DNA from: an uncultured Anaerococcus sp.
Lineage (GTDB): Bacteria > Bacillota > Clostridia > Tissierellales > Peptoniphilaceae
Length of the DNA stretch: 64,000 bases
Assembly (NCBI RefSeq): GCF_943908415.1
Contig: NZ_CALTSY010000004.1
Span: forward strand, 10,144-74,143
Direction of reading: 5' to 3'
Part shown: in pieces, positions 1-64,000 of the stretch
How the letters are laid out: each line of letters opens with the position of its first letter
How positions within the stretch are numbered: the stretch's first letter is position 1
Notes under the pieces: generated by a model
Told to the model about the DNA's origin: nothing
The model's input: only the letters and a program-made list of their open reading frames with translations
Databases searched by the model: none
Position numbers and translations under genes: made by a program

Positions 1-45
1 GCATAGAATAATTACCTACTGGTGCTAGTATCTCTATTTGGCTCA

Positions 46-537
46 TCAAATTTTGCCTTTCAGTTGTGTATTTTCTGATTTTAGAGTAGCTGCTTCCTTT
101 TGAAGCCTTTTTGTTTCATCTCTTAGTTTTTCTATAAGCTTATCATTTTCTTCATTTACTTTAATCTGTTTTTTTAAATCACTTTTCTCTTCTTCTAGTG
201 ATAATTTTTGATTAGTTAATTGATCAATTTTTTCAAGTAATTTTTCATTTTCAGATAGGCTTTTATTATAATTTTCTAAGACAGAAGGATAGTTTTCCAC
301 TGCTTCAGAAGAGCTTTCCTTAAGTCTTTTGTATCTGTTACCTACATTGAAGAGATCATTGGCTATATTTAAGCTTGTTAAAACTAATTGTTTATCATAG
401 CTTAAATTATCAGACTTAGCCTCATTTATTTTCTTTCCGACATATGAAGCTATTTCTTTTATTTGTTCTTCACTTTCATCAGTTACAAGGGTATAACTCA
501 TACCATTTATCTCTACTTGAACTTTTTTTTCTGTCAC
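46..537 (-). CDS. zapA: cell division protein ZapA-like with extended coiled-coil C-terminus
   Basis: The N-terminal ~90 aa match the ZapA fold pattern (VxIxGxxYxL...QL...ALNIA..L). It lies immediately downstream of pheT, as in Firmicutes. The C-terminal half is Lys/Glu-rich coiled coil. Confidence 0.55.
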   Translation of the reverse strand: MTEKKVQVEINGMSYTLVTDESEEQIKEIASYVGKKINEAKSDNLSYDKQLVLTSLNIANDLFNVGNRYKRLKESSSEAVENYPSVLENYNKSLSENEKLLEKIDQLTNQKLSLEEEKSDLKKQIKVNEENDKLIEKLRDETKRLQKEAATLKSENTQLKGKI

Positions 538-545
538 TTTTGCTC

Positions 546-2933
546 CTAACTGCGTAATACAATATTCGCATCGCTTAGATCATTTATGATTTTATCTTCT
601 ATATCTTTTATATCCTTTTCTTTTAGAGTTCTATCATTGTCTCTATATTCGACTTTATATGAGATAGATTTCTTATTATTATCAATCTGATCTCCTGTGT
701 AAATATCAAATAGCTCGATATTTTTTACCAAGTCTTTGCCATTATTAATGATTGTATCTTCTATAAACTTAGATTCAACATCACGATCTGTTACAAATGA
801 ATAATCACGTGTTATCGCTGGGTATTTTGGAATAGGGGAATACTTTTTATTTTTAATTCTCTGATTTCTTATCTTAGAAAGATTAATTTCTAAGATTAAA
901 CATCCCTTTTTAATATCATATTCATCACGAACTTCGTAGGAGATCTCACCCATAGTTCCTATGTTTATATCTCCATAGTATATGTCTGCACATCTACCAG
1001 CATGGAAAATAGGATTATTCTCATCAGCCTTATAATCAAAACCAACAAATCCAACTCTTTGCATTACTACGGCAAATATATCTTTAAGGTCATAAAAGTT
1101 ATATGAACCATATAGACCCATAGTTAGGCTATCATTTTCATTTGGTAATTCTTCACTAATTTTCTCAAAAGTTTTACCTAACTCAAATAATTTTAAATCC
1201 TTGGCACCACGATTGATATTTTTTGAAATAACGTCAAGCATGTTGCTTATTTGTGTGGTTCTCATGATTGAGAAGTCCTCACCTAGGGCATTTTCTAAGC
1301 TTATATAATTTCTTAAGCTTGAGTTTTGATCAAGGCCCATTCTGTCAAATTCTCTTGGAGATATAAATGAGTATGTTGTTATTTCAGAGAATTTTTGGCC
1401 CATAAGCTCTTTTCTAAGATTATCTCTTAAAAGTCTTGCATCACTTCTAATACCTCTTTGAAGAGTAGATTTAAGAGGCTTAGACTCAATATTTCCCATT
1501 CCATAAAGTCTTACAACTTCTTCTATAAGGTCAGCTTCTATATCTATATCCATTCTAAAGAAGGGCACTTTGGCAATAAGGGTATCACTATCCTTATCTT
1601 CTACTTCAAATTCTAGAAGCTCTAAATTCGTGGTAGCCTCTTCTTTGCTAAAATCAACCCCTGTCAAAGAATTAAGTCTAGAAATTCTAAGTTCTACAAA
1701 TTTATCTTCTGTAGTGTTTTCCCCTTGATCGATCATTCCAGATACTACTTCACCAATCCCTAAATCAGAAATAAGTTTCATAGCACGTCTGGAAGCAAAG
1801 TCTGCCATTTGGATTGGAAGGCCTTTTTCAAATCTTGTAGAAGCTTCACTTCTTAAACCTAGTTTTTTAGATGTCTCTCTTATTACTGCCCTATCAAAAT
1901 TAGCTGCTTCTAAAAGTATGTTTGTAGTTTCACTAGTTACTTCACTATCAAAACCACCCATAATTCCAGCAAGTCCTATGACCTCTTTTCCATCGGCTAT
2001 AACTAACATTGAAGAATCAAGTTCTCTATCTTCTCCATCAATTGTTTTAAGTATTTCGCCATCTTTAGCTTCTCTTACTATTATTTTTTTGTCATTTAAC
2101 TTATCTAGATCATAGGCATGAAGTGGCTGTCCTATTTCAAGCATTACAAAGTTAGTGATATCTACTATATTATTTATAGGACGCATGCCTGCTAGTATAA
2201 GATAGTTTTGGAGCCATTGAGGAGATTTGCCTACCTTGATATTTTTTGCGATTCTTGCTGTAAACCTCTTACAATTATTGCTTTGAATACTAACTCCATT
2301 TGTATGGTCATTAATATTTTTATTACTAGTAGGATAATCTATGTCTGGAAGATTTATCTTTTCTCCAAAACTTGCGGCACTCTCTCTAGCCATGCCTATT
2401 ATTGAAAGACAATCCGCTCTATTTGGGGTTATTTCATATTCTATAACTGGAGTGTTTGATTTTAGAACATCACTTGCTGGAGTTCCCGGTTTATACTCTT
2501 CATTTAAGATGATAACTCCATCTTTAAATTCTTTTGGTATTACATTATCAGAATATCCAAGTTCTGCATAGGAGGTAAGCATTCCTTCTGAATTAATTCC
2601 AAAAAATTCATGATCTCCTATATATTCTCCATTATCTAAAGTAGTTCCACTTTTTATTACAAACAGATAATCACCTTCATTGGTGTTTGGGGCAGCTGTT
2701 ATAATTGTAGCTGGCTTATCTTCTCCTATATCTATTGTTAAGACTTTAAGTCTATCTGCATCTGGGTGTTTTTCTTGTTTTAAGACATGGCCGACTACTA
2801 CAGATTCTAGATTGCTAGTAATTATATTTACTTCTTCTACGTGAGATCCTGTTTCTGAAAGTCTATCAGTTATTGTCTTGAGGTCTTTATCTATATTTAC
2901 ATAATCTTTTTGCCAAATTAAAGGTACTAACAT
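546..2933 (-). CDS. pheT: phenylalanine--tRNA ligase beta subunit
   Basis: 795 aa. It has the tRNA-binding N-domain, B3/B4 and the class II-like core, and sits directly downstream of pheS. Confidence 0.95.
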   Translation of the reverse strand: MLVPLIWQKDYVNIDKDLKTITDRLSETGSHVEEVNIITSNLESVVVGHVLKQEKHPDADRLKVLTIDIGEDKPATIITAAPNTNEGDYLFVIKSGTTLDNGEYIGDHEFFGINSEGMLTSYAELGYSDNVIPKEFKDGVIILNEEYKPGTPASDVLKSNTPVIEYEITPNRADCLSIIGMARESAASFGEKINLPDIDYPTSNKNINDHTNGVSIQSNNCKRFTARIAKNIKVGKSPQWLQNYLILAGMRPINNIVDITNFVMLEIGQPLHAYDLDKLNDKKIIVREAKDGEILKTIDGEDRELDSSMLVIADGKEVIGLAGIMGGFDSEVTSETTNILLEAANFDRAVIRETSKKLGLRSEASTRFEKGLPIQMADFASRRAMKLISDLGIGEVVSGMIDQGENTTEDKFVELRISRLNSLTGVDFSKEEATTNLELLEFEVEDKDSDTLIAKVPFFRMDIDIEADLIEEVVRLYGMGNIESKPLKSTLQRGIRSDARLLRDNLRKELMGQKFSEITTYSFISPREFDRMGLDQNSSLRNYISLENALGEDFSIMRTTQISNMLDVISKNINRGAKDLKLFELGKTFEKISEELPNENDSLTMGLYGSYNFYDLKDIFAVVMQRVGFVGFDYKADENNPIFHAGRCADIYYGDINIGTMGEISYEVRDEYDIKKGCLILEINLSKIRNQRIKNKKYSPIPKYPAITRDYSFVTDRDVESKFIEDTIINNGKDLVKNIELFDIYTGDQIDNNKKSISYKVEYRDNDRTLKEKDIKDIEDKIINDLSDANIVLRS

Positions 2934-2941
2934 CTTATCTC

Positions 2942-3964
2942 CTAAAATTGTTCCAAGAATCTTTTATCATTATCATAAAGTAGTCTGATATCATCTAGGC
3001 CATATTTTACCATGGCTATCCTGTCTACTCCTAGTCCAAAGGCAAATCCTGTGTATTTTTCACTATCTATGCCGCAAGCTTCTAATACATTTGGATGAAC
3101 CATACCTCCACCTAAAAGTTCCATGGACCAGCCAGTATTACCACATGCTGGACAGCCCTCTCCACGACAAACAGGGCAAGTTGCATCTACTTCTAAAGAT
3201 GGCTCAGTGAATGGAAAGTGGTGTGGCCTATATCTTAAATTAATATCATCTCCAAACATTTCTTTTATAAATGTCTCAAGAGTTGCCTTTAAATTCGCCA
3301 TAGAAACTCCCTCATCTACTACTAGACATTCTAATTGGTGAAACATTGGAGAGTGAGTTGCATCTACTTCATCATTTCTAAATACTCTACCGGCAGAAAC
3401 CATTTTTATAGGAAGCTTACCCTCTCTCATAACTCTAATCTGCATAGAAGAAGTATGAGGTCTTAGGATTGTATCATCTGTTATATAGAAAGTATCTGAT
3501 TTAGATCTAGCTGGATGGTCAGCTGGAGAATTTAGATCATCAAATACATTTTTGACAGTATCTATTTCTGGTCCTTCAACAACGTCAAAGCCCATATTTT
3601 GGAAGATAGCTTCAAGCTCTTCTAGAGTCTCGTTTATAAGAGCTAGGTGTCCACTTTCATATTTATCAAAGTGAGCTGTAACATCTATTTTTTCTTCTTT
3701 TATCTTTGCTTGTAAAATCTCTTTGTTTAGTTCTTCATTTTTATCAGATAGAACTTTTTCGATTTTTTTGCTAGTTTCGTTTATAAGCTTACCAGCCATA
3801 GGCTTTTCTTCGTTTGGTAATTTTGAGATATTTTTCTTAAGATCTGTAATTTTACCTTTTTTACCAAGATAAGTAATTCTAATTTTTTCTAAATCTTCAA
3901 GGCTACTAGCAACATTTATTTCATGTTCTGCCTTAGCCAGGATTTCTTTTAAGTTTTCTTCCAT
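2942..3964 (-). CDS. pheS: phenylalanine--tRNA ligase alpha subunit
   Basis: 340 aa with class II aaRS motifs, a C-terminal GLGVDRIAM and a PheS-type zinc knuckle CPVCRGEGCPAC. Confidence 0.95.
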   Translation of the reverse strand: MEENLKEILAKAEHEINVASSLEDLEKIRITYLGKKGKITDLKKNISKLPNEEKPMAGKLINETSKKIEKVLSDKNEELNKEILQAKIKEEKIDVTAHFDKYESGHLALINETLEELEAIFQNMGFDVVEGPEIDTVKNVFDDLNSPADHPARSKSDTFYITDDTILRPHTSSMQIRVMREGKLPIKMVSAGRVFRNDEVDATHSPMFHQLECLVVDEGVSMANLKATLETFIKEMFGDDINLRYRPHHFPFTEPSLEVDATCPVCRGEGCPACGNTGWSMELLGGGMVHPNVLEACGIDSEKYTGFAFGLGVDRIAMVKYGLDDIRLLYDNDKRFLEQF

Positions 3965-3967
3965 TTA

Positions 3968-4190
3968 CCTCTCCTAAATTTGTATAAAAAAATTCCGTCC
4001 TTATGAAAGGACAGAATCTATAAAGTCTGCGGTACCACCTTAATTGGTTATATAACCCACTTGAAAGCTTTAACGCAGCTTATACGTATCAACTACTTAT
4101 TTCATATCAAGCTTCATCGGTGAATATTAAGCTTAAAGTGAAAGGCTCTCATCATCCCTTTCTTGCTGTTATATTAAAGCTACTTTTGCC
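3968..4190 (-). promoter_or_regulatory. T-box riboswitch leader (Phe) with intrinsic terminator, upstream of pheST
   Basis: On the minus strand, AATTAAGGTGGTACCGCAG (plus 4027-4045) matches the T-box consensus AAUUAGGGUGGUACCGCG. A hairpin GTCCTTTCATAAGGAC followed by a U-run (plus 3985-4017) lies immediately upstream of the pheS RBS. Confidence 0.7.
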
Positions 4191-4193
4191 GAA

Positions 4194-4916
4194 TCATAAG
4201 CTAAGTTTATTCATTAAAATGCTAGCTGCTATGGCAGCATTTAGTGATTCAATCTCTCCTTGCATAGGAATTTTTACAAAACTATCAGTAATATTTCGTA
4301 CTTCTTCTGATAAGCCATTTGCTTCATTGCCTATAGCAAGAATTAAATCTTCAATTATTTCATATTTATTTATATCATACCCGCCCATGTCAGCAGCTAC
4401 AATTTTATAAGATTTTTTTAGTATAGAAATTTCATCTATGCTAGTTTCTTTTATATTTAATCTAAAAATGGAGCCCATAGAGGCTCTTAAAGTTTTTTCA
4501 TTATATATATCAACGGTTCCAGCTGTTATAATTATATCTTTAAATCCAAAGGCTTCTGCACTTCTTATTATAGTGCCCATATTGCCTGGGTCATTTAAGT
4601 GATCTAAAAGTAAGACTCTTGAGCTTCTGATATCTTTTGCTTCTTTCTTTTTAACGACAGCCCCAAATCCATCAGGATTTTTAAAAGAGCTTAGTTTATT
4701 AAAAAGAGTTTCTGATAAGACTATTTTATCAATATCTGTCTTATAAGAAACATTATTTTCAGATAAAAAAATAAAATCAACATCAGCAGAAGAGATGGCC
4801 TCTTCTACTAATTTCTTTGATTCTACTATAAAGGAATTTTCTATATCCCTATATTTTTTATTTTTTAATTTTGATATATATTTATATTTCTGATTAGAAG
4901 TTGATTCTATAACCAT
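4194..4916 (-). CDS. TrmH/SpoU family RNA 2'-O-methyltransferase
   Basis: 240 aa with SpoU methylase motifs (GNEANGLS, SLNAAIAASI). It sits between rplT and pheS, as in Bacilli. Confidence 0.8.
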   Translation of the reverse strand: MVIESTSNQKYKYISKLKNKKYRDIENSFIVESKKLVEEAISSADVDFIFLSENNVSYKTDIDKIVLSETLFNKLSSFKNPDGFGAVVKKKEAKDIRSSRVLLLDHLNDPGNMGTIIRSAEAFGFKDIIITAGTVDIYNEKTLRASMGSIFRLNIKETSIDEISILKKSYKIVAADMGGYDINKYEIIEDLILAIGNEANGLSEEVRNITDSFVKIPMQGEIESLNAAIAASILMNKLSL

Positions 4917-5269
4917 TAAGCATTTTGATTAGCAAGTTCTACTAATTTGCTAAATTCAGCTGGGTTTTCTACAGCAATTTCAGCAAGCATCTTTCTATTG
5001 ATATTGATGTCGGCTTTTTTAAGATTGCCCATTAATTGTGAGTATGTTGTACCATTTTGTCTTGCTGCAGCATTGATTCTAGCAATCCATAATTTTCTGA
5101 AATCTCTTTTTCTTTGTTTACGTCCAATGTAAGCATAGTTTAATGATTTCATTACAGCTTGGTTAGCTGTTCTGTATAGGAGGCTCTTTGAACCGTAGTA
5201 TCCTTTAGCTTGTCTTAATACTTTTTTATGTTTTTTCTTTGCGTTTTTAGCTCTTTTTACTCTTGCCAT
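4916..5269 (-). CDS. rplT: 50S ribosomal protein L20
   Basis: 117 aa with typical L20 sequence ([16 protein letters not shown]...). Confidence 0.95.
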
Positions 5270-5287
5270 TTCTCTTCCCCTCCTAAA

Positions 5288-5485
5288 TTACATTCCTAAT
5301 AATGTTTTTACGTTTCTTTCGTCAGCTTTAGAAATAGTTGTTCCTTTTCTAAGTCTTCTTTTTCTAGCCGGTGATTTTTTTGCTGTTAAGTGTCCCTTAT
5401 AAGCTTTTCTTCTCATTACTTTTCCACTACCTGTAACTTTGAATCTTTTAGCAGCAGCTCTTTTTGTTTTATTTTTATTTGCCAT
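5288..5485 (-). CDS. rpmI: 50S ribosomal protein L35
   Basis: 65 aa, basic; sits between infC and rplT. Confidence 0.9.
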   Translation of the reverse strand: MANKNKTKRAAAKRFKVTGSGKVMRRKAYKGHLTAKKSPARKRRLRKGTTISKADERNVKTLLGM

Positions 5486-5486
5486 T

Positions 5487-6005
5487 TTATTCTCCTTTTT
5501 CAGTAGCTGGTTCTAAGAACATTACTAATGATCTACCTTCCATCTTAGGTTTCTTATCAACTATAGCAGAATCACCTAGCATAGCTTTGAATTTATCCAT
5601 CAATTCATAGCCTGGTTCTTTACGACCTAGCTCACGTCCTCTAAATCTTATAGAAACTTTTACTTTATCCCCGTTATTTAAGAATTTGATAGCTTGATTT
5701 GCTTTGGTTTGTAAATCATTATCTTCGATGTTCAAAGAAAATCTTGTTTCTTTTAGTTGAGCATTCTTTTGCTTTTTCTTATTTTCTTTATCTTTCTTCT
5801 CTTGATCGTATTTGAACTTACCGTAATCCATAATTCTAGTAACAGGTGGTTTTGCATTTGGACTCATCAAAACTAAGTCTAAATTTGCTTTATCAGCACG
5901 TTCTTGTGCATCTCTTAGAGTTGTTACACCTACTTGGTTACCATTTTCATCAATTAATCTTACCTTGTCAGCTCGAATTTCGTTATTTATTCTTAAATCT
6001 TTTAT
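5487..6005 (-). CDS. infC: translation initiation factor IF-3 (non-AUG, probable AUA start)
   Basis: The IF3 N- and C-domains are recognisable (IRADKVRLID..., PPVTRIMDYGKFKY). GGAGG sits 7 nt upstream of an ATA codon at 6005. The in-frame ATG at 6032 has no SD, and the 6047 start in the ORF track is a GTG inside a hairpin. Confidence 0.8.
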   Translation of the reverse strand: MKDLRINNEIRADKVRLIDENGNQVGVTTLRDAQERADKANLDLVLMSPNAKPPVTRIMDYGKFKYDQEKKDKENKKKQKNAQLKETRFSLNIEDNDLQTKANQAIKFLNNGDKVKVSIRFRGRELGRKEPGYELMDKFKAMLGDSAIVDKKPKMEGRSLVMFLEPATEKGE

Positions 6006-6032
6006 AGTTATACCTCCAATGTATAATTGCAT

Positions 6033-6060
6033 AAAAAAAGCGGGCACAAAGCACCCGTTT
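6033..6060 (-). terminator. hairpin plus U-run in the infC leader (possible L20-dependent attenuator or DegV terminator)
   Basis: The minus-strand RNA reads GGGUGCUUUGUGCCCGCUUUUUUU, a stem with two G·U pairs then U7, ending ~25 nt upstream of the infC start. Confidence 0.4.
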
Positions 6061-6195
6061 AAATTTTTAAAATTCTAATCTAAAAATTATTAACCTACAA
6101 ATCTAAATATCAGCAGGTGAGTATTGGGTACTTCTTTGTTGTCTATGCTATATATAATACTACTAATTTTATCTTGTGTCAAATACTGTTATTAA

Positions 6196-7053
6196 TTAAT
6201 CTACAATCAAATATGCTACTGCGTATATCTTTGGTCCAACATGGACTGCTACAACCGGTCCTGCTGGTGATTCAAATGTTCCCAAAGCATTTTCTTCTAA
6301 GTCAGATAATCTGTCTTTGGCTTCATCTAAAATACTATAATCATCAGCATATAAGTAAGCTATATAATATTCTTTAGCTCCATCAAGTTCTTCTCTTATC
6401 TTTTTTTCCACAGCAGGGTATGAGTTTTTTCTACTAGATTTTAATTTATATAGATTGAATTCTCCCTTTCCATTTATAGACATAAAGGGTTTTAATTTTA
6501 GCTTAGTAGATACCTTACTAGCCGCTTTACCTAATCTACCACCAGCCTTTAAATACTTTAAACTATCTATCCAACCGATAGCATTGGAATTGCCAACCAC
6601 GTGATTTACTCTTTCAATTATTTCATTAAAATTCAGACCTTTATTTAATAAATCATTGGCATACATCACCAAAAGGCCTTGATTAATAGTGACTGTTCTA
6701 CTATCTATAAATCCTATATCTAGCTCATTATTATCAGCAAGTTTTGCATTTGCTATAGTGGAGGATAGATTGGACCCCATGCCTATAAATATGACCTTAT
6801 CATATCCATCCTCTCTTATATTATTAAACATTTCACTAAAGTCTTTAGGACTTGGCGATGCAGATTTAACTGTAAAGTCTTCATCTTTTTCATCTAGCTT
6901 AAACATGTCATATGAGCTAATATCTATACTATCCTTATAATACTTTCCATCTATAATCACATATAGGCTAATAACGTAAATATTATTTTCTTTAACATAA
7001 TCATCTGGTAAATTAGCTACGGTATCAGTCATCAATGCAATTTTTTCTATCAT
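6196..7053 (-). CDS. DegV family fatty-acid-binding protein
   Basis: 285 aa with the DegV/EDD fold pattern (IALMTDT...). Confidence 0.85.
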   Translation of the reverse strand: MIEKIALMTDTVANLPDDYVKENNIYVISLYVIIDGKYYKDSIDISSYDMFKLDEKDEDFTVKSASPSPKDFSEMFNNIREDGYDKVIFIGMGSNLSSTIANAKLADNNELDIGFIDSRTVTINQGLLVMYANDLLNKGLNFNEIIERVNHVVGNSNAIGWIDSLKYLKAGGRLGKAASKVSTKLKLKPFMSINGKGEFNLYKLKSSRKNSYPAVEKKIREELDGAKEYYIAYLYADDYSILDEAKDRLSDLEENALGTFESPAGPVVAVHVGPKIYAVAYLIVD

Positions 7054-7066
7054 AGTTACTCCATTA

Positions 7067-7921
7067 TCAATCTAATTTAAATATACCAAAGCCATATAGT
7101 CCAGGCCCTGTATTTGCTCCAAGAGTTGGAGATATTTGTATCTTAAAATATTGGCGAGCATTTGAGATTCTATCAGATAATTTATCCTCAAGTTTCTCTA
7201 TGCCTTCTTCATAACCACCATGAGCTATGAAAATATAATAGTCTTTTACATTAGATAGTTCTTTTTCAGCTATCTTCTTAAGTTCGTTTAAAACTTTTCT
7301 TTCTCCTCTGGCTACCTTTAAAATCTTAAAGGCTCCTTCTAGTGGATTTACAGTTATAATAGGTTTTACAGATAAGGCATCCCCTATTTTTCCAAAACTA
7401 CGAGGAACCCTACCCCCTTCTACTATATATTTGAATGAATCCAGAGTAAAAAACACTTTTGAATCATTTTTCTTTTGTTCTAGTTTTTCTATAATTTCAT
7501 TAAAGCTCAATCCATCCTCTATTAACTTACTGGCATAGACTGCAAATAGACCTTCTGCCATTGTTAAATTGGATGAATCAAAAACATAGGTTTCTAAATC
7601 ATCTAGCTTTGTCATATTCATCAAATTATAAGTGCTTGAAAATTTAGATCCAAGAGTAATAACTATAACCTTATCATATCCATCTGCTTTAATTTCTTCA
7701 TACTTTCTTATAGCATCCCCAGGAGATGCAGTACTTGTTTTTGGAAGACTATTATTTTTCCTAATCCAATCATAAAATTGATCAGAGCTTATCTCTTCTC
7801 TATCTTTAAAATATTCATTATCCAAATTCACATATAGGGATAAAAAATATATATTAAGTTTCTTCAATAAGTCCGCATCTATATCAGATGCTGAATCTAC
7901 AAGGATTGCAATTTTTTCCAT
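7067..7921 (-). CDS. DegV family protein (tandem paralog)
   Basis: 284 aa; ~30% identity by eye to the adjacent DegV. Confidence 0.85.
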   Translation of the reverse strand: MEKIAILVDSASDIDADLLKKLNIYFLSLYVNLDNEYFKDREEISSDQFYDWIRKNNSLPKTSTASPGDAIRKYEEIKADGYDKVIVITLGSKFSSTYNLMNMTKLDDLETYVFDSSNLTMAEGLFAVYASKLIEDGLSFNEIIEKLEQKKNDSKVFFTLDSFKYIVEGGRVPRSFGKIGDALSVKPIITVNPLEGAFKILKVARGERKVLNELKKIAEKELSNVKDYYIFIAHGGYEEGIEKLEDKLSDRISNARQYFKIQISPTLGANTGPGLYGFGIFKLD

Positions 7922-7984
7922 TAAATCTCCTACTTACTTTCTGCTTTTAATAAAGCCAACTTATAAATAATATTTATACTTCAA

Positions 7985-8761
7985 TTAGTCATTAATATCT
8001 ATGGTCATCTTTTGATTTTGCTCATAAATAGCTCTTACTTCTGTGTGTGGATATTTATGTTCATTTTTAAATTTAATTGAGATATCTTCATTAGATCCAA
8101 AATGCATAGGGAAAAATACTTGAGGCTTAACTTCTTTTATAAATATATCAGCTCCCTTATAGTAGTTTTCTTCAAGTCTATTGTCTACTGGGAAAAAGGC
8201 TATATCTATATTCTCTTTCTTAATTTTATCAATTTCCATCATAAAGTCACTATATTCTTTTTGCATAGTGGATTCATCGTTACTTTTCCAAGCCCAGTAA
8301 TTTAAATCTCCTGCATGGAATATGCTTATTCCATCTATATATAACAATATAGATATACCCTGATCTGTCGAACCAAAAGTTTTAATTTTAAGTATAGAAC
8401 CATTTTTAAGTTTCATTTTGTATACTTGATTTTCCCTAAAGAAATGTACATTTGGTGAAGAGTAAAGTCTCTTAAGCTGATCCATTGAAAGCTTATTATC
8501 TCTTATATAAATTATATTTTCATTCTTAGCTAGTTCCCCTATATCAGAACTTAATATATAAGTCTTATTCTCCATATCAGGAAATTTTAATATCTCAGAA
8601 GTATAATGGTCATCATGACCATGACTTGCTATAAATATCACTTCTTTATCTTCTGGGATGTTTAGCATTCCCTTGTAATAGTCAAATATTATAAATAAAT
8701 CTTTTGTCTCTACTGTATAACAACTATGGTATACGTAGCTAATAGTAATTTTATCTTGCAT
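7985..8761 (-). CDS. MBL-fold metallo-hydrolase
   Basis: HGHDDH motif (ASHGHDDH) and beta-lactamase fold spacing. Confidence 0.75.
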   Translation of the reverse strand: MQDKITISYVYHSCYTVETKDLFIIFDYYKGMLNIPEDKEVIFIASHGHDDHYTSEILKFPDMENKTYILSSDIGELAKNENIIYIRDNKLSMDQLKRLYSSPNVHFFRENQVYKMKLKNGSILKIKTFGSTDQGISILLYIDGISIFHAGDLNYWAWKSNDESTMQKEYSDFMMEIDKIKKENIDIAFFPVDNRLEENYYKGADIFIKEVKPQVFFPMHFGSNEDISIKFKNEHKYPHTEVRAIYEQNQKMTIDIND

Positions 8762-8839
8762 ATATACTCCACTTCTCTTTTTCTATATACCCAATAATCA
8801 ACTTAAATGAAGTATAATAATTTGATGGGAAGTGATAAT

Positions 8840-9319
8840 ATGAAAAAAGAAATAAAAACAAATGCCATGAGAACCCTAGATAAACTAAATATTGAATATG
8901 AACATATTGACTCTGGTTATAATGGAAAATTTATATCCTCTGTTGACTTATCAAAGAAAACTCATCAAGATATAGATTTAATTTATAAGACTCTAGCTAC
9001 TATTTCAAATGAAAAAGATATATATATTTTTGTAATACCTGGTGCAGCAAGTATTGATTTTAAGAAAGCTGCTAGATCCATTGGTGTTAAAAAACTAGAA
9101 ATGTTGCCACTTAAAGATCTAAAACCTAATGTCGGCTATGAAAGAGGGGCTACTACTTCTCTAGCTATGAAAAAAGATTATCCAGTTATAATAGATGAAA
9201 GTGCTTCTTCTATGGACTTTATAAAGGTTTCAGCTGGCAAAGTTGGCCATAGTATAAAGATAAATCCTAATGATTTAGCAAGGGCCAATGGTGGCCAATT
9301 TTTTGATGTGATCCAATGA
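8840..9319 (+). CDS. ybaK: Cys-tRNA(Pro)/Cys-tRNA(Cys) deacylase YbaK
   Basis: YbaK/ProX fold motifs (MRTLDKLNIEYE..., FVIPGAASIDFKKAARSIGVKKLEMLPLKDL). The start was chosen at MKKEIKT, which has an RBS. Confidence 0.75.
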   Translation: MKKEIKTNAMRTLDKLNIEYEHIDSGYNGKFISSVDLSKKTHQDIDLIYKTLATISNEKDIYIFVIPGAASIDFKKAARSIGVKKLEMLPLKDLKPNVGYERGATTSLAMKKDYPVIIDESASSMDFIKVSAGKVGHSIKINPNDLARANGGQFFDVIQ

Positions 9320-9927
9320 ATATAAGTGTAGAAAAGTCTGCTAACAAGACTAATTTAATCTTTCCAAATGATAGTAAAAATAAAAGATTGAAGCTTATGG
9401 TAATCTTTTCTCCGATTTTTATAGCTTGCTTCGATAATGGAACTTATGAGCTTGAATTTTTAAAAAAGACCATAGATAAATCAAAATTCTCTTATGGACT
9501 ATATCCTGAATTTTTTAACGATTTTGATATTATAAGATATAGAAAATCTTATGAAGGCTATGAAATTGTAGAAGACATTTTTCTAAATAAAGATAATAAA
9601 ATAGTATTTACTATAAATCCTATGGATGATTTATATATAAAAGCATTAGTCAGCCTCATTGATAAACTAATAATAGATGATAAGTCCAATAACTACTTTA
9701 TAGATTATTTTGATAAGATGAGAGATGATATAGTAATAAATGGTAGAAGGTCTATCATAGCAAATGGTATTAAAGGATTCTACCTTTCTAAGTATGTATT
9801 AGTCTGGATGATAGATTTATGCAATTATATAAAAAATAATAATCCTGATATCTACCCGGATGTATTGCCCATATATGAACTTTCAAGCAATCTAAAAACT
9901 ATAAGAACAAAAAAATCTCCTAGCTAA
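9316..9927 (+). CDS. hypothetical protein (translationally coupled to ybaK)
   Basis: 203 aa with an ATGA start/stop overlap with ybaK. No recognisable family. Confidence 0.5.
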   Translation: MNISVEKSANKTNLIFPNDSKNKRLKLMVIFSPIFIACFDNGTYELEFLKKTIDKSKFSYGLYPEFFNDFDIIRYRKSYEGYEIVEDIFLNKDNKIVFTINPMDDLYIKALVSLIDKLIIDDKSNNYFIDYFDKMRDDIVINGRRSIIANGIKGFYLSKYVLVWMIDLCNYIKNNNPDIYPDVLPIYELSSNLKTIRTKKSPS

Positions 9928-9952
9928 GCTAAGAGATTTTTTAACTTATATT

Positions 9953-11650
9953 TTATGCTTTTTTGATTTCTTCTATTAGAGCTGGTACTACTTCGTGGAA
10001 GTCTCCTACTATACCGTAATCACAGTTTTTAAAGAATGGTGCACTTTCATTATTATTGATTGCAACTATTGTTTTAACATCAGTAATTCCTTGTAAGTGC
10101 TGTACTGCTCCTGATATTCCTACACCAATGTATAAGTCACCTTTGAATTTTTGTCCTGATAGTCCAATATATCTATCTAATGGTACATAGCGTTTTACCT
10201 CAGCTATTGGACGAGAGCTTCCTACTGATGCTCCTGTTTCTTTAGCTAATTCCATAATAACTTCTTTGTTTTGTTCTTCGCCTATACCCATACCAAAGGC
10301 AACTACCCTATCTGAGTCTTCGAAAGCATAGTCTGGGTTAACATCTTTTTTATCAAAAGTATATCCATCTGCCTTTAATGCTTCAACTAATTTTTTAGCT
10401 GATTCTTTTGGATCACCTTTAAATATTTCTTTCTTTCTATCTCCAACTATTGATTTTTTAGGTTTTCTTTGTATCTTGCCTGTTCCTTCACTACTAGACT
10501 TTTCTGGTCTTGGAAGTATATGGCTTGCAATTACAACTCTCATTATTTGGTTTGTACCTTCATAGATTTGTGTAATCTTAGAATCTCTGTAGTGTCTTTC
10601 TACATCTACACCTTTAATAAAGCCTGAACCACCATATAATTGTAGGGCATCTGAAGTAACCTTATCAGCTAAATCTGATGCATAAAGTTTTGCCATTGCC
10701 GCATCTTTACCATAGCCTTTTTCGTGGTTTTCTTTCTTATCTGCTGCATCATATACTAAAAGTCTAGCTGCCTTTATTTGTGTAGCCATATCAGCTAACA
10801 TAAATTGAGTATTTTGGAATTGAGCAATAGATCTACCAAATTGTTCACGTTGGATAGTGTAATCTTTAGCTGATTCATAAGCTCCTTGAGCTATACCTAA
10901 AGCTTGAGCAGCTATACCGATTCTACCACCATCTAAGATCATCATAGCTTCTTTGAATCCTTTGCCAAGTTCACCTAATAAATTTTCTTTAGGAACTTTA
11001 ACATTATCAAAATGAAGCTCTGCTGTAACTGAAGATCTTATACCTAGCTTGTCATATGGTTCTGAGAATGTAAATCCTTCAAAGTCCTTATCAACTATAA
11101 ACTGAGATATGCCGTGATTACCCTTGCCTGGTTCAGTAATTGCTGTTACAAGATAAGTTTGAGCATAAGGGGCATTGGTAATATAAATCTTTTTACCATT
11201 TAGTAGATAGTAATCTCCCTTATCAACAGCTGTAGTTTCTGTGCCAGCTGAATCTGATCCTGCATTATCTTCTGTAAGACCAAATCCACCTAAAGATCTA
11301 CCATCTAATAGTGGTCTTAGATATTTCTCTTTTTGTTCATCTGTACCCCACTCATTAATACCCCATGTACCTAAGGATGTATGAGCAGATACTATTACAC
11401 CAACACCACCATCAACTCTAGAAAGTTCTTCTACAGCTACAGCATAGTGTTTTTGACTAAGTCCAGCACCACCCCATTCTTCAGGAAAAGGAATGCCTAA
11501 AAGACCAAGCTCTCCCATTTCCTTTACTATATCTACAGGAAATTCCTTAGTTTGGTCTAATTGAAATGCTATTGGTTTTACTTTCTTTTCTGCAAAATCT
11601 CTAACATATTGTCTAAATTCTTCTATATCTTTTGGTAAATTATAAGCCAT
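9953..11650 (-). CDS. acyl-CoA dehydrogenase fused to a C-terminal EtfA-like FAD-binding domain
   Basis: Residues 1-~380 are ACAD (compare bcd). Residues ~420-565 align closely with the C-terminal domain II of the EtfA at 16815-17819 (SVGSSRP...IGISGAIQHL...DYGIVGD..EVVPAL). Confidence 0.8.
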   Translation of the reverse strand: MAYNLPKDIEEFRQYVRDFAEKKVKPIAFQLDQTKEFPVDIVKEMGELGLLGIPFPEEWGGAGLSQKHYAVAVEELSRVDGGVGVIVSAHTSLGTWGINEWGTDEQKEKYLRPLLDGRSLGGFGLTEDNAGSDSAGTETTAVDKGDYYLLNGKKIYITNAPYAQTYLVTAITEPGKGNHGISQFIVDKDFEGFTFSEPYDKLGIRSSVTAELHFDNVKVPKENLLGELGKGFKEAMMILDGGRIGIAAQALGIAQGAYESAKDYTIQREQFGRSIAQFQNTQFMLADMATQIKAARLLVYDAADKKENHEKGYGKDAAMAKLYASDLADKVTSDALQLYGGSGFIKGVDVERHYRDSKITQIYEGTNQIMRVVIASHILPRPEKSSSEGTGKIQRKPKKSIVGDRKKEIFKGDPKESAKKLVEALKADGYTFDKKDVNPDYAFEDSDRVVAFGMGIGEEQNKEVIMELAKETGASVGSSRPIAEVKRYVPLDRYIGLSGQKFKGDLYIGVGISGAVQHLQGITDVKTIVAINNNESAPFFKNCDYGIVGDFHEVVPALIEEIKKA

Positions 11651-11830
11651 TTTAACTCCTTAAACATAAATTTATAATAAATAATACAAACTGTAAAATT
11701 GTTTGCCTAATATTATTATACCCACTTTTTTGCAAACTATCTAAATTATGTAAAGAAATTTATAAAGGTATAGTATTATATGTATTTTCAAGACTAATAA
11801 TGAATTTTTAAAATTAAATAGAGAGGTAAT

Positions 11831-12265
11831 ATGATATTTAGTGATTTTTTAAATATAGAATTTTTGGAGTTTGATGATGATCATGCTAAGGCAAGGATGC
11901 CTCTAAAAAAGGAACTAGCAAATAATATACATAGCTTACATGGTGGAATAACTGCTAGTATTATAGACAGCGTAAGTGGTTATTTAGCTAGCAGTAGAAA
12001 AATAATGACTCCAACTAATAATATGAGTATCTACTACTTTAATCCTATTATTGTTGAGGAAGGAAAGTTTGTATATGCTGAAGCTAAGGTTATGAAAAGA
12101 GGTAAAAAAATAATAGTAGTTGACTGTGAAATATATGATGATGATTACACATTAGCTGCAAAGGCAACTACTTCATTTAGTGCAGTGAAAAGAAAATTAC
12201 CCCAAGAGATTTTAGATGAGGTACGTGAATATACTACTCCTAAAAAACAGAATGAAGCAAAGTAA
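11831..12265 (+). CDS. PaaI/hotdog-fold thioesterase
   Basis: 144 aa with HGG motif (SLHGGITASIIDS). Confidence 0.7.
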   Translation: MIFSDFLNIEFLEFDDDHAKARMPLKKELANNIHSLHGGITASIIDSVSGYLASSRKIMTPTNNMSIYYFNPIIVEEGKFVYAEAKVMKRGKKIIVVDCEIYDDDYTLAAKATTSFSAVKRKLPQEILDEVREYTTPKKQNEAK

Positions 12266-12267
12266 AA

Positions 12268-12296
12268 GGGATGCACAACTGCACCCCTTTTATATT
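12268..12296. terminator. bidirectional intrinsic terminator between convergent genes
   Basis: GGGATGCACAACTGCACCCC hairpin flanked by A-run and T-run. Confidence 0.5.
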
Positions 12297-12306
12297 TTCA
12301 AAATAT

Positions 12307-13647
12307 CTATTTATTAGAATTTCTCCAAATTCCTAATTTATCTGCTTCTTTTATAAGTTCATCCCTATTATCTGGGTGGGCAAGGCTAATTAAAGCGTCT
12401 GTTGCTTGCCAGGTTGATAATCCCTTAAAGTTCTTAATACCTTGTTCTGTAGCTATATAGTGTGTGTTACTTCTAACAGCTGTAGCTTGAGTACCTGGCT
12501 TAAATGTTGGAACTATATTTGATATTCTATTGCCTTCTTTATCAACTCTTGAGGATTTAAGTGCTACTATTGAGCGTCCACCCTTAGATCTATAAGCACC
12601 AAGGATAAAGTCTAGAGCTCCACCAGCACCAGAAATATGTCTAGTACCTACTGTTTCTGAAGAAATTTGTCCCCATAGATCAACTTGCATAGCTGTATTT
12701 ATTGATACAAAATTATCCAAAGATGCGATAATATCTACATCATTTGCATATCCTACTGGTACAGCCATCAACTCTTCGTTGTGGTCTATATAATCATAAA
12801 GCTCTTGACTACCTGCAGCAAAGGCATAAGCTTGACGACCTATATCTCTGTTCTTTTTCATACCTGTAATGCGTCCAGCCTTAGCCATCTCAACGAAAGC
12901 ATCTACGTACATTTCTGAATGAACTCCTAAATCCTTAAGGTCTGACTTAGCAATTTCAGATCCTATAGCATTTGGAAGACCACCTATGCCTATTTGTAAG
13001 CAATCTCCATCTCTTAGTAAGCCTACTACATGCTCAGCAACTTTAAGGTCTTCTTCGCCAAACTTAGCTTTTCCAAGAGTTAGCATATCGTAATTAGCTT
13101 CATAAATGTAGTCTACATCTTTTATATTGATATAGTTTAGATATCCACCTAAAGCTACCGGTACATTTTCATTTACTTCTAAGATTACCTTATCTGCATT
13201 TTTAAATGTTTCCCAAGCGTGACTTGCAGATAAACCAAAGTTGAAGTTACCATTTTTATCCATTGGTGATACTTGCATAAGTGCTATGCTAGCTTTATCT
13301 GCATTTTCATTTATATATCTACCTATTTCACTATATTTAACTGGTATAAAATATGCACTATGATCGCGTCTATTTACAAGTGCTCTTTCAGTTCCTGATG
13401 AGTGCCATGAATGGTAAATAAAGTGCTCTCCTGTTGTGTCTGCATCACCTATAGCTAATTGATAAGGGATTACTCCTCCTCTAATTTTTACATCATGAAA
13501 GTCATTTACTCTTTTAGCTAAAGCTTCATCAAAGGCTTTTGGAGTTAATGCACACCAGCCTAGATCTATCCAATCTCCATCTTTAACTAAGTTAACAGCT
13601 TTATCTACAGTTATAAGCTTTTGCTCATATTCTTTTTTAAAATCCAT
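12307..13647 (-). CDS. butyryl-CoA:acetate CoA-transferase (acetyl-CoA hydrolase/transferase family)
   Basis: 446 aa. Resembles the Cat1/But/4-hydroxybutyrate CoA-transferase family, and sits in a butyrate context. Confidence 0.8.
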   Translation of the reverse strand: MDFKKEYEQKLITVDKAVNLVKDGDWIDLGWCALTPKAFDEALAKRVNDFHDVKIRGGVIPYQLAIGDADTTGEHFIYHSWHSSGTERALVNRRDHSAYFIPVKYSEIGRYINENADKASIALMQVSPMDKNGNFNFGLSASHAWETFKNADKVILEVNENVPVALGGYLNYINIKDVDYIYEANYDMLTLGKAKFGEEDLKVAEHVVGLLRDGDCLQIGIGGLPNAIGSEIAKSDLKDLGVHSEMYVDAFVEMAKAGRITGMKKNRDIGRQAYAFAAGSQELYDYIDHNEELMAVPVGYANDVDIIASLDNFVSINTAMQVDLWGQISSETVGTRHISGAGGALDFILGAYRSKGGRSIVALKSSRVDKEGNRISNIVPTFKPGTQATAVRSNTHYIATEQGIKNFKGLSTWQATDALISLAHPDNRDELIKEADKLGIWRNSNK

Positions 13648-13785
13648 ATAAACCTCTCAAAATTTTAAAATCGTTTTCTTTTATAAATTTATTATAACAT
13701 TGTTGATAATAAATATCTACAATAAATAAAAACTTAACATATTTTTATACTAAGCCTTATACTTAAAGTATAAAAATAATCTCCC

Positions 13786-13822
13786 AAATTTTTTATTCGG
13801 GAGATTATTCGTTATTTTAGTG
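13786..13822 (-). terminator. intrinsic terminator after thl
   Basis: 11-bp stem AATAATCTCCC/GGGAGATTATT followed by a T-run on the minus strand. Confidence 0.55.
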
Positions 13823-13831
13823 ATATCCTAA

Positions 13832-15016
13832 TTATCTTTCAACGATAATAGCAGTACCCATTCCACCACCTATACATAATGTTGCAAGACCTCTTTTTGA
13901 GTCTCTTTTTTGCATTTCATAAAGTAAGGTTGTAAAAATTCTAGCTCCTGATGCTCCAATTGGGTGACCAAGTGCAATAGCACCACCGTTTACGTTTACA
14001 ATATCAGTATTTAAACTTAATTCTTTGATAACTGATAATGCTTGAGCTGCAAATGCTTCGTTAGCTTCGATAAGATCTAAGTCTTCTAATTTTAGATCAC
14101 CTTTTTCTAAAGCTTTTCTAACTGTTGGGATTGGGCCTGTACCCATGATTGCTGGGTCTACACCTTCTGTTGCATATGAAACTATAGTTGCTAGTGGAGT
14201 AACACCTAATTCTTTAGCTTTTTCTTCACTCATTACAACTAAAGCAGCAGAACCATCGTTTAGACCAGATGCATTTGCTGCAGTTACAGAACCACCATCT
14301 CTTTTGAATGCTGGTTTAAGGCCAGAAATACCTTCAGCTGTAACACCTTCTCTGATGTGTTCATCTGTATCTACAACTGTAACATTGCCTTTTCTATCTT
14401 TAATTTCTACAGGAACTATTTCATCTTTGAATCTACCTTCTGCACGTGCTTTTTCAGCTCTATTTTGACTTTCTGCAGCAAGTTGATCTTGTTCTTCACG
14501 AGTAAGACCGTATTTTTCTACTATGTTTTCAGCTGTCATACCCATGTGGTAGTCATTGAAAGCATCCCAAAGTCCGTCTTTGATCATCTCATCGACAACT
14601 TTTTTGTCTCCCATTCTAGCTCCCCATCTCTCATCATCTAATAGATATGGAGCATTAGACATAGATTCTGTACCACCAGCTACGATTATATCAGCATCTC
14701 CTGCTTTAATCATTTGAGCTGCTACTGATACTGATCTTAAGCCTGATCCACAAACAATATTAACTGTCATAGCTGGTTTTTCTTTAGGGATTCCAGCATC
14801 TATAGAAATTTGTCTAGCTACGTTTTGGCCTTGTCCTGCTTGAAGTACACAACCAAATACTGTTTCATCAACATCTTCTGGTTTAATTCCTGCTCTATTG
14901 ATAGCTTCTTTTACTGCAGTTACACCTAAATCTTTTGCAGATACTGATTTTAAAGCTCCGCCATAAGAACCTACTGGTGTTCTTGCTGCACTTGCTATTA
15001 CTACTTTTCTAGTCAT
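13832..15016 (-). CDS. thlA: acetyl-CoA C-acetyltransferase (thiolase)
   Basis: 394 aa with thiolase active-site motifs ([22 protein letters not shown]). Confidence 0.9.
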
Positions 15017-15062
15017 TTATTATCCTTCCTTTAATCTTTTATAATTAATTGTCTAATCTATC

Positions 15063-15905
15063 TTATTTGCTGTAGTCGTAGAAGCCTTTACCAGATTTTC
15101 TACCTAATTCACCAGCTGCAACTTTTTGTCTAAGAAGCACTGGAGCAGCATATTTATCATTACCAAAGGTATCTTTAAAGTAATCCATAACACTGAGTAT
15201 TATGTCTAGTCCAATAAGATCTGCTAATTCTAAAGGTCCCATTGGGTGGTTTGCACCAAGTTTCATTGCTGTATCAATATCTTCTGGTTTTGCAAGTCCT
15301 TCTTGAAGTACATAGATACCTTCAGAAACCATTGGGATAAGAATTCTGTTTACTACAAATCCTGGAGCTTCTTTTACTTCTACTGGTGTTTTACCAATTT
15401 CTTCAGTAATTGATTTTACTTTTTCTACAGTTTCATCGCTTGTTGTAATACCTTTTATAAGTTCTACAAGTTTCATGATTGCTGCTGGGTTAAAGAAGTG
15501 CATACCTATAACTTTATCAGGTCTATTTGTAGCTGCTGCTATTTCTGTAATAGAGATTGATGAAGTGTTTGAAGCAAGTATTGTATCTTCTTTACAAAGT
15601 TCATCTAATTCTTTGAATATAGATTTTTTGATTTCTGGATTTTCACTTGCAGCTTCAACTATTAAATCACAGTCTTTAAGTTCATTTACATCTGTAGTGA
15701 ATGTAAGTCTTCCTAGATATTCATTCTTTTGATCTTCTGTGATTCTTTCTTTTGCTACAGATTTTTCAAAAGATTTTGTTATTATAGATTTACCTTTATC
15801 AACAAATTCATCTTTGATATCTCTAACTACAACATCGTATTTCTTGCTTGCAACTTCAGCAATGCCAGCACCCATTGTACCTGCACCAATTACACCTATT
15901 TTCAT
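15063..15905 (-). CDS. hbd: 3-hydroxybutyryl-CoA dehydrogenase
   Basis: 280 aa with N-terminal GAGTMG Rossmann fold, a 3HCDH family member. Confidence 0.9.
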   Translation of the reverse strand: MKIGVIGAGTMGAGIAEVASKKYDVVVRDIKDEFVDKGKSIITKSFEKSVAKERITEDQKNEYLGRLTFTTDVNELKDCDLIVEAASENPEIKKSIFKELDELCKEDTILASNTSSISITEIAAATNRPDKVIGMHFFNPAAIMKLVELIKGITTSDETVEKVKSITEEIGKTPVEVKEAPGFVVNRILIPMVSEGIYVLQEGLAKPEDIDTAMKLGANHPMGPLELADLIGLDIILSVMDYFKDTFGNDKYAAPVLLRQKVAAGELGRKSGKGFYDYSK

Positions 15906-15916
15906 CTTATCTCTCC

Positions 15917-16696
15917 TTATTTGTTTTGAAATTCAGCTTTTTCTTTGTTGATAAAAGCTTGTGTTCCGGTTTTCATATCTTCAGTTGAGAAAATTAATCC
16001 AAAGTTGTTTTCCTCAATATATAAAGCTGTGTCTATATCAGCTTGAGCACCCTCATTTATAGCTGATTTAGAAAGTCTTACACCTATAGGAGCTTTGCTT
16101 GCGATTTGATTTGCCAATTCATTTACTCTATTATCAAGTTCTTCTGGCTCAACAACATCTTGTACAAGTCCTATTTCATAAGCCTTGTCTGCCTTTATAT
16201 TTTCAGCTGAGTAAATTAAATACTTAGCCCATCCTTGTCCTACAAGTCTTTGTAATCTTTGAGTTCCACCAAATCCCGGGATTAGACCAAGACCTACTTC
16301 AGGTTGACCAAATAATGCTTTAGAACTTGCAATTCTAATATCACAGCTCATAGCTAGTTCACATCCACCACCTAAAGCGAAACCGTTTACCTCTGCTATA
16401 ACTGGGATTGGTAAGCTTTCAATTTTTCTAAATACATCTATACCAGTTTTTGAAAAGTCCACTGCTCCTAAGGTATCAAGTTTTGACATTTCTTTTATAT
16501 CAGCTCCTGCTATGAAAGATCTGCCACCACCAGTTATTATAAGTACTCTTAAGTCTTTATTTTCAATTACCTCATCAAGTACCTTATCTAACTCACCTAA
16601 AACTTCAGAATTTAATGCGTTAAGTGCATCAGGTCTATCCATGGTTATTTTAGCAATATATCCATCAGTATCATACTTAATAGTATTATAGGTCAT
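15917..16696 (-). CDS. crt: short-chain enoyl-CoA hydratase (crotonase)
   Basis: 259 aa in the crotonase fold (GGGCELAM). Confidence 0.85.
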   Translation of the reverse strand: MTYNTIKYDTDGYIAKITMDRPDALNALNSEVLGELDKVLDEVIENKDLRVLIITGGGRSFIAGADIKEMSKLDTLGAVDFSKTGIDVFRKIESLPIPVIAEVNGFALGGGCELAMSCDIRIASSKALFGQPEVGLGLIPGFGGTQRLQRLVGQGWAKYLIYSAENIKADKAYEIGLVQDVVEPEELDNRVNELANQIASKAPIGVRLSKSAINEGAQADIDTALYIEENNFGLIFSTEDMKTGTQAFINKEKAEFQNK

Positions 16697-16814
16697 AAAT
16701 TCCTCCTAACATCACTCTTAAGATGATTGGTATAAGCTAGCATTTTGCTTATTTGATTTGAAATAATGCATAACTTATTAGCTTATACCTATATCTTAAT
16801 TACTTTTGAAACTT

Positions 16815-17819
16815 TTATTTACCTTTTTTTTCTCTAATTTTTTCAGTTAATGCTGGAACAACTTCAAATAAATCGCCTACTATACCATAGTCTGCTACAG
16901 TGAAGATTGGTGCATCTGGATCTTTATTTATAGCTATTATAGTATCACTAGCTCCTATACCAGCCAAGTGTTGGATAGCTCCAGAAATTCCTATTGCAAT
17001 GTAAACTTTAGGTCCTACAGTTGTACCTGATTGTCCAACTTGGTGAGAGTGTGAAATCCATCCTTCATCTACTAATGGACGAGATGATCCTACTGAACCT
17101 TCAAGTGCATCTGCTAGGTCTTCAATTAACTTAAAGTTAGCTGAATCTCCAAGTCCACGTCCACCTGATACGATGTATTCAGCAGCTGTTAAGTCTACAT
17201 CATCTCCCTCATCGCGAGGTATGAAGTCAAGTATTTTTGTTCTAACTTCTCCAGTGTATTCGATTTCTTCTGAGATTTCTTCTATATTCTCTTTTTGATT
17301 TTCTTCTGGCTTAGTAAATACACCAGGTCTTACAGTACCCATTTGTGGTCTGTTATCTGGAGATAAGATTTGAGCCATTAAGTTTCCACCAAATGCTGGT
17401 CTTGTCCACTTAACATCACCTGTTTCAAAGTCTACATCTAATTCTGTACAGTCTGCTGTAAGTCCTGTACCAAGTCTTGATGAAACTCTAGGTCCTAAGT
17501 CTCTACCATTTTGTGTTGCACCAATTAAGATAACATTAGGGCTATGTTTTTCAACAAGTTTACAAATAGCATTTGTATAAACATCAGTGTTGTATTCTTT
17601 GTAAGTTTCACCTTCTACAGAAATCACCTTATCAACACCATATTTTTTAACTTCTTCGCGAGCTTTTTCAACGTTTTCGCCAACAAGTACTGCTACTAGG
17701 TCTTCTTTTAACATATCAGCCATTTTTCTACCTGGATTCATTAGTTCCAAGCCGACATTTAATGCTGAACCATCTTCTTTTGTTTCAACAAATACCCAAA
17801 GATTTTTATTTTCTGACAT
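16815..17819 (-). CDS. etfA: electron transfer flavoprotein alpha subunit
   Basis: 334 aa with the EtfA FAD domain. Confidence 0.9.
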   Translation of the reverse strand: MSENKNLWVFVETKEDGSALNVGLELMNPGRKMADMLKEDLVAVLVGENVEKAREEVKKYGVDKVISVEGETYKEYNTDVYTNAICKLVEKHSPNVILIGATQNGRDLGPRVSSRLGTGLTADCTELDVDFETGDVKWTRPAFGGNLMAQILSPDNRPQMGTVRPGVFTKPEENQKENIEEISEEIEYTGEVRTKILDFIPRDEGDDVDLTAAEYIVSGGRGLGDSANFKLIEDLADALEGSVGSSRPLVDEGWISHSHQVGQSGTTVGPKVYIAIGISGAIQHLAGIGASDTIIAINKDPDAPIFTVADYGIVGDLFEVVPALTEKIREKKGK

Positions 17820-17828
17820 GATTCCTCC

Positions 17829-18638
17829 TTAAATTAGCTTCTCATCAGCCAAAGCTGCAATTAACTTATCTACAGCTTCTTCAGGCTCCATATTTTCATA
17901 TATTTCCCCAGCTTTTTGGATATCTGGTGCATATGATTTAGCTACTCTTGTAGGAGAACCTTTTAAGCCTATTTTTGACTCGTCAATTGTGTCAGCCATA
18001 TCTTCAAAAGTCACTTGCTCAATTTCAGCTTTTTTAGCTTTTAATTTATCTTTTATTTTAGGATATCTTAATTCGATATCTTTATATTTTGTAAATGTTA
18101 CAAGTGCTGGCACTACTGATTGTATGTTTCTTGCTCCACCTTCTGCTTCTTGTAAAACTTTTATTCCTTCATCATTTAATTCAACTGTGTATCCACGTGT
18201 TACTTGTGGTAAACCTAATAGTTCAGCAACTTCTGGTCCTACTTGAGCAGTATCACCATCTATAGCTTGCATACCACAGAAGACTAAATCTGGTTCGCCT
18301 TCTTCTTTTGCAACTGTCTTAATAGCATTTGATAGGATGTAGCTTGTAGCAAGTGTATCAGATCCACCGAATTTTCTATCTGTTACTAAATAAGCTTTAT
18401 CAGCTCCAACAGCTAAACAATCTCTTAACATAGATTCTGCTTGATTTGGTCCCATTGATATAACAATTATTTTAGTATCAGGGTCATTATCTTTAATTCT
18501 TAAAGCTTGCTCTAAAGCAAATGCGTCATAAGTATTTAATATACTTGGAACACCTTTTCTAACTAAAGTATTTGTTACAGGATCAATCTTAATTTCATTT
18601 GTATCCGGTACTTGCTTTGCACATACAAAAATGTTCAT
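17829..18638 (-). CDS. etfB: electron transfer flavoprotein beta subunit
   Basis: 269 aa of EtfB. Confidence 0.9.
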   Translation of the reverse strand: MNIFVCAKQVPDTNEIKIDPVTNTLVRKGVPSILNTYDAFALEQALRIKDNDPDTKIIVISMGPNQAESMLRDCLAVGADKAYLVTDRKFGGSDTLATSYILSNAIKTVAKEEGEPDLVFCGMQAIDGDTAQVGPEVAELLGLPQVTRGYTVELNDEGIKVLQEAEGGARNIQSVVPALVTFTKYKDIELRYPKIKDKLKAKKAEIEQVTFEDMADTIDESKIGLKGSPTRVAKSYAPDIQKAGEIYENMEPEEAVDKLIAALADEKLI

Positions 18639-18668
18639 TTTTTCTCCTTTTCTTAAACCTATTTACAA

Positions 18669-19805
18669 TTATCTTAATAAACTACCAGAAACTACCATAA
18701 GCATTACTTCTGATGTTCCTTCATAGATTTGTGTTATCTTAGCGTCTCTCATCATTCTTTCAACTTCATATTCTGCTGAATATCCATATCCACCGTGAAG
18801 TTGTACAGCTTCTGTTGTAACATCCATTGCTACTTTTGCTGCTTTATATTTTGCGGTTGCTGCTGCTACAGTGTAGTTTTCACCGTTATCTTTTTGTGTA
18901 GCTGCATAATATACTAAGTTTCTAACAGCTTCTATTTCTATTGCCATTTCAGCTAGTTTAAATTGTGTATTTTGGAAGTTTGCAATTGGTCTACCAAATT
19001 GTTGTCTTTCTTTAACATATTTAATTGTTCTTTCTAAAGCTCCTTCAGCAATACCTAGTGCTTGAGCTGCAACACCGATTCTACCACCATCAAGTGTTTG
19101 CATTGCTATCTTAAATCCTTTACCTTCTTCTAGAAGTAAGTTTTCTTTTGGAACCTTACAATCTTTAAAGATAAGCTCTCTTGTTGAAGAACCTTTGATT
19201 CCCATTTTATCTTCTATAGCACCAGTTTCAAATCCTTCAAAGTCTTTTTCAACTATAAATGCTGAAATACCTTTAGTTCCTTGTGATTTATCTGTCATAG
19301 CCATAACTATATAAGTATCTGCATAACCTGCATTTGTTATAAATACTTTTGAACCATTAAGTACGTAGTGATCTCCGTCTAAAACAGCTACAGTTTTTTG
19401 TCCTGCTGCATCTGTACCAGCATCTGGTTCTGTAAGTGCGAATGCTCCTATTGCTTCACCACTTGCTAAAGGAGTTAAGTATTTTTGTTTTTGTTCTTCT
19501 GTACCGAACTTGTTGATACAATCTGCACATAAAGAAGTATGAGCTGATATAATTACTCCAGTTGTTCCACAAGCTTTAGATAATTCTTCAACCGCTAAGA
19601 TATATGTAAGTGTATCTAGACCTATACCACCATATTCTTCAGCAAAAGGAATACCAAAAAATCCAAGTTCTTGCATCTTCTTAACGTTTTCTTCTGGGAA
19701 TTTATGTTCCTTATCTACCTCAATTGCCATTGGTGCAACTTCTTTTTGTGTGAAGTCTCTAAACATTTCCCTCATCTCGATTTGTTCATCAGTTAGTTTA
19801 TACAT
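18669..19805 (-). CDS. bcd: butyryl-CoA dehydrogenase
   Basis: ACAD family. The start was chosen at MYKLTDEQ, which has an AAAGGAGA RBS; the ORF-track start at 19835 lacks one. Confidence 0.9.
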   Translation of the reverse strand: MYKLTDEQIEMREMFRDFTQKEVAPMAIEVDKEHKFPEENVKKMQELGFFGIPFAEEYGGIGLDTLTYILAVEELSKACGTTGVIISAHTSLCADCINKFGTEEQKQKYLTPLASGEAIGAFALTEPDAGTDAAGQKTVAVLDGDHYVLNGSKVFITNAGYADTYIVMAMTDKSQGTKGISAFIVEKDFEGFETGAIEDKMGIKGSSTRELIFKDCKVPKENLLLEEGKGFKIAMQTLDGGRIGVAAQALGIAEGALERTIKYVKERQQFGRPIANFQNTQFKLAEMAIEIEAVRNLVYYAATQKDNGENYTVAAATAKYKAAKVAMDVTTEAVQLHGGYGYSAEYEVERMMRDAKITQIYEGTSEVMLMVVSGSLLR

Positions 19806-19881
19806 ATTATCTCCTTTAATCATTTTCGTTAACATTTATTATATACCCAATTGCTTAGGCTATAATCTATCAACCACTTTC

Positions 19882-19899
19882 TTGTTACAAATATAACAA
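19882..19899. promoter_or_regulatory. Rex-like operator (TTGTTACAAATATAACAA) overlapping the bcd promoter
   Basis: 18-bp inverted repeat matching the clostridial Rex consensus TTGTTAAnnnnTTAACAA at 6/7 positions in each half-site. It overlaps the -10 region ~50-65 nt upstream of bcd, with TTGACA 16 nt upstream. Confidence 0.5.
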
Positions 19900-20161
19900 T
19901 AAAATTGTCTTTTGTCAAGTTTATTTGATTATTTTATTTTACAAAATGACTTTCAAGTTAAGATGTTAACACAGATAACAAATACGTTAATTATTTGTTT
20001 TATATGCAATATCTTTTTTATTTTAGAAAATGTTTGCCTTTTTTATAGGTTATTAGTTTATCATAATAAAAAATATAAAATATTATAGACATAGTAGTTT
20101 TTTATTTTATTATAAGCGAATTTCTTTTTGGATTAGTCCAATTATATTTTAAGATAAAATT

Positions 20162-20190
20162 TTTACAAACTATTTTGTTTATGCTATAAT
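20162..20190 (+). promoter_or_regulatory. sigma-A-type promoter for the FAD dehydrogenase/lactate module
   Basis: TTTACA, 17-nt spacer, TATAAT, ~55 nt upstream of the ATG at 20244. Confidence 0.45.
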
Positions 20191-20243
20191 GAAAACGAAA
20201 TCACGAAGGATTTCATAAATTTGTTTAAAATCTAGGAGGAATT

Positions 20244-21665
20244 ATGACAGATTACAACAAAATTAATGACGACATTATTTTACAAATAGAAGATAGTGTT
20301 TCCGGCAATGTTTACGTCGGAGAAGAAATTAATGAAGATTTTTTCCATGATGAAATGCCTATATATGGTTCAGGTATTCCTGATGCTTTAGTAGATGTAA
20401 AATCAACAGAAGAAGTTGCTGCAGTAGTTAAAATCTGTAACGAAAATAAAATTCCTGTATTAGCAAGAGGTGCTGGATCAGGCTTAACTGGTGCCGGTGT
20501 TGCTATGAGTCAAGGTGTCATGATTAATATGCAACCTATGAATCAAATACTTGAATATGATGAAGATAATATGGTTGTTCGCGTTCAACCAGGTGTATTC
20601 CTTAACGACTTGGCAGAAGATTGCCTATCAAAAGGTTACCTATATCCACCAGATCCAGGTGAAAAATTTGCAACTCTAGGTGGAAACGTATCAACAAATG
20701 CAGGTGGTATGCGTGCTGTTAAATACGGAACTACTAGAAACTATGTAAGAAGTATGGAAGTTGTACTACCAACAGGCGAAATCACAAACTTTGGAGCAGT
20801 TGTAAGTAAGTCTTCAACAGGTTATGACTTAAAAGACTTAATGATCGGAAGTGAAGGAACACTAGGTATAATCACAGAATTAACTCTAAAAATTGTACCA
20901 GCTCCAAAAGCAACAATTTCATTAATAGTACCTTTTGAAAACTTAGATGACTGTATTTCTACAGTTCCAAAATTATTCAAAAACAATTTAAATCCACAAG
21001 CTATAGAATTTATGGAAAGAAAAATCGTCCTAGCTTCAGAGAAGTACATAGGTAGAGAAACTTTCCCTAAAAACTTAGATGGAGTAGATGCTAATGCTTA
21101 CCTACTTATCACATTTGATGGCGACAATGAAGACGAATTATATGATGTTCTTGAAAGAGCAGCAGAAATATTAGTTGAAAACGGAGCTATCGATTGTCTA
21201 GTAGCTGATACACCAAATGCTATAAAAGATGCATGGGCTGCAAGAAGCTCCTTCCTAGAAGCTATAGAAACTCAATACGAATTATTAGACGAATGTGACG
21301 TAGTAGTTCCAATAACAAAAATAGCTGAATATGTAAACTTCGTAAATGCAGAAGCTGAAAAATACATGTTTGATGTTCAAAGCTTTGGTCACGCTGGTGA
21401 TGGTAACCTTCATATTTATACTCTTTCAAATGAAGTAGATAAACATGATGAGTTTGTTGCTGAAGTTGATAAATTCATGGATGTAATTTATCAAAAAGCA
21501 TATGATCTAGGTGGTAAAATCTCTGGTGAACACGGAATAGGCTATGGTAAATTAAAATACTTAAAAGGATTTGAAGGGGATATAAATACTGACCTTATGA
21601 AAGGAATCAAAAAAGTATTCGATCCAAACCTAATACTTAACCCAAATAAAGTTATTGGTCTATAG
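20244..21665 (+). CDS. FAD-binding oxidoreductase, GlcD/D-lactate dehydrogenase family
   Basis: 473 aa with an FAD_binding_4 domain and a FAD-oxidase C-terminal domain. Confidence 0.8.
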   Translation: MTDYNKINDDIILQIEDSVSGNVYVGEEINEDFFHDEMPIYGSGIPDALVDVKSTEEVAAVVKICNENKIPVLARGAGSGLTGAGVAMSQGVMINMQPMNQILEYDEDNMVVRVQPGVFLNDLAEDCLSKGYLYPPDPGEKFATLGGNVSTNAGGMRAVKYGTTRNYVRSMEVVLPTGEITNFGAVVSKSSTGYDLKDLMIGSEGTLGIITELTLKIVPAPKATISLIVPFENLDDCISTVPKLFKNNLNPQAIEFMERKIVLASEKYIGRETFPKNLDGVDANAYLLITFDGDNEDELYDVLERAAEILVENGAIDCLVADTPNAIKDAWAARSSFLEAIETQYELLDECDVVVPITKIAEYVNFVNAEAEKYMFDVQSFGHAGDGNLHIYTLSNEVDKHDEFVAEVDKFMDVIYQKAYDLGGKISGEHGIGYGKLKYLKGFEGDINTDLMKGIKKVFDPNLILNPNKVIGL

Positions 21666-21683
21666 AAATAAAAGGAATATATT

Positions 21684-22031
21684 ATGAATTATTTAAAAGA
21701 ATTCGTAATCCTTTGTGCGTGTTTACTATTAGGCTCTTTAACAAGAAAATTAATTGACTTCCCTATTCCTGAAGCTGTGTATGGTATGATTTACCTATTC
21801 ATTGCTTTAAGGTTTAACATACTCAAGCCAGAAGAAATTGAAAAAACTTCAAATGGTATATTAGCAAACTTAGCCTTCCTATTTGTACCAGTTGGAGTTG
21901 GTATAATGGCAAATTATGAAGTAATAGAAGGTAGAATATTAAAATTATTAGTAATAGTTTTAATAGGAACTGCGGTAACCATGGGAGTAACAGGTGTTAT
22001 TGTCCAAGGTCTTCAAAGGAGAAAACAATGA
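21684..22031 (+). CDS. lrgA: CidA/LrgA family membrane protein
   Basis: 115 aa, four predicted TM helices, paired with LrgB. Confidence 0.75.
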   Translation: MNYLKEFVILCACLLLGSLTRKLIDFPIPEAVYGMIYLFIALRFNILKPEEIEKTSNGILANLAFLFVPVGVGIMANYEVIEGRILKLLVIVLIGTAVTMGVTGVIVQGLQRRKQ

Positions 22032-22729
22032 ATTTGATATTTGATAGTACCTACTTTGGTATAATCCTATCTTTTCTAGCCTTTGAAGTTGGAAAACGGA
22101 TAAATAGTAAAGTAAAAAATCCTGTTGCGAATCCCCTATTAATCGCTATACTTTTAGTAATAGCTTTTCTAAAAGTAACTGGTATACCTTATGAGCACTA
22201 TAAATTAGGAGGAGACTTTATAGCCTTCTTCATAGCTCCAGCAACAGTTGCAATGGTTTTAGACTTATATATAAATCTAGATTCTTTGAAAAAAAATATA
22301 ATCCCAATACTAGTGGGTGTTGTTGTTGGATCTATAGTTGCTATGCTCTTAGCTATATTTGTATCTAAGGGACTTGGACTTAAAGAAGATTTAGTCGTTT
22401 CTTTGGTACCACAGTCTATAACTACAGCTATAGCAATATCACTAACAGAAGAATATAACGGTATAGTTGCCCTAACTGCTATAATAGTTGTCTTAAGAGG
22501 GGTTATAGGTGCTGCTATTGCACCAGTAATACTAAAAGTATTTAAAATTACTGATCCTGTTGCACAAGGAGTAGCTATTGGTACATCTGCCCACGCTGTT
22601 GGAACTAGCGAAGCTAGAAAGATGGGACAAATCCAAGGGGCGATGTCTGGATTATCAATTGCCATAGCTGGTATTGTAACAGTTGTACTAATGCCATTAG
22701 CAATGTTAATTGTAAATTCAGTATTCTAA
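22028..22729 (+). CDS. lrgB: CidB/LrgB family membrane protein
   Basis: 233 aa polytopic membrane protein with a 4-bp overlap with lrgA. Confidence 0.75.
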   Translation: MNLIFDSTYFGIILSFLAFEVGKRINSKVKNPVANPLLIAILLVIAFLKVTGIPYEHYKLGGDFIAFFIAPATVAMVLDLYINLDSLKKNIIPILVGVVVGSIVAMLLAIFVSKGLGLKEDLVVSLVPQSITTAIAISLTEEYNGIVALTAIIVVLRGVIGAAIAPVILKVFKITDPVAQGVAIGTSAHAVGTSEARKMGQIQGAMSGLSIAIAGIVTVVLMPLAMLIVNSVF

Positions 22730-22859
22730 TAAATACAAAAAGCCATAAATTAAAATTTTATGGCTTTTTTGATATAAAATTATACTATAGTAAAACGCTA
22801 TGCAAAGGTTTTTATAGAAAATATGTCACCAAAATAATAAATTTAAGAAAGAGGATTTT

Positions 22860-24134
22860 ATGAAAATTAAACTACCATACGGAAAAACCTACCAAGAAGT
22901 AGAAGTTGCTGATAACAGAGTAAAAGCAATACTCGAATCAAGCCTTGAAGAATATCAGCCAGAAGATGACCAGCTAACAATAGTTAAAAAATCAATGGAA
23001 AATCCAATAGGAACTCCCAAATTAAAAGAATTAGCTGTCGGAAAAGATAAAGTAGTAATTCTTATCTCAGACCACACTAGACCAGTGCCTAGCAAATACA
23101 TACTTCCTTTGATGTTAGAAGAAATAAGAGAGGGAAATCCTAATGCTGATATTACCCTTCTAGTTGCTACAGGATGCCATCGTGAAACTACTAAAGAAGA
23201 GTTAATAGGCAAGATTGGTGAAGATATATATAATAACGAAAAAATATATATACATGATTGTGATGATGAATCAATGCTCGTTAAATTAGATCAAAAGCTA
23301 CCTTCTGGTGGTGACATAGTAGTTAATAAATTAGCTGCAGAAGCTGATTTATTAGTAGCAGAAGGATTTATTGAGCCTCACTTCTTTGCCGGTTATTCAG
23401 GTGGTAGAAAAAGCGTATTTCCAGGATGCTGTAGCCGTAAAGCAGTAATGTATAACCATAATGCTGAGTTTATCGATAGTGAGTATTCTAGAACTGGAAA
23501 TCTTGAAAACAACCCAATACACAAAGATATGATAGCTGCTGCTAGGGCTCTAGATTTAGTTTATATTGTAAACGTAGTAATCAATTCTGATAAAGAAGTT
23601 ATCCACTCAGTAGCTGGGGATTTAGAGCAAGCTCACGAATCTGGAACAGAATGGCTAAAAGAAAGAGCCGGTGTAGAAAAACAACTTGCAGATATAGCAA
23701 TCACTTCTAATGGAGGGTATCCTCTAGACCAAAATATCTATCAAGCTGTAAAATCAATGACAGCTGCAGAAGCAGCAGTTAAAGAAGGCGGTGTTATAAT
23801 AGTAAGCGCAGAATCTAGCGATGGAACAGGTGGAGATGCTTTCTATAACGCCTTCGTAGATGAACCTGATACCCAAAAATTATATCAGTCTTTCTTAGAT
23901 ACTCCTAAAATAAAGACAATCCCTGACCAATGGGAATCACAAATCCTATGTAGGGTTTTACTAAAAACTAAGGCAGTAATATATATATCTGATGTAGAAG
24001 ATGAAATTGTAGAAACTTTCCATATGATTCCAGCAAAATCATTAGATGAAGCTATGAAGAAAGCTGATGAGCTTATGGGTAGCGATAGTAGTATAACAGT
24101 AATACCTAACGGAATATCTGTTTTTGTAAAGTAA
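22860..24134 (+). CDS. larA: nickel-dependent lactate racemase
   Basis: 424 aa in the LarA/DUF2088 family. The lar maturation genes are adjacent. Confidence 0.85.
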   Translation: MKIKLPYGKTYQEVEVADNRVKAILESSLEEYQPEDDQLTIVKKSMENPIGTPKLKELAVGKDKVVILISDHTRPVPSKYILPLMLEEIREGNPNADITLLVATGCHRETTKEELIGKIGEDIYNNEKIYIHDCDDESMLVKLDQKLPSGGDIVVNKLAAEADLLVAEGFIEPHFFAGYSGGRKSVFPGCCSRKAVMYNHNAEFIDSEYSRTGNLENNPIHKDMIAAARALDLVYIVNVVINSDKEVIHSVAGDLEQAHESGTEWLKERAGVEKQLADIAITSNGGYPLDQNIYQAVKSMTAAEAAVKEGGVIIVSAESSDGTGGDAFYNAFVDEPDTQKLYQSFLDTPKIKTIPDQWESQILCRVLLKTKAVIYISDVEDEIVETFHMIPAKSLDEAMKKADELMGSDSSITVIPNGISVFVK

Positions 24135-24147
24135 AATATTAAAATAG

Positions 24148-24195
24148 TAAAAATAGCTAGCAATAATTATATGATTATTTGCTAGCTATTTTTAT
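24148..24195. terminator. bidirectional terminator (long near-perfect palindrome) between larA and larC
   Basis: AAAATAGCTAGCAATAAT...ATTATTTGCTAGCTATTTT, a ~18-bp stem. Confidence 0.5.
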
Positions 24196-24196
24196 T

Positions 24197-24577
24197 CTAA
24201 TTATTTGATATATTTCTTTGATCGTATAATTTTTTTAGAAAATCAAAGGCGACTTTTAGGCCGATATCCTTATTGTTTGCAAGTTCTTTTGCCGATTCAT
24301 ATTCTGGATAAATATAATTTGTATCATTATGTCTTACAATCTTATATCTATAATCCTTATTTTCATATCTTATAGTTTCTATCTTGCGATCTAATATATC
24401 CCTTTCTATAGGAATTTTTCTGATACCTATACTAGTAGAATGTTTAAATATCAAATCTTCAATTTTCTTTTCATTTTCTAAATCGCAAATAACTGATAGC
24501 TTGAATGCTGGTCTATTTTTTTTCATAAAGATAGGAGTATAAAATACATCAAGGGCATAATTCATAACTTCATCCAT
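24197..24577 (-). CDS. larC: LarC C-terminal segment (larC2-like)
   Basis: 126 aa from the first ATG. The reading frame is open upstream to 24643 (…KKTLEILETNIDDSTGELLGFL-MDEV…) and matches the LarC C-terminal domain. Confidence 0.75.
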   Translation of the reverse strand: MDEVMNYALDVFYTPIFMKKNRPAFKLSVICDLENEKKIEDLIFKHSTSIGIRKIPIERDILDRKIETIRYENKDYRYKIVRHNDTNYIYPEYESAKELANNKDIGLKVAFDFLKKLYDQRNISNN

Positions 24578-24630
24578 TAAAAATCCTAAAAGCTCTCCTG
24601 TGCTATCATCAATGTTAGTTTCTAAAATTT

Positions 24631-25464
24631 CTAGTGTTTTTTTTTACTAGTTTCAATTTCCATTACCCTTAGTATATTAGTGTACTTATCAAAGTCTCTA
24701 TTACCTGCTCCAAGACCTACATTGTTTATCTTAAAGCTATCTATCTTATGTCCCTTATCAAAGTATCTTACTATAGCTGCGCCAGTTGGTGTAACATGCT
24801 CACCAGCTTCATCCAATAGTTTTATGTTGATATCAGAGCCTGCTAGTATGTTAATTACAGCAGGAACTGGTATTGGCATCTGCCCATGGGCACAATTTTG
24901 ATAACCATAACCTTCATTAAGATCAGAAAAATAAATATTTTCTACATCTAAGTCATCTATAAGCACAGATGTGCCTATAATATCAATTATAGAATCAATG
25001 GCCCCCACCTCATGAAAATGAACTTCTGATTTATCAATGCCGTGAGCCTTAGCTTCAGCATCTGCAATTATATCAAATATTCCTAGGGCATTATCCTTAG
25101 CCCTCTGAGATATATCAGCCTTATCTATTAATTCAGTAACTTCCTTTAAATGTCTATGGACATGACTATCATGATGATGTGAGTGTGTATGTCCTTTAGA
25201 ACTTCCCTTTTCATGATGGTGATAATGCTTACCTTCTTGCTCATGAGAATGATCATGTTCATGTTTTTCACTATCTAAAATTACATCAAAATTATAGGCG
25301 TCTATGCCATTTTTATTTTTTCTATTAAAAACTAATTCATATCCATCAATGCCTAAAGAATCAATGGCCTTAACCAATTTTTCTTTGCTAGCTCCTAAAT
25401 CGAGTAAGGCTGCAATTGTCATATCTCCTGCTATTCCCGAGTTCATTTCAAAATATAAGTCCAT
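24631..25464 (-). CDS. larC: nickel insertion protein LarC, N-terminal segment (larC1-like) with a His-rich Ni-binding stretch
   Basis: 277 aa LarC N-domain with a His-rich region (HEHDHSHEQEGKHYHHHEKGSSKGHTHSHHHDSHVHRH). It ends …ETSKKKH* immediately after an A9 run. Confidence 0.8.
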   Translation of the reverse strand: MDLYFEMNSGIAGDMTIAALLDLGASKEKLVKAIDSLGIDGYELVFNRKNKNGIDAYNFDVILDSEKHEHDHSHEQEGKHYHHHEKGSSKGHTHSHHHDSHVHRHLKEVTELIDKADISQRAKDNALGIFDIIADAEAKAHGIDKSEVHFHEVGAIDSIIDIIGTSVLIDDLDVENIYFSDLNEGYGYQNCAHGQMPIPVPAVINILAGSDINIKLLDEAGEHVTPTGAAIVRYFDKGHKIDSFKINNVGLGAGNRDFDKYTNILRVMEIETSKKKH

Positions 25465-26211
25465 CTATTTCTCCTCTATAAGTTTATTAATCTGACAAGC
25501 ATTATAGGCTGCACTGTAGCCATTATCTATATTTACAACATTTACTCCTTCAGCACAAGTATTTAACATAGTCAGTAAGGCTGATAGGCCGTTAAAGCTA
25601 GCTCCATATCCAACAGATGTTGGCACAGCAATAATTGGTTTATTTACCAAACCACCTATTACCGTTGGCAAAGCACCTTCCATACCTGCAATAGCTATTA
25701 TTACATTGGCTTTTGAGATTTCATCTATCTTTGATGTAAGCCTATGCAATCCAGACACTCCTACATCATAAAATTTACTAACATTTGCCCCAAAAAATTC
25801 TGCTGTTATCCTAGCTTCTTCTGCCACTTTTAGATCTGCAGTACCTCCAGTACAAATAGCAATGTTTCCTATTTTTTTCTCTTGTCCATAAACAAGAGAA
25901 ATAATCCTAGATGTCTTATCATAGTTAGCTTCTGGAACTAGCTCTCTTACTTTTTCAAACTGATTAAGACTTGCTCTAGTTCCTATAACAGATTCCTTGC
26001 GTTCACTAAAAGTTTTGAAGATTTCGGCTAGGGCAAAGTCTTCTTTGCCCTCACAAAATATTGTCTCTCCAAATCCTCTACGTTCTTTTCTTTGAAAGTC
26101 CAGCTTTGCAAAATCTAAATCTTTATAATTAAAGTCCTTTAGATAAGCTATGCCGTCATTTATAGATATTTCTTCATTTTTAATTTTTTCTAAAAATTCT
26201 TTATTATTCAT
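25465..26211 (-). CDS. larB: nickel-pincer cofactor biosynthesis protein LarB (PurE-like carboxylase/hydrolase)
   Basis: 248 aa. Its C-terminal half is PurE-like (AIAGMEGALPTVIGGL...PTSVGYG). Confidence 0.8.
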   Translation of the reverse strand: MNNKEFLEKIKNEEISINDGIAYLKDFNYKDLDFAKLDFQRKERRGFGETIFCEGKEDFALAEIFKTFSERKESVIGTRASLNQFEKVRELVPEANYDKTSRIISLVYGQEKKIGNIAICTGGTADLKVAEEARITAEFFGANVSKFYDVGVSGLHRLTSKIDEISKANVIIAIAGMEGALPTVIGGLVNKPIIAVPTSVGYGASFNGLSALLTMLNTCAEGVNVVNIDNGYSAAYNACQINKLIEEK

Positions 26212-26212
26212 C

Positions 26213-27073
26213 TTATAACCAAGGATTCACTTCTTTTTTTATATCATCATATAAAACTTCATCCATAGAACCTGACCTATATCCTTCTAGATCGATATTT
26301 ACATACTTAAATCCTAAATCTTTAAATTTTTTGACTATATCCTCTGAATGTTTGAAAAGCTCATCTAGTTTTTCTTTTTTAACTTCAATTCTTGTATTAT
26401 CTCCATAAACCCTTACTCTATTATCAGTAAACCCTAAACTCTCTAAGTAGTTTTCAGCTTCTTCTATCATATCTAGTTTATCAAGATCAATTCTAGTATT
26501 GTAAGGGAATCTAGTAGCCATGCATGGTTTAGAAGGCTTCTTATGGGTTTCTACACCAAGTTCTTTTGAATATAGACGAACTTCTTTTTTGCTTAATCCA
26601 GCCTCATATAAAGGAGATCTAGTGCCTAGATCCTTTAAAGCTTTAATACCAGGCCTGAATACCTTATAGTCGTCCATATTAGTTCCATCAACTACATATC
26701 CATATCCTAGTTCATCTTTTAAATTAAAGCAATTTTCAAATAGTCCAGATTTGCAGTAATAACATCTATACTCTACATTATTTAGTAATTTTTCGTTATC
26801 CATAATGCTGTTATTGGAAACATATAAATCTACATCCATTTCCGAAGCCAAGCGCTTACATTCTTCTAGCTCATCCTTAGGAGAAAATTCTGTCACAAAA
26901 GTTATAGCAACTAGGTCATCCCTATTTTCTCTAAGATCCGCTGCAAGCTTTAATATCAGAGTACTATCTACTCCACCAGAAAAGGCCAATACCATCTTAT
27001 CTTCTAGCATTTCCTTTATTATTTTATTTAATTTTTCTTTCTTTTGATCACTTATACTATCTATTTCTGTCAT
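26213..27073 (-). CDS. larE: ATP-dependent sacrificial sulfur transferase LarE
   Basis: 286 aa with PP-loop SGGVDST. Sits in the lar context. Confidence 0.8.
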   Translation of the reverse strand: MTEIDSISDQKKEKLNKIIKEMLEDKMVLAFSGGVDSTLILKLAADLRENRDDLVAITFVTEFSPKDELEECKRLASEMDVDLYVSNNSIMDNEKLLNNVEYRCYYCKSGLFENCFNLKDELGYGYVVDGTNMDDYKVFRPGIKALKDLGTRSPLYEAGLSKKEVRLYSKELGVETHKKPSKPCMATRFPYNTRIDLDKLDMIEEAENYLESLGFTDNRVRVYGDNTRIEVKKEKLDELFKHSEDIVKKFKDLGFKYVNIDLEGYRSGSMDEVLYDDIKKEVNPWL

Positions 27074-27302
27074 ATGAAACTCCTAACAAATTCACATATA
27101 AAAAGTCAACTTAATTTCTTTAAACACTATAATTTTAACATAGTTTTACAAAAAATCACAACCAAAACTATTCTAAAAAATAAAAATTACAATAAAAATT
27201 TTTTTCTCTTCTTATTTATATGTATCATAAATAAAATTACTTAAACAAAAAAATCTGAGCATACAGGTCATATGCTCAGACTTTAACATTTGTTATCAAA
27301 AA

Positions 27303-27959
27303 TTATTCCATTACACCAACATTATCTGCCACTTTAAAATCAGCTTCAGTACATTCTTTGATATCTTCAACTTTATAACCTTCAGCTAACTCCATCAATA
27401 CGAGACCTTCTTCTGTAACTTTGAAGTAACAACGTTCTGTTATTATATCAGTGACACAATTGGCACCAGTTAATGGCAGGGTACACTTCTTTAATATCTT
27501 AGGATTACCACCTTTATCACAATGATCAGTAGCAACTATTATCCTCTTTACTCCAGAGCATAAATCCATTGCGCCGCCCATACCAGGAACCAATTTGCCA
27601 GGAATTTTCCAATTGGCTATATTTCCTTCTTGATCAACTTCTAATGTTCCAAGTACAGCTGCATCAACATGGCCACCTCTAATTAAACTGAATGAGCGCA
27701 ATACAGGGAATGCTGCTCCACCTTTTACTAAGGTTATTGGGCCTCCTCCAGCATCAAATAAATCAATATCCGCATCTTTTATTAGAGGAGTTTTGCCAGC
27801 ACCTGACGCACCAATCTCTTGCTCTAACCAGATATCCACACCTTCTGGTAAATAGTTAACACACTGACTAGGTATCCCTATTCCTAAATTAACAAAGTCT
27901 CCATCTTCAAAAAACTTTGCACAACGTGCTGCTATTAATTCTCTTCCTTTATAATCCAT
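27303..27959 (-). CDS. 3-oxoacid/acetate CoA-transferase subunit B
   Basis: 218 aa, AtoA/ScoB-like (…NLGIGIPS…). Confidence 0.8.
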   Translation of the reverse strand: MDYKGRELIAARCAKFFEDGDFVNLGIGIPSQCVNYLPEGVDIWLEQEIGASGAGKTPLIKDADIDLFDAGGGPITLVKGGAAFPVLRSFSLIRGGHVDAAVLGTLEVDQEGNIANWKIPGKLVPGMGGAMDLCSGVKRIIVATDHCDKGGNPKILKKCTLPLTGANCVTDIITERCYFKVTEEGLVLMELAEGYKVEDIKECTEADFKVADNVGVME

Positions 27960-27960
27960 A

Positions 27961-28683
27961 TTACTTACCTCCGCTTTCTTTTTCAGAGATTCTTTTCCAA
28001 GCTAAAGGTATTTCTCTTTCTTTCTCTTTTACATAAACCAGACCAGTTACAGGCGCAATAACATCTATCTCATCATATCCTAACTCACCTATTTCAACTA
28101 GTTCATCTACTTCAAATATTGGAAATTTTGCTGCCAAAGCCATTTCATCATTTCCTACTAAAGAGTCTCCTTTAAATTTAATATTGCCTGCTTTATCTGC
28201 AACACCAGCCTTGATTATAGCTACATCAGCTTTTAAAGGTTTTTCAATGATATAATCTTTACCGTCTATGTTTAATTTCTCTTTTCCTTCTTCTACTTCA
28301 GTACCGACACCGGTAGGAGTAATAACACCACCTAATCCAGCACCACCGGCATGAATTCTTTCTATCCAGTTGCCTTGAGGACAATATTCTACTTCAAGTT
28401 TTCCTTCAATCATTTTTTTTGTAGCTACAGGATTTAAACCTGTATGAGAAGTTACAACTTTCTTTACCCTATCATCAACTATTAACTTTCCAACCCCTTC
28501 TTTAGGATTACCACTGGCTATAGCTATCACAGTTATATCTTTAACATCGGTTTTCAGCATCGCATCAATTATCTCATCTGCACCCTGCTGTCCATGTACA
28601 TCTGAGAACATAATAGTCTGTCCGCTCTTAATATGATCCAGAACTTGATCCATAGTCCCAACTTTATTCTTCACTTTATTCAC
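27961..28683 (-). CDS. 3-oxoacid/acetate CoA-transferase subunit A
   Basis: 240 aa, AtoD/ScoA-like. Confidence 0.8.
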   Translation of the reverse strand: MNKVKNKVGTMDQVLDHIKSGQTIMFSDVHGQQGADEIIDAMLKTDVKDITVIAIASGNPKEGVGKLIVDDRVKKVVTSHTGLNPVATKKMIEGKLEVEYCPQGNWIERIHAGGAGLGGVITPTGVGTEVEEGKEKLNIDGKDYIIEKPLKADVAIIKAGVADKAGNIKFKGDSLVGNDEMALAAKFPIFEVDELVEIGELGYDEIDVIAPVTGLVYVKEKEREIPLAWKRISEKESGGK

Positions 28684-28691
28684 CTACCTTT

Positions 28692-29480
28692 TTATTCACC
28701 TTTAAAATCAGGAGATCTTTTTTCTATAAAAGCTTTTACACCTTCTACAAAGTCATCTGTATGAGCAGAAGATACTTGAGTATCAGCTTCTACCTTTCCA
28801 AAGTCTGAATAATTTTTAAACATTGATTCATACATTTGTTTCTTTAAATTAGCATATGCTACACTAGGACCTTTAGAAAGTTTTTTGGCAAGTTCGTCTG
28901 TAACTTCTTCTAGTTCTTCAACTTTACATACCTTATTAATCATGCCCATATTGTAGCCTTCCTCAGCTGACATAGGCTTGCCTGTAATCAAGTACTCCAT
29001 AGCTTTATGCCATCCTATATCTCTTGGGAGCAAGTATGTGCCACCTGTATCAGGTACCAATCCTAAATTTATAAATGCTTGTATAAATTTAACGTTATCT
29101 GCACAAATTACTAAGTCACATGATAAAGCTATATTACATCCTGCACCTGCAACAGCACCTGAACAAGAAGCTATAATTGGTTTTGGGAACGTACGCATTT
29201 TATTTGATAGTTCATGGACCTTCTTTACTAGATCAAAATCTCCGACACTTCCTTCGTTTTCGATCTTATCATAGAAATATTGAATGTCACCACCAGCTGA
29301 AAAACACTTTTCTAAGCCTTGTATTATTACAACTTTAATATCATTATTATCACATGAATTTAATGCGTCATCCAATTCTTTATACATTTCTTCATCGATT
29401 GCATTCAAATTTTGTTTATAATTCATCTGTATCTTTGCAATGTTATCTTTTTTCTCAAGTATAATTTTTTTATAGTCCAT
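28692..29480 (-). CDS. enoyl-CoA hydratase/isomerase family protein
   Basis: 262 aa in the crotonase fold. Confidence 0.8.
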   Translation of the reverse strand: MDYKKIILEKKDNIAKIQMNYKQNLNAIDEEMYKELDDALNSCDNNDIKVVIIQGLEKCFSAGGDIQYFYDKIENEGSVGDFDLVKKVHELSNKMRTFPKPIIASCSGAVAGAGCNIALSCDLVICADNVKFIQAFINLGLVPDTGGTYLLPRDIGWHKAMEYLITGKPMSAEEGYNMGMINKVCKVEELEEVTDELAKKLSKGPSVAYANLKKQMYESMFKNYSDFGKVEADTQVSSAHTDDFVEGVKAFIEKRSPDFKGE

Positions 29481-29514
29481 AGCCTCTCCTTCCTGTCTTA
29501 TTTATATCTATTTA

Positions 29515-30657
29515 TTACTTAGCTCTATTTATTACTTGACCAGAAATTATTACACGTTGAATTTCGTTAGTACCTTCAAATATTTGTAAAATTTTGGCAT
29601 CTCTTAGTAATTTTTCCACTGGATATTCACGGCTATAACCGTAACCACCTAAAATTTGTATAGCTTCTGAGGCATTTTTAAAGGCAACATCTCCTGCATA
29701 GCATTTAGCAATTGCAGCTTCTTTAGTATAAGGCAATCCTTCTTCTGCTAATTGTAAAGAGTGTACGACCATTTGTCTTGCAGTCTCTGCACCTATTTCC
29801 ATATCAGCTAATTTAAAACCTATTGCCTGTAATTTAGCTATAGGCTTACCAAAAGCTTTTCTTTCAAGAGAGTATTTAGCTGCTTCATCTATACTTCTTT
29901 GAGCTAAACCTACAGCTGTTGCCCCTACAAGAGGTCTAGCTAAATCAAGAGTTTGCATTGCATATATGAATCCCTTGCCCTCTTCTCCTAGTAAGTTTTC
30001 AGCTGGTACTCTAACATCATCAAAATTTATAGTAGCTGTATCTGAAGATCTAATTCCCATTTTATCTTCTTCTTTTCCTACAGAGAAGCCTTCTCTATCT
30101 TTTTCAACTATAAAAGCAGATATGCCTTTTAATCCTTTTTCCTTATCAGTAACTGCAAAAACAACAAATTCATCTGCATATGTACTGTTTGTAATGTAAG
30201 ATTTTGATCCATTAATAATGTATTCATCACCATCTTTTACTGCAATAGTTTTTGTAGCTCCAGCATCTGATCCTGCATCAGCTTCTGTTAAAGCAAAAGC
30301 ACCAAAACCACCATTTACTATGGTTTCTGAATATCTTTGTTTTTGTTCTTCAGTACCGTGCATAAGAACAGGTTTTAGACTAAGGGTATTGGCCATCAAG
30401 GTTGTAGCAAAGCCCAAATCGTATTTACCAAATTCTTCATATACAGCTGCAACTGTTATGTAGTCCATACCACTTCCACCATATTCTTCTGGTATTTCTA
30501 AGGTATGAAATCCTATCTCCATGGCTTTTTCTAGAACTTCTTTAGGAAAAGTACCTTCTCTATCCCATTCAGCTGCACAAGGTAGGATTTCCTTTTCACA
30601 AAAATCATGTGCTAATTGTACTAATTCTTTTCCTTCATCTTTCAATAAATATCCCAT
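29515..30657 (-). CDS. acyl-CoA dehydrogenase
   Basis: 380 aa ACAD. Confidence 0.85.
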   Translation of the reverse strand: MGYLLKDEGKELVQLAHDFCEKEILPCAAEWDREGTFPKEVLEKAMEIGFHTLEIPEEYGGSGMDYITVAAVYEEFGKYDLGFATTLMANTLSLKPVLMHGTEEQKQRYSETIVNGGFGAFALTEADAGSDAGATKTIAVKDGDEYIINGSKSYITNSTYADEFVVFAVTDKEKGLKGISAFIVEKDREGFSVGKEEDKMGIRSSDTATINFDDVRVPAENLLGEEGKGFIYAMQTLDLARPLVGATAVGLAQRSIDEAAKYSLERKAFGKPIAKLQAIGFKLADMEIGAETARQMVVHSLQLAEEGLPYTKEAAIAKCYAGDVAFKNASEAIQILGGYGYSREYPVEKLLRDAKILQIFEGTNEIQRVIISGQVINRAK

Positions 30658-30969
30658 AATATTGCCCCCTTTTAAAATAATTTAATAATTTTAGGAATTC
30701 GTTTTCATAATCTTTATACCTTAAATTAAAAAAATGTCAATATATAATATTATAAATTATCATCTATATATATAATAATTATAAGTTTATAGGTGCTTAT
30801 CTCATTGTTCATCTTTTACTATTCTTATATTTATAAATATCTTTTATATTAGAATTTATAAAGAATAATGCTGTGAATAGATAGATAAAATAAATGTTTA
30901 AATTAAAAATAAAAAAATTTATATAGCAGATTAGATATATATATTTAAAGCTGGTTCAAATAAAAAACA

Positions 30970-30998
30970 GGCACAAGTATATGTGCCTGACAATTATA
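30970..30998 (-). terminator. intrinsic terminator after the superoxide reductase gene
   Basis: CAGGCACA-n6-TGTGCCTG hairpin followed by a T-run on the minus strand. Confidence 0.55.
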
Positions 30999-31003
30999 AC
31001 ATA

Positions 31004-31363
31004 TTAGTCTAGTTCTTTAGAATTTTCCCATAGACCGTGGATATTACAATAGCTTAGTGCGTAGAATGTACCTTTTTTATCTGTTTTTAGTACGCCTGTT
31101 GCACTTGGTTCTGCTAATAAATCTTCTTCTCCGTGAGCATTAAATTCATAAGATGCAATTTCTACTGGGAATTTAGCACCTTCTGCTTGGAAGAATAATT
31201 TTATCCAAGCTATATGATGTTCTAATGTATTTGGATGTTCGATTTCGCTTCCTACTGCTGTAGTAACTTTGATTTTACCATCTAATTTTTCGAATTCTAT
31301 TTCTGGTACGTGTTTTTCACTTGACCAATCGCCAGTTTGAACAGTTTCTGTTAATTTTGTCAT
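31004..31363 (-). CDS. superoxide reductase (neelaredoxin/desulfoferrodoxin class, centre II only)
   Basis: 119 aa with the C-terminal CNxHGxW motif (YCNIHGLWE) and conserved His ligands. Confidence 0.75.
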   Translation of the reverse strand: MTKLTETVQTGDWSSEKHVPEIEFEKLDGKIKVTTAVGSEIEHPNTLEHHIAWIKLFFQAEGAKFPVEIASYEFNAHGEEDLLAEPSATGVLKTDKKGTFYALSYCNIHGLWENSKELD

Positions 31364-31441
31364 AATTACCTCCGTAATCCTATATATTAAATATGTACAA
31401 TTTTCTATCTATATATATTATAACAGTATTTAGAGAGGAAA

Positions 31442-32740
31442 TCAATTGCAATTATCTAATTTATCTATATCCTGGTTAAATTGCTCGCCAGTTTCCATGT
31501 TTCTAATGCTTACTTCATTTTTAGAAACTTCTTCTTCACCGATTATAACTACATATTTGGCATCTATTTTATCAGCATAGTTTATTTTCTTTTTAAATTT
31601 TCCTTTTTCTAGATATATATCTGCTTTTTTGCCTTGTTTTTTTAATCTATTTAAAACATCTATTCCATAAAAATTAAATTCTTCATCCATTGGTAAAACT
31701 AAAAATTCAACTGTATCTACTTTTTTATCCTCTATAAGTCCCAGTTCTTGAAGTTGGTAAAATAGCCTTGTAAGTCCTATAGACATACCGACACCTGGTA
31801 ATTTTTGTTTGGTAAAATTACTTGCTAGATTATCATATCTACCACCAGAACAAACTGATCCTATAGACTCATATCCGTTTATAAATGTTTCATATACTGT
31901 AGATGTATAGTAATCTAAACCACGTGTTATACTTAAATCAATTTTAATATTTCTATCATCTACTCCAAATTTAAGCATATATTCGTAAACAGTTTTTAGC
32001 TCTTCTAGTCCTTCTTTATATAGTTCATCATCTGATAAACCAACTAACTTTTCTATAGTTTCTTTATTAGATAAGTTAGATCCAATAAATTCTATAGTCT
32101 TCTTAGCTTTTTCTTCACCAATAATTTCATTTAAAATACTATTAGCTTTTTCTATACCAATCTTATCTTTTTTATCTATAGTTCTTAAAACTTCTGTGCT
32201 ATCTTCTATTTCTAAAGATTTAAAGAAACCATTCAAAAGCTTTCTATTGTTAATATGGAAAGTTACGTTTGGAAAATCAATCCTTTTAAAAGCTTCATAC
32301 ATTACACAAGCTAGCAAGGCATCATTATAGATTGAAAGATTATTATTGCCTATTATATCTATATCAGCTTGATAAAATTCCTTATATCTACCCTTCTGAT
32401 TGCGTTCACCACGGTAAACTTTACCAATTTGATAGCGTTTGAATGGGAAATTTAGTTCAGAAAAATGTTCTGATACATAACGAGCTAAGGGTACTGTAAG
32501 GTCAAATCTTAGGCTCATGTCTTTAGAGTCACTGGCAATTTCAAAAATTTGTTTTTCTGTCTCTCCGCCACCCTTAGCAAAAAGTATTTCATTTTTTTCT
32601 ATAACTGGAGTATCGATGGATGAAAATCCATAGTCTTTAAAAGTTTTTTCAATTGTATTTTTTATTTCATCTAAAACTTTTTGTTCATCTGGAAGTAGCT
32701 CCATGATCCCAGCAATAGTTGATGGTTTTATAATGTCCAT
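31442..32740 (-). CDS. hisS: histidine--tRNA ligase
   Basis: 432 aa class II core plus a C-terminal anticodon-binding domain. No T-box was seen upstream. Confidence 0.8.
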   Translation of the reverse strand: MDIIKPSTIAGIMELLPDEQKVLDEIKNTIEKTFKDYGFSSIDTPVIEKNEILFAKGGGETEKQIFEIASDSKDMSLRFDLTVPLARYVSEHFSELNFPFKRYQIGKVYRGERNQKGRYKEFYQADIDIIGNNNLSIYNDALLACVMYEAFKRIDFPNVTFHINNRKLLNGFFKSLEIEDSTEVLRTIDKKDKIGIEKANSILNEIIGEEKAKKTIEFIGSNLSNKETIEKLVGLSDDELYKEGLEELKTVYEYMLKFGVDDRNIKIDLSITRGLDYYTSTVYETFINGYESIGSVCSGGRYDNLASNFTKQKLPGVGMSIGLTRLFYQLQELGLIEDKKVDTVEFLVLPMDEEFNFYGIDVLNRLKKQGKKADIYLEKGKFKKKINYADKIDAKYVVIIGEEEVSKNEVSIRNMETGEQFNQDIDKLDNCN

Positions 32741-32983
32741 TATTCTCTCCTAAGCTTTTTAGTATATTATAACATATAATATAATACGCTATTTACTTAA
32801 TACTAGCTATTTAATTTAATATACTAAAACTATCTTCCTTATCCCTACTATTTAATTATAAGTAAAAATTTTCATATAAAAAAGGTGAAGAAATATATAA
32901 AATTCTAAGATTTTACTAGAATTATTGTATAACTTTCACCTTTTTCTTATTTACTTATAATTATTTACATAACTAACAAATAC

Positions 32984-34075
32984 TTATCTTTTTAAAGAGG
33001 ATTTTGGAGCTAAGTTAAATATTCCCTTAGTCTTTTCTATATCCTTTATTCTCTGTTCTGCTAATCTATTTGCAGCTATATTTGTAGCTATATCTTCTTT
33101 TTTAGAGATTTCAAATACCTTTGATATTTGTTCAGCAATTTTGTCAATTTTTCTATTGGCTCTTTCTCTATTAAAACCACCATATAACTCATCATGACAG
33201 TGGATAACTCCTCCAGCATTTACTATAAAGTCTGGAGCATATAATATTCCTTTATCTTTTAAAACCTTACCATGGCGTTCTTCTTTTAATTGATTGTTTG
33301 CAGAGCCACAGATAATATCAAATTTCATCTTAGGAATAGTCTCATCATTGATAGTCGCACCTAGTGCACATGGAGCATATATATCTCCTTGCCAATCCCA
33401 CATTTTATCTGCTTCTACTATTTCAATTCCACATTTTTTTGCTTCTTCTATAGATTTTTCGTTTATATCACAGCCATAAACTTTAGCATCTTCTTCTTGG
33501 CAATATTTAGCAACATTTAAACCTACATTTCCTAATCCCTGTACTAAGATTTTCTTATCTTTTAACGAGTCCTCTCCATATTTTTCTTTGGCACTTGCCT
33601 TTATAGACATATAGACTCCACGAGCTGTAGATGGGGATGGATTTCCAGATGTACCCGGCTTCATAGAAGTACCTAGAACATAGTCTGTTTCTTGATATAT
33701 GTGGTCCATATCATCTTCAGTAGTTCCTACATCTTCAGCGGTTATGTATCTACCACCCATAGCATTAATATATCTAGCTAAAGACCTAAGCATAGCTTCT
33801 GTTTTTGGATGCTCATCGTCGATCATCACTACTGTTTTTGCTCCACCTGACCAAATCCCACAGGCTGAATTTTTATATGTCATACCGCGAGCGAGCCTTA
33901 AAGCATCTTCTATGGCATCTTCTTCACTATCATAATGCCATATTCTACATCCACCTATAGCAGGTCCTAAAACTGTATTATGGATGCATGTAACTGCGCG
34001 CAAACCTGTTTCAGAATCATTCATAAAAATAAGTTGTTCGTAATCATTTTCGTTCATTTTTTCAAATATGTTCAT
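32984..34075 (-). CDS. Glu/Leu/Phe/Val dehydrogenase family (leucine dehydrogenase-like)
   Basis: Leucine-dehydrogenase-like motifs. The start was chosen at MNIFEKM, which has an AAGGAG RBS; the ORF-track start at 34162 overlaps the upstream gene. Confidence 0.8.
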   Translation of the reverse strand: MNIFEKMNENDYEQLIFMNDSETGLRAVTCIHNTVLGPAIGGCRIWHYDSEEDAIEDALRLARGMTYKNSACGIWSGGAKTVVMIDDEHPKTEAMLRSLARYINAMGGRYITAEDVGTTEDDMDHIYQETDYVLGTSMKPGTSGNPSPSTARGVYMSIKASAKEKYGEDSLKDKKILVQGLGNVGLNVAKYCQEEDAKVYGCDINEKSIEEAKKCGIEIVEADKMWDWQGDIYAPCALGATINDETIPKMKFDIICGSANNQLKEERHGKVLKDKGILYAPDFIVNAGGVIHCHDELYGGFNRERANRKIDKIAEQISKVFEISKKEDIATNIAANRLAEQRIKDIEKTKGIFNLAPKSSLKR

Positions 34076-34088
34076 AAGTATCTCCTTA

Positions 34089-35213
34089 TTAAAATTTAGA
34101 ATAAGATTGGTCTGCCCACCATTGTTCTTGGTGTAATTTGCTATGTTCATCAAATTGATCAAAGTGATATTTTTCCCACTTTACTAATTCAGAGTATAAT
34201 TCTTTGGATGCCCTATCATCAACCATTTTGCTAGCTTTTTTGTAAAATTCTAACTCATTATATTCAATATATAAGGAATTTTTTAAGGCTGATATGATTA
34301 GTTCGTCATCTAGATTTTTATCAATTTTTTCTTTAAATAAGGCTATATTTTTATAAGAATCATAGTCATTATCTAGGCTAGAATTAGGATTTTCTAATTT
34401 TTCTAATAAAGCCTTAATATACATAACATGTTCTTCTTCTTGCTTAGCTACAGATTCAAATATAGCTTTATAACTTCCACTTAATTTAGAGTTTAAAAAA
34501 TTATAATAATCGATAGCGTTTTGTTCAAATTCCAGGGCATATTTTGCAGTTTCTAATGGATTTTGAAAAATATTCTCATCGTATTCAAATGTGATTTCAG
34601 AGCTTATATCACCATCGTATGCAAAGGCTTGTGGAGTTTTTCTATAACTTTCATCTTTTTCCTTGCCTTCTTTATTTTTTATAAGCTCTCTTCCTGTATT
34701 TAAGGCTTCTTTATTTATAGGAATCAATTCTTTTTTCTTATCTCCAAATACCTTGGAAAAGGCTTCAATTATAGAATCTAACTTGACTAGATTAGTAACT
34801 TCTAGAAATGAACCAAGCATTACCATATTGGCCATTTTTATATTGCCAAGCTCTCTTGCCTTAGAACTAACGGGAACTTCATATATATTAATCTCATCAT
34901 TGTCAAAGCCTTCAGTATCTACTAGTGATGAATTTATAAATAGATTACCTCCTGGCTTAACTATGCTACTAAATTTATCAAATGACGGCTGGTTCATAAC
35001 TATAAGATCTGTTGCTATATCAATATTAGGAGCTCCTATAGGAGTATCTGATATTACTACCGAACAGTTAGCAGCACCTCCTCTCATCTCTGGACCATAA
35101 GATGGCATCCACGAAACTTCTAAGTCCTCAACCATACCTGCATAGGCTATCATTTGACCCATAGCAAGCACACCTTGACCACCAAATCCGGCACATAAAA
35201 TACGTCTTTGCAT
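34089..35213 (-). CDS. 2-oxoacid:ferredoxin oxidoreductase gamma subunit fused to a C-terminal ferritin/rubrerythrin-like diiron domain
   Basis: The N-terminal ~180 aa are OFOR gamma (CAGFGGQGV…). The C-terminal ~190 aa carry two E…EXXH pairs (EFEQ…EEEHV, EYNELE…EKYHF) typical of a four-helix-bundle diiron site. Confidence 0.7.
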   Translation of the reverse strand: MQRRILCAGFGGQGVLAMGQMIAYAGMVEDLEVSWMPSYGPEMRGGAANCSVVISDTPIGAPNIDIATDLIVMNQPSFDKFSSIVKPGGNLFINSSLVDTEGFDNDEINIYEVPVSSKARELGNIKMANMVMLGSFLEVTNLVKLDSIIEAFSKVFGDKKKELIPINKEALNTGRELIKNKEGKEKDESYRKTPQAFAYDGDISSEITFEYDENIFQNPLETAKYALEFEQNAIDYYNFLNSKLSGSYKAIFESVAKQEEEHVMYIKALLEKLENPNSSLDNDYDSYKNIALFKEKIDKNLDDELIISALKNSLYIEYNELEFYKKASKMVDDRASKELYSELVKWEKYHFDQFDEHSKLHQEQWWADQSYSKF

Positions 35214-35214
35214 A

Positions 35215-35964
35215 TTATTCCTCCTTGATTCTTCCTAATGGATAATAAGGTATCATATTATCATCAACCCATTTCATGGCTTCCACTGGTGTCATTCCCC
35301 AGTTTGTAGAACAAGTAGAAAGAACCTCTACTATACCAAATCCCTTGCCTTGGATTTGATATTCAAAGCATTTTTTAATGGAAGCTTTTGCTTTTCTGAT
35401 ATTAGCTGGAGAATTTACCGCTACTCTTTCCACAAATTTAGCGCCATCCAAAGTAGCTAGCATTTCTGAAACTCTTATTGGTTTACCAGACCATTTTTCA
35501 TCACGTCCTTTAGGAGAGGTAGTTGTAACTTGACCTATCAATGAAGTAGGCGCCATTTGTCCACCTGTCATGCCATAGATGGCATTGTTTACAAATATTA
35601 CTGATATATTTTCTCCCCTATGTGCTGCATGGACTATTTCATTAGTACCAATAGATGCTAGGTCTCCATCCCCTTGATAGGTAAATACAAAAGTTTCCGG
35701 AGATACTCTTTTGATACCTGTTGCTAAGGCTGGAGCCCTACCGTGATCTGCTAGAGTCATATCAACATTCCAATAAGCTGTAGAAGGAGCTGCACATCCA
35801 ACTGGTGCTACTCCAACTGTGCTATCTGCTACTCCAAGCTCAACCAAGGACTCAGCTATAAGTTTATGTATAACACCATGGGTGCAGCCTGGACAAAAAT
35901 GAGTGGATACATCTGTCAAAGCAGCAGATTTTTCATAGACTACCTTTTCCTTTATATCAGTCAT
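35215..35964 (-). CDS. 2-oxoacid:ferredoxin oxidoreductase beta subunit (TPP-binding)
   Basis: TPP-binding GDG motif. The start MTDIKEK is preceded by a GGAGGG RBS and overlaps the alpha stop (ATGACTGA). Confidence 0.85.
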   Translation of the reverse strand: MTDIKEKVVYEKSAALTDVSTHFCPGCTHGVIHKLIAESLVELGVADSTVGVAPVGCAAPSTAYWNVDMTLADHGRAPALATGIKRVSPETFVFTYQGDGDLASIGTNEIVHAAHRGENISVIFVNNAIYGMTGGQMAPTSLIGQVTTTSPKGRDEKWSGKPIRVSEMLATLDGAKFVERVAVNSPANIRKAKASIKKCFEYQIQGKGFGIVEVLSTCSTNWGMTPVEAMKWVDDNMIPYYPLGRIKEE

Positions 35965-37024
35965 ATCTTCCCTCCAAAATCTCTCTAGCTTCTTGAGCAA
36001 TTTCTTCAGCTGTCGGAATCATTCCACCTAATCTATTGTAAAAGTGTACTTTTTGCCTTCCTTCAACAGCAATCTTTACATCCTCTAACATTTGGCCATT
36101 ATTCATTTCAACTACCAAAATATTTTTGCAATTTATCTTCTTATAAGAGTCAAATGGGAATGGCCACACAGATATAGGTCTTATAATCCCAACTTTATAT
36201 CCTTCGTCCCTTAAGATCTGAATAGCAGTTTTTACTATTCTAGCTGAAGAACCATAAGAAGTTAGTATAAGATCACAATCTTTTACTCCATCCTCTTCAA
36301 CTATTACTTCCTCTTCCATAATTTTTAGGTACTTTTCATATCTTTTTCTATCATTAATTTCAAGTTGTGGTGTTGATAGCTCTAAAGATGTTATTACATT
36401 TCTATAGCCTCGTTCTCCACTTCTACCATCTGTAGCCCAGTCTTTAGGGCATCTATTTAATACTTCTTCATTAGCTTCAGGAAATTCTACTGGTTCCATC
36501 ATCTGTCCAAGCATACCGTCAGCCATAATAAAAGCTGGCATCCTCCACTCATCCGCTTTATCAAAGGCTAATATAGTGTAATCTACTAGCTCTTGTACAT
36601 TGCTTGGCGCATAAGCTAAGACTCTGTAATCACCATTGCCTCCACCGCGAGTTGTTTGAAAATAGTCCGTTTGTGATGGTTGAATAGATCCAAGCCCTGG
36701 ACCACCTCTCATCATATTCACAATTACCATTGGTAAATCAGAACCAGCTGCTGAAGAAATGCCCTCTTGCATAAGTGAAATACCTGGCCCAGAAGAAGAT
36801 GTCATTGTTCTATGTCCTGCTGCAGCTGCTCCATAAAGCATATATATCGATGCAATTTCGCTTTCCGCCTGTAAAAACACTCCTCCTACTTCTGGTAACT
36901 TTCTAGAAAAGTATTCTGGAACTTCTGATTGAGGCGTAATAGGATATCCAAAATAGCTTCTACAACCTGCTCTAATAGCAGCTTCTGCAAGAGCTTCATT
37001 GCCTTTCATTAAAACCTTTGTCAT
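35957..37024 (-). CDS. 2-oxoacid:ferredoxin oxidoreductase alpha subunit
   Basis: 355 aa PorA/VorA-like. Confidence 0.85.
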   Translation of the reverse strand: MTKVLMKGNEALAEAAIRAGCRSYFGYPITPQSEVPEYFSRKLPEVGGVFLQAESEIASIYMLYGAAAAGHRTMTSSSGPGISLMQEGISSAAGSDLPMVIVNMMRGGPGLGSIQPSQTDYFQTTRGGGNGDYRVLAYAPSNVQELVDYTILAFDKADEWRMPAFIMADGMLGQMMEPVEFPEANEEVLNRCPKDWATDGRSGERGYRNVITSLELSTPQLEINDRKRYEKYLKIMEEEVIVEEDGVKDCDLILTSYGSSARIVKTAIQILRDEGYKVGIIRPISVWPFPFDSYKKINCKNILVVEMNNGQMLEDVKIAVEGRQKVHFYNRLGGMIPTAEEIAQEAREILEGRYD

Positions 37025-37032
37025 AATTCCTC

Positions 37033-37266
37033 CTAGGATAATTTATAAACTGAAATAACAGAGTCAGGACAAGTTATTGCACAATTGCCACAAGCAATAC
37101 ACTCATCAGGCCTAACTGCCGAAGAGGGTGAGTAGCCCTTAGCATTTATGGTATTCATATCAAGTTCTAAGACGTTTTTAGGACATACACTTACGCAAAG
37201 TCCACATCCTTTACACAAGTCTTGGTTTATAACTACTTTTCCTATTCTTTTTTTAGTATCTGCCAT
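37033..37266 (-). CDS. 2-oxoacid:ferredoxin oxidoreductase delta subunit (2x[4Fe-4S] ferredoxin)
   Basis: 77 aa with two CxxCxxCxxxCP motifs. Confidence 0.85.
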   Translation of the reverse strand: MADTKKRIGKVVINQDLCKGCGLCVSVCPKNVLELDMNTINAKGYSPSSAVRPDECIACGNCAITCPDSVISVYKLS

Positions 37267-37275
37267 AATTCCTCC

Positions 37276-37968
37276 CTAGCTCATCCAATCTTCTCTTAAG
37301 TATAAGTTTATTGGAAATAATTTATTTTTTATATCAATTGAGATCTTAGGATTATTTTTTAAACTTTTAGCTATGTCTTTTTGACATACGTCATATCTAA
37401 ACTCAATATTAAGTTTTTCAGATACTTCATTGACTATAGCATGGCCCTTTAATACGTCTGATTCACTAGTGCTTTTTAGCATGTGACTTGTATTAATTAG
37501 CACATTTGTTTTAACACCAGCCATAGCTTCTATTTCTTTCATATATGCTATAATATCATCCACGTTTGATGTTTCAGGTCTATTGGTGTTTATAACAAAA
37601 ATATTCTCAGTGTTTTTTAAATATTGTTTGTAAGTCCTAAGTATCAGCGCACCTTTAGGGTCTCCTCCTAAATCTAAAATAGCTTGATAAGACTTATCTT
37701 GTATAGGTTTTAGAATGCTTGGATCTAGGGCCGGTACATCTAATACATCTTGATGCCCTCTAGAAGATGAATAAACTTCTATAGAATTTTCTTCTAATAA
37801 TGCTGTCTTTTCTCTAACTCTAAAATACATATTTATAATGTCCAGGTCGCATATAGCTACTTTTTCAAAGTATTTACTTAGATATAGACCATAATTTATA
37901 GAAAATTCGCTCTTACCAGATCCAAAGTGCCCATAAACTATATGTATTCTCTTTTCTATTTTATCCAC
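37276..37968 (-). CDS. P-loop kinase-like NTPase of unknown function
   Basis: Walker A GHFGSGKS at residues 13-20 with a following DLD. 230 aa, first gene of the VOR operon. Confidence 0.5.
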   Translation of the reverse strand: MDKIEKRIHIVYGHFGSGKSEFSINYGLYLSKYFEKVAICDLDIINMYFRVREKTALLEENSIEVYSSSRGHQDVLDVPALDPSILKPIQDKSYQAILDLGGDPKGALILRTYKQYLKNTENIFVINTNRPETSNVDDIIAYMKEIEAMAGVKTNVLINTSHMLKSTSESDVLKGHAIVNEVSEKLNIEFRYDVCQKDIAKSLKNNPKISIDIKNKLFPINLYLREDWMS

Positions 37969-38437
37969 CCCCTATTAAATAAATAATGCAAGTTATTTCA
38001 ATTAGTATCTTTAGCTAATATCAACAACTTATCTTATAAATAGTATACAAGATTTAGAAGATAAATGCAATCGTTTTCTTTTAAAATATTTCTGTATATC
38101 CGTTTATAATAATATAATATTAGATGAATTTCGGTTAATTATTTTAAAATTTAATTAAAAATTAAACTGATAAAAACTGAACAATTATAGATATTAGCTA
38201 TCATTTCTTATTTAAAAAAACTTTATTATTATATTTTTCGGATTTTTAAATTATGCTGCTATAGTTAATAATTATACAATGTTTAACAACATTAAGAAAA
38301 CGATTTTATAAAATGAATAAATAATCTTTTTTTATTTGTAGACATATCTTTAAGAAATTACAAAAAAATATTTCTTATATTAAAATTCAATAAAAAAACG
38401 AGCTATACAATTTTACTTGCATTACTCGTTTTCATAA

Positions 38438-39751
38438 TTACAATCCTAGATTAGCATTTAACATTTTGCCCCTGTCATTAGTTTCCCTTCTAGAAAGTAA
38501 TATTCCTAAGATAAAAGTTAGTATAAAAGGCACAAGCCATGGGAAACCTGAATTATAAAAAGGTAGCCATGATATAATTTTATTTAGCGAGCTAAGATTA
38601 GATATATCAAAAACCCTAACATAGTCTATTATTGTTTGAATGATAGCTACTATAGTAACAACTGTAAAAGTTACTTTTCTATACTTATACTCAATTTCTT
38701 TATCCATTAAGTTATATACTATCATAGTTAAAAACACAGGATAGGCAAAATTTAGCATAGGAAAAGTAAAGTTTACTATTCCATCAACTCCAACTAAAGA
38801 TAATATAAGAGAAATCCCAGTGATAATAATAAGCATTTTTTTGTATGAAATTTTATCATTAAAGATCTCTACAAAAATCTCAGATATAGAGCTAGTAAGA
38901 CCTACAGCAGTCGTAAGACAAGCTAATGCTATAATAGAAGATAATATGTACTTACCTACAGGGCCTAATATAGAATGGGTTATGCTTATCAGTAAATCAA
39001 CCCTTTCTGTTTTATCTTGATATACTATAGAGCTGGTAGCCCCTAAATATGTTAAAGAAATATATACTAGCAAGAGTCCACAAGAAGCAACGGCTATAAC
39101 CTGAAAAGTTTTCTTTAATAAATTATCTTCATATCCTTTATCAATCAAAGACTTGATTACTATAGGAGAAAATACCATTGCAGCTAGGGCATCCATAGTA
39201 TTGTATCCTTCTGTAATAGATTTTGAAAAAACTTCTGCCTGACTATTAGAAGTAACTAATTTTTCTCCTATAGGATGTACTATGCCAGCTATTATCATTA
39301 CAGCTAATACTATTAATAAGGCTGGCGTAAGATATTTTCCTATTACATCAATTATCTTGCTATTAGTAAAATTTAGCAAAAATGTTATACCAAAAAATAA
39401 TATTATAAATAATATGTAAGATATATTAATTCCAGATGCTATGACTACCTCAGCACTAGTTGCACCAGTTCTAGGTATAGCCCCTAAGGGGCCTATGACC
39501 AAAATTACTAATAAAGTAATTATATATCCAAGCCTAGGACCACTTACCTGGGTGAACTTTTTTACATTCCCATCTTTTTTTGCCATAGCTATTACACCAA
39601 GTGATGCTAAGCCAACTCCTGTCAGCAAGAATCCTATACTAGAAATCAACCAACTTGCTCCAAAAGTCTTACCTAAAAATGGAGGAAAGATTAAATTCCC
39701 AGCTCCAAAAAATAAAGAAAATAAGGCAAAACCTACAATAATAACATCCAT
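38438..39751 (-). CDS. brnQ: branched-chain amino acid transport system II carrier (LIVCS family)
   Basis: 437 aa with 12 TMs; the N-terminus matches the BrnQ signature (GFALFSLFFGAGNLIFPP). Confidence 0.85.
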   Translation of the reverse strand: MDVIIVGFALFSLFFGAGNLIFPPFLGKTFGASWLISSIGFLLTGVGLASLGVIAMAKKDGNVKKFTQVSGPRLGYIITLLVILVIGPLGAIPRTGATSAEVVIASGINISYILFIILFFGITFLLNFTNSKIIDVIGKYLTPALLIVLAVMIIAGIVHPIGEKLVTSNSQAEVFSKSITEGYNTMDALAAMVFSPIVIKSLIDKGYEDNLLKKTFQVIAVASCGLLLVYISLTYLGATSSIVYQDKTERVDLLISITHSILGPVGKYILSSIIALACLTTAVGLTSSISEIFVEIFNDKISYKKMLIIITGISLILSLVGVDGIVNFTFPMLNFAYPVFLTMIVYNLMDKEIEYKYRKVTFTVVTIVAIIQTIIDYVRVFDISNLSSLNKIISWLPFYNSGFPWLVPFILTFILGILLSRRETNDRGKMLNANLGL

Positions 39752-39805
39752 AATAATCTCCTTGTAACAAATATTTAATAATTATACTTTAGTTTTTATA
39801 ATTAT

Positions 39806-40486
39806 CTATTCATTACAACATAAAATTGAGCCAGTATCTAGTAAATCACATGAAGGGTACATGATCTTTATATTAGATTTAAGAGCCTCATCCCTTATTA
39901 GCTCATAGTTTTGAAGTTTTTCTATATTTCCATTAAATAAAAGAGTGTTTTCAAAAAATCCACAGCATCCACCTAAGAAACCTTTAGAAAAGCCATCCAG
40001 AGGAATACTCTCCTCCTCTAATAGAACTACTTCTATTTTTTCTTTTAAAGCCTTATAGATGCCATAATCACTAGTTAAAATCTTATCTTTCATAGGGATA
40101 ATAGAGCATCTAGTGTAGCCCTGCTTAACAAACAAATGCTTGTAATTATTCTCATTCATAAAAAGTTCGATATTTTTTTCTGTTACATCATTATGTATAT
40201 AATAATTGGAAGTCTTATAAACATTATATATAGAATCCTTGGGATAAGATGGGCTTACCACTTCACCATCAATGATATTAGATATTTTAATGTATCTTTT
40301 GTAGTAATCCACAAGATTTTTATCTATAACCATGGATTTATCATCTAGGGGGAAAATAGAAAGATCTGGATGGTCAGCTATTCTAGGATCCAAATTAGGG
40401 TTGGGAATAGTTTCAATCCAAGAATAATTATTTTTATCTAAAAAATCTTTAAAGTCTAAAGAAGACTTGTAGCTTATAATCAGCAT
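39806..40486 (-). CDS. hypothetical Cys-rich protein
   Basis: 226 aa with no recognisable family. Cys pairs occur at GGCCGFF and ILCCNE. Confidence 0.45.
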   Translation of the reverse strand: MLIISYKSSLDFKDFLDKNNYSWIETIPNPNLDPRIADHPDLSIFPLDDKSMVIDKNLVDYYKRYIKISNIIDGEVVSPSYPKDSIYNVYKTSNYYIHNDVTEKNIELFMNENNYKHLFVKQGYTRCSIIPMKDKILTSDYGIYKALKEKIEVVLLEEESIPLDGFSKGFLGGCCGFFENTLLFNGNIEKLQNYELIRDEALKSNIKIMYPSCDLLDTGSILCCNE

Positions 40487-40528
40487 AAAAACTCCTAATA
40501 AAAAAAGCTCTCATAAAGAGAGCATGTT

Positions 40529-40602
40529 TGGAGGCGCCACCCAGATTTGAACTGGGGATAAAGGTGTTGCAGACCTCTGCCTTACCACTTGGCTATGGCG
40601 CC
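40529..40602 (-). tRNA. tRNA-Cys (GCA)
   Basis: 74-nt cloverleaf with anticodon loop CUGCAAC and an encoded CCA. The ORF-track translation QSVEQRT…VGGSIPP is the classic tRNA artefact. Confidence 0.9.
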
Positions 40603-40608
40603 AATATA

Positions 40609-40715
40609 AGCCTGTCCGGCTAATAGAGGACCCTCCATGGAATGGTCGTGTGTAACACGAAAGCCTGTTCGGCTAATGGAGTACCCACCACGGAATGGTT
40701 GTGCAAAGCACTATT
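40609..40715 (+). repeat. two tandem copies of a ~50-bp REP/BIME-like structured repeat (orientation A); a partial third copy lies at 40922-40946
   Basis: Core AAGCCYGYYCGGCTAATRGAGKACCCWCCAYGGAATGG followed by a variable short hairpin (CGTGTgtaACACG / GTGCaaaGCAC). Confidence 0.7.
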
Positions 40716-40974
40716 ACCCAGCCAGTAATGATTAAAAGCTATGTAATAATCGTATATAGTACAGTTAGTATAGACTATCATGAAATTATGTGCTTAGCAC
40801 GAAAATCCGTCTTTTGACGGCGAACACGAAATCAATGGATATTTGGCTTTCATGAATAGTCGTAATCTTATCTAGAGTATAACTCTAAACTTTAAAATAC
40901 TGTATTATGGCCTCAGGCAATAAAAAGCCCGCCCGGCTAATGGATTTAATAACCACTAACTGGCCAGGTAATTG

Positions 40975-41049
40975 TGGAGCGGATGACGAGATTCGAACTC
41001 GCGACCCTCGCCTTGGCAAGGCGATGCTCTACCACTGAGCCACATCCGC
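40975..41049 (-). tRNA. tRNA-Gly (GCC)
   Basis: 75 nt with anticodon loop UUGCCAA, a T-arm GGTTCGAATC and a CCA end. Confidence 0.9.
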
Positions 41050-41296
41050 ATATCATTTCAATACTTTTATAGTATACTACTTAATTTATTTTTTTGCAAA
41101 TATTTTTTATTAATTATGCGTTTATGATATAAATCAAATAGATATATCTTATATTAAACTAGACTTTTGTTATTTGTCCAAATACATTTTGCCGTATTGG
41201 CTGAGCTGTTTTTCCGTTCTACACGAGACTTGCCGGGTTGATATTATATTAGTCAGCTAGGATTGTTGATTCCTAACTCCTTATCATGATAGATCC

Positions 41297-41482
41297 TCTA
41301 ATAGCTGGACGGGCTTGTTGCTTCGCAACACCATTCCATGGAGGGTCCTTAGCTAGCCGGACGGGCTTGCTTTTTGCTTCGCACGACCACTCCGTGGCGG
41401 GTCCTCCTCTAGCCGGACAGGCTTGTTTTTTGCTTCGCAACACCATTCCATGGAGGGTCCTCCTCTAGCCGGACGGGCTTGA
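41297..41482 (-). repeat. three and a half tandem copies of the same repeat family (orientation B, the reverse complement of 40609-40715)
   Basis: Units at 41319, 41369 and 41427: TGCTTCGCAACACCATTCCATGGAGGGTCCTCCTCTAGCCGGACGGGCTTG. Copies abut with no spacers. Confidence 0.7.
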
Positions 41483-41485
41483 TTT

Positions 41486-41561
<76 letters not shown>

Positions 41562-41583
41562 GTATTTTTTTATTACTTCCCAT

Positions 41584-41612
41584 ATTCTAAACCTAAATTT
41601 AAATTTTGTCAA
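41584..41612 (-). promoter_or_regulatory. sigma-A promoter for the tRNA-Phe/Gly/Cys cluster
   Basis: Minus strand: TTGACA, 17-nt spacer, TAGAAT, ~20 nt upstream of the tRNA-Phe 5' end. Confidence 0.5.
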
Positions 41613-41713
41613 ATCATCTTTAATTTCAAACTATAATATTTAATTAATATATTTATATTAAAATATGTTAAAATTATAAGTGATTAAATGATTTGATATT
41701 TTAAAGGAGTTAT

Positions 41714-42343
41714 ATGTTTGAATTTCATAATTTAAAATTCGAGGACATCATTTCTATTGATTCTCTAACTATTAATAGAAATGAGGTTACTTGTATTGTT
41801 GGGCCTAGTGGGTCTGGTAAGTCTACCTTGCTTAGATTGATTAATAAGATGATATCTCCTACTTCTGGATATATTAGTCTTGATGGTAAGGATATAGCTG
41901 ATATGGATTCTATTTCTTATAGAAGGAAGGTCCCTATGCTTTCTCAAAATCCTATTACCTTTCCTGGAACTATAAGAGATAATCTGCTTATAGGTAGAAA
42001 GTTTCAAGAAAAAAGTAAGCTTTCTGATAAGGAATTAATGGATTCTTTAGCAAAAGTTAAACTAAATATGGATTTAGATGAAGATATTAGTAATCTATCT
42101 GGAGGAGAAAAACAAAGGATATCTATCGCTCGACTTATGCTTTTAGATTCAGAGATTTACCTATTAGATGAACCTTCCTCTGCCCTAGATAATATTACAG
42201 AAGATTTTGTTATTGAGACTATGGTGGATATGGCTAGGACTGAGAATAAAACTATAATATACATAACACATTCTAATAGCATGGCTAATAAATACTCTGA
42301 TAGACTCATAAAAATAGTTGATGGGAGGGTTGCTAATGTCTGA
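41714..42343 (+). CDS. ABC transporter ATP-binding protein (FetA-like)
   Basis: Walker A GPSGSGKST, signature LSGGEKQR and Walker B LLDEPSSALD. Confidence 0.8.
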   Translation: MFEFHNLKFEDIISIDSLTINRNEVTCIVGPSGSGKSTLLRLINKMISPTSGYISLDGKDIADMDSISYRRKVPMLSQNPITFPGTIRDNLLIGRKFQEKSKLSDKELMDSLAKVKLNMDLDEDISNLSGGEKQRISIARLMLLDSEIYLLDEPSSALDNITEDFVIETMVDMARTENKTIIYITHSNSMANKYSDRLIKIVDGRVANV

Positions 42344-43118
42344 CTCGGTAATAAACCTAAGTAATAAGCAGCTTATGCTTACTTACATTTTCTCAATAAT
42401 AGCAATGGTTCTTACTAGCTTAAATGGTATTAATCGTAATAAAGAGATTATAGTTGCTACAATAAGGATGACTATCCAACTATTTATAGCAGGCTATGTA
42501 TTAGTCTACATATTTGATAGTGATTCTCTAATATTTTCTTTATTGATGATTCTAGTTATGGAATTTTTTGCCATATTTAATGTTGTTTCATCTAAAAAGG
42601 GCAAGATTAATAAGGGCTTGATTGGATCTATTGCTATTTCCCAGCTTATAGGAACAATATTTACAATAGCATTTTTCTTAATAATAGTAGTTAGGCCTGA
42701 TCCTATATATAATCCTCAGTATCTTATACCACTTGGAGGAATGATTATTGGAAACTCTATGACAGGTATAAACCTAACCCTAAATCAAATGCAAACTGCT
42801 ATAGAAGATAAAAGAGTTAATATCGAGGGATCGCTTATGCTTGGAGCTACTCCTCGTATGGCTATGGATAAGATTATACAAGATGCCTTTGATACAGCGA
42901 TAACCCCAACCTTAAATAGTATAAAAAATATGGGAATCATATCCTTACCGGGCATGATGACAGGTCAAATACTAGGTGGTGTTTCACCACTTATAGCTAT
43001 AAGATATCAAATAGCTATAATGACTGCTGTAATGAGCTCTGTAACTATATGTGTGTTCATATTTTTACGCTTAGGTTATAAAAAATTCTTCAACGAAGAA
43101 GATCAATTAATATATTAA
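42336..43118 (+). CDS. ABC transporter permease, UPF0014/FetB-like
   Basis: Polytopic membrane protein. The start ATG at 42336 overlaps the fetA stop (ATGTCTGA) and follows a GGGAGGG RBS. Confidence 0.65.
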   Translation: MSDSVINLSNKQLMLTYIFSIIAMVLTSLNGINRNKEIIVATIRMTIQLFIAGYVLVYIFDSDSLIFSLLMILVMEFFAIFNVVSSKKGKINKGLIGSIAISQLIGTIFTIAFFLIIVVRPDPIYNPQYLIPLGGMIIGNSMTGINLTLNQMQTAIEDKRVNIEGSLMLGATPRMAMDKIIQDAFDTAITPTLNSIKNMGIISLPGMMTGQILGGVSPLIAIRYQIAIMTAVMSSVTICVFIFLRLGYKKFFNEEDQLIY

Positions 43119-43312
43119 TAATACGGAATGTAAGCTGTATATTACAGTAAAAATTCCCTTTTATTTTGTATTAAACTATCTTTGCTGTAATATTTAATAT
43201 ATTATAAGCTAGGCTTCAGTATGTTATATAATTACACTTTTATACTTTCTTTTTTAAACTATGTTACAATAAGCTTAATAAACAATAAAGGAGCTGTTGC
43301 AAATCAATAGAT

Positions 43313-43445
43313 ATTTATCGTTCCATCATTGGGGTGCTCTCTAAGAAAGTTTGAGATTTAGCCCGCCGGCTCATGGAGGCATTTAGCCCGTCGGCACACT
43401 GAGACACTTTCTTAGAGGGTGCCCGAATGATTTTGGAACGATTTA
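43313..43445. repeat. ~130-bp imperfect palindrome containing two AGCCCGYCGGC motifs
   Basis: The arms ATCGTTCCATCATTGGGGTGCTCTCTAAGAAAGT and ACTTTCTTAGAGGGTGCCCGAATGATTTTGGAACGAT flank TTAGCCCGCCGGCTCATGGAGGCATTTAGCCCGTCGGCAC. Confidence 0.55.
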
Positions 43446-43493
43446 TCTATTTTGCAACAGCCCCTATATAGCAAAATGAAAGGTAATAAATTT

Positions 43494-43985
43494 ATGAAAC
43501 AAAATAAAAAATACTGCTTATTAATTATTACTGTTGTTATTATTGGACTTAGTTTTCATATAAAGAATAAAATTGATGAAAGCTATGTCAGATTACCAGA
43601 ATCTTATGACATTAATAACATAACTATTATTACTGTTGTTAATGATAGAGGAGTTAAAAAATATAGCATTTATAAAGAAAAAGATATAAATAATTTTTTG
43701 AATATATTACAAAATTCAAAGAGAATAGCCAAAGATAGCACTTCCAATTTTCCTAATAAAAATAAATTTACTATAATAGCTTTTAAAATGTCAGATGGAG
43801 GATCTATCATAAATTCAATTTATGAAGAAAATGGCCATCTTTATTTTGAACAGCCTTATTATGGCGTTTTTGAATTAACATCTGAATATAAAAATTTAAA
43901 AACATTGATAAATAAAACTGTAGAAAAAGATAGTAAAGAAGATATGTCAATAGATATTGATCATATCTTAAAGGATGATTTTTAG
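43494..43985 (+). CDS. hypothetical membrane-anchored or secreted protein
   Basis: N-terminal hydrophobic segment KKYCLLIITVVIIGLSF. No family recognised. Confidence 0.45.
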   Translation: MKQNKKYCLLIITVVIIGLSFHIKNKIDESYVRLPESYDINNITIITVVNDRGVKKYSIYKEKDINNFLNILQNSKRIAKDSTSNFPNKNKFTIIAFKMSDGGSIINSIYEENGHLYFEQPYYGVFELTSEYKNLKTLINKTVEKDSKEDMSIDIDHILKDDF

Positions 43986-44069
43986 CTAAGATAAGCAAAA
44001 CAAGATAATCCCCAAAAATCTATAATTAGATTTTTGGGGATTGGTTAATTTAAAATTCAATTGTCCAGT

Positions 44070-44606
44070 TTAATACATTTTTGTAAATACTTCACCTGAC
44101 CATCCTTCTTGGTCTGGGATTCTTATTTTTTTACTTTCTGTAACTACAACACTAAGTGCCTTTCCTTCGTTGATACCTCTTAAAGAAAGCTTGAAGTTCT
44201 CTCCATCACCCTCCCATGTTCCTTCTAAGACTTCATCATCATACTGAACATAATAGGCATTACCATTTTCGCTTAGTCTTAATATTGGTCCACGATCACT
44301 TTGATAGTCATTAGCTACACCATCAGTCTTAACCCTATAATCATCTAAGTTAAAGGATAGATCATAATCATAAGATTCTTGATTGTAATCATTATATATA
44401 GTATCCATTAATTGTTCCATAAAGTAAAAACCAGTATAAACTATCTCTTGATTTTCGCCAGGATTTATTTGAGCTCTATGGCGCAAAGTCTTGGTATTAA
44501 TATTTACATCTTCATATAAATTATCATCTGTAGAGTTTAATACATCATCAAATTTTACAAATGTATAGTAAGAAAAATAATAATTATAATCCTTCTCAGA
44601 GCACAT
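44070..44606 (-). CDS. hypothetical protein (Tyr/Asp-rich)
   Basis: 178 aa with no family. An intrinsic terminator lies immediately upstream of its ATG. Confidence 0.4.
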   Translation of the reverse strand: MCSEKDYNYYFSYYTFVKFDDVLNSTDDNLYEDVNINTKTLRHRAQINPGENQEIVYTGFYFMEQLMDTIYNDYNQESYDYDLSFNLDDYRVKTDGVANDYQSDRGPILRLSENGNAYYVQYDDEVLEGTWEGDGENFKLSLRGINEGKALSVVVTESKKIRIPDQEGWSGEVFTKMY

Positions 44607-44610
44607 AAAA

Positions 44611-44650
44611 AGAGGCTAGAGCATATGCCATGCCTCTTGTTTGATTTATA
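44611..44650 (-). terminator. intrinsic terminator after the ABC exporter gene pair
   Basis: AAGAGGC-n15-GCCTCTT followed by a T5 run on the minus strand. Confidence 0.5.
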
Positions 44651-44691
44651 TAACTAAAGCTTTATTAGTCTTAAAGCAGATATTTATAACT

Positions 44692-46581
44692 CTAATTAAG
44701 TTCTAAGGCTCCTGTGTATAGCTGATAGTAGGTTCCATGTTTTTGCATGAGTTGTTCATGATTACCACGTTCTATAATTTCCCCTGCTTCCATAACCATA
44801 ATGACATCAGCATTTTGTATAGTGGATAGCCTATGAGCTATAACAATGGAGGTTGAACCATCCATTAGTTTATCCATCGCCTTTGTTACCTTAATTTCTG
44901 TTGTAGTATCTATTGAGCTAGTTGCTTCATCCAAGATTAACATAGGAGGACTTGCAATGGCCGCTCTTGATATTGATATAAGCTGATTTTGTCCATCAGA
45001 AAGTGATGTTCCTTCCCCACGGATTTCTGTATCATATCCTTCTGGAAGTCTATGAATAAAGGAATCAGCACCTGAAAGTTTAGCAGCTTCTCTTACTTCA
45101 TTCTCACTTGCGCTTAGCTTTCCATATTTTATATTATCTTCTACACTTTCTGTAAATAAGTTTACATCTTGTAAGACCATACCAAAGGCTTTTCTTAAAT
45201 GATCTTTTTTGATATCCCTAGTGTCTATACCATCGATTTTAATAGAACCTGAATCTATCTCATAAAATCTTGTTATTACATTAGTAATGGTGGTTTTACC
45301 AGCTCCTGTAGATCCTACAAGGGCTATTTTTTCTCCAGGATTTGCATAAAAACTTACGTTTTTAAGAATCTTATCCTTACCATCATAGGAAAAGTCTACA
45401 TCTTCAAAGTCTATCCTACCTTCTAATTGTTTGTAAACGTCCTTACCATCTTCATTCCACTTCCAAGAATAGCATCTTTCTCCTGTACATGCTATTGCAT
45501 TACCATTTTCATCTATCCTAGCATTTACAAGTTCTATATATCCACTATCCTGCTCTATCGGCATATCAATTATTTCAAATATACGGCTTGCACCCGCCAT
45601 AGCTGAAAATAGTGCATTTGCTTGTTGGGAAATATTTGATATTGGGCCTTGTAATTGTCTGGCATTGGTCAAGAATGTAGCTAAGATACCTACTGTAATA
45701 TTGCCTTTTATTGTTAAAAATACTCCTATAACTGCTAAAATTGCATACATGATATTTATAGAATTAACCAAAAACGGCATCATACGTCCTGCATTTACTA
45801 GTGCTTCTGCCATGGTAGATCTAAGCTGTTCACTTTTTTCTTCAAATTCTTCTATTACATCATTTTCTTTGTTAAATACCTTGATTACCTTTTGACCTGA
45901 TAGCATTTCTTCATCAAATCCATGAAGTATTGATACATTTTTTTGAGATTGTTTAAAGAGTTTACCAGTCTTTGATACTATATTTTTAAGTATAAGACCC
46001 ATGACAAAAAGACCTAGAATCATTATCAAGGTAAGTTGCCATGACAAACTAAACATCACAACTATAGTACCTATAAGCATGAGCAATGATCTAACAAGGG
46101 TTGGTAGGGTTGATGATAGGGATTGTGATAGGGTGTCTGTATCATTAGTAAACCTACTCATTATTTGTCCATGTTGGTTGCTATCAAAAAAGTTTATAGG
46201 CATCTTTTGAATTTTTACAAAAAGATCATGCCTTATGTTTCTAATAGATCTTTCACCAACTCTAATCATAAGCCTTGTATAGATAAATGTGGTTACTGTA
46301 GATAAGAGATATATCAATCCCATCTTAATGACTGCGACCTTTAATCCATCTATATCAGATTTTAATATATAATTATCTATTATAGGTCTAAGCATGGATA
46401 AGCCCCATACTTGGGATAAGGCAGAAATAATTACACAGGTAAGGACTACTACTAACTGCCATTTTTGCTTAAAAAGATAGGAAAATAGTTCTTTTAGTGC
46501 ATGCGCATCAAAGTTTCGACTTTGCTTTTTATCTGAAATTTTTATATCTTCAGTTTTTACATCATCTATTTTATCAGTCAT
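44692..46581 (-). CDS. ABC exporter, fused permease/ATPase (heterodimer partner B)
   Basis: Six-TM domain plus an NBD with Walker A GSTGAGKTT and signature LSDGQNQ. The start at MTDKIDD overlaps the partner's stop (ATGACTGA) after a GGAGGGG RBS. Confidence 0.8.
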   Translation of the reverse strand: MTDKIDDVKTEDIKISDKKQSRNFDAHALKELFSYLFKQKWQLVVVLTCVIISALSQVWGLSMLRPIIDNYILKSDIDGLKVAVIKMGLIYLLSTVTTFIYTRLMIRVGERSIRNIRHDLFVKIQKMPINFFDSNQHGQIMSRFTNDTDTLSQSLSSTLPTLVRSLLMLIGTIVVMFSLSWQLTLIMILGLFVMGLILKNIVSKTGKLFKQSQKNVSILHGFDEEMLSGQKVIKVFNKENDVIEEFEEKSEQLRSTMAEALVNAGRMMPFLVNSINIMYAILAVIGVFLTIKGNITVGILATFLTNARQLQGPISNISQQANALFSAMAGASRIFEIIDMPIEQDSGYIELVNARIDENGNAIACTGERCYSWKWNEDGKDVYKQLEGRIDFEDVDFSYDGKDKILKNVSFYANPGEKIALVGSTGAGKTTITNVITRFYEIDSGSIKIDGIDTRDIKKDHLRKAFGMVLQDVNLFTESVEDNIKYGKLSASENEVREAAKLSGADSFIHRLPEGYDTEIRGEGTSLSDGQNQLISISRAAIASPPMLILDEATSSIDTTTEIKVTKAMDKLMDGSTSIVIAHRLSTIQNADVIMVMEAGEIIERGNHEQLMQKHGTYYQLYTGALELN

Positions 46582-48334
46582 CTTCCCCTCCTTTTTCTTG
46601 TATATCGTAAGTAGTTCTATATATTTCATTTCTTTGATAGAGTTCTTCAGATGTACCTATATCCACAATCTTGCCATCATCTAGGATTACGATTCTATCT
46701 GCATATTCAAATGATGATAATCTTTGGGATATAATTATTTGCGTCATATCACTATCAAGCTTATTAAATCCATCTAATAATTTAGCTTCTGTCTTAGTAT
46801 CTACAGCACTTGTGGAGTTGTCTAATATTAATATCTTTGGTCTTTTTAAAAGAGATCTTGCTATTGTTAGTCTTTGCTTTTGACCACCTGATACTCCTGA
46901 TCCTCCTTGGCCTAAAGTAGAGTCATAAGCATCACTTCTTTCACTTACAAACTCATCCGCTTGAGCGATTTTTGCCATAGCTATAACCTCATCATAGCTT
47001 GCATCCTTATCACCCCATCTTAGATTATCAATGATTGTTCCACTGAATAAGGTGTTTTTTTGTAAAACTATAGATACATCATCCCTTAGTGTTTCTAGGT
47101 CGTATTCTTTTATATCATGACCCCCAACTTTTAAGCTTCCTTCTGATATATCATAAAGTCTTGGTATAAGTTGAACTAAGGTAGACTTTGATGAACCAGT
47201 AGGTCCTAGGATACCTATTACTTCTCCTGACTTTATGTGTAGATCTATATTTGATAATTGGTAAGCATCACTATCCTTATCGTATTTAAAACTTACATTA
47301 TCAAAATCAATTGATCCATCTTCTAATTCTAAGCCCTCTATTTTATCATCATTAGTCATAGAAATTTCACGAGTTAAAACTTCCTTAACCCTTGTAACAG
47401 ATGGTGATGATGCCATAAGCATGGTAATAACCATAGAAAGACCTATAAGGCTTCCTAAAAGCATCATAGCATACATATTAAAGCTTACAAGATCACCTAC
47501 ACCCATGCGTCCTTCTATAATCTCAATTCCCCCAAACCAGGCAATAGCAATAAAGGCTATATATAAGATTGTATTAGCTGTAGGAAATACATAGCTTACA
47601 GTTCCTTGGGAGCTATCAGATAATTTAAACATCTGTTCATTAGCTATTCCAAATTTTTCTATCTCATATTTTTTTCTTACGAAAGCCTTAACAACTCTCA
47701 TATTATTTAAGTTTTCTTCAATAACTAAGTTTAATTTATCGTATTGCTTACGAGTTTGTCTAAACTTTGGTATGGCACTTGATGTAATAGATAGAAGTAT
47801 TATTACCAAAACTGGCATCAATACCAAAAATATAATAGAAAGCTTTGTACTAGTTCTAAAAGCTAGAATAAATGCAACTATAGCCATAACTATAGTCTTT
47901 ATTACAAATCTAGTTGTCATGAAGGTAGATTGTGCTAGTGATTGCATGTCACTAGTTAACCTTGTAAGTAAGGATGGTACTCCAAAATATTCAAAATCTT
48001 CAAAGGAATATTCCTCAATCCTTCTAAACTGCATTTTTCTTACATTGTCTGTAAGTCCAGTTGATGTAAGACCTGCATTCTTAGATGCATTAATACCTGT
48101 AAACATTGATAATAGCGAAAGCACTATAATTAGTCCGCCGTATTTTAAAGCTTGGCTCGTATCTTTTTGATATATAACATCATTTAGGATAATTCCCATG
48201 ACAGCAGGTATCAAAAGCTCAAATATGGTTTCTAATACTGTCATTATCATAGATATTATTCTATTTTTTCTATACTGATTTAAGTATTGCTTTAAATATG
48301 AGAATGCTTTATTAAATTCTCTTAAACTTTCCAT
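46574..48334 (-). CDS. ABC exporter, fused permease/ATPase (heterodimer partner A)
   Basis: TMD plus NBD with Walker A GPTGSSKST and signature VSGGQKQR. Confidence 0.85.
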   Translation of the reverse strand: MESLREFNKAFSYLKQYLNQYRKNRIISMIMTVLETIFELLIPAVMGIILNDVIYQKDTSQALKYGGLIIVLSLLSMFTGINASKNAGLTSTGLTDNVRKMQFRRIEEYSFEDFEYFGVPSLLTRLTSDMQSLAQSTFMTTRFVIKTIVMAIVAFILAFRTSTKLSIIFLVLMPVLVIILLSITSSAIPKFRQTRKQYDKLNLVIEENLNNMRVVKAFVRKKYEIEKFGIANEQMFKLSDSSQGTVSYVFPTANTILYIAFIAIAWFGGIEIIEGRMGVGDLVSFNMYAMMLLGSLIGLSMVITMLMASSPSVTRVKEVLTREISMTNDDKIEGLELEDGSIDFDNVSFKYDKDSDAYQLSNIDLHIKSGEVIGILGPTGSSKSTLVQLIPRLYDISEGSLKVGGHDIKEYDLETLRDDVSIVLQKNTLFSGTIIDNLRWGDKDASYDEVIAMAKIAQADEFVSERSDAYDSTLGQGGSGVSGGQKQRLTIARSLLKRPKILILDNSTSAVDTKTEAKLLDGFNKLDSDMTQIIISQRLSSFEYADRIVILDDGKIVDIGTSEELYQRNEIYRTTYDIQEKGGEDD

Positions 48335-48774
48335 AATTCCTCCTTTTCCATATTCTTTTCTAAAGCTTCTATAAAATCTGTAAGATCAGCTTCAATTTGT
48401 TTTATCTTAGCTTCTCCTAGATCATCATATATTTCTCTATCAGATCTAGAGAGATGGTCAATAATTTTATTTATTTCCTGCTCCCCCTTGGAAGTTAGCA
48501 ATATGATTTTTGCTCTTTTATCATTCTCGTCCTTGTCCATAGTAAGTAAGTCTCTTTTTTTAAGGCTCATTACTATACTATTGATAGTTTGCTTAGGTGC
48601 ATTTAATTTATCTACCAAATCTTTTTGAGTTATATTTTTATTTTCATTTAGTGTAAATAATATTATGGTCTCTAAATTATTTAGCCCAAACTGACCAACG
48701 CGTTCTTTACTTAAGCCATTTAATTTCTTTAAAAGACTAAAAATATTAAATACTTCACATGATTTATCATCCAC
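48322..48774 (-). CDS. MarR family transcriptional regulator
   Basis: 150 aa winged HTH. Sits upstream of the ABC pair and overlaps it by 13 nt. Confidence 0.8.
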   Translation of the reverse strand: MDDKSCEVFNIFSLLKKLNGLSKERVGQFGLNNLETIILFTLNENKNITQKDLVDKLNAPKQTINSIVMSLKKRDLLTMDKDENDKRAKIILLTSKGEQEINKIIDHLSRSDREIYDDLGEAKIKQIEADLTDFIEALEKNMEKEELWKV

Positions 48775-48884
48775 AGTAATGCTCCTTTTAATTTTATGGC
48801 TATATTAATATAGTCTATAAACGGACTTTGTCAAGTTTAAAAATCACTTTAAAGTTGTATAATATAAGGGCCAAAGGAGTAATA

Positions 48885-49790
48885 ATGCTTGAATATTTAG
48901 AAAAACAAAATGTCGATGAGAAGCTAATAAAACAGCTTTGTGAATACAGAGAAAAAAACGGATTATCTGATAATCCTAGAATAGTAGAACCGGAATTTAA
49001 ATACTATGGGAAAGAGGTCTTAGAACAAGCTATATCAGCTATACTTGCTGGTAAAAATATACTGCTTACAGGAGCTAAGGCTACTGGTAAAAATGTTCTA
49101 TCATCCAACCTTTCCTATCTATTTGCTAGACCATCTTGGAATGTATCTTTCCATATAAATACTGATTTTAACTCCCTAATAGGAGCTGACACCTTTAAGG
49201 ATGGGGAAGTAGTCTTTAGAAAAGGACCTATATATGAAGCAGCTACTAATGGTGGTTTTGCAGTTTTAGATGAGATAAATATGGCAAAAAATGAAGCTAT
49301 ATCAGTTTTACACGCCACCCTTGATCATAGGAGAATTATAGACTTAGCAGGCTATGAAAAAATCAACCTAGATCCAAACACAAGATTTATAGCTACTATG
49401 AACTATGGCTATGTAGGTACACGTGAAGTAAACGAAGCCCTTGCATCAAGATTTATGATTATAAATATGCCAAATATTACTAGAGAAAATCTTGATAAAC
49501 TTTTAGATGATACTTTCCCAAATCTTAAGGAAAAATACAGGAAGGCATTTATAGATATGTTTATCTCCCTACAACTAAAAAGTGAGAATAACGAAATATC
49601 AACCAAGTCTGTAGACTTACGTGGACTAATTTCTGCAATTGATACTATGCAAGTTGGTCTTAGTCCATTTGAGGCTATAATGATGGGTATAGCAAATAAG
49701 TCATTTGATGAGTTTGAACGTCAAATAGTTATAGATACTATAAAGACAAAAGTACCTACTACTATAGAAGAGAGTATATTTGATGACTGA
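48885..49790 (+). CDS. MoxR-like AAA+ ATPase (CbbQ/NorQ/CobS-like) with a degenerate Walker A
   Basis: GAKATGKN replaces GxxxxGKT/S; Walker B FAVLDEIN; sensor ATMNY; Arg finger ASRF. The start was chosen at MLEYLEK, which has an AAGGAG RBS. Confidence 0.7.
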   Translation: MLEYLEKQNVDEKLIKQLCEYREKNGLSDNPRIVEPEFKYYGKEVLEQAISAILAGKNILLTGAKATGKNVLSSNLSYLFARPSWNVSFHINTDFNSLIGADTFKDGEVVFRKGPIYEAATNGGFAVLDEINMAKNEAISVLHATLDHRRIIDLAGYEKINLDPNTRFIATMNYGYVGTREVNEALASRFMIINMPNITRENLDKLLDDTFPNLKEKYRKAFIDMFISLQLKSENNEISTKSVDLRGLISAIDTMQVGLSPFEAIMMGIANKSFDEFERQIVIDTIKTKVPTTIEESIFDD

Positions 49791-51507
49791 TTCTCTAGAT
49801 AAGATTCGTGAATATAATATTATCTGGGATTTTGCTAATAATTATAAGTTTACGCCTAAAAAATCTTATCCTATGGATGAGATTTATAAAAATGTTATAA
49901 CAGGCTTTATATTTAAGACCTTTAATATTAAAATGCTTGATTCATTTTTTGCTTATCTTAAAGATAAAAATCCTTTTTTTGAAGATTTTAAGTATATCAC
50001 GAATTTACTAATAGAAGATATATCCTATAAGCAATTAGCAAAAGATAATCTAGTTGTAGCTGATCTTAGAAAAAACTATGCTAGAAAAAAAATAAAAAAA
50101 TACAATTATAGAGATCCTGATAATCTTAAGGAGCAGGTGGAAAAAGCCTATTACGGAAAGATTTTAGGCAAGCCCATAATGGAGGGCCCTGTATTTAAGT
50201 CAATCTATAACGCAATATTTGCTATAAATACAACCGATACAAATGTTTTAATTGATGAATTGAACAAAGTTTTTAAGACTTATTTTAGATTTGATAGGCT
50301 AGAAACAGATGAAGAACTCTTTGAAGAGATGGTAAAAGAAAATAAGCCTAAAGAGTTTAAGAACCAAGACGATATGCCTAGTGAATATACCGATGAAAGT
50401 ATAGATGAACAGTTTGGCATAGGTTCGGCTGAATTTACTGGATCAAATATTTACTTTGAAGATAAAAAAGAAGATTTAAATAAAAATCTTATCTTTCTAA
50501 ATTCTACAAAGGATGATTATCATTCTTCTAACGAATTTATAGAAGATTTTTTTGGCAAAGCAATTATGCCTTTAGAAAAAGTAGAAAATTTAGAAAAAAA
50601 TTTAGCAACGGGCATACACGATCATAAAAAACTTTACTTTACTAAGGGAGAATACAGCAATAAGCCTAATGCTAAATTCTATAAGAAAAATCGAAATGAA
50701 CAATTTGAAATAAATAAAAATTATATAGAGAATAATTTTGCCATTAACCATAGAAATATAAGTGAACTAAGCCTAGCTATTAAAAACTCTCTTGCAAACT
50801 ATGAAGACTATGCTGATACCACTAAAAACTATGGAGTTATAGATTCTAGCAAGGTTTGGAGGGCACCTATAATTCATGATTATGATGTATTTACCAAAGA
50901 AGAAACAGATGAAATCAATAAATTTAAAGTGGATCTCATATTAGATGCATCCGCAAGCCAAATTGGTAGACAGCATATAGTAGCTAACCAAGCTTATATA
51001 ATAGCAAAGGCTATGGATGAGGTGAATATTCCTATTAGGATTATGGGATTTTCTACCTTAAGAGACCACACAGTCTTTACTCTTTATAGGGATTATAAGG
51101 AAAAAAATAAAAATCTTGAGCTGTATAATTTTTTTGCCTCAGGATCAAATAGAGATGGCTTTGCCTTTAAGACCATCCATGAACTTATAGATACTGAGGA
51201 GAATACTAGACATATAGCTATAGTATTATCTGATGGTAAGCCAAATGATGAACGTCCAAATATTAATACTACCAAATTACAAAATAAAGACCAATACATA
51301 GGTCAAATCGCTATAGACGATACAGCCTTTGAGATAAGGAATTTAAAAAACGATAATATTTCCGTTCTGGGTGTCTTCACAGGTGAAGATGAAGATGTAG
51401 AAAATGCCAAATTAATATATAATAAGGACTTTGTGAGAATTACAAATTTAGAAAACTTCTCAAAAATAGTTTCAATTTTTATGAAAAATCAAATACTTAT
51501 GCAATAA
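49783..51507 (+). CDS. VWA domain protein (CbbO/NorD/CobT-like partner of the MoxR ATPase)
   Basis: C-terminal VWA with MIDAS DASAS, ...LSDGKPND. The N-terminal ~370 aa are K/N/E/D-rich and low-complexity. The ATG overlaps the AAA stop (ATGACTGA). Confidence 0.7.
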   Translation: MTDSLDKIREYNIIWDFANNYKFTPKKSYPMDEIYKNVITGFIFKTFNIKMLDSFFAYLKDKNPFFEDFKYITNLLIEDISYKQLAKDNLVVADLRKNYARKKIKKYNYRDPDNLKEQVEKAYYGKILGKPIMEGPVFKSIYNAIFAINTTDTNVLIDELNKVFKTYFRFDRLETDEELFEEMVKENKPKEFKNQDDMPSEYTDESIDEQFGIGSAEFTGSNIYFEDKKEDLNKNLIFLNSTKDDYHSSNEFIEDFFGKAIMPLEKVENLEKNLATGIHDHKKLYFTKGEYSNKPNAKFYKKNRNEQFEINKNYIENNFAINHRNISELSLAIKNSLANYEDYADTTKNYGVIDSSKVWRAPIIHDYDVFTKEETDEINKFKVDLILDASASQIGRQHIVANQAYIIAKAMDEVNIPIRIMGFSTLRDHTVFTLYRDYKEKNKNLELYNFFASGSNRDGFAFKTIHELIDTEENTRHIAIVLSDGKPNDERPNINTTKLQNKDQYIGQIAIDDTAFEIRNLKNDNISVLGVFTGEDEDVENAKLIYNKDFVRITNLENFSKIVSIFMKNQILMQ

Positions 51508-51613
51508 AGACTGTTTGAAATAATAAAACAAAAAATATCCTTAGATTAATAATTTAGTTTGTAGGCAAAATATCTACAATAATAAAATCTAATCTAAGGA
51601 TAATGAATGTTCA

Positions 51614-53272
51614 TTATTCAACAGTCTCTTTTTCTTCTACTTTTCTATTTTGTTTTTCTCTATTTATTTGATCTATAGTTTTAACATTGATATTTCCAGC
51701 ATTTAAATGCTTTTGAGCTTTTCTTTTCTTTAATATCTTATGATAAAATTGATTTACAAGTTCCATCACTTCTGGAATTCTAGCAACAAGAATCAAGAAT
51801 CCATAAACTATAGCCGCTATTAAAATTGATATTAAAATCGCAAGTACATGAGGCATTTTATCAGCTGTAAGCTTATACATACCACTTGCTACAAGCCCCA
51901 TAATAGCTGTAACTATAGATATCTTAATAATAGATAATAAAGATGTCTTAAAACTAAATGACCCAAAATTATCTCTAAACTTATAAATCATCAAAGCTGA
52001 TCCTACAATTGTAGAAACCACTGTAGCCATAGCCAAACCATTTATCCCAAAAAATCTAATTAATATTATATTAAATAATACATTGAATACTTGTTGAATC
52101 ACAACTATGATTACTGGAGTTTTTGAGTCTCCAACAGCATAGAATCCACGATCTATAACATCTGATATAGATTGGAAGATAACAAATGGTGAATAGGAAA
52201 CAAGTAAGCTTGCAACAGCTACAGTGTCTTCTGGAGTAAATGCATTTCTTTGAAATACAAGTTCTATTATTGGATTGGCTAAGACAGCCATACCTATTGT
52301 AGCTGGAACAACTAATAAAAGTGTAGTTACTACAGAAGAGCTTATTGATTTTTTCATAGCATTTATCTTACCAGACTGACCTAATTCAGCTATTTTTGGG
52401 AAAAGTGCTGTAGTTACTGAAACAGTTATTACTCCCGTAATCAAAGTAAGCATAGTCTTAGCATAAAAGAGCTTGGCTATAGATGCCTTACCAAAAAATG
52501 CAGATGCCATTGAATTATCAACTATAATTGAAATCTCTCCTGCTGCTGAAGATACGACTACTGGTATAGCTATGACCATCAATTGTCTTACATATTTGTT
52601 TGAAAAATCTATTACTCTTTCATGCTTATATCCCTTATCGCGGGTAGCCTTTGGAAAAAGTATATATTGAATAATATTACCTAACAAGGCTCCTATTATA
52701 AGTAGATAAGCATTTCCAGTCTTTCCTGTAAGTACTGTAAATATTATAATGATAATGTTCATTATAATTCCAGTTATAGCAGGATTAAAAAAGTCTCCTT
52801 TAATATTTAAGTATCCACGAAAAACAGCTGAATACAAGTAAGCATATACTGCAAACATCATTATTCTAGTATAATTTGCTGCTAAGTTTAAAGACTCTCC
52901 ATCCAAGTCTGGAGAAAGAATTTTAGAAAATGGTTTTGCAAAAATCAGCCCTATTACTACAGCAACTGTTGCAAAAACCATAAGTATGTTGAAGATATTG
53001 GATGTAAACTTTTCAGCTGATTCCAAACCTTCTTCGTTTTTTGCCCTATTATATATCGGTATGAATCCAGAAATAATACCTACTGCAAAAAAGTTAGCTA
53101 CTACTACTGGAAGGGTATTTGCTGTGGTGTATATAGATTTTAAATCACCAGCCCCAATATATGATGCCATAACAGCTTCTCTAATAAATCCAAAGACTTT
53201 TGAGATAATTGTTATAAACATGAGCATTAATGTCGTTTGACCCATAATAACCTCTCTTATTGATATCGTCAT
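51614..53272 (-). CDS. murJ: lipid II flippase MurJ
   Basis: MOP-superfamily 14-TM protein. The N-terminus KVFGFIREAVMASYIGAGDLKS matches the MurJ signature. The start is uncertain among three in-frame Met codons. Confidence 0.75.
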   Translation of the reverse strand: MTISIREVIMGQTTLMLMFITIISKVFGFIREAVMASYIGAGDLKSIYTTANTLPVVVANFFAVGIISGFIPIYNRAKNEEGLESAEKFTSNIFNILMVFATVAVVIGLIFAKPFSKILSPDLDGESLNLAANYTRIMMFAVYAYLYSAVFRGYLNIKGDFFNPAITGIIMNIIIIIFTVLTGKTGNAYLLIIGALLGNIIQYILFPKATRDKGYKHERVIDFSNKYVRQLMVIAIPVVVSSAAGEISIIVDNSMASAFFGKASIAKLFYAKTMLTLITGVITVSVTTALFPKIAELGQSGKINAMKKSISSSVVTTLLLVVPATIGMAVLANPIIELVFQRNAFTPEDTVAVASLLVSYSPFVIFQSISDVIDRGFYAVGDSKTPVIIVVIQQVFNVLFNIILIRFFGINGLAMATVVSTIVGSALMIYKFRDNFGSFSFKTSLLSIIKISIVTAIMGLVASGMYKLTADKMPHVLAILISILIAAIVYGFLILVARIPEVMELVNQFYHKILKKRKAQKHLNAGNINVKTIDQINREKQNRKVEEKETVE

Positions 53273-53353
53273 TATATTATATCTATAAATTTTATTAAAT
53301 ACAAGCCTATTTATTTTCAAAAAAAGAAGCCCTTAAGGCTCCTTTATAATTTA

Positions 53354-54886
53354 TTATTCGTTGATTTTTAATTTTTCATCATCTGGCTTATCTTGGTCTG
53401 GGATATTTGTGTTTTCAGCAGGTGATTTGAATATTGATTCTTTGGCAAATGCCTTTACAGCCTTACCTGTTTTATTATCTGCCACTACTGTACCAGGGCC
53501 ACCTACACAGCCTCCATCGCATGCCATACCTTCTATAAGCTTACCATCCATTTTGCCAAGTTTTGCAAGCTGAGCAAGTTTTACACAGTTAGCAAGGCCT
53601 TCTGCATTTTCTACATCAACATTTACACCTTCTTGTATCTCTTGTGCACGTTTTACTACAGCTTGAGCAACTCCACCACTTACAGCGTATCCTCTTCCAG
53701 TTTCTGATGCATCCATCATCTTATCTTCTACTTCAATTTCAGATGGCTCAATTCCTTTAGCAAGGAACATTCCTAGTAATTCTTCATAAGTGATTACGAA
53801 GTCTATTACTTCTGCAACCTCAGGTTCAAGAGCTTCTAGTTTCTTAGAAATACATGGTCCTATAAAGGTAACTTCACTATTAGGATCTTTTTTCTTAAGC
53901 TGAAGTCCTGTGTAAATCATAGGTGTTGATGATTCTGAGATATAATCATTGATTTCTGGGAATTGATTTCTAACCATCATCTTCCATGAGAAACAACAGC
54001 TTGTTCCCATAAATGGAATTTTGCCTGTTGGGACTTCTTCTAAGTACTCATGAGCTTCATTCATTGTTGTAAGATCTGCACCAAGGCCTACTTCTATGAC
54101 CTCATCAAATCCCAATTGTTTTATAGCTTCTCTAATTTGTTCAGCTGATACATTTGGTCCAAATTGTCCTACAAATGATGGAGCAAGTATAGCATATGTA
54201 TGCTTTTCAGATTGGATAGCCTTAATCAATTGATAAATTTCTGATTTATCTGAGATAGCTCCAAATGGGCAAGTACTTATACATCTACCGCAAGCTACGC
54301 ATTTTTCAGGATCTATTTGGGCCCTACCTAGCTCATCAGAATGAATAGCCTTAACACCACAGCTAGCTGCACATGGACGTTTTTGATGGTTTATAGCACT
54401 ATATGGACATGCGTCTACACACTTACCACACTTAATGCACTTTTCTTGATCTATGATAGCACCCTTTGCTGTATAGGTAACTGCATTTTTTGGACAAACA
54501 TTTACACATGGATGGCCAATACATGCCTTACATTGGTCTGTAACTGTTACTTTGTTTTCAGGGCAAGCTTCGCAAGCTATCTTTATTACACTAACTAAAG
54601 GCGGATTATATATCCTCTTATTTACATCCATTTGATCAAGACCTTCAGTAACAGCATCTGTCTTATCAGCAGTTCTTGCATCAAGACCTATACCCATCCT
54701 AAGTCTCTCACCCATTACCGCTCTTTCACGGAATATATTTTCTCTATATCTCGCTTCCTCTCCAGGAACTATATCATAAACCTCTAAAGCTATATCTGTA
54801 ATAGGTCTATTTTCATAAGCGATCTTTGCTATATGCTCGAAGGCCAGCCTTCGTATATTTAATATGTCTATGTATGTATCTTTCAT
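53354..54886 (-). CDS. [FeFe]-hydrogenase family protein (monomeric, multiple N-terminal Fe-S domains)
   Basis: H-cluster motifs L1 TSCCFSW, L2 GPCISKKLE and L3 [14 protein letters not shown], plus four or more CxxCxxCxxxCP ferredoxin motifs. Confidence 0.75.
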
Positions 54887-55176
54887 TATATGTCCTCATC
54901 TTCTGGAGTAGATTCGTTGAATATATGTTCCATTATAACTTCTGGCTTGGCTTTTTTATAATATGTATCGTCTATTTTTGCCAACGGAGCAGATTTTTCT
55001 GAATCATCTACTTCATTCATTATATTCGCATATTCTACTTCTATTTCCGGTACATCTCCTAGGTTTTCTAGTTGATAAGCAATTTCTAAGTCTTTCTTAA
55101 CTATTTGAGCTGAGTCATATAAAAACTCATTACCTGCAGCTGTGCATCTTGCACAAGAACAAATTGTAACTTTCAT
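54886..55176 (-). CDS. small Cys-containing protein co-transcribed with the hydrogenase
   Basis: 96 aa with N-terminal ICSCARCT and an acidic C-terminus. Its stop overlaps the hydrogenase start. Confidence 0.4.
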
Positions 55177-55252
55177 ATAATCCTCCTATGGTTTATACTA
55201 AGATTGTATCAAATAAATAGATTATAAGCAATGATAAATCTTTATCATTGTT

Positions 55253-56893
55253 CTATAGAGCCTTATCATTTACATTAATTGGTATTTCTATAATGAATTT
55301 GCTCCCACAAGCAAGCTTAGACTCTAGCCTTATAGAATATCCTAAATAATTTATAATATGTTTAACTATAGCTAGCCCAAGTCCTGTAGATTTTTGATTT
55401 CTCTTTCTGGATTTATCTACAACATAAAATCTCTCAAAAATTCTATCACTATCTGCCTTAGAGATACCTATGCCAGTATCTGATATTACTAGATAATAAT
55501 TATCTTTACTTATATTAAAATCAATACTTATTGATCCGCCTACTTTGTTATACTTAATTGCATTTTCGTAAATATTTGTAATCAAATCATAAAATAGAGA
55601 TTTGCTAGTTTTAATCTTATATGATTTGATATTATTACTAACATCTATCTTTTTGGAATCTGTAATTCTTTGAAAATTTTCTATTATAGACTCTACCACT
55701 TCGTAAATATCAACATATATAAAGTCTTTTTCAAATTCTTTCTCATCAATTTTAGAAATTTTTATTATATCATCTATCATTTCTAAAAGTCTATTACCTT
55801 CTTTATAGATGATATTTGCAAACTTTTTTATATCATTTTCTTTGGCAATTCCTGTTGCAATTAGCTCAGCATATCCATTTATAGAAGTCAAAGGACTCTT
55901 TAGCTCATGGGTTACATTTGCAGAAAATTCTCTGCGCATTTGTTCAGATTTTTTTTCTTCAGTATTATCTATAATAATCATAGCGCAGCTTTTTTTTCTA
56001 TTATCAGCTAAGGGCTCTATGATTATTCTTAAGTCATATCCATTAAGTTTTAAATCAAGTCTTTTGCTTCTCTTTAACATAAAAGACTCTCTTAAAGCTA
56101 AGCTATACTCCCTAGCATCTATAATATCTATTATGTTTGTACTACCTGGTGAATCCAGATAGTTTTTCGCTGATTCATTCATGAGTCTGGCATTACCCTT
56201 ACTATCAAATAATATAAATCCTTCTTTCATATTAGAAGTTATAGATCTTATATCAGATAATCTAGATTTTAATAAATTAGCTCTTTGCCTATAATAAGTT
56301 ATCTCTTTTTCATACTTATCAAATATAGGTATTAATTCATCATAAGCCAGATTTCTTTTTACACTATCTAAACTATTATCCTTTAGATAAGATATATATT
56401 TATTAACTTCAGTTCTAGTAATTCTTTCAATAATAGCTTTACTTATAAGAGTTAACAGTAGAAATAAAGAAAGAAGCCACCAATTTATAAGACTAATATA
56501 GGCCCTAATAGCTATAGTATTATCAGCTTTTATCAGATATGTTTTTTCTACTTTTAATAAATTTTTATAAGATGATAGAATAAAAAAATCATTACTATCA
56601 TATACTATATCTTTCAAACTACTGCTATTAATGCTTTTTGGATTATATAAAACTTTTCCAGTATCATCTAAAAAAATAAGGGAAAAAGCTGGGTTTTCAT
56701 TCTCGATTTTTTCTAAAAGATTTATAGACTCTTCATTATCTTCATGATATAAAAGCAAGCCCAAAGTATTTTTTGCTAAATCACTTTGAGCTTGCTTTTT
56801 AATCATATATGAAAATGAATTAGCTATTAGAAAAGTTATAGCTAATAAAATATATGCCATTCTTTTCATATGAAGACTTACTAAATTTTTCAT
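55253..56893 (-). CDS. phoR: sensor histidine kinase (PhoR-like)
   Basis: Two TMs, a HisKA H-box HELKSPLTSINGY and a HATPase_c domain. Sits in the pst/phoU context. Confidence 0.8.
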   Translation of the reverse strand: MKNLVSLHMKRMAYILLAITFLIANSFSYMIKKQAQSDLAKNTLGLLLYHEDNEESINLLEKIENENPAFSLIFLDDTGKVLYNPKSINSSSLKDIVYDSNDFFILSSYKNLLKVEKTYLIKADNTIAIRAYISLINWWLLSLFLLLTLISKAIIERITRTEVNKYISYLKDNSLDSVKRNLAYDELIPIFDKYEKEITYYRQRANLLKSRLSDIRSITSNMKEGFILFDSKGNARLMNESAKNYLDSPGSTNIIDIIDAREYSLALRESFMLKRSKRLDLKLNGYDLRIIIEPLADNRKKSCAMIIIDNTEEKKSEQMRREFSANVTHELKSPLTSINGYAELIATGIAKENDIKKFANIIYKEGNRLLEMIDDIIKISKIDEKEFEKDFIYVDIYEVVESIIENFQRITDSKKIDVSNNIKSYKIKTSKSLFYDLITNIYENAIKYNKVGGSISIDFNISKDNYYLVISDTGIGISKADSDRIFERFYVVDKSRKRNQKSTGLGLAIVKHIINYLGYSIRLESKLACGSKFIIEIPINVNDKAL

Positions 56894-57549
56894 ATTTCAC
56901 CAAATTTATATCCTAAGTTCCTTACAGTTTTTATATACTTACCTGCTCCTAAAAGCTTATTTCTAAGTGAAGCTATATGTACATCTACTGTACGTGTTTC
57001 ACCTTCATAGTCATAACCCCAAATTTTAACGAGAAAATCTTCTCTAGTTATTACATTAGAAATATTATTCATAAATAACAAAAGCATTTCAAATTCTTTA
57101 TAGGTCAAATCAATAGCTTTTCCGTCAACTTTAACAGTTCTTTTTTTAGTATTAATTGTAATATTATCATAATTAATATGGTCACTATCTATTTTACTAG
57201 AACGCCTTAAAACTGCTTTTACCCTAGAAATTAGTTCGAGAATTGAAAATGGCTTAGTTATATAATCATCTGCTCCCAGTTCTAAACCAAGTACCTTATC
57301 ATACTCTTCGCTTCTTGCTGTAAGTAAAATAGTAGGTATATCCGAAAACTCTCTAATTTCTTTAAGGATTTCAAGACCATCTTTTTCTGGAAGCATTATA
57401 TCTAAAATAAGCAACTGCCCGCCCTTTTGTTTAATGAGCTCTACAATATTTAATCCATCTTCAAAAGTTTCTACTTCATAAGCTTTTTCAGTTAAAGCAT
57501 AAGTAACTAGATTTCTAATAGACTTATCATCTTCAACTACATAAATCAT
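56890..57549 (-). CDS. phoP: OmpR/PhoB-family response regulator
   Basis: Receiver domain plus winged HTH. The start MIYVVEDD follows the phoU stop immediately, with a GAGG RBS. Confidence 0.8.
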   Translation of the reverse strand: MIYVVEDDKSIRNLVTYALTEKAYEVETFEDGLNIVELIKQKGGQLLILDIMLPEKDGLEILKEIREFSDIPTILLTARSEEYDKVLGLELGADDYITKPFSILELISRVKAVLRRSSKIDSDHINYDNITINTKKRTVKVDGKAIDLTYKEFEMLLLFMNNISNVITREDFLVKIWGYDYEGETRTVDVHIASLRNKLLGAGKYIKTVRNLGYKFGEI

Positions 57550-57550
57550 A

Positions 57551-58168
57551 TTATAACCTCGTTGCCAAATCTCCAACTCTTGCTAATCTATCTCCAAGTC
57601 TTTCAAAATACTTATATAACAAAACTTTTTCAGATAGTTCCATAGCACCGATTTCGTTTTTCTTATTTTGATCTGCTAAATATGTTATGGCTTCTTCAAA
57701 TAGTTTATTATTTAATTCATCATCCTCTATGGCCTTTAAAGCTAGGTCATTATCATTATTTACAAAGCTTGAGATACTTTCCTTGGCCATCTGTTTTTGA
57801 TTATTTATAAATCTTTTTATGAACTCGCCTTCCTTATCTGATAGTTGATATTCAATCATTATCATAGACGATTGGGCTAAATGATTTGATATTCTCTTAT
57901 AGGTACTAGCTAATTTTATACTCATTTGTAGGAATCTTAAATCTCTAGCTACTGGTTGTTGTAAGGCTAATATCTCAAAGCAAAACTTTTCTACATAGGC
58001 AGCTTGTCTTCTAACATCATCATTTAGTTCTATTATATCTTCTAGGTTTTCTTTATCTTTATTTTCTAAAAACAAATCTATCTTATCATAACATAGGATA
58101 ACAAGTTGCATTAACTCATTACTCATTTTTCCCACTGATTTTAGATCTTGTCTATACCTGGTCCTCAT
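57551..58168 (-). CDS. phoU: phosphate signalling complex protein PhoU
   Basis: 205 aa with two PhoU repeats. Confidence 0.85.
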   Translation of the reverse strand: MRTRYRQDLKSVGKMSNELMQLVILCYDKIDLFLENKDKENLEDIIELNDDVRRQAAYVEKFCFEILALQQPVARDLRFLQMSIKLASTYKRISNHLAQSSMIMIEYQLSDKEGEFIKRFINNQKQMAKESISSFVNNDNDLALKAIEDDELNNKLFEEAITYLADQNKKNEIGAMELSEKVLLYKYFERLGDRLARVGDLATRL

Positions 58169-58170
58169 CC

Positions 58171-59052
58171 TTAACCGAACCTTCCTGTAATGTAATCTTC
58201 TGTTCTCTTATCCTTAGGGTCTTCAAAGATTACTTTTGTATCATCCATTTCTATAACTTCTCCAGTAAGGAAGAATGCTGTTTGATCTGAAATACGAGCA
58301 GCTTGTTGCATATTATGGGTTACGATTACTATCGTATATTGCTCTTTTAAATCTTCCATAAGTTCTTCTATAGAAGATGTTGAGATAGGGTCAAGAGCTG
58401 ATGTAGGCTCATCCATTAGGATTATATCTGGCTTAACAGATAAGGTCCTAGCTATACAAATTCTTTGCTGTTGGCCACCAGAAAAAGATAGGGCATTCTT
58501 ATCAAGCTTATCCTTTACTTCATCCCAGATAGCAGCCTGTTTTAAGGAAGTTTCTACAATTTCATCTAGCTTATCCTTATCTTTAATGCCACCTATTTTT
58601 GGTCCATATGTTAGATTATCGTAAACAGACTTTGAAAATGGATTGGGAGTTTGAAATACCATTCCTACCCTACGACGTAAATTAACAACATCTATATCAT
58701 CTTTATATATATCTCTACCATTAATCTCAATAAGTCCATCAATTTTACATGAGTCTATAAGGTCATTCATCCTATTAAAACATTTTAATGTGGTTGACTT
58801 ACCACAACCAGATGGTCCTATAAAGGCTGTAACTTGTCCCTTTTTTATATCCATATTTATGCCTTTAAGGGCTTGAAAATCTCCATAATATAAGTCAAGC
58901 TCTTTTACAAGAATAGCTGTTTCTAAATCAGAAAATCTATTCCTATCCTCTAAAGTATGAACAGCTTTATTGCTAGCTCTATCCTCATAAGAGATACTAT
59001 AATCTCTTGTATGTGACTTTTTATTATTAGTCTCAAATGTTCTTTTGTCCAT
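58171..59052 (-). CDS. pstB: phosphate ABC transporter ATP-binding protein
   Basis: Walker [10 protein letters not shown]. PstB-like. Confidence 0.9.
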
Positions 59053-59062
59053 TTATTACTCC

Positions 59063-59875
59063 TTAATTTACTAATCGTTTTGTAATCCTAGATGATATCC
59101 AGTTGATTATAATTACAAAAACTAGTAGTAGGACTGCTGTTGCATAAGCTTCATTGACATGAAAGCCCTCTGATGAAAGCATATACATGTGTACAGCAAG
59201 TGTTCTCACCGAGTTTGATATGCCCTTTGGCATAGCTGGCTGTGTACCCATTGTATAAATTAAAGCTGCTGACTCTCCTACTATCCTACCCGTTGCAAGA
59301 AAAATTCCACCTAGTATCCCATCCATTGCCTCTGGTATTACTATCTTAAAAATTGTTTGAATTTTTGTAGCACCAAGAGCTAATGAAGCGTGAGCTTGGA
59401 GTGGATTAACCGTGAGTATGGCTTCTTCGGTAGTCCTTATTATTGTAGGTAAGATCATTATAGCTACAGTTAAGCATCCTGCTATCAATGAATACCCCAT
59501 TCCAAGTCCATAATCTGCTTTGCTAACAAAAAATAAGTATCCAAATAAACCATAAACAATAGATGGAATTGATGATAGTATTTCTGTAGCAAATCTAACT
59601 ATTTTGATAAATGTTTTATTTTTAGCATAATTAGATAGATAAATAGCAGTAAAGATTCCTATGGGCAAAGTTATAAGTAGAGTCAACAATATTGTAAATA
59701 ATGTTGATATTAAAGCTGGCATTATAGATACATTAGTCGAATTGTAATTCCACTCAAAAAGTGAGGGACTGATATTTGGTATTCCTTTTATTAATATATA
59801 AGCAATTATTACACCACTAGCTGCATAAGCTAGAAATGTAAAAAGCATCACAAAAAATTTATATGGTTTTGTCAT
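59063..59875 (-). CDS. pstA: phosphate ABC transporter permease PstA
   Basis: 270 aa with an EAA-like loop. Confidence 0.85.
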   Translation of the reverse strand: MTKPYKFFVMLFTFLAYAASGVIIAYILIKGIPNISPSLFEWNYNSTNVSIMPALISTLFTILLTLLITLPIGIFTAIYLSNYAKNKTFIKIVRFATEILSSIPSIVYGLFGYLFFVSKADYGLGMGYSLIAGCLTVAIMILPTIIRTTEEAILTVNPLQAHASLALGATKIQTIFKIVIPEAMDGILGGIFLATGRIVGESAALIYTMGTQPAMPKGISNSVRTLAVHMYMLSSEGFHVNEAYATAVLLLVFVIIINWISSRITKRLVN

Positions 59876-59892
59876 TTTTACTCCTTAGCTTA

Positions 59893-60753
59893 TTAGTAGT
59901 TATTCTGGCTTTTATTTCTTATGATATTAAAGATTATATTAATCAATAATATGAAAAAGAATAATACCATACCAGTTGCAATTAAAGATTGCCTATGCAT
60001 ACCTGATGCATATCCCATCTCAAGAACAATATTAGTTGTAAGAGTACGTGCACCTTGTAATAGAGAATGAGGTGTCCTAGCTTGATTACCTACAACTAGG
60101 TAAACTGCCATAGTTTCACCTATTGCACGTCCTATAGCAAGAATTATAGAAGAAAATATTCCACTTTTGGCATATGGAAGCATAACCTTATGGATAGTTT
60201 CTTCCTTGGTAGCACCTAAAGCTAAGGATCCCGTATAGAAATTTTTAGGCACTTGACGTAAGGAGTTTTCTGAAATATTTACCATAGTAGGCAAAATCAT
60301 TATGCTAAGTAGTATAGATGCTGTAAGCATATTGTATTGTCTTGTATGAAAAATTTTTCCAATAAGTGGTGCCAATATAATCATAGCAAAAAAACCATAA
60401 ACTACTGAAGGGATAGCTGCCATCAAATTTATAAGAGATTTGAGGAAACCATAACTTTTATCAGCATAATAGGCCATAAATATTGAAACTGCTATCCCAA
60501 ATGGTAGAGCAATCAAGGTAGATACTAAAGTAACTATAATTGATCCAATAATCATTGGAAATATACCAAAACTTGCTGGACTTGCAGTAGGAGCCCATTT
60601 AGTCCCCTTTATAAAGGGCACAAGCCCGTATTTACTTATAAAATCTATCCCTGATCTAAATATAAAGAATATAATTAATAATATAAGTACTACGGACATT
60701 GCTGCTGATATAAGGAATAAAATTTCTCCAAACTTTTCCTTAGTATTTTTCAT
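59893..60753 (-). CDS. pstC: phosphate ABC transporter permease PstC
   Basis: 286 aa. Confidence 0.85.
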   Translation of the reverse strand: MKNTKEKFGEILFLISAAMSVVLILLIIFFIFRSGIDFISKYGLVPFIKGTKWAPTASPASFGIFPMIIGSIIVTLVSTLIALPFGIAVSIFMAYYADKSYGFLKSLINLMAAIPSVVYGFFAMIILAPLIGKIFHTRQYNMLTASILLSIMILPTMVNISENSLRQVPKNFYTGSLALGATKEETIHKVMLPYAKSGIFSSIILAIGRAIGETMAVYLVVGNQARTPHSLLQGARTLTTNIVLEMGYASGMHRQSLIATGMVLFFFILLINIIFNIIRNKSQNNY

Positions 60754-60755
60754 TT

Positions 60756-61682
60756 TTAATCAAGCTCTCCAGTATTTATAATTTCTCCAGAAAAAATTTG
60801 CCTTAATTCTTCTACAGTTAAGTCATCAATCTTGCTATCATTATTTACTACTACTGCTATTCCATCTGTCGCTATAACTTCAGATTTAAGCTCTTTACTT
60901 TCTTGATCATCAAGTTCTCTTGATGACATAGCTATAGATGCTGCATTATCTCTAACAGCTTGTATACCTGCTGTTGAACCATTAGATTGAACTTCAATTT
61001 TAACTTCTGGATTTATAGATTTATAGGACTCAGCAAGCTTTTCAATTAAAGGTGTAACTGATGTTGAGCCAGCAACTGTGATGCTTCCTTTTAATCCATC
61101 TTTTTCTTCATAATCTTTTGTATCTTTTAAGGCCACATAGCCTTCTTCCTTAACAACATCCTGAGCCTTTGTAGATAAACAATAATCTAAGAAGTCCTTA
61201 GATAAGTCATCAAGCTCATCTTCTTTATAGGCAAGATTAAATGGTCTAGAGATTTTGTAATCACCAGATTCAATATTTGCCTCGGTTGCCTCTACTCCAT
61301 CAACTTTGATAGCCTTTACTGTATCATTTAATGATCCTAGAGATATATAACCAATAGCATTAGGATCAGATGATACTGTAGTCATTACTCCATTTGTAGA
61401 ATTTTGTACTTCTGCTTCAACTGTTGTCTTATCCTCTTTACTACCATCATCATTTTTTTCTTCAAGACCAACTAACTCTGTAAAGGCTCCTCTGGTACCA
61501 GATCCTTCTTCTCTTGAAACTACAACAAAATCATAGTCGTTAGCTTCAGAACTTTTATCAGCTTCACTAGATGACGTTTCAGTCGTTTCTGTCTTATTAT
61601 CAGTATTATCATTATTACATGCAGTCAATACTAGTCCTAGTGAAAGTGCTACTGCTATAATTCTTGAATTTTTAAATCTCAT
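60756..61682 (-). CDS. pstS: phosphate-binding lipoprotein PstS
   Basis: Lipobox LTAC, a Ser/Thr/Glu-rich linker and a PBP fold. Confidence 0.85.
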   Translation of the reverse strand: MRFKNSRIIAVALSLGLVLTACNNDNTDNKTETTETSSSEADKSSEANDYDFVVVSREEGSGTRGAFTELVGLEEKNDDGSKEDKTTVEAEVQNSTNGVMTTVSSDPNAIGYISLGSLNDTVKAIKVDGVEATEANIESGDYKISRPFNLAYKEDELDDLSKDFLDYCLSTKAQDVVKEEGYVALKDTKDYEEKDGLKGSITVAGSTSVTPLIEKLAESYKSINPEVKIEVQSNGSTAGIQAVRDNAASIAMSSRELDDQESKELKSEVIATDGIAVVVNNDSKIDDLTVEELRQIFSGEIINTGELD

Positions 61683-61830
61683 GCAAAATCTCCTTATAGT
61701 TTTATATATTTACTTACTTAAGTATCTTACACTCCCTTTATTTAAAACATTTAAAGCTTATGTAAAGTTTATGTAAAATGTTCTTTTAATATACTAACTA
61801 TATAATTCCCTGTGTTTCTAGGATTAGGAG

Positions 61831-63195
61831 TTATTCTTTTATTTGCTTATCTTCTTCTTTTTCTGGTATAAACAAATTCATAAAAAATGCAAATACAGTT
61901 GTAAGCACTACAGGTGATGATCCAATAGCTACTTCTAAAGCTTCTGGCATAAATTTAATGCCTGCATTATTGGCTTCTGTAACTACTTGAGTAAATCCAA
62001 AACCTATTGCTATAGCAACCCCTACTATATATGTATTTCTCATAGAAAGAGGTTGGCTAGTTATCATCCTTATACCATTCATAGTTATAGCTGCAAATAC
62101 AGATAAGGTCGCACCACCTATTACTGGGAAAGGAATAGTTAATAGTAATGATGAAAACTTAGGAACAAGGCCTGCAATTAAAATCATAAGAGATGCTGTA
62201 GTAAATACTTTTTTATTAACTACCTTATTTATAGAAACAATTCCAGCGTTTTGAGAAAAAGTTGCTGTTGGAAGTGTTCCAATAAAAGCACCTAATATAT
62301 TAGCAATTGAAAATCCAATTATACCCCCACGAAGTTCATCACTAGTAGCTGGCCTATCCATACCACCAATAGTAGCTGAGTTCATATCACCTATACCCTC
62401 TATACAGGTAACTATAAATATTATTATAAAGGCCGCTATAGCTGATGGTTCAAATTTGATACCAAAATGCATAGGCTTAATTACAGAAAACCAGTTTGCA
62501 TCTGAAACAGGAGATAAATCTACATAACCCATAAAAAATGCAAGAATATATCCCACAATCATGGATAATAATACTGAGGCAAGTGATACCATGCCCTTAC
62601 CAAAATGAGTAAAGATTATATTTGCTAGCAAGGTAACTCCAGCTATAAGCCAGTATTGCCATCCACCCCAGCCAGGCATGCTTAAATCTCCTCCTCCACC
62701 CATGTAATTGATAGCAACAGGGTATAAGGACAAACCAATTGATAAAACCACCGTACCGGCAACCAATGGTGGAAAGTAAGGCAAAACATATTTTAAAGCA
62801 TAGCCAAATACAAGTGATACAACAGCTGCAATTAGTTGAGAACCTAGAACTACAGCAACAATACCTCTAGGACCTAAAGACTCAAACTGTCCAGCAAGGG
62901 CAATCATAGTTGGGACATAGGCAAAACTAACTCCATAGATCATAGGAAGCTTGTTTCCTATAAGTCTCATAGGACCAAAAAGAATAAGCAATGTAGTAAG
63001 AGCTGACCCTATTAAAGACATCTGTACTAGAAGTATAGAATCAGCGGGATCAAGTCCTGCAGCACCAGCAAAAATCAAAGTAGGTGCTATGCAACCTGCA
63101 ATCATCGCTATTAAGTGTTCAAAAGCAAGGGGTAAGGCCTGCTTTAAGCTAACTTCCCCATCAACAGTGAATAAATTAGAATAATTTTTTTCCAT
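61831..63195 (-). CDS. NCS2 family nucleobase (xanthine/uracil) permease
   Basis: 454 aa polytopic permease with NCS2-like motifs. Confidence 0.75.
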   Translation of the reverse strand: MEKNYSNLFTVDGEVSLKQALPLAFEHLIAMIAGCIAPTLIFAGAAGLDPADSILLVQMSLIGSALTTLLILFGPMRLIGNKLPMIYGVSFAYVPTMIALAGQFESLGPRGIVAVVLGSQLIAAVVSLVFGYALKYVLPYFPPLVAGTVVLSIGLSLYPVAINYMGGGGDLSMPGWGGWQYWLIAGVTLLANIIFTHFGKGMVSLASVLLSMIVGYILAFFMGYVDLSPVSDANWFSVIKPMHFGIKFEPSAIAAFIIIFIVTCIEGIGDMNSATIGGMDRPATSDELRGGIIGFSIANILGAFIGTLPTATFSQNAGIVSINKVVNKKVFTTASLMILIAGLVPKFSSLLLTIPFPVIGGATLSVFAAITMNGIRMITSQPLSMRNTYIVGVAIAIGFGFTQVVTEANNAGIKFMPEALEVAIGSSPVVLTTVFAFFMNLFIPEKEEDKQIKE

Positions 63196-63373
63196 ATTCT
63201 TCTCCTTAATAAAACATCAATTATTTAATATGTAGTAGCAATTTAACAATTAAGCCTCCTTTAATCAAATTATAATTATTATTTCGCTTAAATACAAGCT
63301 TTTTAAGCAATTTTTATATTTTTTGATATATTTATAAATTAAACTAAATGTTAATTACTAGCAAACCTTATCC

Positions 63374-63401
63374 TTGACATAAAAGCTTAAAAACTTATAA
63401 T
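63374..63401 (+). promoter_or_regulatory. sigma-A promoter for asnA
   Basis: TTGACA, 16-nt spacer, TATAAT, ~33 nt upstream of the ATG at 63434. Confidence 0.5.
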
Positions 63402-63433
63402 TTATAAGACAATCTACTAAAAAAGAGGCTTAA

Positions 63434-64000
63434 ATGTATAATATAAAAACACCAGAAGGATATAAATCTAGTTCTGATTTATATACCACACAATTATTAA
63501 TAAAAGAAATAAAAGATTACTTTCAAATCAATCTTGCTAATAACCTAAACTTAAAAAGAGTTAGCGCACCTTTGTTTGTATCCCTAGAATCAGGTCTAAA
63601 TGATAACCTAAACGGACATGAAGGACCTGTAACATTTGATGTACCTAACGCAGATGGACAAGATTTAGAAATAGTACACTCCCTTGCTAAATGGAAGAGA
63701 TATGCTCTTAAAAGCTATGAATTTAAAATGCATGAAGGTCTATATACAGATATGAATGCAATAAGACGTTGCGAAGTGCCTGATAATACTCACTCATTTT
63801 ATGTTGACCAATGGGACTGGGAACTTATTATTGAAGAAGAAGATAGAAATGTCGCTTACTTAAAAAAAGTTGTAGAGGTTATTTATAGGACTTTAAAATC
63901 CTTAGATGAGTACCTATGTACTCTCATGCCAGAAAGACGAAAGCTATTAAAAGATCAAATCACCTTTATAACAAGTCAAGAACTTTTAGATAAATACCCT
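63434..64000 (+). CDS. asnA: aspartate--ammonia ligase (asparagine synthetase A), 3'-truncated by the window edge
   Basis: Strong AsnA similarity (VHSLAKWKR…YVDQWDWE…SQELL). Confidence 0.85.
   Translation, partial: MYNIKTPEGYKSSSDLYTTQLLIKEIKDYFQINLANNLNLKRVSAPLFVSLESGLNDNLNGHEGPVTFDVPNADGQDLEIVHSLAKWKRYALKSYEFKMHEGLYTDMNAIRRCEVPDNTHSFYVDQWDWELIIEEEDRNVAYLKKVVEVIYRTLKSLDEYLCTLMPERRKLLKDQITFITSQELLDKYP

What the first reader, a model, noticed from the sequence alone, without database searches (positions are those of the whole stretch)
9953..11650. Acyl-CoA dehydrogenase covalently fused to an EtfA domain-II (alpha-FAD) module
The 565-aa protein is a complete ACAD followed by a Lys-rich linker and a ~150-aa domain that aligns closely with the C-terminal FAD-binding domain of the stand-alone EtfA 6 kb away. 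There is no EtfB partner adjacent. In bifurcating Bcd-Etf complexes, this alpha-FAD domain swings between the EtfB bifurcating FAD and the dehydrogenase FAD. Tethering it to an ACAD would hard-wire that shuttle. A hotdog thioesterase and a CoA-transferase flank the gene. This architecture is uncommon and, to my knowledge, not functionally characterised.
Basis: seen in the sequence. Interest (0 to 1): 0.6.

Follow-up and report, generated by a model that had tools for sequence, protein, structure and literature searches.

The report
Rubredoxin-less butyryl-CoA:oxygen oxidoreductase subunit paralogue
The gene is real and encodes a butyryl-CoA dehydrogenase fused to the flavin-carrying swinging domain of an electron-transfer flavoprotein; it is a stripped-down relative (no rubredoxin, no adjacent oxygen-reducing partner) of an enzyme shown in 2024 to burn butyryl-CoA with oxygen in anaerobes, not a new electron-bifurcation device.

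Summary
The 565-aa ORF (9953-11650, minus strand) is a genuine fusion, not an artefact. It has a complete acyl-CoA dehydrogenase (ACAD), a disordered Lys/Glu-rich tether, and the EtfA FAD domain (domain II). About 60 protein clusters from independent Anaerococcus assemblies share the architecture, and both domains are under strong purifying selection.

The architecture is not uncharacterised. ACAD + EtfA C-domain + rubredoxin is "BCR". BCR forms an α4β4 complex with a flavodiiron protein (FDP) to give butyryl-CoA:O2 oxidoreductase (BOOR) in Fusobacterium nucleatum (Bystrom & Wolthers 2024). The window protein belongs to a rubredoxin-less paralogue clade of BCR.

Every orthologue lineage examined outside the window's own group sits divergently beside a class-A FDP. 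In the window's lineage (Anaerococcus nagyae group) the gene has moved, with its promoter, to the end of the butyrate operon and has no FDP neighbour.

One new anatomical point: part of the "linker" is a relic of the EtfB C-terminal arm. The fusion therefore carries a whole domain II.

Most likely function: it oxidises butyryl-CoA and passes electrons through the tethered α-FAD directly to an FDP encoded elsewhere, which reduces O2. The bifurcation reading is poorly supported.

The parts
9953..11650 (-). Complete gene, 565 aa plus stop: ACAD, tether, EtfB-arm relic and EtfA domain II in one reading frame
   Evidence: ORF list; Pfam domains; same architecture in 60 clusters
10514..11650 (-). 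Acyl-CoA dehydrogenase module (residues 1-379) of short-chain/butyryl-CoA type; catalytic Glu364 lies in the YEGT motif
   Evidence: Pfam N/M/C domains. 55% identical to the window Bcd. The AF2 model matches Bcd of A. fermentans (4l1f_A) and C. difficile (5ol2_C) at TM 0.95-0.96 and 52-53% identity. E364 is invariant.
10433..10513 (-). Flexible Lys/Glu/Ser-rich tether (residues about 380-406), variable in length and sequence among orthologues
   Evidence: AF2 pLDDT below 50 for residues 386-397; indel-rich linker alignment; highest dN/dS of the three regions, 0.12-0.23
10367..10432 (-). Relic of the EtfB C-terminal arm (residues about 407-428, KEIFKGDPKESAKKLVEALKAD): a β-strand plus a helix that completes domain II
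   Evidence: hhalign of the linker profile against an EtfB-arm profile gives probability 90.8% and P 1.2e-6. None of 200 column-shuffled controls reaches the real score. In an HMM search the best non-self hits among 952 ORFs are the two EtfBs, at their extreme C-termini. AF2 predicts strand 408-410 and helix 414-427 at pLDDT 88-94.
9956..10357 (-). EtfA domain II (residues about 432-565), the α-FAD-binding module
   Evidence: Pfam ETF_alpha, 82 bits. 42% identical to the window EtfA. PDB EtfA chains match at 68-98 bits and no fused chain exists in the PDB. R480, S498, Q517-H518 and D550 are conserved.
11715..11743 (-). Promoter-like site (TAGATA-17-TATAAT) for a monocistronic transcript
   Evidence: Consensus scan, 10 of 12 matches. 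The -10 GGGTATAAT block is conserved in L005, L012 and L011.
11687..11706 (-). Inverted repeat GCAAAC-N9-GTTTG between the -10 hexamer and the ribosome-binding site: a candidate operator or 5'-UTR hairpin that travelled with the gene
   Evidence: It occurs once in each of window, L005, L012 and the FDP-paired L011, always upstream of the fusion gene
9910..9942 (-). Intrinsic-terminator-like hairpin 11 nt after the stop codon
   Evidence: Terminator scan: 15-pair stem followed by a T-run

Best explanation
The gene encodes a rubredoxin-less paralogue of BCR. BCR is the butyryl-CoA-oxidising subunit of butyryl-CoA:oxygen oxidoreductase (BOOR).

Proposed mechanism:
1. Inferred from homology: the ACAD module oxidises butyryl-CoA (or another short acyl-CoA) to the enoyl-CoA on its own FAD.
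2. Inferred from anatomy: electrons pass one at a time to the α-FAD of a complete domain II, made of the EtfB-arm relic and the EtfA C-domain. A disordered tether of about 25 residues holds this domain to the ACAD.
3. Inferred from the gene neighbourhood of orthologues: the α-FAD hands electrons directly to the FMN of a class-A flavodiiron protein, with no rubredoxin iron relay. The flavodiiron protein reduces O2 to water.

In the window's lineage the gene, with its promoter and operator-like repeat, was moved from its divergent FDP partner to the 3' flank of the butyrate operon. Any FDP must therefore be supplied in trans. In A. nagyae the only FDP seen lies beside the 641-aa BCR paralogue, about 190 kb away.

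The physiological role would be an O2 vent. It would regenerate crotonyl-CoA for the bifurcating Bcd-EtfAB encoded 6 kb away, as proposed for BOOR.
For: Family and precedent:
- The next-closest proteins (64% identity, 641 aa) have the Pfam architecture ACAD + ETF_alpha + Rubredoxin. An FDP gene follows them directly.
- That architecture and pairing is the published BCR-FDP = BOOR system (PMC12288474 section 8; PMC12528894; bioRxiv 10.64898/2026.07.15.738679).

Orthologue context:
- Rubredoxin-less relatives sit divergently next to a 404-406-aa class-A FDP with the HxExDH motif. This holds for the 67-82%-identity orthologues L001, L007-L011, for the divergent ~49%-identity A. murdochii-type loci L013-L021, and for L023-L025, found by linker-HMM hits in loci centred on an FDP.
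- L009 has the tandem order FDP | Rd-less | Rd-type | FDP.
- In an NJ tree the window, A. nagyae and L012 form a trio nested inside the FDP-paired Rd-less clade, sister to FDP-paired L011.
- The promoter-proximal repeat is shared with L011.

Integrity of the protein:
- Catalytic Glu364 and the domain II FAD residues are invariant.
- Within the relocated trio dN/dS is 0.05-0.06 for the ACAD and 0.04-0.09 for domain II.
- Domain II is complete: EtfB-arm homology and a confident AF2 strand plus helix.

Rubredoxin iron looks dispensable in this genus: 55 of 60 Rd-type clusters have a Cys-less Rd-like tail yet remain FDP-coupled.

A. nagyae AP031484.1 carries both the relocated gene and a BCR-FDP pair.
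Against: - There is no FDP anywhere in the 64-kb window (tblastn).
- The dedicated divergent FDP appears to be missing from A. nagyae. No FDP cluster at 53% identity or more maps to its 1.89-Mb contig. This evidence is indirect.
- No biochemistry exists for any rubredoxin-less form.
- The direction of catalysis, the substrate and the direct α-FAD-to-FMN step are all inferred.
- The location beside the butyrate operon could equally suit a reductive role.
- The coordinates of the structure model could not be inspected, so flavin-flavin geometry is untested.
Confidence: 0.55

Rival explanations
1. The tethered domain II collects electrons from the bifurcating β-FAD of the separately encoded EtfAB base. 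It delivers them to the fused ACAD, making a hard-wired crotonyl-CoA reductase arm of a bifurcating complex.
For: - The gene lies 6 kb from bcd-etfB-etfA.
- The ACAD is 55% identical to that Bcd.
- Domain II is structurally complete, including the EtfB arm.
- The stand-alone EtfB carries the DGDTAQVGP motif seen in bifurcating Etfs. The motif is read from the sequence; its meaning is from general knowledge of group-2 Etfs.
Against: - The window EtfA is full length (334 aa) with its own domain II, so the docking site on the base is already occupied.
- Orthologues never sit next to etfB or etfA. They sit next to an FDP.
- The characterised family member runs oxidatively to O2 (PMC12288474).
- Adjacency to the butyrate operon is confined to one recent sub-lineage.
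Confidence: 0.1
2. An orphaned enzyme that now uses a different acceptor. It could act as a self-sufficient acyl-CoA oxidase, with α-FAD reacting with O2 to give superoxide or H2O2. Alternatively it could donate to a free rubredoxin, flavodoxin or another oxidoreductase instead of an FDP.
For: - The FDP neighbour is lost, and the dedicated FDP is apparently absent from the closest genome.
- Strong purifying selection persists on both domains after relocation.
- ACADs are known to leak electrons to O2 (cited in PMC12288474 section 4).
Against: - The closest genome still has an FDP that natively partners a BCR paralogue.
- No candidate small redox protein lies beside the gene; its neighbours are a hotdog thioesterase and a 203-aa ORF with no Pfam family.
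Confidence: 0.22
3. A decaying remnant or assembly artefact. Either a frameshift or stop-loss joined two genes, or the gene became non-functional after losing its partner.
For: None beyond the unusual architecture and the low-complexity linker.
Against: - The identical architecture occurs in 60 clusters from independent assemblies, including complete genomes.
- dN/dS is 0.04-0.09 for both domains within the relocated trio at dS about 0.8-1.2.
- The gene has an intact promoter, ribosome-binding site and terminator.
Confidence: 0.02

Closest known systems
BCR (butyryl-CoA reductase) subunit of BOOR, butyryl-CoA:oxygen oxidoreductase, F. nucleatum FN1424 / FNP2073 locus (Bystrom & Wolthers 2024, Biochemistry 63:2352; reviewed in PMC12288474)
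   Same: [quoted passage not shown]
- The conserved arm-like segment precedes domain II in canonical Rd-type relatives too (P0123, P0056).
- Orthologues of the window protein are paired with a class-A flavodiiron protein.
   Different: - There is no rubredoxin domain at all; the protein ends at the last helix of domain II.
- The FDP is divergently transcribed rather than dicistronic in orthologues.
- In the window lineage there is no FDP neighbour, and the gene lies beside the butyrate operon.
Anaerococcus 641-aa BCR paralogue with Cys-less rubredoxin-like tail (e.g. P0074, A. nagyae / A. octavius)
   Same: 64% identical over ACAD, arm and domain II. It occurs in the same genus and in the same genome as the closest relative of the window.
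   Different: It keeps an approximately 80-aa Rd-like tail in which all four Cys ligands are replaced, and it is directly followed by an FDP gene.
Bifurcating Bcd-EtfAB complex (C. difficile 5OL2; A. fermentans 4KPU/4L1F)
   Same: The ACAD is 52-53% identical at TM 0.95-0.96. Domain II, comprising the EtfA C-domain and the EtfB C-terminal arm, is the same mobile module.
   Different: The fusion lacks Etf domains I and III, so it has no β-FAD and no NADH site. It cannot bifurcate on its own.
FixB/YdiR-type EtfA subunits
   Same: The domain II of the fusion scores best against these NCBIfam models (115 and 98.7 bits). It shares the RP(I/V)AE...(Y/W)(V/L)P.DR.IG(L)SG loop with such EtfAs (P0150, P0208).
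   Different: Those are stand-alone full-length EtfA proteins of about 300-325 aa that include domain I.

Membership tests
BCR subunit of BOOR (butyryl-CoA:O2 oxidoreductase) | N-terminal butyryl-CoA dehydrogenase domain with the catalytic base | tested here: met
   Pfam ACAD N/M/C domains; Glu364 in YEGT is invariant; the fold matches Bcd structures at 52-53% identity
BCR subunit of BOOR (butyryl-CoA:O2 oxidoreductase) | EtfA C-terminal (α-FAD) domain fused after the ACAD | tested here: met
   ETF_alpha 82 bits; FAD-contact residues conserved
BCR subunit of BOOR (butyryl-CoA:O2 oxidoreductase) | C-terminal rubredoxin domain with an Fe(Cys)4 centre | tested here: not met
   The protein ends 15 residues after DYGIVGD. 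There is no PF00301 hit, and it is classed 'noRd'.
BCR subunit of BOOR (butyryl-CoA:O2 oxidoreductase) | Gene adjacent to (dicistronic with) a class-A flavodiiron protein | tested here: not met
   No FDP in the window, nor beside the gene in A. nagyae or L012. The feature is met, in divergent orientation, in the other orthologue lineages examined.
BCR subunit of BOOR (butyryl-CoA:O2 oxidoreductase) | [quoted passage not shown] | not testable with these tools
   Needs protein biochemistry
Electron-bifurcating Etf / Bcd-Etf | EtfB plus EtfA domain I base carrying the bifurcating β-FAD and the NADH site | tested here: not met
   Only the last ~22 residues of an EtfB-like arm and domain II are present. 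There is no PF01012 (ETF) hit in the fusion.
Acyl-CoA dehydrogenase superfamily (short-chain / Bcd type) | Three-domain ACAD fold with FAD-binding and catalytic residues | tested here: met

The most novel reading that the evidence does not exclude
The rubredoxin-less form, together with the Cys-less Rd tails of its Anaerococcus paralogues, shows that an Etf domain II flavin can feed a flavodiiron protein's FMN directly. In the A. nagyae-group lineage the enzyme lost its dedicated FDP and was recruited to the butyrate locus. There it works either with a shared FDP or with a new partner. One speculative partner is the FAD-dependent D-lactate dehydrogenase encoded divergently from bcd, which would channel electrons to or from the butyryl-CoA/crotonyl-CoA couple without EtfAB. 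In addition, the family arose by collapse of an acad-etfB-etfA operon, keeping only the two pieces (EtfB arm and EtfA C-domain) that build the mobile domain.
Probability: 0.3. Interest if true: 0.6.

Novelty: new variant of a known kind. Interest (0 to 1): 0.42.

Why it matters
BOOR is a recently recognised way for butyrate-producing anaerobes to detoxify O2 while sparing NAD(P)H.

A natural rubredoxin-less version, and Cys-less rubredoxin versions, bear on whether the rubredoxin relay is needed. If these enzymes are active, the α-FAD of an Etf domain II can reduce FDP directly. That would simplify the published electron path and offer a minimal two-flavin construct for studying the swinging-domain mechanism.

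The EtfB-arm relic explains how domain II can fold without EtfB. It also suggests how the fusion arose.

For Anaerococcus, a skin, wound and urogenital anaerobe, this is a candidate aerotolerance factor linked to butyrate output.

Tried and rejected
1. Linker against the PDB by phmmer found no EtfB. Pairwise Smith-Waterman of the window's own linker against EtfB was not significant (394/5000 shuffles). It was significant only for P0074 (2/5000). Profile-profile comparison was needed.

Known carriers such as A. mediterraneensis were also missed, so the result is uninformative.

3. The FDP homologue search gives only indirect evidence that A. nagyae lacks the divergent FDP.

4. The Lactamase_B_3 protein at 7985-8761 was considered as a hidden FDP. 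It was rejected: it has an HxHxDH zinc-hydrolase motif, no flavodoxin domain and no tblastn match to FDPs.

5. The hotdog thioesterase was considered as a conserved partner. It was rejected because it is absent from all FDP-paired loci.

6. PerR- and Rex-box readings of the upstream region, done by eye, gave no convincing match.

7. The primary BOOR paper could not be read. Details of flavin semiquinones in BCR are from my memory of its abstract only.

8. Fold search of the whole model returns only ACAD chains.

Full report
**Observation**

The ORF at 9953-11650 on the minus strand is real and encodes 565 aa.
- Pfam finds the three ACAD domains (residues 8-378) and ETF_alpha (444-522, 82 bits) in one chain.
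- The ACAD half is 55% identical to the Bcd encoded at 18669-19835.
- The C-terminal half is 42% identical (E 2e-28) to residues 199-330 of the stand-alone EtfA at 16815-17819.
- The gene has its own promoter-like site (11743-11715), an AGGAG ribosome-binding site and a strong terminator hairpin (9942-9910). The upstream CoA-transferase gene has a separate terminator. The gene is therefore monocistronic.

**Not an artefact**
- Of the 120 best-scoring 90%-identity clusters, 60 have the same rubredoxin-less architecture (about 515-585 aa, nearly all 555-585, nearly all at 99-100% coverage). All named ones are Anaerococcus. They include complete genomes of A. nagyae (92% identity) and A. mediterraneensis (73%).
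- Among the window, A. nagyae and metagenomic locus L012, dN/dS is 0.05-0.06 for the ACAD, 0.04-0.09 for domain II and 0.12-0.23 for the linker, at dS about 0.8-1.2.
- The catalytic Glu364 (YEGT) is invariant in a 54-sequence alignment. So are the domain II residues that, by alignment to P. denitrificans and C. difficile EtfA, correspond to the classical α-FAD contacts. These are R480 (equivalent to human αR249, numbering from my own knowledge), S498 (αT266 position) and Q517-H518 (αQ285-H286).

**Anatomy of the "linker"**

AlphaFold2 (pLDDT 85.9, pTM 0.72) predicts residues 386-397 as disordered. It then predicts a confident β-strand (408-410) and helix (414-427), at pLDDT 88-94, before domain II proper.

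That structured piece, KEIFKGDPKESAKKLVEALKAD, is conserved through the whole family, including canonical rubredoxin-bearing members. It resembles the extreme C-terminus of EtfB (window EtfB: GEIYENMEPEEAVDKLIAALADE).
- An HMM of 117 family linkers was searched against 952 ORFs. The two EtfBs present ranked as the best non-self hits, aligned at their C-termini (E 0.013).
- An EtfB-arm profile was built from three Anaerococcus EtfBs plus 4KPU_B, 7KOE_A and 6FAH_B. Profile-profile comparison with it gives probability 90.8% and P 1.2e-6.
- The reversed profile and 200 column-shuffled profiles reach at most score 16.9, against 31.8 for the real one.

In Etf structures, domain II is built from the EtfA C-domain plus the EtfB C-terminal arm (established knowledge from the A. 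fermentans and C. difficile Etf structures). The fusion therefore carries a complete domain II, hung on a floppy tether of about 25 residues.

The order ACAD, EtfB arm, EtfA domain II is collinear with the usual gene order acad-etfB-etfA. This suggests an origin by in-frame collapse of such an operon (inference). The domain II scores slightly better against FixB/YdiR-type EtfA models than against the clostridial Bcd-type model. The ancestral operon therefore need not have been the butyrate one.

**What is known**

The next tier of homologues (64% identity, 641 aa) adds a Pfam rubredoxin domain at the C-terminus, and an FDP gene follows them directly. That architecture and pairing is the published BOOR system.
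- In F. nucleatum the fusion protein BCR consists of a Bcd domain, the EtfA C-terminus and rubredoxin.
- BCR forms an α4β4 complex with a class-A FDP. The complex couples butyryl-CoA oxidation to reduction of O2 to water.
- Sources: PMC12288474 section 8; PMC12528894; PMC12630350; Pfam architecture quoted in bioRxiv 10.64898/2026.07.15.738679. The primary paper (Bystrom & Wolthers 2024, doi 10.1021/acs.biochem.4c00279) is not held.

No structure of any such fusion is in the PDB.

**Where the window protein fits**

In an NJ tree with the Rd-type paralogues as outgroup, all rubredoxin-less proteins form one clade. In every lineage examined outside the window's own group, the gene is divergently adjacent to a 404-406-aa class-A FDP with the HxExDH diiron motif:
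- A. mediterraneensis (L001), plus L007, L008, L009, L010 and L011.
- The A. murdochii type, L013-L021.
- A. marasmi and two other loci (L023-L025) found through the FDP.

L009 shows FDP | Rd-less | Rd-type | FDP in tandem, which looks like the duplication that created the clade.

The window, A. nagyae (L005) and L012 form a trio at 89-92% identity. The trio is nested in this clade and is sister to FDP-paired L011 (82%). In all three the gene instead lies between a hotdog thioesterase and a conserved unknown ORF, just past the butyrate operon (bcd-etfB-etfA-crt-hbd-thl-but), with no FDP.

The -10 block and a unique inverted repeat (GCAAAC-N9-GTTTG, window 11687-11706) are shared with L011. The gene therefore moved with its own control region.

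A. nagyae still has a 641-aa BCR + FDP operon about 190 kb away. However, no FDP cluster at 53% identity or more to the dedicated divergent FDP maps to its chromosome. This evidence is indirect, and a genome scan meant to settle the point was swamped.

**Mechanism**

Shown here:
- two intact flavin modules;
- a complete, tethered domain II;
- membership of the BCR lineage;
- FDP pairing in orthologues;
- purifying selection after relocation.

Inferred:
- Butyryl-CoA as substrate. This rests on 52-55% identity to butyryl-CoA dehydrogenases, the location beside the butyrate operon, and the BCR precedent.
- One-electron transfer from δ-FAD to α-FAD. I recall this being reported for BCR in the abstract of the primary paper, which is unverified here.
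- Direct transfer from α-FAD to the FMN of an FDP.

The last step gains plausibility from an unexpected observation. In 55 of 60 Rd-type Anaerococcus clusters, all four rubredoxin cysteines are replaced (YVDLGSGYEY...WVSPVSGE), yet the FDP gene remains directly downstream. In this genus the iron relay thus seems to have been abandoned twice, once by ligand loss and once by domain loss.

I put 0.55 on the FDP-in-trans O2-vent model. I put 0.22 on an orphan enzyme with another acceptor or oxidase chemistry. Decay or artefact gets about 0.02.

**Breadth**

The arm plus domain II (residues 385-565) was searched against 1.84 billion representatives. Only 28 clusters scored E ≤ 1e-30, so the family is small. 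It includes other rubredoxin-less forms:
- P0122, the A. murdochii type, with the catalytic Glu changed to Asp and a deleted substrate loop.
- P0139, P0209 and P0137, from AT-rich organisms, with degenerate ACAD-like N-termini.

**Verdict**

It is wrong on novelty and on the bifurcation context.

This is a new variant (rubredoxin-less, FDP-unlinked, butyrate-locus) of a recently characterised kind. Interest is moderate. It offers a natural test of whether the rubredoxin relay in BOOR is dispensable, and a clear picture of how a stand-alone domain II was made.

Noticed in passing
L002-L004, L103-L112 (e.g. L108 = A. nagyae AP031484.1 287311-294236), proteins P0061-P0120: 55 of 60 Rd-type (about 641-aa) BCR clusters from Anaerococcus have a rubredoxin-like tail in which all four Cys ligands are replaced (YVDLGSGYEY...WVSPVSGE). 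An FDP gene still follows them directly. Only 5 clusters keep CxxC...CxxC.
   Followed up: partly
L013-L021 (A. murdochii type), protein P0122: This rubredoxin-less fusion is only about 49% identical to the window protein. It has YEGT changed to YDGS (catalytic Glu to Asp) and lacks the GLTEDNAGSD loop. It is still divergently paired with an FDP and followed by nadE. It is possibly a non-dehydrogenase or altered-substrate version.
   Followed up: partly
window 11687-11706 (-); L005 about 9946; L012 about 7948; L011 about 7944: A unique inverted repeat, GCAAACAATTTyAnnnTTTG, lies between the -10 hexamer and the RBS of the fusion gene. It is conserved between the relocated loci and the FDP-paired L011. 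It is a candidate operator or 5'-UTR hairpin, with no match to Rex or PerR consensus by eye.
   Followed up: partly
window 12307-24134: A complete butyrate operon (bcd 18669-19835, etfB, etfA, crt, hbd, thl, butyryl-CoA:acetate CoA-transferase 12307-13647) lies on the minus strand. It is divergent from an FAD-linked D-lactate dehydrogenase (20244-21665), an LrgA-like ORF (about 21683-22030), LrgB (22028-22729) and a LarA lactate racemase (22860-24134). The layout resembles the F. nucleatum lct cluster (PMC12630350).
   Followed up: no
L009 4315-11200: The tandem arrangement is FDP(-) | Rd-less 559 aa | Rd-type 641 aa | FDP 418 aa. The Rd-less copy is 75% identical to its Rd-type neighbour. It looks like a snapshot of the duplication that produced the Rd-less clade.
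   Followed up: partly
proteins P0139, P0209, P0137, P0134: These are representatives from very AT-rich organisms, with a highly degenerate ACAD-like N-terminus fused to arm-like segment and domain II (CT(R/L)PI(A/S)EELEW motif). One 344-aa protein (P0134) has a non-ACAD N-terminal region before arm and domain II.
   Followed up: no
window 9316-9927 (+): This 203-aa ORF has no Pfam family. It overlaps the tRNA_edit (YbaK-like) gene by 4 nt and is syntenic in A. nagyae and L012. Its 3' end overlaps the terminator hairpin of the fusion gene.
   Followed up: no
window 9956-10357 (-) versus NCBIfam: The fused domain II scores higher against E. coli YdiR/FixB-type EtfA models (115 and 98.7 bits) than against the clostridial AcrA-type EtfA model (91.7 bits). 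It shares its RPIAE...YVPLDRYIGLSG loop with FixB-like EtfAs (P0150, P0208). This hints that the donor Etf was not the butyrate-operon Etf.
   Followed up: no
window 6196-7921 (-): Two tandem DegV-family paralogues (285 and 284 aa) lie downstream of the Lactamase_B_3 gene. Only one DegV gene is called at the equivalent place in A. nagyae and L012.
   Followed up: no

What the first reader, a model, noticed from the sequence alone, without database searches (positions are those of the whole stretch)
20244..27073. Lactate utilisation/racemisation module placed divergently against the bcd-etfBA butyrate operon (candidate confurcating LDH/Etf system with LrgAB as carrier)
A GlcD-like FAD dehydrogenase, LrgA/LrgB, nickel lactate racemase LarA and the complete LarE-LarB-LarC cofactor pathway sit head-to-head with bcd-etfB-etfA-crt-hbd-thl and a butyryl-CoA:acetate CoA-transferase. 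In Acetobacterium woodii and lactate-utilising butyrate producers, a GlcD-like LDH works with EtfAB for electron-confurcating lactate oxidation, and a racemase feeds the stereospecific enzyme. Here the only etfBA in the neighbourhood belongs to the bcd operon, which suggests a shared Etf. LrgAB homologues are known pyruvate (B. subtilis PftAB) and glycolate/glycerate (PLGG1) carriers, so this pair is a candidate lactate/pyruvate transporter rather than a holin/antiholin.
Basis: inference. Interest (0 to 1): 0.55.

Follow-up and report, generated by a model that had tools for sequence, protein, structure and literature searches.

The report
Lactate-to-butyrate module sharing the butyrate flavoprotein
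An Anaerococcus genome carries a D-lactate dehydrogenase, a probable lactate/pyruvate carrier and a lactate racemase directly beside its butyrate operon. It lacks the dedicated electron-transfer flavoprotein that related lactate clusters carry, so it probably borrows the butyrate pathway's own.

Summary

**What the dehydrogenase is.** The "GlcD-like" protein is not glycolate oxidase. It belongs to the LctD family of FAD/metal D-lactate dehydrogenases, and all ten active-site residues named for A. woodii Ldh are conserved. It is 47% identical to the confurcating A. woodii LctD. It is 66–75% identical to the Ldh of Fusobacterium/Peptoniphilus ldh-bcd-etfBA-lrgAB clusters. The F. nucleatum version of that cluster was shown in 2025 to pass lactate electrons through a canonical ETF to Bcd.

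**How Anaerococcus differs.**
- Every other member of that clade I examined has a dedicated acad-etfB-etfA next to ldh, with a canonical-type EtfB.
- In all 26 Anaerococcus loci with readable upstream flank, ldh instead sits divergent from the central bcd-etfB-etfA butyrate operon. That operon's Etf is bifurcating-type and has no ferredoxin domain.

**Best reading.** LrgAB imports lactate, LarA racemises L-lactate to D-lactate, and LctD passes electrons to the shared Etf and on to Bcd/crotonyl-CoA. Confurcation to NAD+ is a possible second outlet.

**Verdict.** This is a new variant of a known kind. The main gap is that an unlinked Etf elsewhere in the genome could not be excluded.

The parts
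12307..13647 (-). Butyryl-CoA:acetate CoA-transferase-like gene, last gene of the butyrate operon. Releases butyrate and consumes acetate.
   Evidence: Best NCBIfam hit TIGR03948, 583 bits, below the cut-off of 675. Conserved downstream of thl in the A. nagyae/marasmi-type loci.
13832..16696 (-). thl (13832-15016), hbd (15063-15905) and crt (15917-16696). These make crotonyl-CoA from acetyl-CoA.
   Evidence: NCBIfam hits to thiolase, 3-hydroxybutyryl-CoA dehydrogenase (430 bits, cut-off 408) and short-chain enoyl-CoA hydratase.
16815..17819 (-). EtfA, 334 aa, without an N-terminal ferredoxin domain. Proposed shared electron carrier (alpha-FAD).
   Evidence: Aligns to LctC residues 75-392 and to A. 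fermentans, C. difficile and CarE EtfA. All Anaerococcus orthologues are 333-335 aa, against 395-401 aa in A. woodii-type loci.
17829..18638 (-). EtfB of the bifurcating type.
   Evidence: The motif AIDGDTAQVG keeps Gly at A. fermentans position 123. The criterion comes from PMC12630350.
18669..19835 (-). Butyryl-CoA dehydrogenase of the classical type. Proposed final acceptor enzyme for lactate electrons.
   Evidence: Best solved relative is the Bcd of the C. difficile bifurcating Bcd-EtfAB complex, 5ol2_C, 538 bits. It has Tyr/Gln where lct-cluster Bcds have Phe/Ile-Leu.
19836..20243 (.). Divergent control region.
- **bcd promoter (minus strand):** TTGACA at 19918-19913 and TATATT at 19895-19890, overlapped by a TGTTA-N6-TAACA palindrome at 19883-19898.
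- **lctD promoter (plus strand):** TTTACA at 20162-20167, 17 nt spacer, TG-TATAAT ending at 20190.
- **Ribosome-binding site:** AGGAGG before the ATG at 20244.
   Evidence: Promoter scan. The palindrome is invariant in 11 Anaerococcus species and unique in the window, with 0.13 matches expected by chance.
20244..21665 (+). FAD- and metal-dependent D-lactate dehydrogenase of the LctD family, Fusobacterium Ldh subclade.
   Evidence: Pfam FAD_binding_4 + FAD-oxidase_C. 7qh2_C scores 448 bits, with L80, R328, L332, E344, D346, H377, H384, Y386, E422 and H423 all conserved. 66% identical to the Ldh of a Fusobacterium ldh-bcd-etfBA-lrgAB cluster.
21684..22031 (+). LrgA-family membrane protein, small subunit of the proposed lactate/pyruvate carrier.
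   Evidence: Pfam LrgA, 97 bits. Starts 18 nt after lctD and overlaps lrgB by 4 nt. Follows lctD in 18 Anaerococcus loci.
22028..22729 (+). LrgB-family membrane protein, large subunit of the proposed carrier.
   Evidence: Pfam LrgB, 244 bits. 69% identical to P. olsenii LrgB and 42% to Fusobacterium lct-cluster LrgB.
22737..22769 (+). Terminator-like hairpin followed by a T-run. Ends the lctD-lrgAB unit.
   Evidence: reported on the minus strand; the repeat is symmetric. Sequence read.
22860..24134 (+). Nickel-pincer (NPN) lactate racemase LarA. Converts L-lactate to the D-form used by LctD.
   Evidence: NF033504, 601 bits against a cut-off of 460. 458-465 bits to solved LarA structures. R75, H108, H174, K184, H200, Q295 and K298 (L. 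plantarum numbering) are conserved.
24150..24192 (.). Inverted repeat between the convergent larA and larC2 genes, probably a bidirectional terminator.
   Evidence: Read directly from the sequence. Not reported by the scan.
24197..24645 (-). LarC2 (CTP-binding) part of LarC. It lies in the -1 frame relative to larC1 and is reached across the A9 run at 24637-24645. The first ATG is at 24577, but the conserved LarC2 N-terminus (KKTLEILETNIDD) starts right after the A-run.
   Evidence: NF052512, 102 bits against a cut-off of 50. Frame analysis. The same layout is found in A. nagyae. The L. plantarum frameshift precedent is in PMC13510736.
24631..25464 (-). LarC1 (nickel-binding) part of the LarC cyclometallase.
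   Evidence: TIGR00299, 193 bits against a cut-off of 90.
25465..26211 (-). LarB, the NaAD carboxylase/hydrolase of NPN cofactor synthesis.
   Evidence: NF033503, 288 bits against a cut-off of 175.
26213..27073 (-). LarE, the ATP-dependent sulfur transferase of NPN cofactor synthesis.
   Evidence: TIGR00268, 285 bits against a cut-off of 150.
27132..27284 (-). A terminator hairpin after ctfB (27250-27284), followed by a promoter-like site for larE (27161-27132). Together they make larEBC a separate transcription unit.

Best explanation
This is a lactate-utilisation module attached to the butyrate pathway of an Anaerococcus species.

**Proposed path**
1. LrgAB brings lactate into the cell (or exchanges lactate and pyruvate).
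2. LarA, matured by LarB/LarC/LarE, converts L-lactate to D-lactate.
3. The LctD-family flavoenzyme oxidises D-lactate to pyruvate.
4. LctD has no Etf or Bcd of its own. It hands the two electrons to the alpha-FAD of the EtfAB encoded in the divergent bcd-etfB-etfA operon.
5. That Etf passes them to Bcd, which reduces crotonyl-CoA. [quoted passage not shown]
6. The CoA-transferase releases butyrate with acetate.

Because this Etf is of the bifurcating type, a second outlet is possible: confurcation with reduced ferredoxin to give NADH.

**Shown here**
- Gene identities and conserved active-site residues.
- Clade placement of the Ldh.
- Etf type.
- Genus-wide synteny.

**Inferred**
- The physical partnership between LctD and Etf.
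- The direction of electron flow.
- The substrate of LrgAB.
For: 1. **LctD identity.** 448 bits to A. woodii LctD, with all ten residues named as forming the substrate-binding site conserved, including the metal ligands and the proposed catalytic base His423.
2. **Clade.** It is 66% identical to the Ldh of a Fusobacterium ldh-bcd-etfB-etfA-lrgA-lrgB cluster and 72-75% to Peptoniphilus orthologues, against 47% to A. woodii LctD. [quoted passage not shown]
3. **Dependence on an ACAD/Etf pair.** In six non-Anaerococcus members of the clade examined (L026, L036, L052, L058, L059, L060), ldh is immediately followed by acad-etfB-etfA.
4. **Anaerococcus substitution.** That dedicated trio is absent. 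Instead ldh is divergent from the central bcd-etfB-etfA in all 26 loci with readable upstream flank. The window holds only one etfBA.
5. **Precedent for a bifurcating Etf serving both enzymes.** M. elsdenii D-LDH -> ETF -> BCD (Brockman and co-workers 1975; Chowdhury et al. 2015, as summarised in PMC12630350). The same scheme is proposed for A. hallii in that paper.
6. **LrgAB.**
   - It follows ldh in 18 Anaerococcus loci and is in the same cluster in Peptoniphilus and Fusobacterium.
   - An LctP lactate permease fills the transporter slot in L060.
   - S. aureus LrgAB restores growth on lactate and pyruvate in a four-transporter mutant (PMC12632267).
7. **LarA and LarBCE.** All pass the curated cut-offs, and LarA keeps its catalytic residues. 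larA also sits beside ldh in L059 and in the A. woodii lct operon (established knowledge).
Against: - No biochemistry or expression data exist for this organism.
- I could not scan whole Anaerococcus genomes, so a dedicated canonical etfBA elsewhere is not excluded. The one homology search aimed at this was saturated by Peptoniphilus hits.
- The Ldh clade otherwise partners with canonical ETFs (Phe/Tyr/Thr at the Gly123 position) and with Bcds bearing a Phe signature. The adjacent Etf and Bcd are of the other type, so a change of partner has to be assumed.
- The two units are divergent, not co-transcribed. The conserved palindrome lies about 265 bp from the lctD promoter, so co-regulation is not shown.
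- lrgAB is missing next to ldh in 8 Anaerococcus loci. larA/larEBC are found next to it only in this species and in A. nagyae. Only the ldh / bcd-etfBA pairing is core.
Confidence: 0.6

Rival explanations
1. A. woodii-style electron confurcation. LctD forms a complex with the shared bifurcating EtfAB and oxidises lactate with NAD+ as acceptor, driven by co-oxidation of reduced ferredoxin. Bcd is not directly involved.
For: - The adjacent EtfB keeps the bifurcating-type Gly123 and groups with bifurcating Etfs.
- The LctD active site is conserved with A. woodii Ldh.
- The pathway needs one NADH per butyrate for Hbd, which confurcation could supply (inference).
- A 2-oxoacid:ferredoxin oxidoreductase and an [FeFe]-hydrogenase in the window show ferredoxin metabolism is present.
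Against: - The Ldh is only 47% identical to A. woodii LctD and lies in the sister clade, whose characterised member works without NAD+ or ferredoxin (PMC12630350).
- EtfA lacks the N-terminal ferredoxin domain present in LctC and in the A. woodii-type loci L030-L034. Truncating that domain abolished confurcation in A. woodii (PMC9232219).
- This reading is not exclusive of the best explanation. With a bifurcating Etf, confurcation plus Bcd bifurcation sum to the same net reaction.
Confidence: 0.25
2. The adjacency to bcd-etfBA is historical rather than functional. LctD uses an Etf (canonical type) or another acceptor encoded elsewhere in the genome, or acts mainly as an O2-reactive lactate oxidase during oxidative stress.
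For: - All other members of this Ldh clade examined use canonical-type Etfs.
- The units are divergent with separate promoters.
- The F. nucleatum Ldh has measurable lactate oxidase activity, and its cluster is under an oxidative-stress regulator (PMC12630350).
- A superoxide reductase gene lies nearby at 31004-31363.
Against: - The divergent pairing is kept in 26 of 26 loci across a genus whose Ldh sequences have diverged to 75% identity, while the downstream flank varies freely.
- No second etfBA lies within the 64 kb window or within 10 kb of ldh in any Anaerococcus locus.
- No named Anaerococcus protein appeared among the top relatives of the Peptoniphilus canonical EtfB. That list was saturated, so this is weak evidence.
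Confidence: 0.15
3. The FAD enzyme is a glycolate oxidase or another 2-hydroxyacid dehydrogenase, and LrgAB is a holin/antiholin-type cell-death modulator unrelated to it.
For: - Database names for orthologues include 'glycolate oxidase subunit GlcD' and '2-hydroxy-acid oxidase'.
- The best NCBIfam hits for LrgA/LrgB carry antiholin names.
Against: - The protein is below the GlcD equivalog cut-off (365 against 568). No GlcE/GlcF is present.
- It scores twice as high against LctD as against glycolate oxidase.
- The orthologous Fusobacterium-type enzyme is D-lactate specific (PMC12630350).
- LarA sits next to it.
- lrgAB is co-transcribed with ldh (18-nt gap, 4-nt overlap), and an LctP permease replaces it in L060.
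- The LrgA/LrgB scores are below the S. aureus-type equivalog cut-offs.
Confidence: 0.05

Closest known systems
Fusobacterium nucleatum lct cluster FN1531-1536: Ldh, Bcd, canonical EtfBA, LrgAB (Do, Godin & Wolthers, J Biol Chem 2025, PMC12630350)
   Same: - The Ldh is in the same clade (66% identity to the orthologous Fusobacterium cluster L052).
- lrgAB is linked to ldh.
- A Bcd and an EtfBA lie next to ldh.
[quoted passage not shown]
- Peptoniphilus, the sister genus, has exactly this six-gene order.
   Different: - There is no dedicated Bcd/EtfBA. The neighbours are the central butyrate-pathway genes, on the opposite strand.
- EtfB has the bifurcating-type Gly rather than Phe/Tyr. Bcd has Tyr/Gln rather than Phe/Ile.
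- A lactate racemase and its cofactor genes are added, and no GntR regulator is adjacent.
[quoted passage not shown]
Megasphaera elsdenii D-lactate dehydrogenase -> ETF -> butyryl-CoA dehydrogenase chain (Baldwin & Milligan 1964; Brockman and co-workers 1975; ETF shown to be bifurcating by Chowdhury et al. 2015; all as summarised in PMC12630350)
   Same: A FAD-dependent D-lactate dehydrogenase and a Bcd share one bifurcating-type ETF. That organism also has a lactate racemase activity (my recollection of Hino & Kuroda 1993, not checked here).
   Different: - In M. elsdenii the ldh and etf genes are not clustered (PMC12630350). Here they are neighbours across the whole genus.
- M. elsdenii's relationship to this Ldh clade was not tested here.
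Acetobacterium woodii LctBCD electron-confurcating lactate dehydrogenase/Etf complex with LctE permease and LctF racemase (Weghoff et al. 2015; structure 7QH2, PMC9232219)
   Same: LctD-family dehydrogenase with identical active-site residues. Bifurcating-type EtfB signature. A LarA-type racemase accompanies the dehydrogenase.
   Different: - Sister clade (47% identity).
- No co-transcribed lctB/lctC.
- EtfA lacks the ferredoxin domain.
- LrgAB replaces an LctP permease.
- No Bcd is involved in A. woodii.
Lachnospiraceae lct clusters with LctG, an alternative Bcd (Anaerobutyricum, Anaerostipes, Coprococcus catus; Sheridan et al. 2022, PMC8914356)
   Same: Lactate plus acetate to butyrate. iLDH, Etf and a Bcd are linked, and a racemase is often present.
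   Different: - Those clusters carry their own Etf and their own Bcd (LctG), distinct from the central pathway copies, together with an LctP permease.
- Here the central copies appear to serve, and the transporter is LrgAB.
LrgAB / PftAB monocarboxylate carriers (B. subtilis PftAB, PMC5626966; S. mutans LrgAB, PMC6790026; S. aureus LrgAB, PMC12632267)
   Same: Same two Pfam families, with the two genes adjacent and overlapping. The experimentally supported substrates of these carriers are pyruvate and, in S. aureus, lactate, which are the substrate and product of the neighbouring enzyme.
   Different: - Scores are below the NCBIfam equivalog cut-offs.
- No LytSR-type two-component regulator is adjacent.
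- The genes are co-transcribed with a lactate dehydrogenase rather than standing alone.

Membership tests
LctD-family FAD/metal D-lactate dehydrogenase | Two-domain FAD-linked oxidase fold, with the metal ligands His377/His384/Glu422, the catalytic His423 and the substrate-binding Arg328 (A. woodii numbering, PMC9232219) | tested here: met
   Pfam domains. All ten named active-site residues are conserved in the alignment to 7qh2_C.
A. woodii-type confurcating LctBCD complex | Dedicated etfB/etfA (lctB/lctC) co-transcribed with lctD | tested here: not met
   The only etfBA in 64 kb is in the divergent bcd operon. A. woodii-like loci L030-L034 have etfB-etfA-lctD in one direction.
A. woodii-type confurcating LctBCD complex | EtfA with an N-terminal ferredoxin ([4Fe-4S]) domain, whose truncation abolished confurcation in A. 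woodii (PMC9232219) | tested here: not met
   EtfA is 334 aa and aligns from LctC residue 75 onward. A. woodii-type loci have EtfA of 395-401 aa.
A. woodii-type confurcating LctBCD complex | EtfB able to bind beta-FAD (Gly at A. fermentans position 123) | tested here: met
   AIDGDTAQVG in the window and in all Anaerococcus orthologues.
A. woodii-type confurcating LctBCD complex | Ferredoxin- and NAD+-dependent lactate oxidation | not testable with these tools
   Needs an enzyme assay.
Fusobacterium-type lct cluster (Ldh - canonical ETF - Bcd - LrgAB) | Ldh of the same clade | tested here: met
   66% identity to L052 Ldh and 72-75% to Peptoniphilus. They group together in the NJ tree, apart from A. 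woodii LctD. L052 matches the published signatures: Bcd Ile247/Phe360, and EtfB Phe at position 129 against the published Phe130.
Fusobacterium-type lct cluster (Ldh - canonical ETF - Bcd - LrgAB) | lrgA-lrgB in the cluster | tested here: met
   Here they lie directly after ldh.
Fusobacterium-type lct cluster (Ldh - canonical ETF - Bcd - LrgAB) | Canonical ETF, with a bulky residue in place of EtfB Gly123 | tested here: not met
   Gly in the window. Phe, Tyr or Thr in L026, L036, L052, L058, L059 and L060.
Fusobacterium-type lct cluster (Ldh - canonical ETF - Bcd - LrgAB) | Dedicated Bcd directly after ldh, with Phe360 and Ile/Leu247 | tested here: not met
   The adjacent Bcd is the classical Tyr/Gln type and is divergent. 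The Phe-bearing ACAD at 29515-30657 has its nearest relatives in unrelated clusters.
Glycolate oxidase GlcDEF | GlcD equivalog score, and GlcE/GlcF partner genes | tested here: not met
   TIGR00387 scores 365 bits against a cut-off of 568. No GlcE/GlcF appears among the window ORFs scanned.
Nickel-pincer lactate racemase system (LarA + LarB/C/E) | LarA equivalog score and the catalytic/cofactor residues His108, His174, Lys184 and His200 (L. plantarum numbering; residue roles recalled from Desguin et al. 2015) | tested here: met
   601 bits against a cut-off of 460, well above the malate-racemase models. The residues are conserved in the alignment to 5HUQ/8EZF.
Nickel-pincer lactate racemase system (LarA + LarB/C/E) | Complete cofactor pathway: LarB, LarC (C1 + C2) and LarE | tested here: met
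   All four models score above their cut-offs. LarC1/LarC2 are joined through a -1 frame change at an A9 run.
LrgAB/CidAB family | LrgA and LrgB Pfam domains in adjacent genes | tested here: met
   97 and 244 bits, above gathering scores.
LrgAB/CidAB family | Equivalog-level identity to S. aureus-type LrgA/LrgB, and control by an adjacent LytSR-type system | tested here: not met
   Best equivalog scores are 82 for LrgA (cut-off 124) and 198 for LrgB (cut-off 264). No two-component system is adjacent. The only one in the window (55253-57576) sits beside PhoU and phosphate-ABC-like genes.
LrgAB/CidAB family | Transport of lactate or pyruvate | not testable with these tools
   Needs uptake assays or complementation.

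The most novel reading that the evidence does not exclude
Within the Ldh clade that normally travels with its own canonical ETF and its own Bcd, the Anaerococcus lineage has lost that dedicated pair. It has re-wired the dehydrogenase onto the central, bifurcating Bcd-EtfAB.

One Etf would then act as a two-way hub. It would take lactate electrons straight to crotonyl-CoA. When crotonyl-CoA is limiting, it would run backwards as a confurcating lactate:NAD+ oxidoreductase, without the ferredoxin domain that A. woodii needs.

That would be a natural example of an ETF partner switch from canonical to bifurcating type.
Probability: 0.35. Interest if true: 0.55.

Novelty: new variant of a known kind. 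Interest (0 to 1): 0.4.

Why it matters
**Ecology.** Anaerococcus and Peptoniphilus are common on skin, in the vagina and in wounds, where D- and L-lactate are abundant. A short route from lactate to butyrate would help explain how these cocci feed on lactobacillus or host lactate, and why lactate falls while butyrate rises in dysbiosis.

**Mechanism.** The locus offers a natural comparison with its sister genus. Peptoniphilus has the same Ldh with a dedicated canonical ETF and Bcd. Anaerococcus has it with only the central bifurcating Bcd-Etf. [quoted passage not shown]

**Transport.** It adds comparative support (LrgAB in three genera, LctP in the same slot elsewhere) for reading LrgAB as a monocarboxylate carrier rather than a holin.

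Tried and rejected
1. **Second ACAD as the dedicated lct-type Bcd.** I considered the ACAD at 29515-30657, which is 57% identical to lct-cluster Bcds and carries the Phe signature. I rejected it. Its nearest relatives (75-77%) sit in Lachnospiraceae clusters with a CoA-transferase, a FabA-like dehydratase, an MFS transporter and an AbfD-like protein, not with ldh. The four-gene block holding it is absent from A. nagyae.
2. **Looking for an unlinked canonical Etf in Anaerococcus.** I searched with the Peptoniphilus canonical EtfB. The 120 listed hits were all unnamed or from Peptoniphilus, so the result is inconclusive.
3. **Looking for a shared operator for the two divergent promoters.**
   - Only the bcd-proximal TGTTA-N6-TAACA palindrome is conserved.
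   - A second similar site near 19961 has 7-nt spacing and is not conserved.
   - A short GAAATC-N6-GATTTC repeat after the lctD -10 element is not conserved beyond A. nagyae.
4. **Literature on lactate/Etf in Anaerococcus.** One search combining these terms returned no papers. A broader one returned only general reviews and surveys, which I did not read.
5. **LctP permease or GlcE/GlcF in the window.** None was found among the ORFs scanned. Five ORFs of at least 100 aa were not scanned against Pfam: 46-537, 4194-4916, 4916-5269, 11831-12265 and 48322-48774. All are 240 aa or shorter, well below the size of an LctP permease (531 aa in L060).
6. **Structure prediction and fold search.** Not used. 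Sequence-level matches to solved structures were unambiguous.

Full report
**1. What is in the sequence**

The window has about 32% G+C and comes from an Anaerococcus species. The dehydrogenase is 93% identical to that of A. nagyae DSM 101193. One window protein is 100% identical to an entry named 'uncultured Anaerococcus sp.'.

Plus strand:
- A 473-aa FAD_binding_4/FAD-oxidase_C protein (20244-21665).
- LrgA (21684-22031).
- LrgB (22028-22729).
- LarA (22860-24134).

Minus strand, converging on larA:
- LarE (26213-27073).
- LarB (25465-26211).
- LarC1 (24631-25464).
- LarC2 (24197-24577).

Transcription units, from sequence:
- lctD-lrgA-lrgB form one tight unit (18-nt gap, 4-nt overlap). It has a strong promoter-like site, TTTACA-17-TGnTATAAT at 20162-20190, and ends at a hairpin plus T-run at 22737-22769.
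- larA stands alone. An inverted repeat at about 24150-24192 separates it from larC2.
- larE-larB-larC lies behind a terminator hairpin at 27250-27284 and has its own promoter-like site.

The same layout recurs on independent metagenome contigs.

**2. What the dehydrogenase is**

- Against solved structures, the best match by far is the LctD subunit of the A. woodii lactate dehydrogenase/Etf complex (7qh2_C, 448 bits). A glycolate oxidase scores 234 bits.
- It misses the NCBIfam GlcD equivalog cut-off (365 against 568).
- No GlcE/GlcF is present.
- The ten residues that the A. woodii structure paper names as forming the lactate and metal site are all conserved (PMC9232219). They are Leu80, Arg328, Leu332, Glu344, Asp346, His377, His384, Tyr386, Glu422 and His423.

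**3. Which LctD clade, and why that matters**

A database search shows the nearest relatives outside Anaerococcus are Peptoniphilus (72-76%) and then Fusobacterium (66-68%).

A neighbour-joining tree and identity table resolve two sister clades:
- One holds A. woodii LctD and the loci with etfB-etfA-lctD order (L030-L034). The window protein is 47-48% identical to these.
- The other holds Anaerococcus, Peptoniphilus and Fusobacterium.

A Fusobacterium locus fetched for an orthologue (L052) reads GntR, ldh, acad, etfB, etfA, lrgA, lrgB. Its Bcd has Ile247/Phe360 and its EtfB has Phe at position 129. These match the signatures published for the F. nucleatum FN1531-1536 cluster (Ile247/Phe360 in Bcd; Phe130 in EtfB).

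For that cluster, Do, Godin and Wolthers (J Biol Chem 2025, PMC12630350) showed that a canonical ETF carries two electrons from a D-lactate-specific Ldh to Bcd. [quoted passage not shown] Peptoniphilus has the same six-gene order (L026, L036).

**4. The comparative pattern**

I classified each Etf by the criterion used in that paper: Gly at A. fermentans EtfB position 123 in bifurcating ETFs, and a bulkier residue in canonical ones.

| Loci | Gene order | EtfB position 123 | EtfA length |
|---|---|---|---|
| Six non-Anaerococcus members of the clade (L026, L036, L052, L058, L059, L060; G+C where computed 30-57%) | ldh immediately followed by acad-etfB-etfA | Phe, Tyr or Thr | 320-328 aa |
| A. 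woodii-type loci (L030-L034) | etfB-etfA-lctD | Gly | 395-401 aa (ferredoxin domain present) |
| Anaerococcus, all 26 loci with readable upstream flank | ldh divergent from bcd-etfB-etfA of the butyrate operon; no dedicated acad-etfBA | Gly | 333-335 aa |

The Bcds of five of the six non-Anaerococcus loci (L026 was not examined) carry Phe at position 360. The Anaerococcus Bcd is the classical type. It has Tyr/Gln at the two signature positions, and its best solved relative is the Bcd of the C. difficile bifurcating complex (538 bits).

The window has only one etfB and one full-length etfA.

The region downstream of ldh is fluid:
- lrgAB follows in 18 loci.
- lrgAB is absent in 8 loci. In some of these ldh abuts a convergent 428-aa ORF of the same size and position as the window's hisS (not checked by profile search).
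- larA with larEBC is present only here and in A. nagyae.

The invariant core is therefore ldh next to bcd-etfBA.

**5. Mechanism proposed**

Every relative of this Ldh is wedded to an ACAD/Etf pair. In Anaerococcus the only such pair in reach is the central one, and it is kept adjacent across the genus. The most economical reading is that LctD reduces the alpha-FAD of the butyrate-pathway Etf, which then reduces Bcd and crotonyl-CoA.

- This is thermodynamically downhill (-190 mV to -10 mV, values as quoted in PMC12630350).
- It has a biochemical precedent with a bifurcating ETF in Megasphaera elsdenii (D-LDH -> ETF -> BCD; history summarised in PMC12630350).
- The same paper proposes it for Anaerobutyricum hallii.

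Because the Etf is bifurcating-type, reverse operation is also conceivable: lactate + reduced ferredoxin + 2 NAD+ -> pyruvate + 2 NADH. It could supply the NADH that Hbd needs. This part is inference. It is weakened by the missing ferredoxin domain in EtfA, whose truncation abolished confurcation in A. woodii (PMC9232219).

The remaining steps follow established pathway knowledge: thl, hbd and crt make crotonyl-CoA, and the CoA-transferase releases butyrate with acetate.

**6. LrgAB**

Pfam assigns both proteins securely. They fall below the NCBIfam equivalog cut-offs for the staphylococcal proteins, and no LytSR-type regulator is adjacent.

Evidence for a carrier role in this module:
- Co-transcription with ldh.
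- Conserved linkage in three genera despite rearrangement of the other genes.
- An LctP lactate permease in place of lrgAB in cluster L060, and no transporter in L058/L059.
- Published transport data: pyruvate for B. subtilis PftAB and S. mutans LrgAB. S. aureus LrgAB restores growth on both lactate and pyruvate in a four-transporter mutant (PMC12632267).

The F. nucleatum authors also speculate that LrgAB moves pyruvate and/or lactate. Direction and substrate remain untested. Import of lactate, export of pyruvate or exchange are all possible.

**7. Racemase branch**

LarA passes the lactate-racemase equivalog cut-off (601 against 460). It scores far above the malate-racemase and other LarA-homologue models. 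It keeps Arg75, His108, His174, Lys184, His200, Gln295 and Lys298 in alignment with the L. plantarum enzyme. LarB, LarC1, LarC2 and LarE all pass their cut-offs.

A D-specific dehydrogenase plus a racemase gives access to both lactate isomers, as in the A. woodii and Lachnospiraceae lct clusters (PMC8914356). This branch is present only in this species and in A. nagyae among the loci fetched, so it is a lineage-specific add-on.

**8. Comparison, novelty and limits**

The system works like the F. nucleatum and M. elsdenii chains. It is not a member of the F. nucleatum cluster type in the strict sense, because the canonical ETF and the dedicated Bcd are both tested and not met. It is not a member of the A. 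woodii LctBCD type either, because it has no dedicated etfBA, no ferredoxin domain, and sits in the sister clade.

I found no paper describing this arrangement or lactate/Etf metabolism in Anaerococcus. I therefore rate it a new variant of a known kind, of moderate interest.

The main weakness is that I could not search whole Anaerococcus genomes for an unlinked second Etf. The one indirect attempt was inconclusive. No expression or enzyme data exist.

Noticed in passing
window 24631-24648 (minus strand); L002 about 17372-17395: larC1 ends in AGT AAA AAA AAA CAC TAG. The LarC2 reading frame (KKTLEILETNIDD...) continues in the -1 frame straight after this A9 run, upstream of the first ATG at 24577. 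A. nagyae has the same A9-plus-stop layout. This looks like a conserved programmed -1 frameshift or transcriptional slippage site, as described for L. plantarum larC1/larC2 (PMC13510736).
   Followed up: partly
window 19883-19898: A TGTTA-N6-TAACA palindrome overlaps the -10 element of the bcd promoter. It is invariant in 11 Anaerococcus species and unique in the 64 kb (0.13 matches expected by chance). It resembles the clostridial Rex operator TTGTTAANNNNTTAACAA (from memory), which suggests NADH/NAD+-responsive control of the butyrate operon.
   Followed up: partly
window 9953-11650 (-): A 565-aa acyl-CoA dehydrogenase is fused to the FAD-binding C-terminal domain of EtfA (42% identical to the window's own EtfA over 133 aa). 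[quoted passage not shown] It lacks the rubredoxin, and no flavodiiron gene was detected in the flanking ORFs.
   Followed up: partly
window 27303-30657 (-): A four-gene block of acyl-CoA dehydrogenase (Phe at the Bcd-360 position), crotonase-like protein and CoA-transferase subunits A and B is inserted between larE and a superoxide reductase gene. It is absent at this position in A. nagyae. The nearest relatives of the ACAD (75-77%) are in Lachnospiraceae clusters with an AbfD-like dehydratase and a divergent etfBA. The substrate is unknown.
   Followed up: partly
window 34089-37024 (-), with 32984-34162 and 38438-39751: A 2-oxoacid:ferredoxin oxidoreductase cluster whose gamma subunit is fused to a rubrerythrin/ferritin-like domain (374 aa). 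It lies next to a Glu/Leu/Phe/Val-type dehydrogenase and a branched-chain amino-acid carrier, so it is probably a branched-chain amino-acid oxidation module.
   Followed up: no
L002 14057-16950: In A. nagyae an ABC transporter lies between larA and larC2: a FecCD-type permease, an ATPase and a 405-aa ORF. It may be a metal (nickel?) uptake system for the racemase cofactor. It is missing from the window.
   Followed up: no
L058 1243-11366: In an unidentified organism of about 50% G+C, the same Ldh clade is co-directional with a 2-hydroxyacyl-CoA dehydratase (activator plus two HGD-D subunits), a CoA-transferase, an ACAD and a canonical-type EtfBA. This looks like an acrylate-pathway (lactate to propionate) cluster in which lactate oxidation could feed acryloyl-CoA reduction.
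   Followed up: no
L052 57-2835: The Fusobacterium locus has LUD-domain/Fe-S genes upstream of the D-lactate cluster, which look like LutB/LutC-type L-lactate utilisation genes. Both lactate isomers may therefore be handled there without a racemase.
   Followed up: no
window 53354-54886 (-): An [FeFe]-hydrogenase large-subunit protein with several 4Fe-4S domains, a likely outlet for reduced ferredoxin in this fermentation.
   Followed up: no

What the first reader, a model, noticed from the sequence alone, without database searches (positions are those of the whole stretch)
24577..24650. larC split into two ORFs at a poly-A9 slippery run, consistent with -1 frameshifting or transcriptional slippage
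The LarC N-part (24631-25464) ends ...GAA ACU AGU AAA AAA AAA CAC UAG. The LarC C-terminal frame is open from the A-run (AAA AAA ACA CUA GAA… = KKTLEILETNIDD…) and runs on into the 24197-24577 ORF. It lies in the -1 frame and is closed by UAG UAA just upstream of the A-run. A -1 slip on A_AAA_AAA would produce full-length LarC, and the 0 frame would produce a truncated LarC1. larC1/larC2 with frameshift expression has been reported for Lactobacillus plantarum, so recurrence here suggests the split is conserved and regulatory rather than a sequencing error. Homopolymer assembly error or pseudogenisation remain alternatives.
Basis: partly seen in the sequence, partly recalled or inferred. Interest (0 to 1): 0.65.

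Follow-up and report, generated by a model that had tools for sequence, protein, structure and literature searches.

The report
Conserved poly-A recoding site in larC
The nickel-insertion gene larC of this Anaerococcus is split at a run of nine A's that is kept unchanged across the genus, so the cell makes a short and a full-length protein from one gene; the same device is already known for larC in other bacteria.

Summary
On the minus strand, larC1 (25464-24631, 277 aa) ends AGT AAA AAA AAA CAC TAG. The LarC2 domain is open only in the -1 frame, from inside the A9 run (24645-24637) to 24197.

It is not an assembly error or a pseudogene:
- The identical 277-aa LarC1 is on record for 23 independent contigs. 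All five whose DNA I read have A9.
- All 12 Anaerococcus/Peptoniphilaceae genomes retrieved carry T+A9 at the same place, although synonymous sites are saturated.
- 118 of 120 related protein clusters end ...KKKx*.
- LarC2 is under purifying selection (dN/dS 0.06-0.17).
- No start codon precedes the essential ETNIDD motif.

L. plantarum larC1/larC2 (A10 run) is described as a programmed frameshift. The 'DUF111' (= LarC) frameshift cluster gave 34-39% shifted product in E. coli in 2013.

New here:
- Anaerococcus membership.
- About 15 further metagenomic lineages with the same device.
- Rare A10 and A11 alleles.
- Arguments that RNA-polymerase slippage (+1 A), rather than ribosomal -1 frameshifting, may be the main route. 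This is not settled.

Verdict: a new member of a known kind, of modest interest.

The parts
26213..27073 (-). larE (286 aa), first gene of the larE-larB-larC operon
   Evidence: ORF list. Pfam PP-loop/NAD_synthase hits as for LarE. Same gene order in relatives.
25465..26211 (-). larB (248 aa)
   Evidence: Pfam AIRC, E 1e-17. Its stop abuts the larC1 start codon.
24631..25464 (-). larC1 ORF: product of standard decoding, 277 aa, the His-rich N-terminal LarC domain ending ...ETSKKKH*
   Evidence: PF01969 profile positions 1-237, E 7e-82. A 100% identical protein, P0001, is on record for 23 contigs.
24637..24646 (-). Slippery site: T followed by A9 (A9 = 24645-24637). The in-phase heptamer A_AAA_AAA is 24643-24637. 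TAA (24646-24644) closes the -1 frame upstream.
   Evidence: Sequence. Invariant in 13 species. All-AAA Lys codons. Only A/T run of 9 or more in the window.
24631..24633 (-). 0-frame stop (TAG), one sense codon after the run
   Evidence: A stop (TAG or TAA) sits at this exact position in all 13 species, while the intervening codon varies: CAC, CTC, CAT, CTA, GCC, CTG, CAA.
24197..24643 (-). LarC2 coding frame (-1 relative to larC1), 148 codons plus stop. It is reachable only by recoding. The predicted full-length LarC is 422 aa.
   Evidence: PF01969 profile positions 243-372, E 2e-41. dN/dS 0.06-0.17. Matches PDB LarC chains 12bi and 6bwo. No ATG/GTG/TTG lies between the TAA and ETNIDD.
24139..24200 (-). 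Hairpin plus U-run after larC2: a likely bidirectional terminator shared with the convergent larA
   Evidence: RNA fold -21.2 kcal/mol, z -6.3.
22860..24134 (+). larA (424 aa), the nickel-pincer-dependent lactate racemase homologue, convergent with larC
   Evidence: Pfam Lar_N (E 4e-70) and LarA_C (E 1e-63).
27132..27161 (-). Candidate sigma-70-type promoter of the lar operon (TTGTGA, 18-nt spacer, TG TAAAAT). Low confidence.
   Evidence: Consensus scan only, and such matches are no more frequent than in shuffles. A terminator-like hairpin of the upstream gene lies at 27284-27250.

Best explanation
The A9 run in the LarC interdomain linker is a conserved programmed recoding site.

Standard decoding gives LarC1 (277 aa, the His-rich nickel-binding domain). 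A fraction of expression events shifts into the -1 frame and gives full-length LarC (422 aa, ...ETSKKKTLEILETNIDD...), the form that also carries the CTP-binding LarC2 domain.

I commit to RNA-polymerase slippage as the main route. Some transcripts gain one extra A, so that A9 becomes A10 in the mRNA, and are then translated normally. A -1 ribosomal shift on A_AAA_AAA may contribute as well.

What is shown:
- the split;
- its conservation;
- selection on both halves;
- the absence of an independent LarC2 start;
- equivalence to the L. plantarum/DUF111 site.

What is inferred:
- that two proteins are made in Anaerococcus;
- the level at which the slip occurs;
- that the LarC1:LarC ratio is the selected trait.

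I put 'a programmed recoding site of either kind' at about 0.93. The confidence figure below is for the transcriptional route specifically.
For: Evidence that this is a recoding site:
- All 12 Anaerococcus/Peptoniphilaceae genomes have larC2 in the -1 frame at an invariant T+A9.
- 118 of 120 90%-identity clusters end KKKx*.
- 23 contigs are on record for the identical ORF. The 5 whose DNA was read all have A9.
- dN/dS is 0.06-0.10 for C1 and 0.06-0.17 for C2, with dS above 1.
- L. plantarum-type larC has an A10 run in the same linker. Its -1 product matches crystallised LarC2 (PDB 6BWO) at all but the last of 143 aligned residues.
- The literature calls this a programmed frameshift.
- DUF111 cassettes with A10 and A9 gave 39% and 34% shifted product in E. 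coli.

Evidence for the transcriptional route:
- Nearly every recoding lineage seen has a run of 9 or more, longer than the heptamer a ribosome needs: Anaerococcus A9, L. plantarum A10, the two GeneTack cassettes (A10, A9), L151 A9, L154 A10.
- In the 101 metagenomic larC loci fetched with a pattern that required A9 or more, the run starts at codon position 1, 2 or 3.
- Baranov et al. 2005 treat a 9A run of conserved length among homologues as the signature of purposeful transcriptional slippage.
- No conserved RNA structure or Shine-Dalgarno-like stimulator flanks the site.
- In E. coli, efficiency follows run length across unrelated genes: chelatase 11A 63%, 9A 40%, 7A 10%; DUF111 A9 34%.
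- Bacterial slippage at 9 A/T mostly adds one nucleotide, then more in diminishing proportion. This fits the bias in frame arrangement: 84 in -1, 13 in frame, 4 in +1.
- An A11 allele, with larC2 in the +1 frame and intact, occurs in 9 contigs. A -1 ribosomal shift cannot rescue it; slippage can.
- Fused LarC linkers are acidic. Only 2 of 74 contain KKK, so the run is not there to encode lysines.
Against: - No RNA or protein data exist for this organism.
- The LarC literature describes the L. plantarum event as ribosomal frameshifting. I could not read the primary paper to see whether transcript heterogeneity was excluded.
- A_AAA_AAA is in phase here, so a tandem -1 tRNA-Lys slip is fully possible and gives the same protein.
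- The strong bias to the -1 arrangement is also what pure -1 frameshifting predicts.
- One GC-richer lineage (L153, a single contig) has only A7, exactly in the heptamer phase.
- The A11 allele could be a recent null mutation.
- The metagenome survey required A9 or more by design, so it cannot by itself show that shorter runs are absent.
Confidence: 0.5

Rival explanations
1. Ribosomal -1 programmed frameshifting. Two tRNA-Lys on A_AAA_AAA re-pair one base back, and translation continues into LarC2. The mRNA stays A9.
For: - The heptamer is in phase at 24643-24637.
- This is how the L. plantarum case is described.
- 84 of 101 loci with a long run are in the -1 arrangement.
- One lineage has only A7, in heptamer phase.
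- A_AAA_AAA is a recognised shift motif.
Against: - No conserved downstream hairpin or upstream Shine-Dalgarno sequence. The window's own hairpin pairs no better than shuffles across species: 60.9% versus 60.2%.
- Runs are almost always two to three bases longer than the heptamer, and occur in all three codon phases.
- The A11 allele with an intact C2 is not rescuable by a -1 shift.
- Efficiency follows run length in E. coli reporters.
Confidence: 0.38
2. DNA-level phase variation. Replication slippage toggles the run between A9 (off, LarC1 only) and A10 (on, fused LarC) within populations, with no recoding of RNA or protein.
For: - Run-length alleles exist. In Anaerococcus there is an A10 fused allele (L018) and an A11 allele (L027-30).
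- Near-identical Lactobacillaceae plasmid operons carry A10 (split) or A11 (fused).
- 13 of 101 metagenomic loci are in frame.
Against: - A9 is the assembled state in 118 of 120 clusters and in all 12 genomes, across up to about 40% protein divergence.
- A switch that sits 'off' almost everywhere would not keep LarC2 at dN/dS around 0.1.
- Reporter cassettes with a fixed DNA sequence already give 34-39% shifted product.
Confidence: 0.05
3. Two separately translated proteins. LarC2 starts at its own initiation codon, as in species where larC is truly split.
For: True two-gene arrangements exist elsewhere:
- Paenibacillus has a stop, a ribosome-binding site and an ATG.
- Niallia is similar.
- L152 has a TAATG stop/start overlap.

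Gene callers also annotate a 126-aa ORF from the ATG at 24577.
Against: - In the window there is no ATG/GTG/TTG in the -1 frame between the TAA and the conserved ETNIDD motif.
- The ATG at 24577 lies after that motif and is not conserved. Relatives have I/V/L there.
- A separate start would not explain an invariant A9.
Confidence: 0.04
4. Assembly error or decaying pseudogene.
For: Homopolymers are error-prone. Decayed lar loci do exist: L150 has LarC1 only, with a larE remnant.
Against: - The same state is seen in complete genomes, draft genomes, MAGs and 23 contigs from different samples.
- LarC2 has no stops in 12 species and a low dN/dS.
Confidence: 0.01

Closest known systems
Lactiplantibacillus plantarum larC1/larC2 (LarC cyclometallase of nickel-pincer cofactor synthesis)
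   Same: - Same protein family and the same lar gene set.
- The break is in the same LarC1-LarC2 linker.
- larC2 is in the -1 frame.
- A long A-run, with a 0-frame stop one codon after it: GAA AAA AAA AAC TAA.
- Described as a stop bypassed by programmed ribosomal frameshifting.
   Different: - A10 starting at codon position 2, against A9 starting at position 1.
- The linker after the run is about 13 residues longer.
- Only about 37-39% identical, and from a different class (Bacilli, against Anaerococcus in the Peptoniphilaceae).
- An A11 fused allele is common on related plasmids.
GeneTack 'DUF111' programmed-frameshift cluster (Antonov et al. 2013, PMC3711429)
   Same: - DUF111 is the older label for the LarC family that Pfam now lists as PF01969 (my knowledge of Pfam). 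Both cassette sequences read in the -1 frame into the conserved LarC2 N[IV]DD motif.
- A -1 transition at A9/A10, annotated as two hypothetical genes, with fused homologues elsewhere.
- 34-39% shifted product in E. coli.
   Different: - The tested cassettes are from other, unnamed species, with different flanks and phases (GAA AAA AAA AAG...; GGA AAA AAA AAC TAA).
- Anaerococcus does not occur in the supplementary text held for that paper.
- That paper did not separate transcriptional from translational shifting for this cluster.
Thermus thermophilus dnaX and IS-element A9 transcriptional slippage
   Same: A run of nine A/T of conserved length gives a mixed mRNA population, and two protein products from one gene.
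   Different: In dnaX the slipped product is the shorter protein. Here the slipped product is the longer one. Slippage is demonstrated there and only inferred here.
E. coli dnaX / IS911-type -1 ribosomal frameshifting (A_AAA_AAG)
   Same: An in-phase lysine heptamer, and two products in a set ratio.
   Different: Those sites rely on an upstream Shine-Dalgarno sequence and a downstream stem-loop. Neither is conserved here. The run here is longer than the heptamer.
Magnesium-chelatase poly-A frameshift cluster (GeneTack)
   Same: A housekeeping, metal-related gene split at a poly-A run, with fused homologues elsewhere. Efficiency scales with run length.
   Different: An unrelated protein family. 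Strong nearby structure potential has been noted for some members.
True two-gene larC (Paenibacillus, Niallia, metagenomic L152)
   Same: LarC1 and LarC2 are encoded as separate reading frames at the same linker position.
   Different: LarC2 there has its own start (ribosome-binding site plus ATG, or a TAATG overlap) and there is no A-run. The two domains are never joined.

Membership tests
LarC (PF01969, nickel-pincer cofactor nickel insertase) | N-terminal LarC1 domain with a His-rich region | tested here: met
   PF01969 positions 1-237, E 7e-82. About 20 His lie between residues 67 and 104. Aligns to M. thermoacetica LarC, PDB 12bi.
LarC (PF01969, nickel-pincer cofactor nickel insertase) | C-terminal LarC2 (CTP-binding) domain | tested here: met
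   The -1 frame matches PF01969 positions 243-372 (E 2e-41), and PDB 6bwo and 12bi.
LarC (PF01969, nickel-pincer cofactor nickel insertase) | Genomic association with larB, larE and a larA homologue | tested here: met
   larE-larB-larC1-larC2 on the minus strand, with a convergent larA.
LarC (PF01969, nickel-pincer cofactor nickel insertase) | CTP-dependent nickel insertion activity | not testable with these tools
   Needs biochemistry.
LarC/DUF111 poly-A recoding site (L. plantarum larC1/larC2; GeneTack cluster 782478235) | Frame transition of -1 located in the LarC1-LarC2 linker | tested here: met
   The junction aligns to the flexible-linker region of M. thermoacetica LarC.
LarC/DUF111 poly-A recoding site (L. 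plantarum larC1/larC2; GeneTack cluster 782478235) | Homopolymeric A run (A9-A10) at the transition, with a nearby 0-frame stop | tested here: met
   A9, then CAC TAG. Compare the L. plantarum-type plasmid (A10, then AAC TAA) and the GeneTack cassettes.
LarC/DUF111 poly-A recoding site (L. plantarum larC1/larC2; GeneTack cluster 782478235) | Site and downstream frame conserved among homologues | tested here: met
   12 of 12 genomes, and 118 of 120 clusters. dN/dS of C2 is 0.06-0.17.
LarC/DUF111 poly-A recoding site (L. plantarum larC1/larC2; GeneTack cluster 782478235) | Both LarC1 and full-length LarC are actually produced | not testable with these tools
   Reported for other members. No expression data for Anaerococcus.
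Canonical bacterial -1 programmed ribosomal frameshift | In-phase X_XXY_YYZ heptamer | tested here: met
   A_AAA_AAA at 24643-24637, in the larC1 frame.
Canonical bacterial -1 programmed ribosomal frameshift | Conserved stimulator: a downstream stem-loop/pseudoknot or an upstream Shine-Dalgarno-like sequence (usual for high efficiency, not obligatory) | tested here: not met
   - The RNAalifold consensus is -0.61 kcal/mol.
- The window's hairpin is not conserved.
- The upstream GGAG/GGAA comes from Met-Glu codons and is lost in L010 and L012.
Programmed transcriptional slippage (realignment) | A/T run about as long as the RNA-DNA hybrid (9 or more), with length conserved among homologues | tested here: met
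   A9 is invariant in 13 species. This is the criterion of Baranov et al. 2005.
Programmed transcriptional slippage (realignment) | Works independently of the codon phase of the run | tested here: inconclusive
   Across lineages the run starts at codon position 1, 2 or 3. However, any run of 9 or more also contains an in-phase heptamer.
Programmed transcriptional slippage (realignment) | Heterogeneous mRNA population (A9, A10, ...) | not testable with these tools
   Needs cDNA or direct RNA sequencing.
Phase-variable contingency locus | Run length polymorphic within species, with frequent on/off alleles | tested here: not met
   Variants are rare in Anaerococcus: 2 of 120 clusters. The Lactobacillaceae plasmids are more mixed.

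The most novel reading that the evidence does not exclude
The larC split is not a ribosomal frameshift, as the LarC literature states. It is programmed transcriptional slippage that recurs across many Firmicute lineages.

The out-of-frame A9/A10 state is actively kept, against frequent run-length mutation, because it fixes a LarC1:LarC ratio. Free His-rich LarC1 would act as a separate nickel-handling subunit.

The rare A10 and A11 alleles simply retune that ratio rather than switching the gene on or off.
Probability: 0.4. Interest if true: 0.45.

Novelty: new member of a known kind. Interest (0 to 1): 0.3.

Why it matters
**Annotation.** Pipelines call these loci two 'LarC family' proteins, or a 126-aa fragment. 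The real active product is a 422-aa fusion. The same applies to many uncultured gut, skin and fermenter bacteria.

**Biology.** LarC makes the nickel-pincer cofactor of lactate racemase. The interdomain linker, where the run sits, is functionally sensitive. The out-of-frame state is strongly maintained, which suggests that free LarC1 is useful in its own right and that the LarC1:LarC ratio matters.

**Recoding.** The site is a clean natural test case for separating transcriptional from translational slippage. It offers many lineages, three run-length alleles and no auxiliary signals.

None of this overturns current understanding.

Tried and rejected
**Stimulatory RNA structure.**
- The RNAalifold consensus over 13 junctions is essentially empty.
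- The window's own downstream hairpin (-11.6 kcal/mol, z -3.1) is not kept in relatives.
- Hairpins downstream of the run in three other lineages are unremarkable or untestable.

**Upstream Shine-Dalgarno sequence.** The GGAG/GGAA about 13 nt upstream is a by-product of Met-Glu codons and is not conserved.

**Internal start for LarC2.** None lies before ETNIDD. The ATG at 24577 is not conserved.

**Rfam scan of the window.** Only three tRNAs, and nothing near the lar genes.

**Primary LarC papers.** Desguin 2014 and 2018, Turmo 2022 and several reviews are not held in the library. I therefore could not check what experiments support 'ribosomal' in L. plantarum.

**Conserved T before the run, and 'TA' of the 0-frame stop.** Both third-position bases occur at about 50% background in these genes. 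With about five independent lineages, this is only suggestive.

**'Runs are always 9 or more'.** One counter-example exists, with A7 (L153, a single contig). The claim is therefore 'nearly always'.

**The chromosomal L. plantarum locus.** Its LarC2 matches the crystallised protein at all but the last of 143 aligned residues.
Full report
**1. The observation**

On the minus strand, the ORF 25464..24631 (277 aa) ends ...GAA ACT AGT AAA AAA AAA CAC TAG. The A9 run occupies 24645-24637. The -1 frame reads TAG TAA up to and into the start of the run. It is then open for 148 codons, to the stop at 24199-24197, beginning KKTLEILETNIDD.

Pfam PF01969 (Ni_insertion, the LarC family) matches profile positions 1-237 in the first ORF (E 7e-82) and positions 243-372 in the -1 frame (E 2e-41). 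One gene is therefore broken in its interdomain linker.

The neighbours are larB and larE upstream on the same strand, and a convergent larA. A strong hairpin lies between larC2 and larA.

The only slip is the predicted junction peptide. A -1 shift, or one extra A, gives ...ETSKKKTLEIL... with three lysines, not four.

**2. Not chance, error or decay**

- The run is the only A/T homopolymer of 9 or more in the 64-kb window. A first-order model expects about 9.5 such 9-mers.
- A scan of one genome per species returned 12 Anaerococcus/Peptoniphilaceae loci, 55-79% identical in protein. In every one, LarC1 and LarC2 lie in frames that differ by -1. Two distant fused homologues are in a single frame.
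- All 12 loci have T followed by exactly nine A's at the same place, then one sense codon, then TAG or TAA.
- In a gapless alignment, T+A9 is a block of ten invariant columns amid variable third positions. Pairwise dS exceeds 1.
- Fifteen alignment columns are lysine in all 12 species compared (L012 is truncated and was left out). The three in the run are AAA in every species. Eleven of the other twelve contain AAG, and AAG is 26% of lysine codons overall.
- dN/dS is 0.06-0.10 for LarC1 and 0.06-0.17 for LarC2, so LarC2 is translated.
- The window's exact 277-aa LarC1 is on record for 23 contigs from different samples. The five places whose DNA I read all show A9 and the same two ORFs.
- Of the 120 closest 90%-identity clusters, 118 end ...KKK plus one residue.
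- There is no ATG, GTG or TTG in the -1 frame between the TAA and the conserved ETNIDD motif. The ATG at 24577 that gene callers use lies beyond that motif and is not conserved.

**3. What is already known**

A 2026 structural paper states that L. plantarum LarC1 (residues 1-271) and LarC2 (residues 272-412) are encoded by distinct reading frames. [quoted passage not shown] The same paper reports that the flexible 13-residue linker of M. thermoacetica LarC is functionally important.

Earlier, Antonov et al. 2013 listed 'DUF111' as one of four new families with programmed frameshifts. DUF111 is the older label for this family; I did not check that mapping here, but both of their cassette sequences read in the -1 frame into the LarC2 N[IV]DD motif. 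[quoted passage not shown]

I retrieved an L. plantarum-type lar operon from plasmids. Its junction is TTC GAA AAA AAA AAC TAA: an A10 run, larC2 in the -1 frame, and a stop one codon after the run. Its -1 product matches the crystallised LarC2 (PDB 6BWO) at all but the last of 143 aligned residues.

The window's junction aligns to the same linker region of M. thermoacetica LarC.

The Anaerococcus site is therefore another member of a described recoding family.

**4. How widespread**

I scanned metagenomes for A9 or more placed 8-30 nt before codons for ETNIDD.

- 101 of the loci are confirmed larC. A crude clustering gave 22 groups, which I read as about 15 distinct junction contexts.
- 84 loci are in the -1 arrangement, 13 are in frame, and 4 are in the +1 arrangement.
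- Runs are A9 to A12, and they start at codon position 1, 2 or 3.
- One human-gut clade alone (ATT A10 CG AAA TTA TAG) accounts for 46 loci.

Among the 150 best 50%-identity representatives, 33 are of LarC1 length. Six of these end in lysine-run tails such as ...KKN*. Two that I looked up are A9 and A10 sites in the -1 arrangement.

Other arrangements also exist:
- true two-gene splits with a ribosome-binding site and ATG (Paenibacillus, Niallia), or with a TAATG overlap (L152);
- a decayed locus (L150);
- one GC-richer contig with only A7, in the heptamer phase.

Fused LarC linkers are acidic, and only 2 of 74 contain KKK. The lysines are therefore a by-product of the A-run, not a protein requirement.

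**5. Run-length alleles**

In Anaerococcus, one assembly has A10, giving a 408-aa fused LarC with the junction ...ETGKKKTLELLETNIDD. Another lineage, on record for 9 contigs from short-read assemblies, has A11, with an intact LarC2 in the +1 frame.

On Lactobacillaceae plasmids, the same operon occurs with A10 (split; six records) and with A11 (fused; seven records).

Homopolymers mutate often. Yet A9 is retained in 118 of 120 Anaerococcus clusters, which argues that the out-of-frame state is itself favoured there.

**6. Mechanism**

Both routes give the same protein.

For ribosomal -1 frameshifting:
- A_AAA_AAA is in phase.
- The literature uses this term.
- The -1 arrangement dominates.
- One A7 lineage exists.

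For transcriptional slippage:
- Runs are nearly always 9-10, which is two to three bases longer than the heptamer. They occur in any codon phase.
- A 9A run of conserved length among homologues is the published signature of purposeful slippage.
- No conserved stimulatory structure or Shine-Dalgarno sequence flanks the site.
- Efficiency in E. coli reporters follows run length across unrelated genes: 11A 63%, 9A 40%, 7A 10%; DUF111 A9 34%.
- Bacterial slippage on nine A/T mainly adds one nucleotide, then more in diminishing proportion. This explains both the -1 bias and how an A11 allele could still yield some full-length protein.

I favour slippage at about 0.5 and ribosomal frameshifting at about 0.38. 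A mixture of the two is quite possible. Sequence data alone cannot settle this.

**7. Verdict**

This is a new member of a known kind: the LarC/DUF111 poly-A recoding family.

It is useful for annotation, and it is a good natural system for separating the two slippage mechanisms. It would not surprise a specialist.

Noticed in passing
window 24516-24523 (minus strand): There is a second long A-run (A8) inside larC2: ATG AAA AAA AAT, encoding the conserved FMKKNRP motif. The same A8 is present in relatives L018 and L027-L030. It sits just under the length at which A/T runs are depleted in this window.
   Followed up: partly
L018:3784-3793; L027:2356-2366 (also L028-L030): Rare run-length alleles occur in Anaerococcus. 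A10 gives a 408-aa in-frame LarC in one assembly. A11 puts an intact LarC2 in the +1 frame and is on record for 9 short-read contigs.
   Followed up: yes
L015:3770-3779 versus L025:1070-1080: Near-identical lar operons on Lactobacillaceae plasmids differ only in run length. A10 (split larC1/larC2) occurs in six records, and A11 (single larC CDS) in seven.
   Followed up: partly
L031 and 45 similar metagenomic loci (e.g. L042, L048, L078): A large, mostly human-gut clade of unknown organism has the junction ATT A10 CG AAA TTA TAG. In the 46 loci of this clade, 34 are A10 in the -1 arrangement and 5 are A11 fused; most of the remaining 7 keep the -1 arrangement with A9 or A11. I did not identify the organism.
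   Followed up: no
junctions in L031-L149 and window 24646: The base just 5' of the A-run is T in about 12 of 15 distinct junction contexts. This holds whether T is a third codon position (NNT AAA...) or the middle of GTA. L. plantarum and the two published cassettes have G instead. Possibly compositional; unexplained.
   Followed up: partly
L016:3480-3530; L017 about 3900-4000; L152:1850-1865: Some bacteria encode LarC1 and LarC2 as genuinely separate genes, either with a ribosome-binding site plus ATG or with a TAATG stop/start overlap. In those bacteria the two domains are never covalently joined, which is notable given the reported importance of the linker.
   Followed up: partly
L153:1640-1660: A GC-richer larC has only A7 (TCA AAA AAA GCG TAA), in the -1 arrangement and exactly in heptamer phase. 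It is a single contig, and the small downstream hairpin folds no better than shuffles. It is the one exception to 'runs of 9 or more'.
   Followed up: partly
L150:2034-2250: A LarC1-only locus. No LarC2 follows. Instead there is a stop-containing remnant that reads like a LarE C-terminus, next to CbiQ and ABC-transporter genes and larB.
   Followed up: no
whole window: A/T homopolymers of 9 or more are about tenfold depleted (1 observed against about 9.5 expected 9-mers), and those of 8 or more about threefold. This is consistent with selection against slippage-prone runs in this AT-rich genome (32% GC).
   Followed up: partly
L018:4224-7117 and L027:2800-3888: In some Anaerococcus relatives, larC is followed by genes for a periplasmic binding protein (L018, L027) and, in L018, FecCD and ABC-ATPase components, possibly for metal uptake. 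In the window it is followed by a convergent larA instead.
   Followed up: no
window 40532-41561 (minus strand): Three tRNA genes are the only Rfam matches in the window. No riboswitch or other known RNA lies near the lar operon.
   Followed up: no
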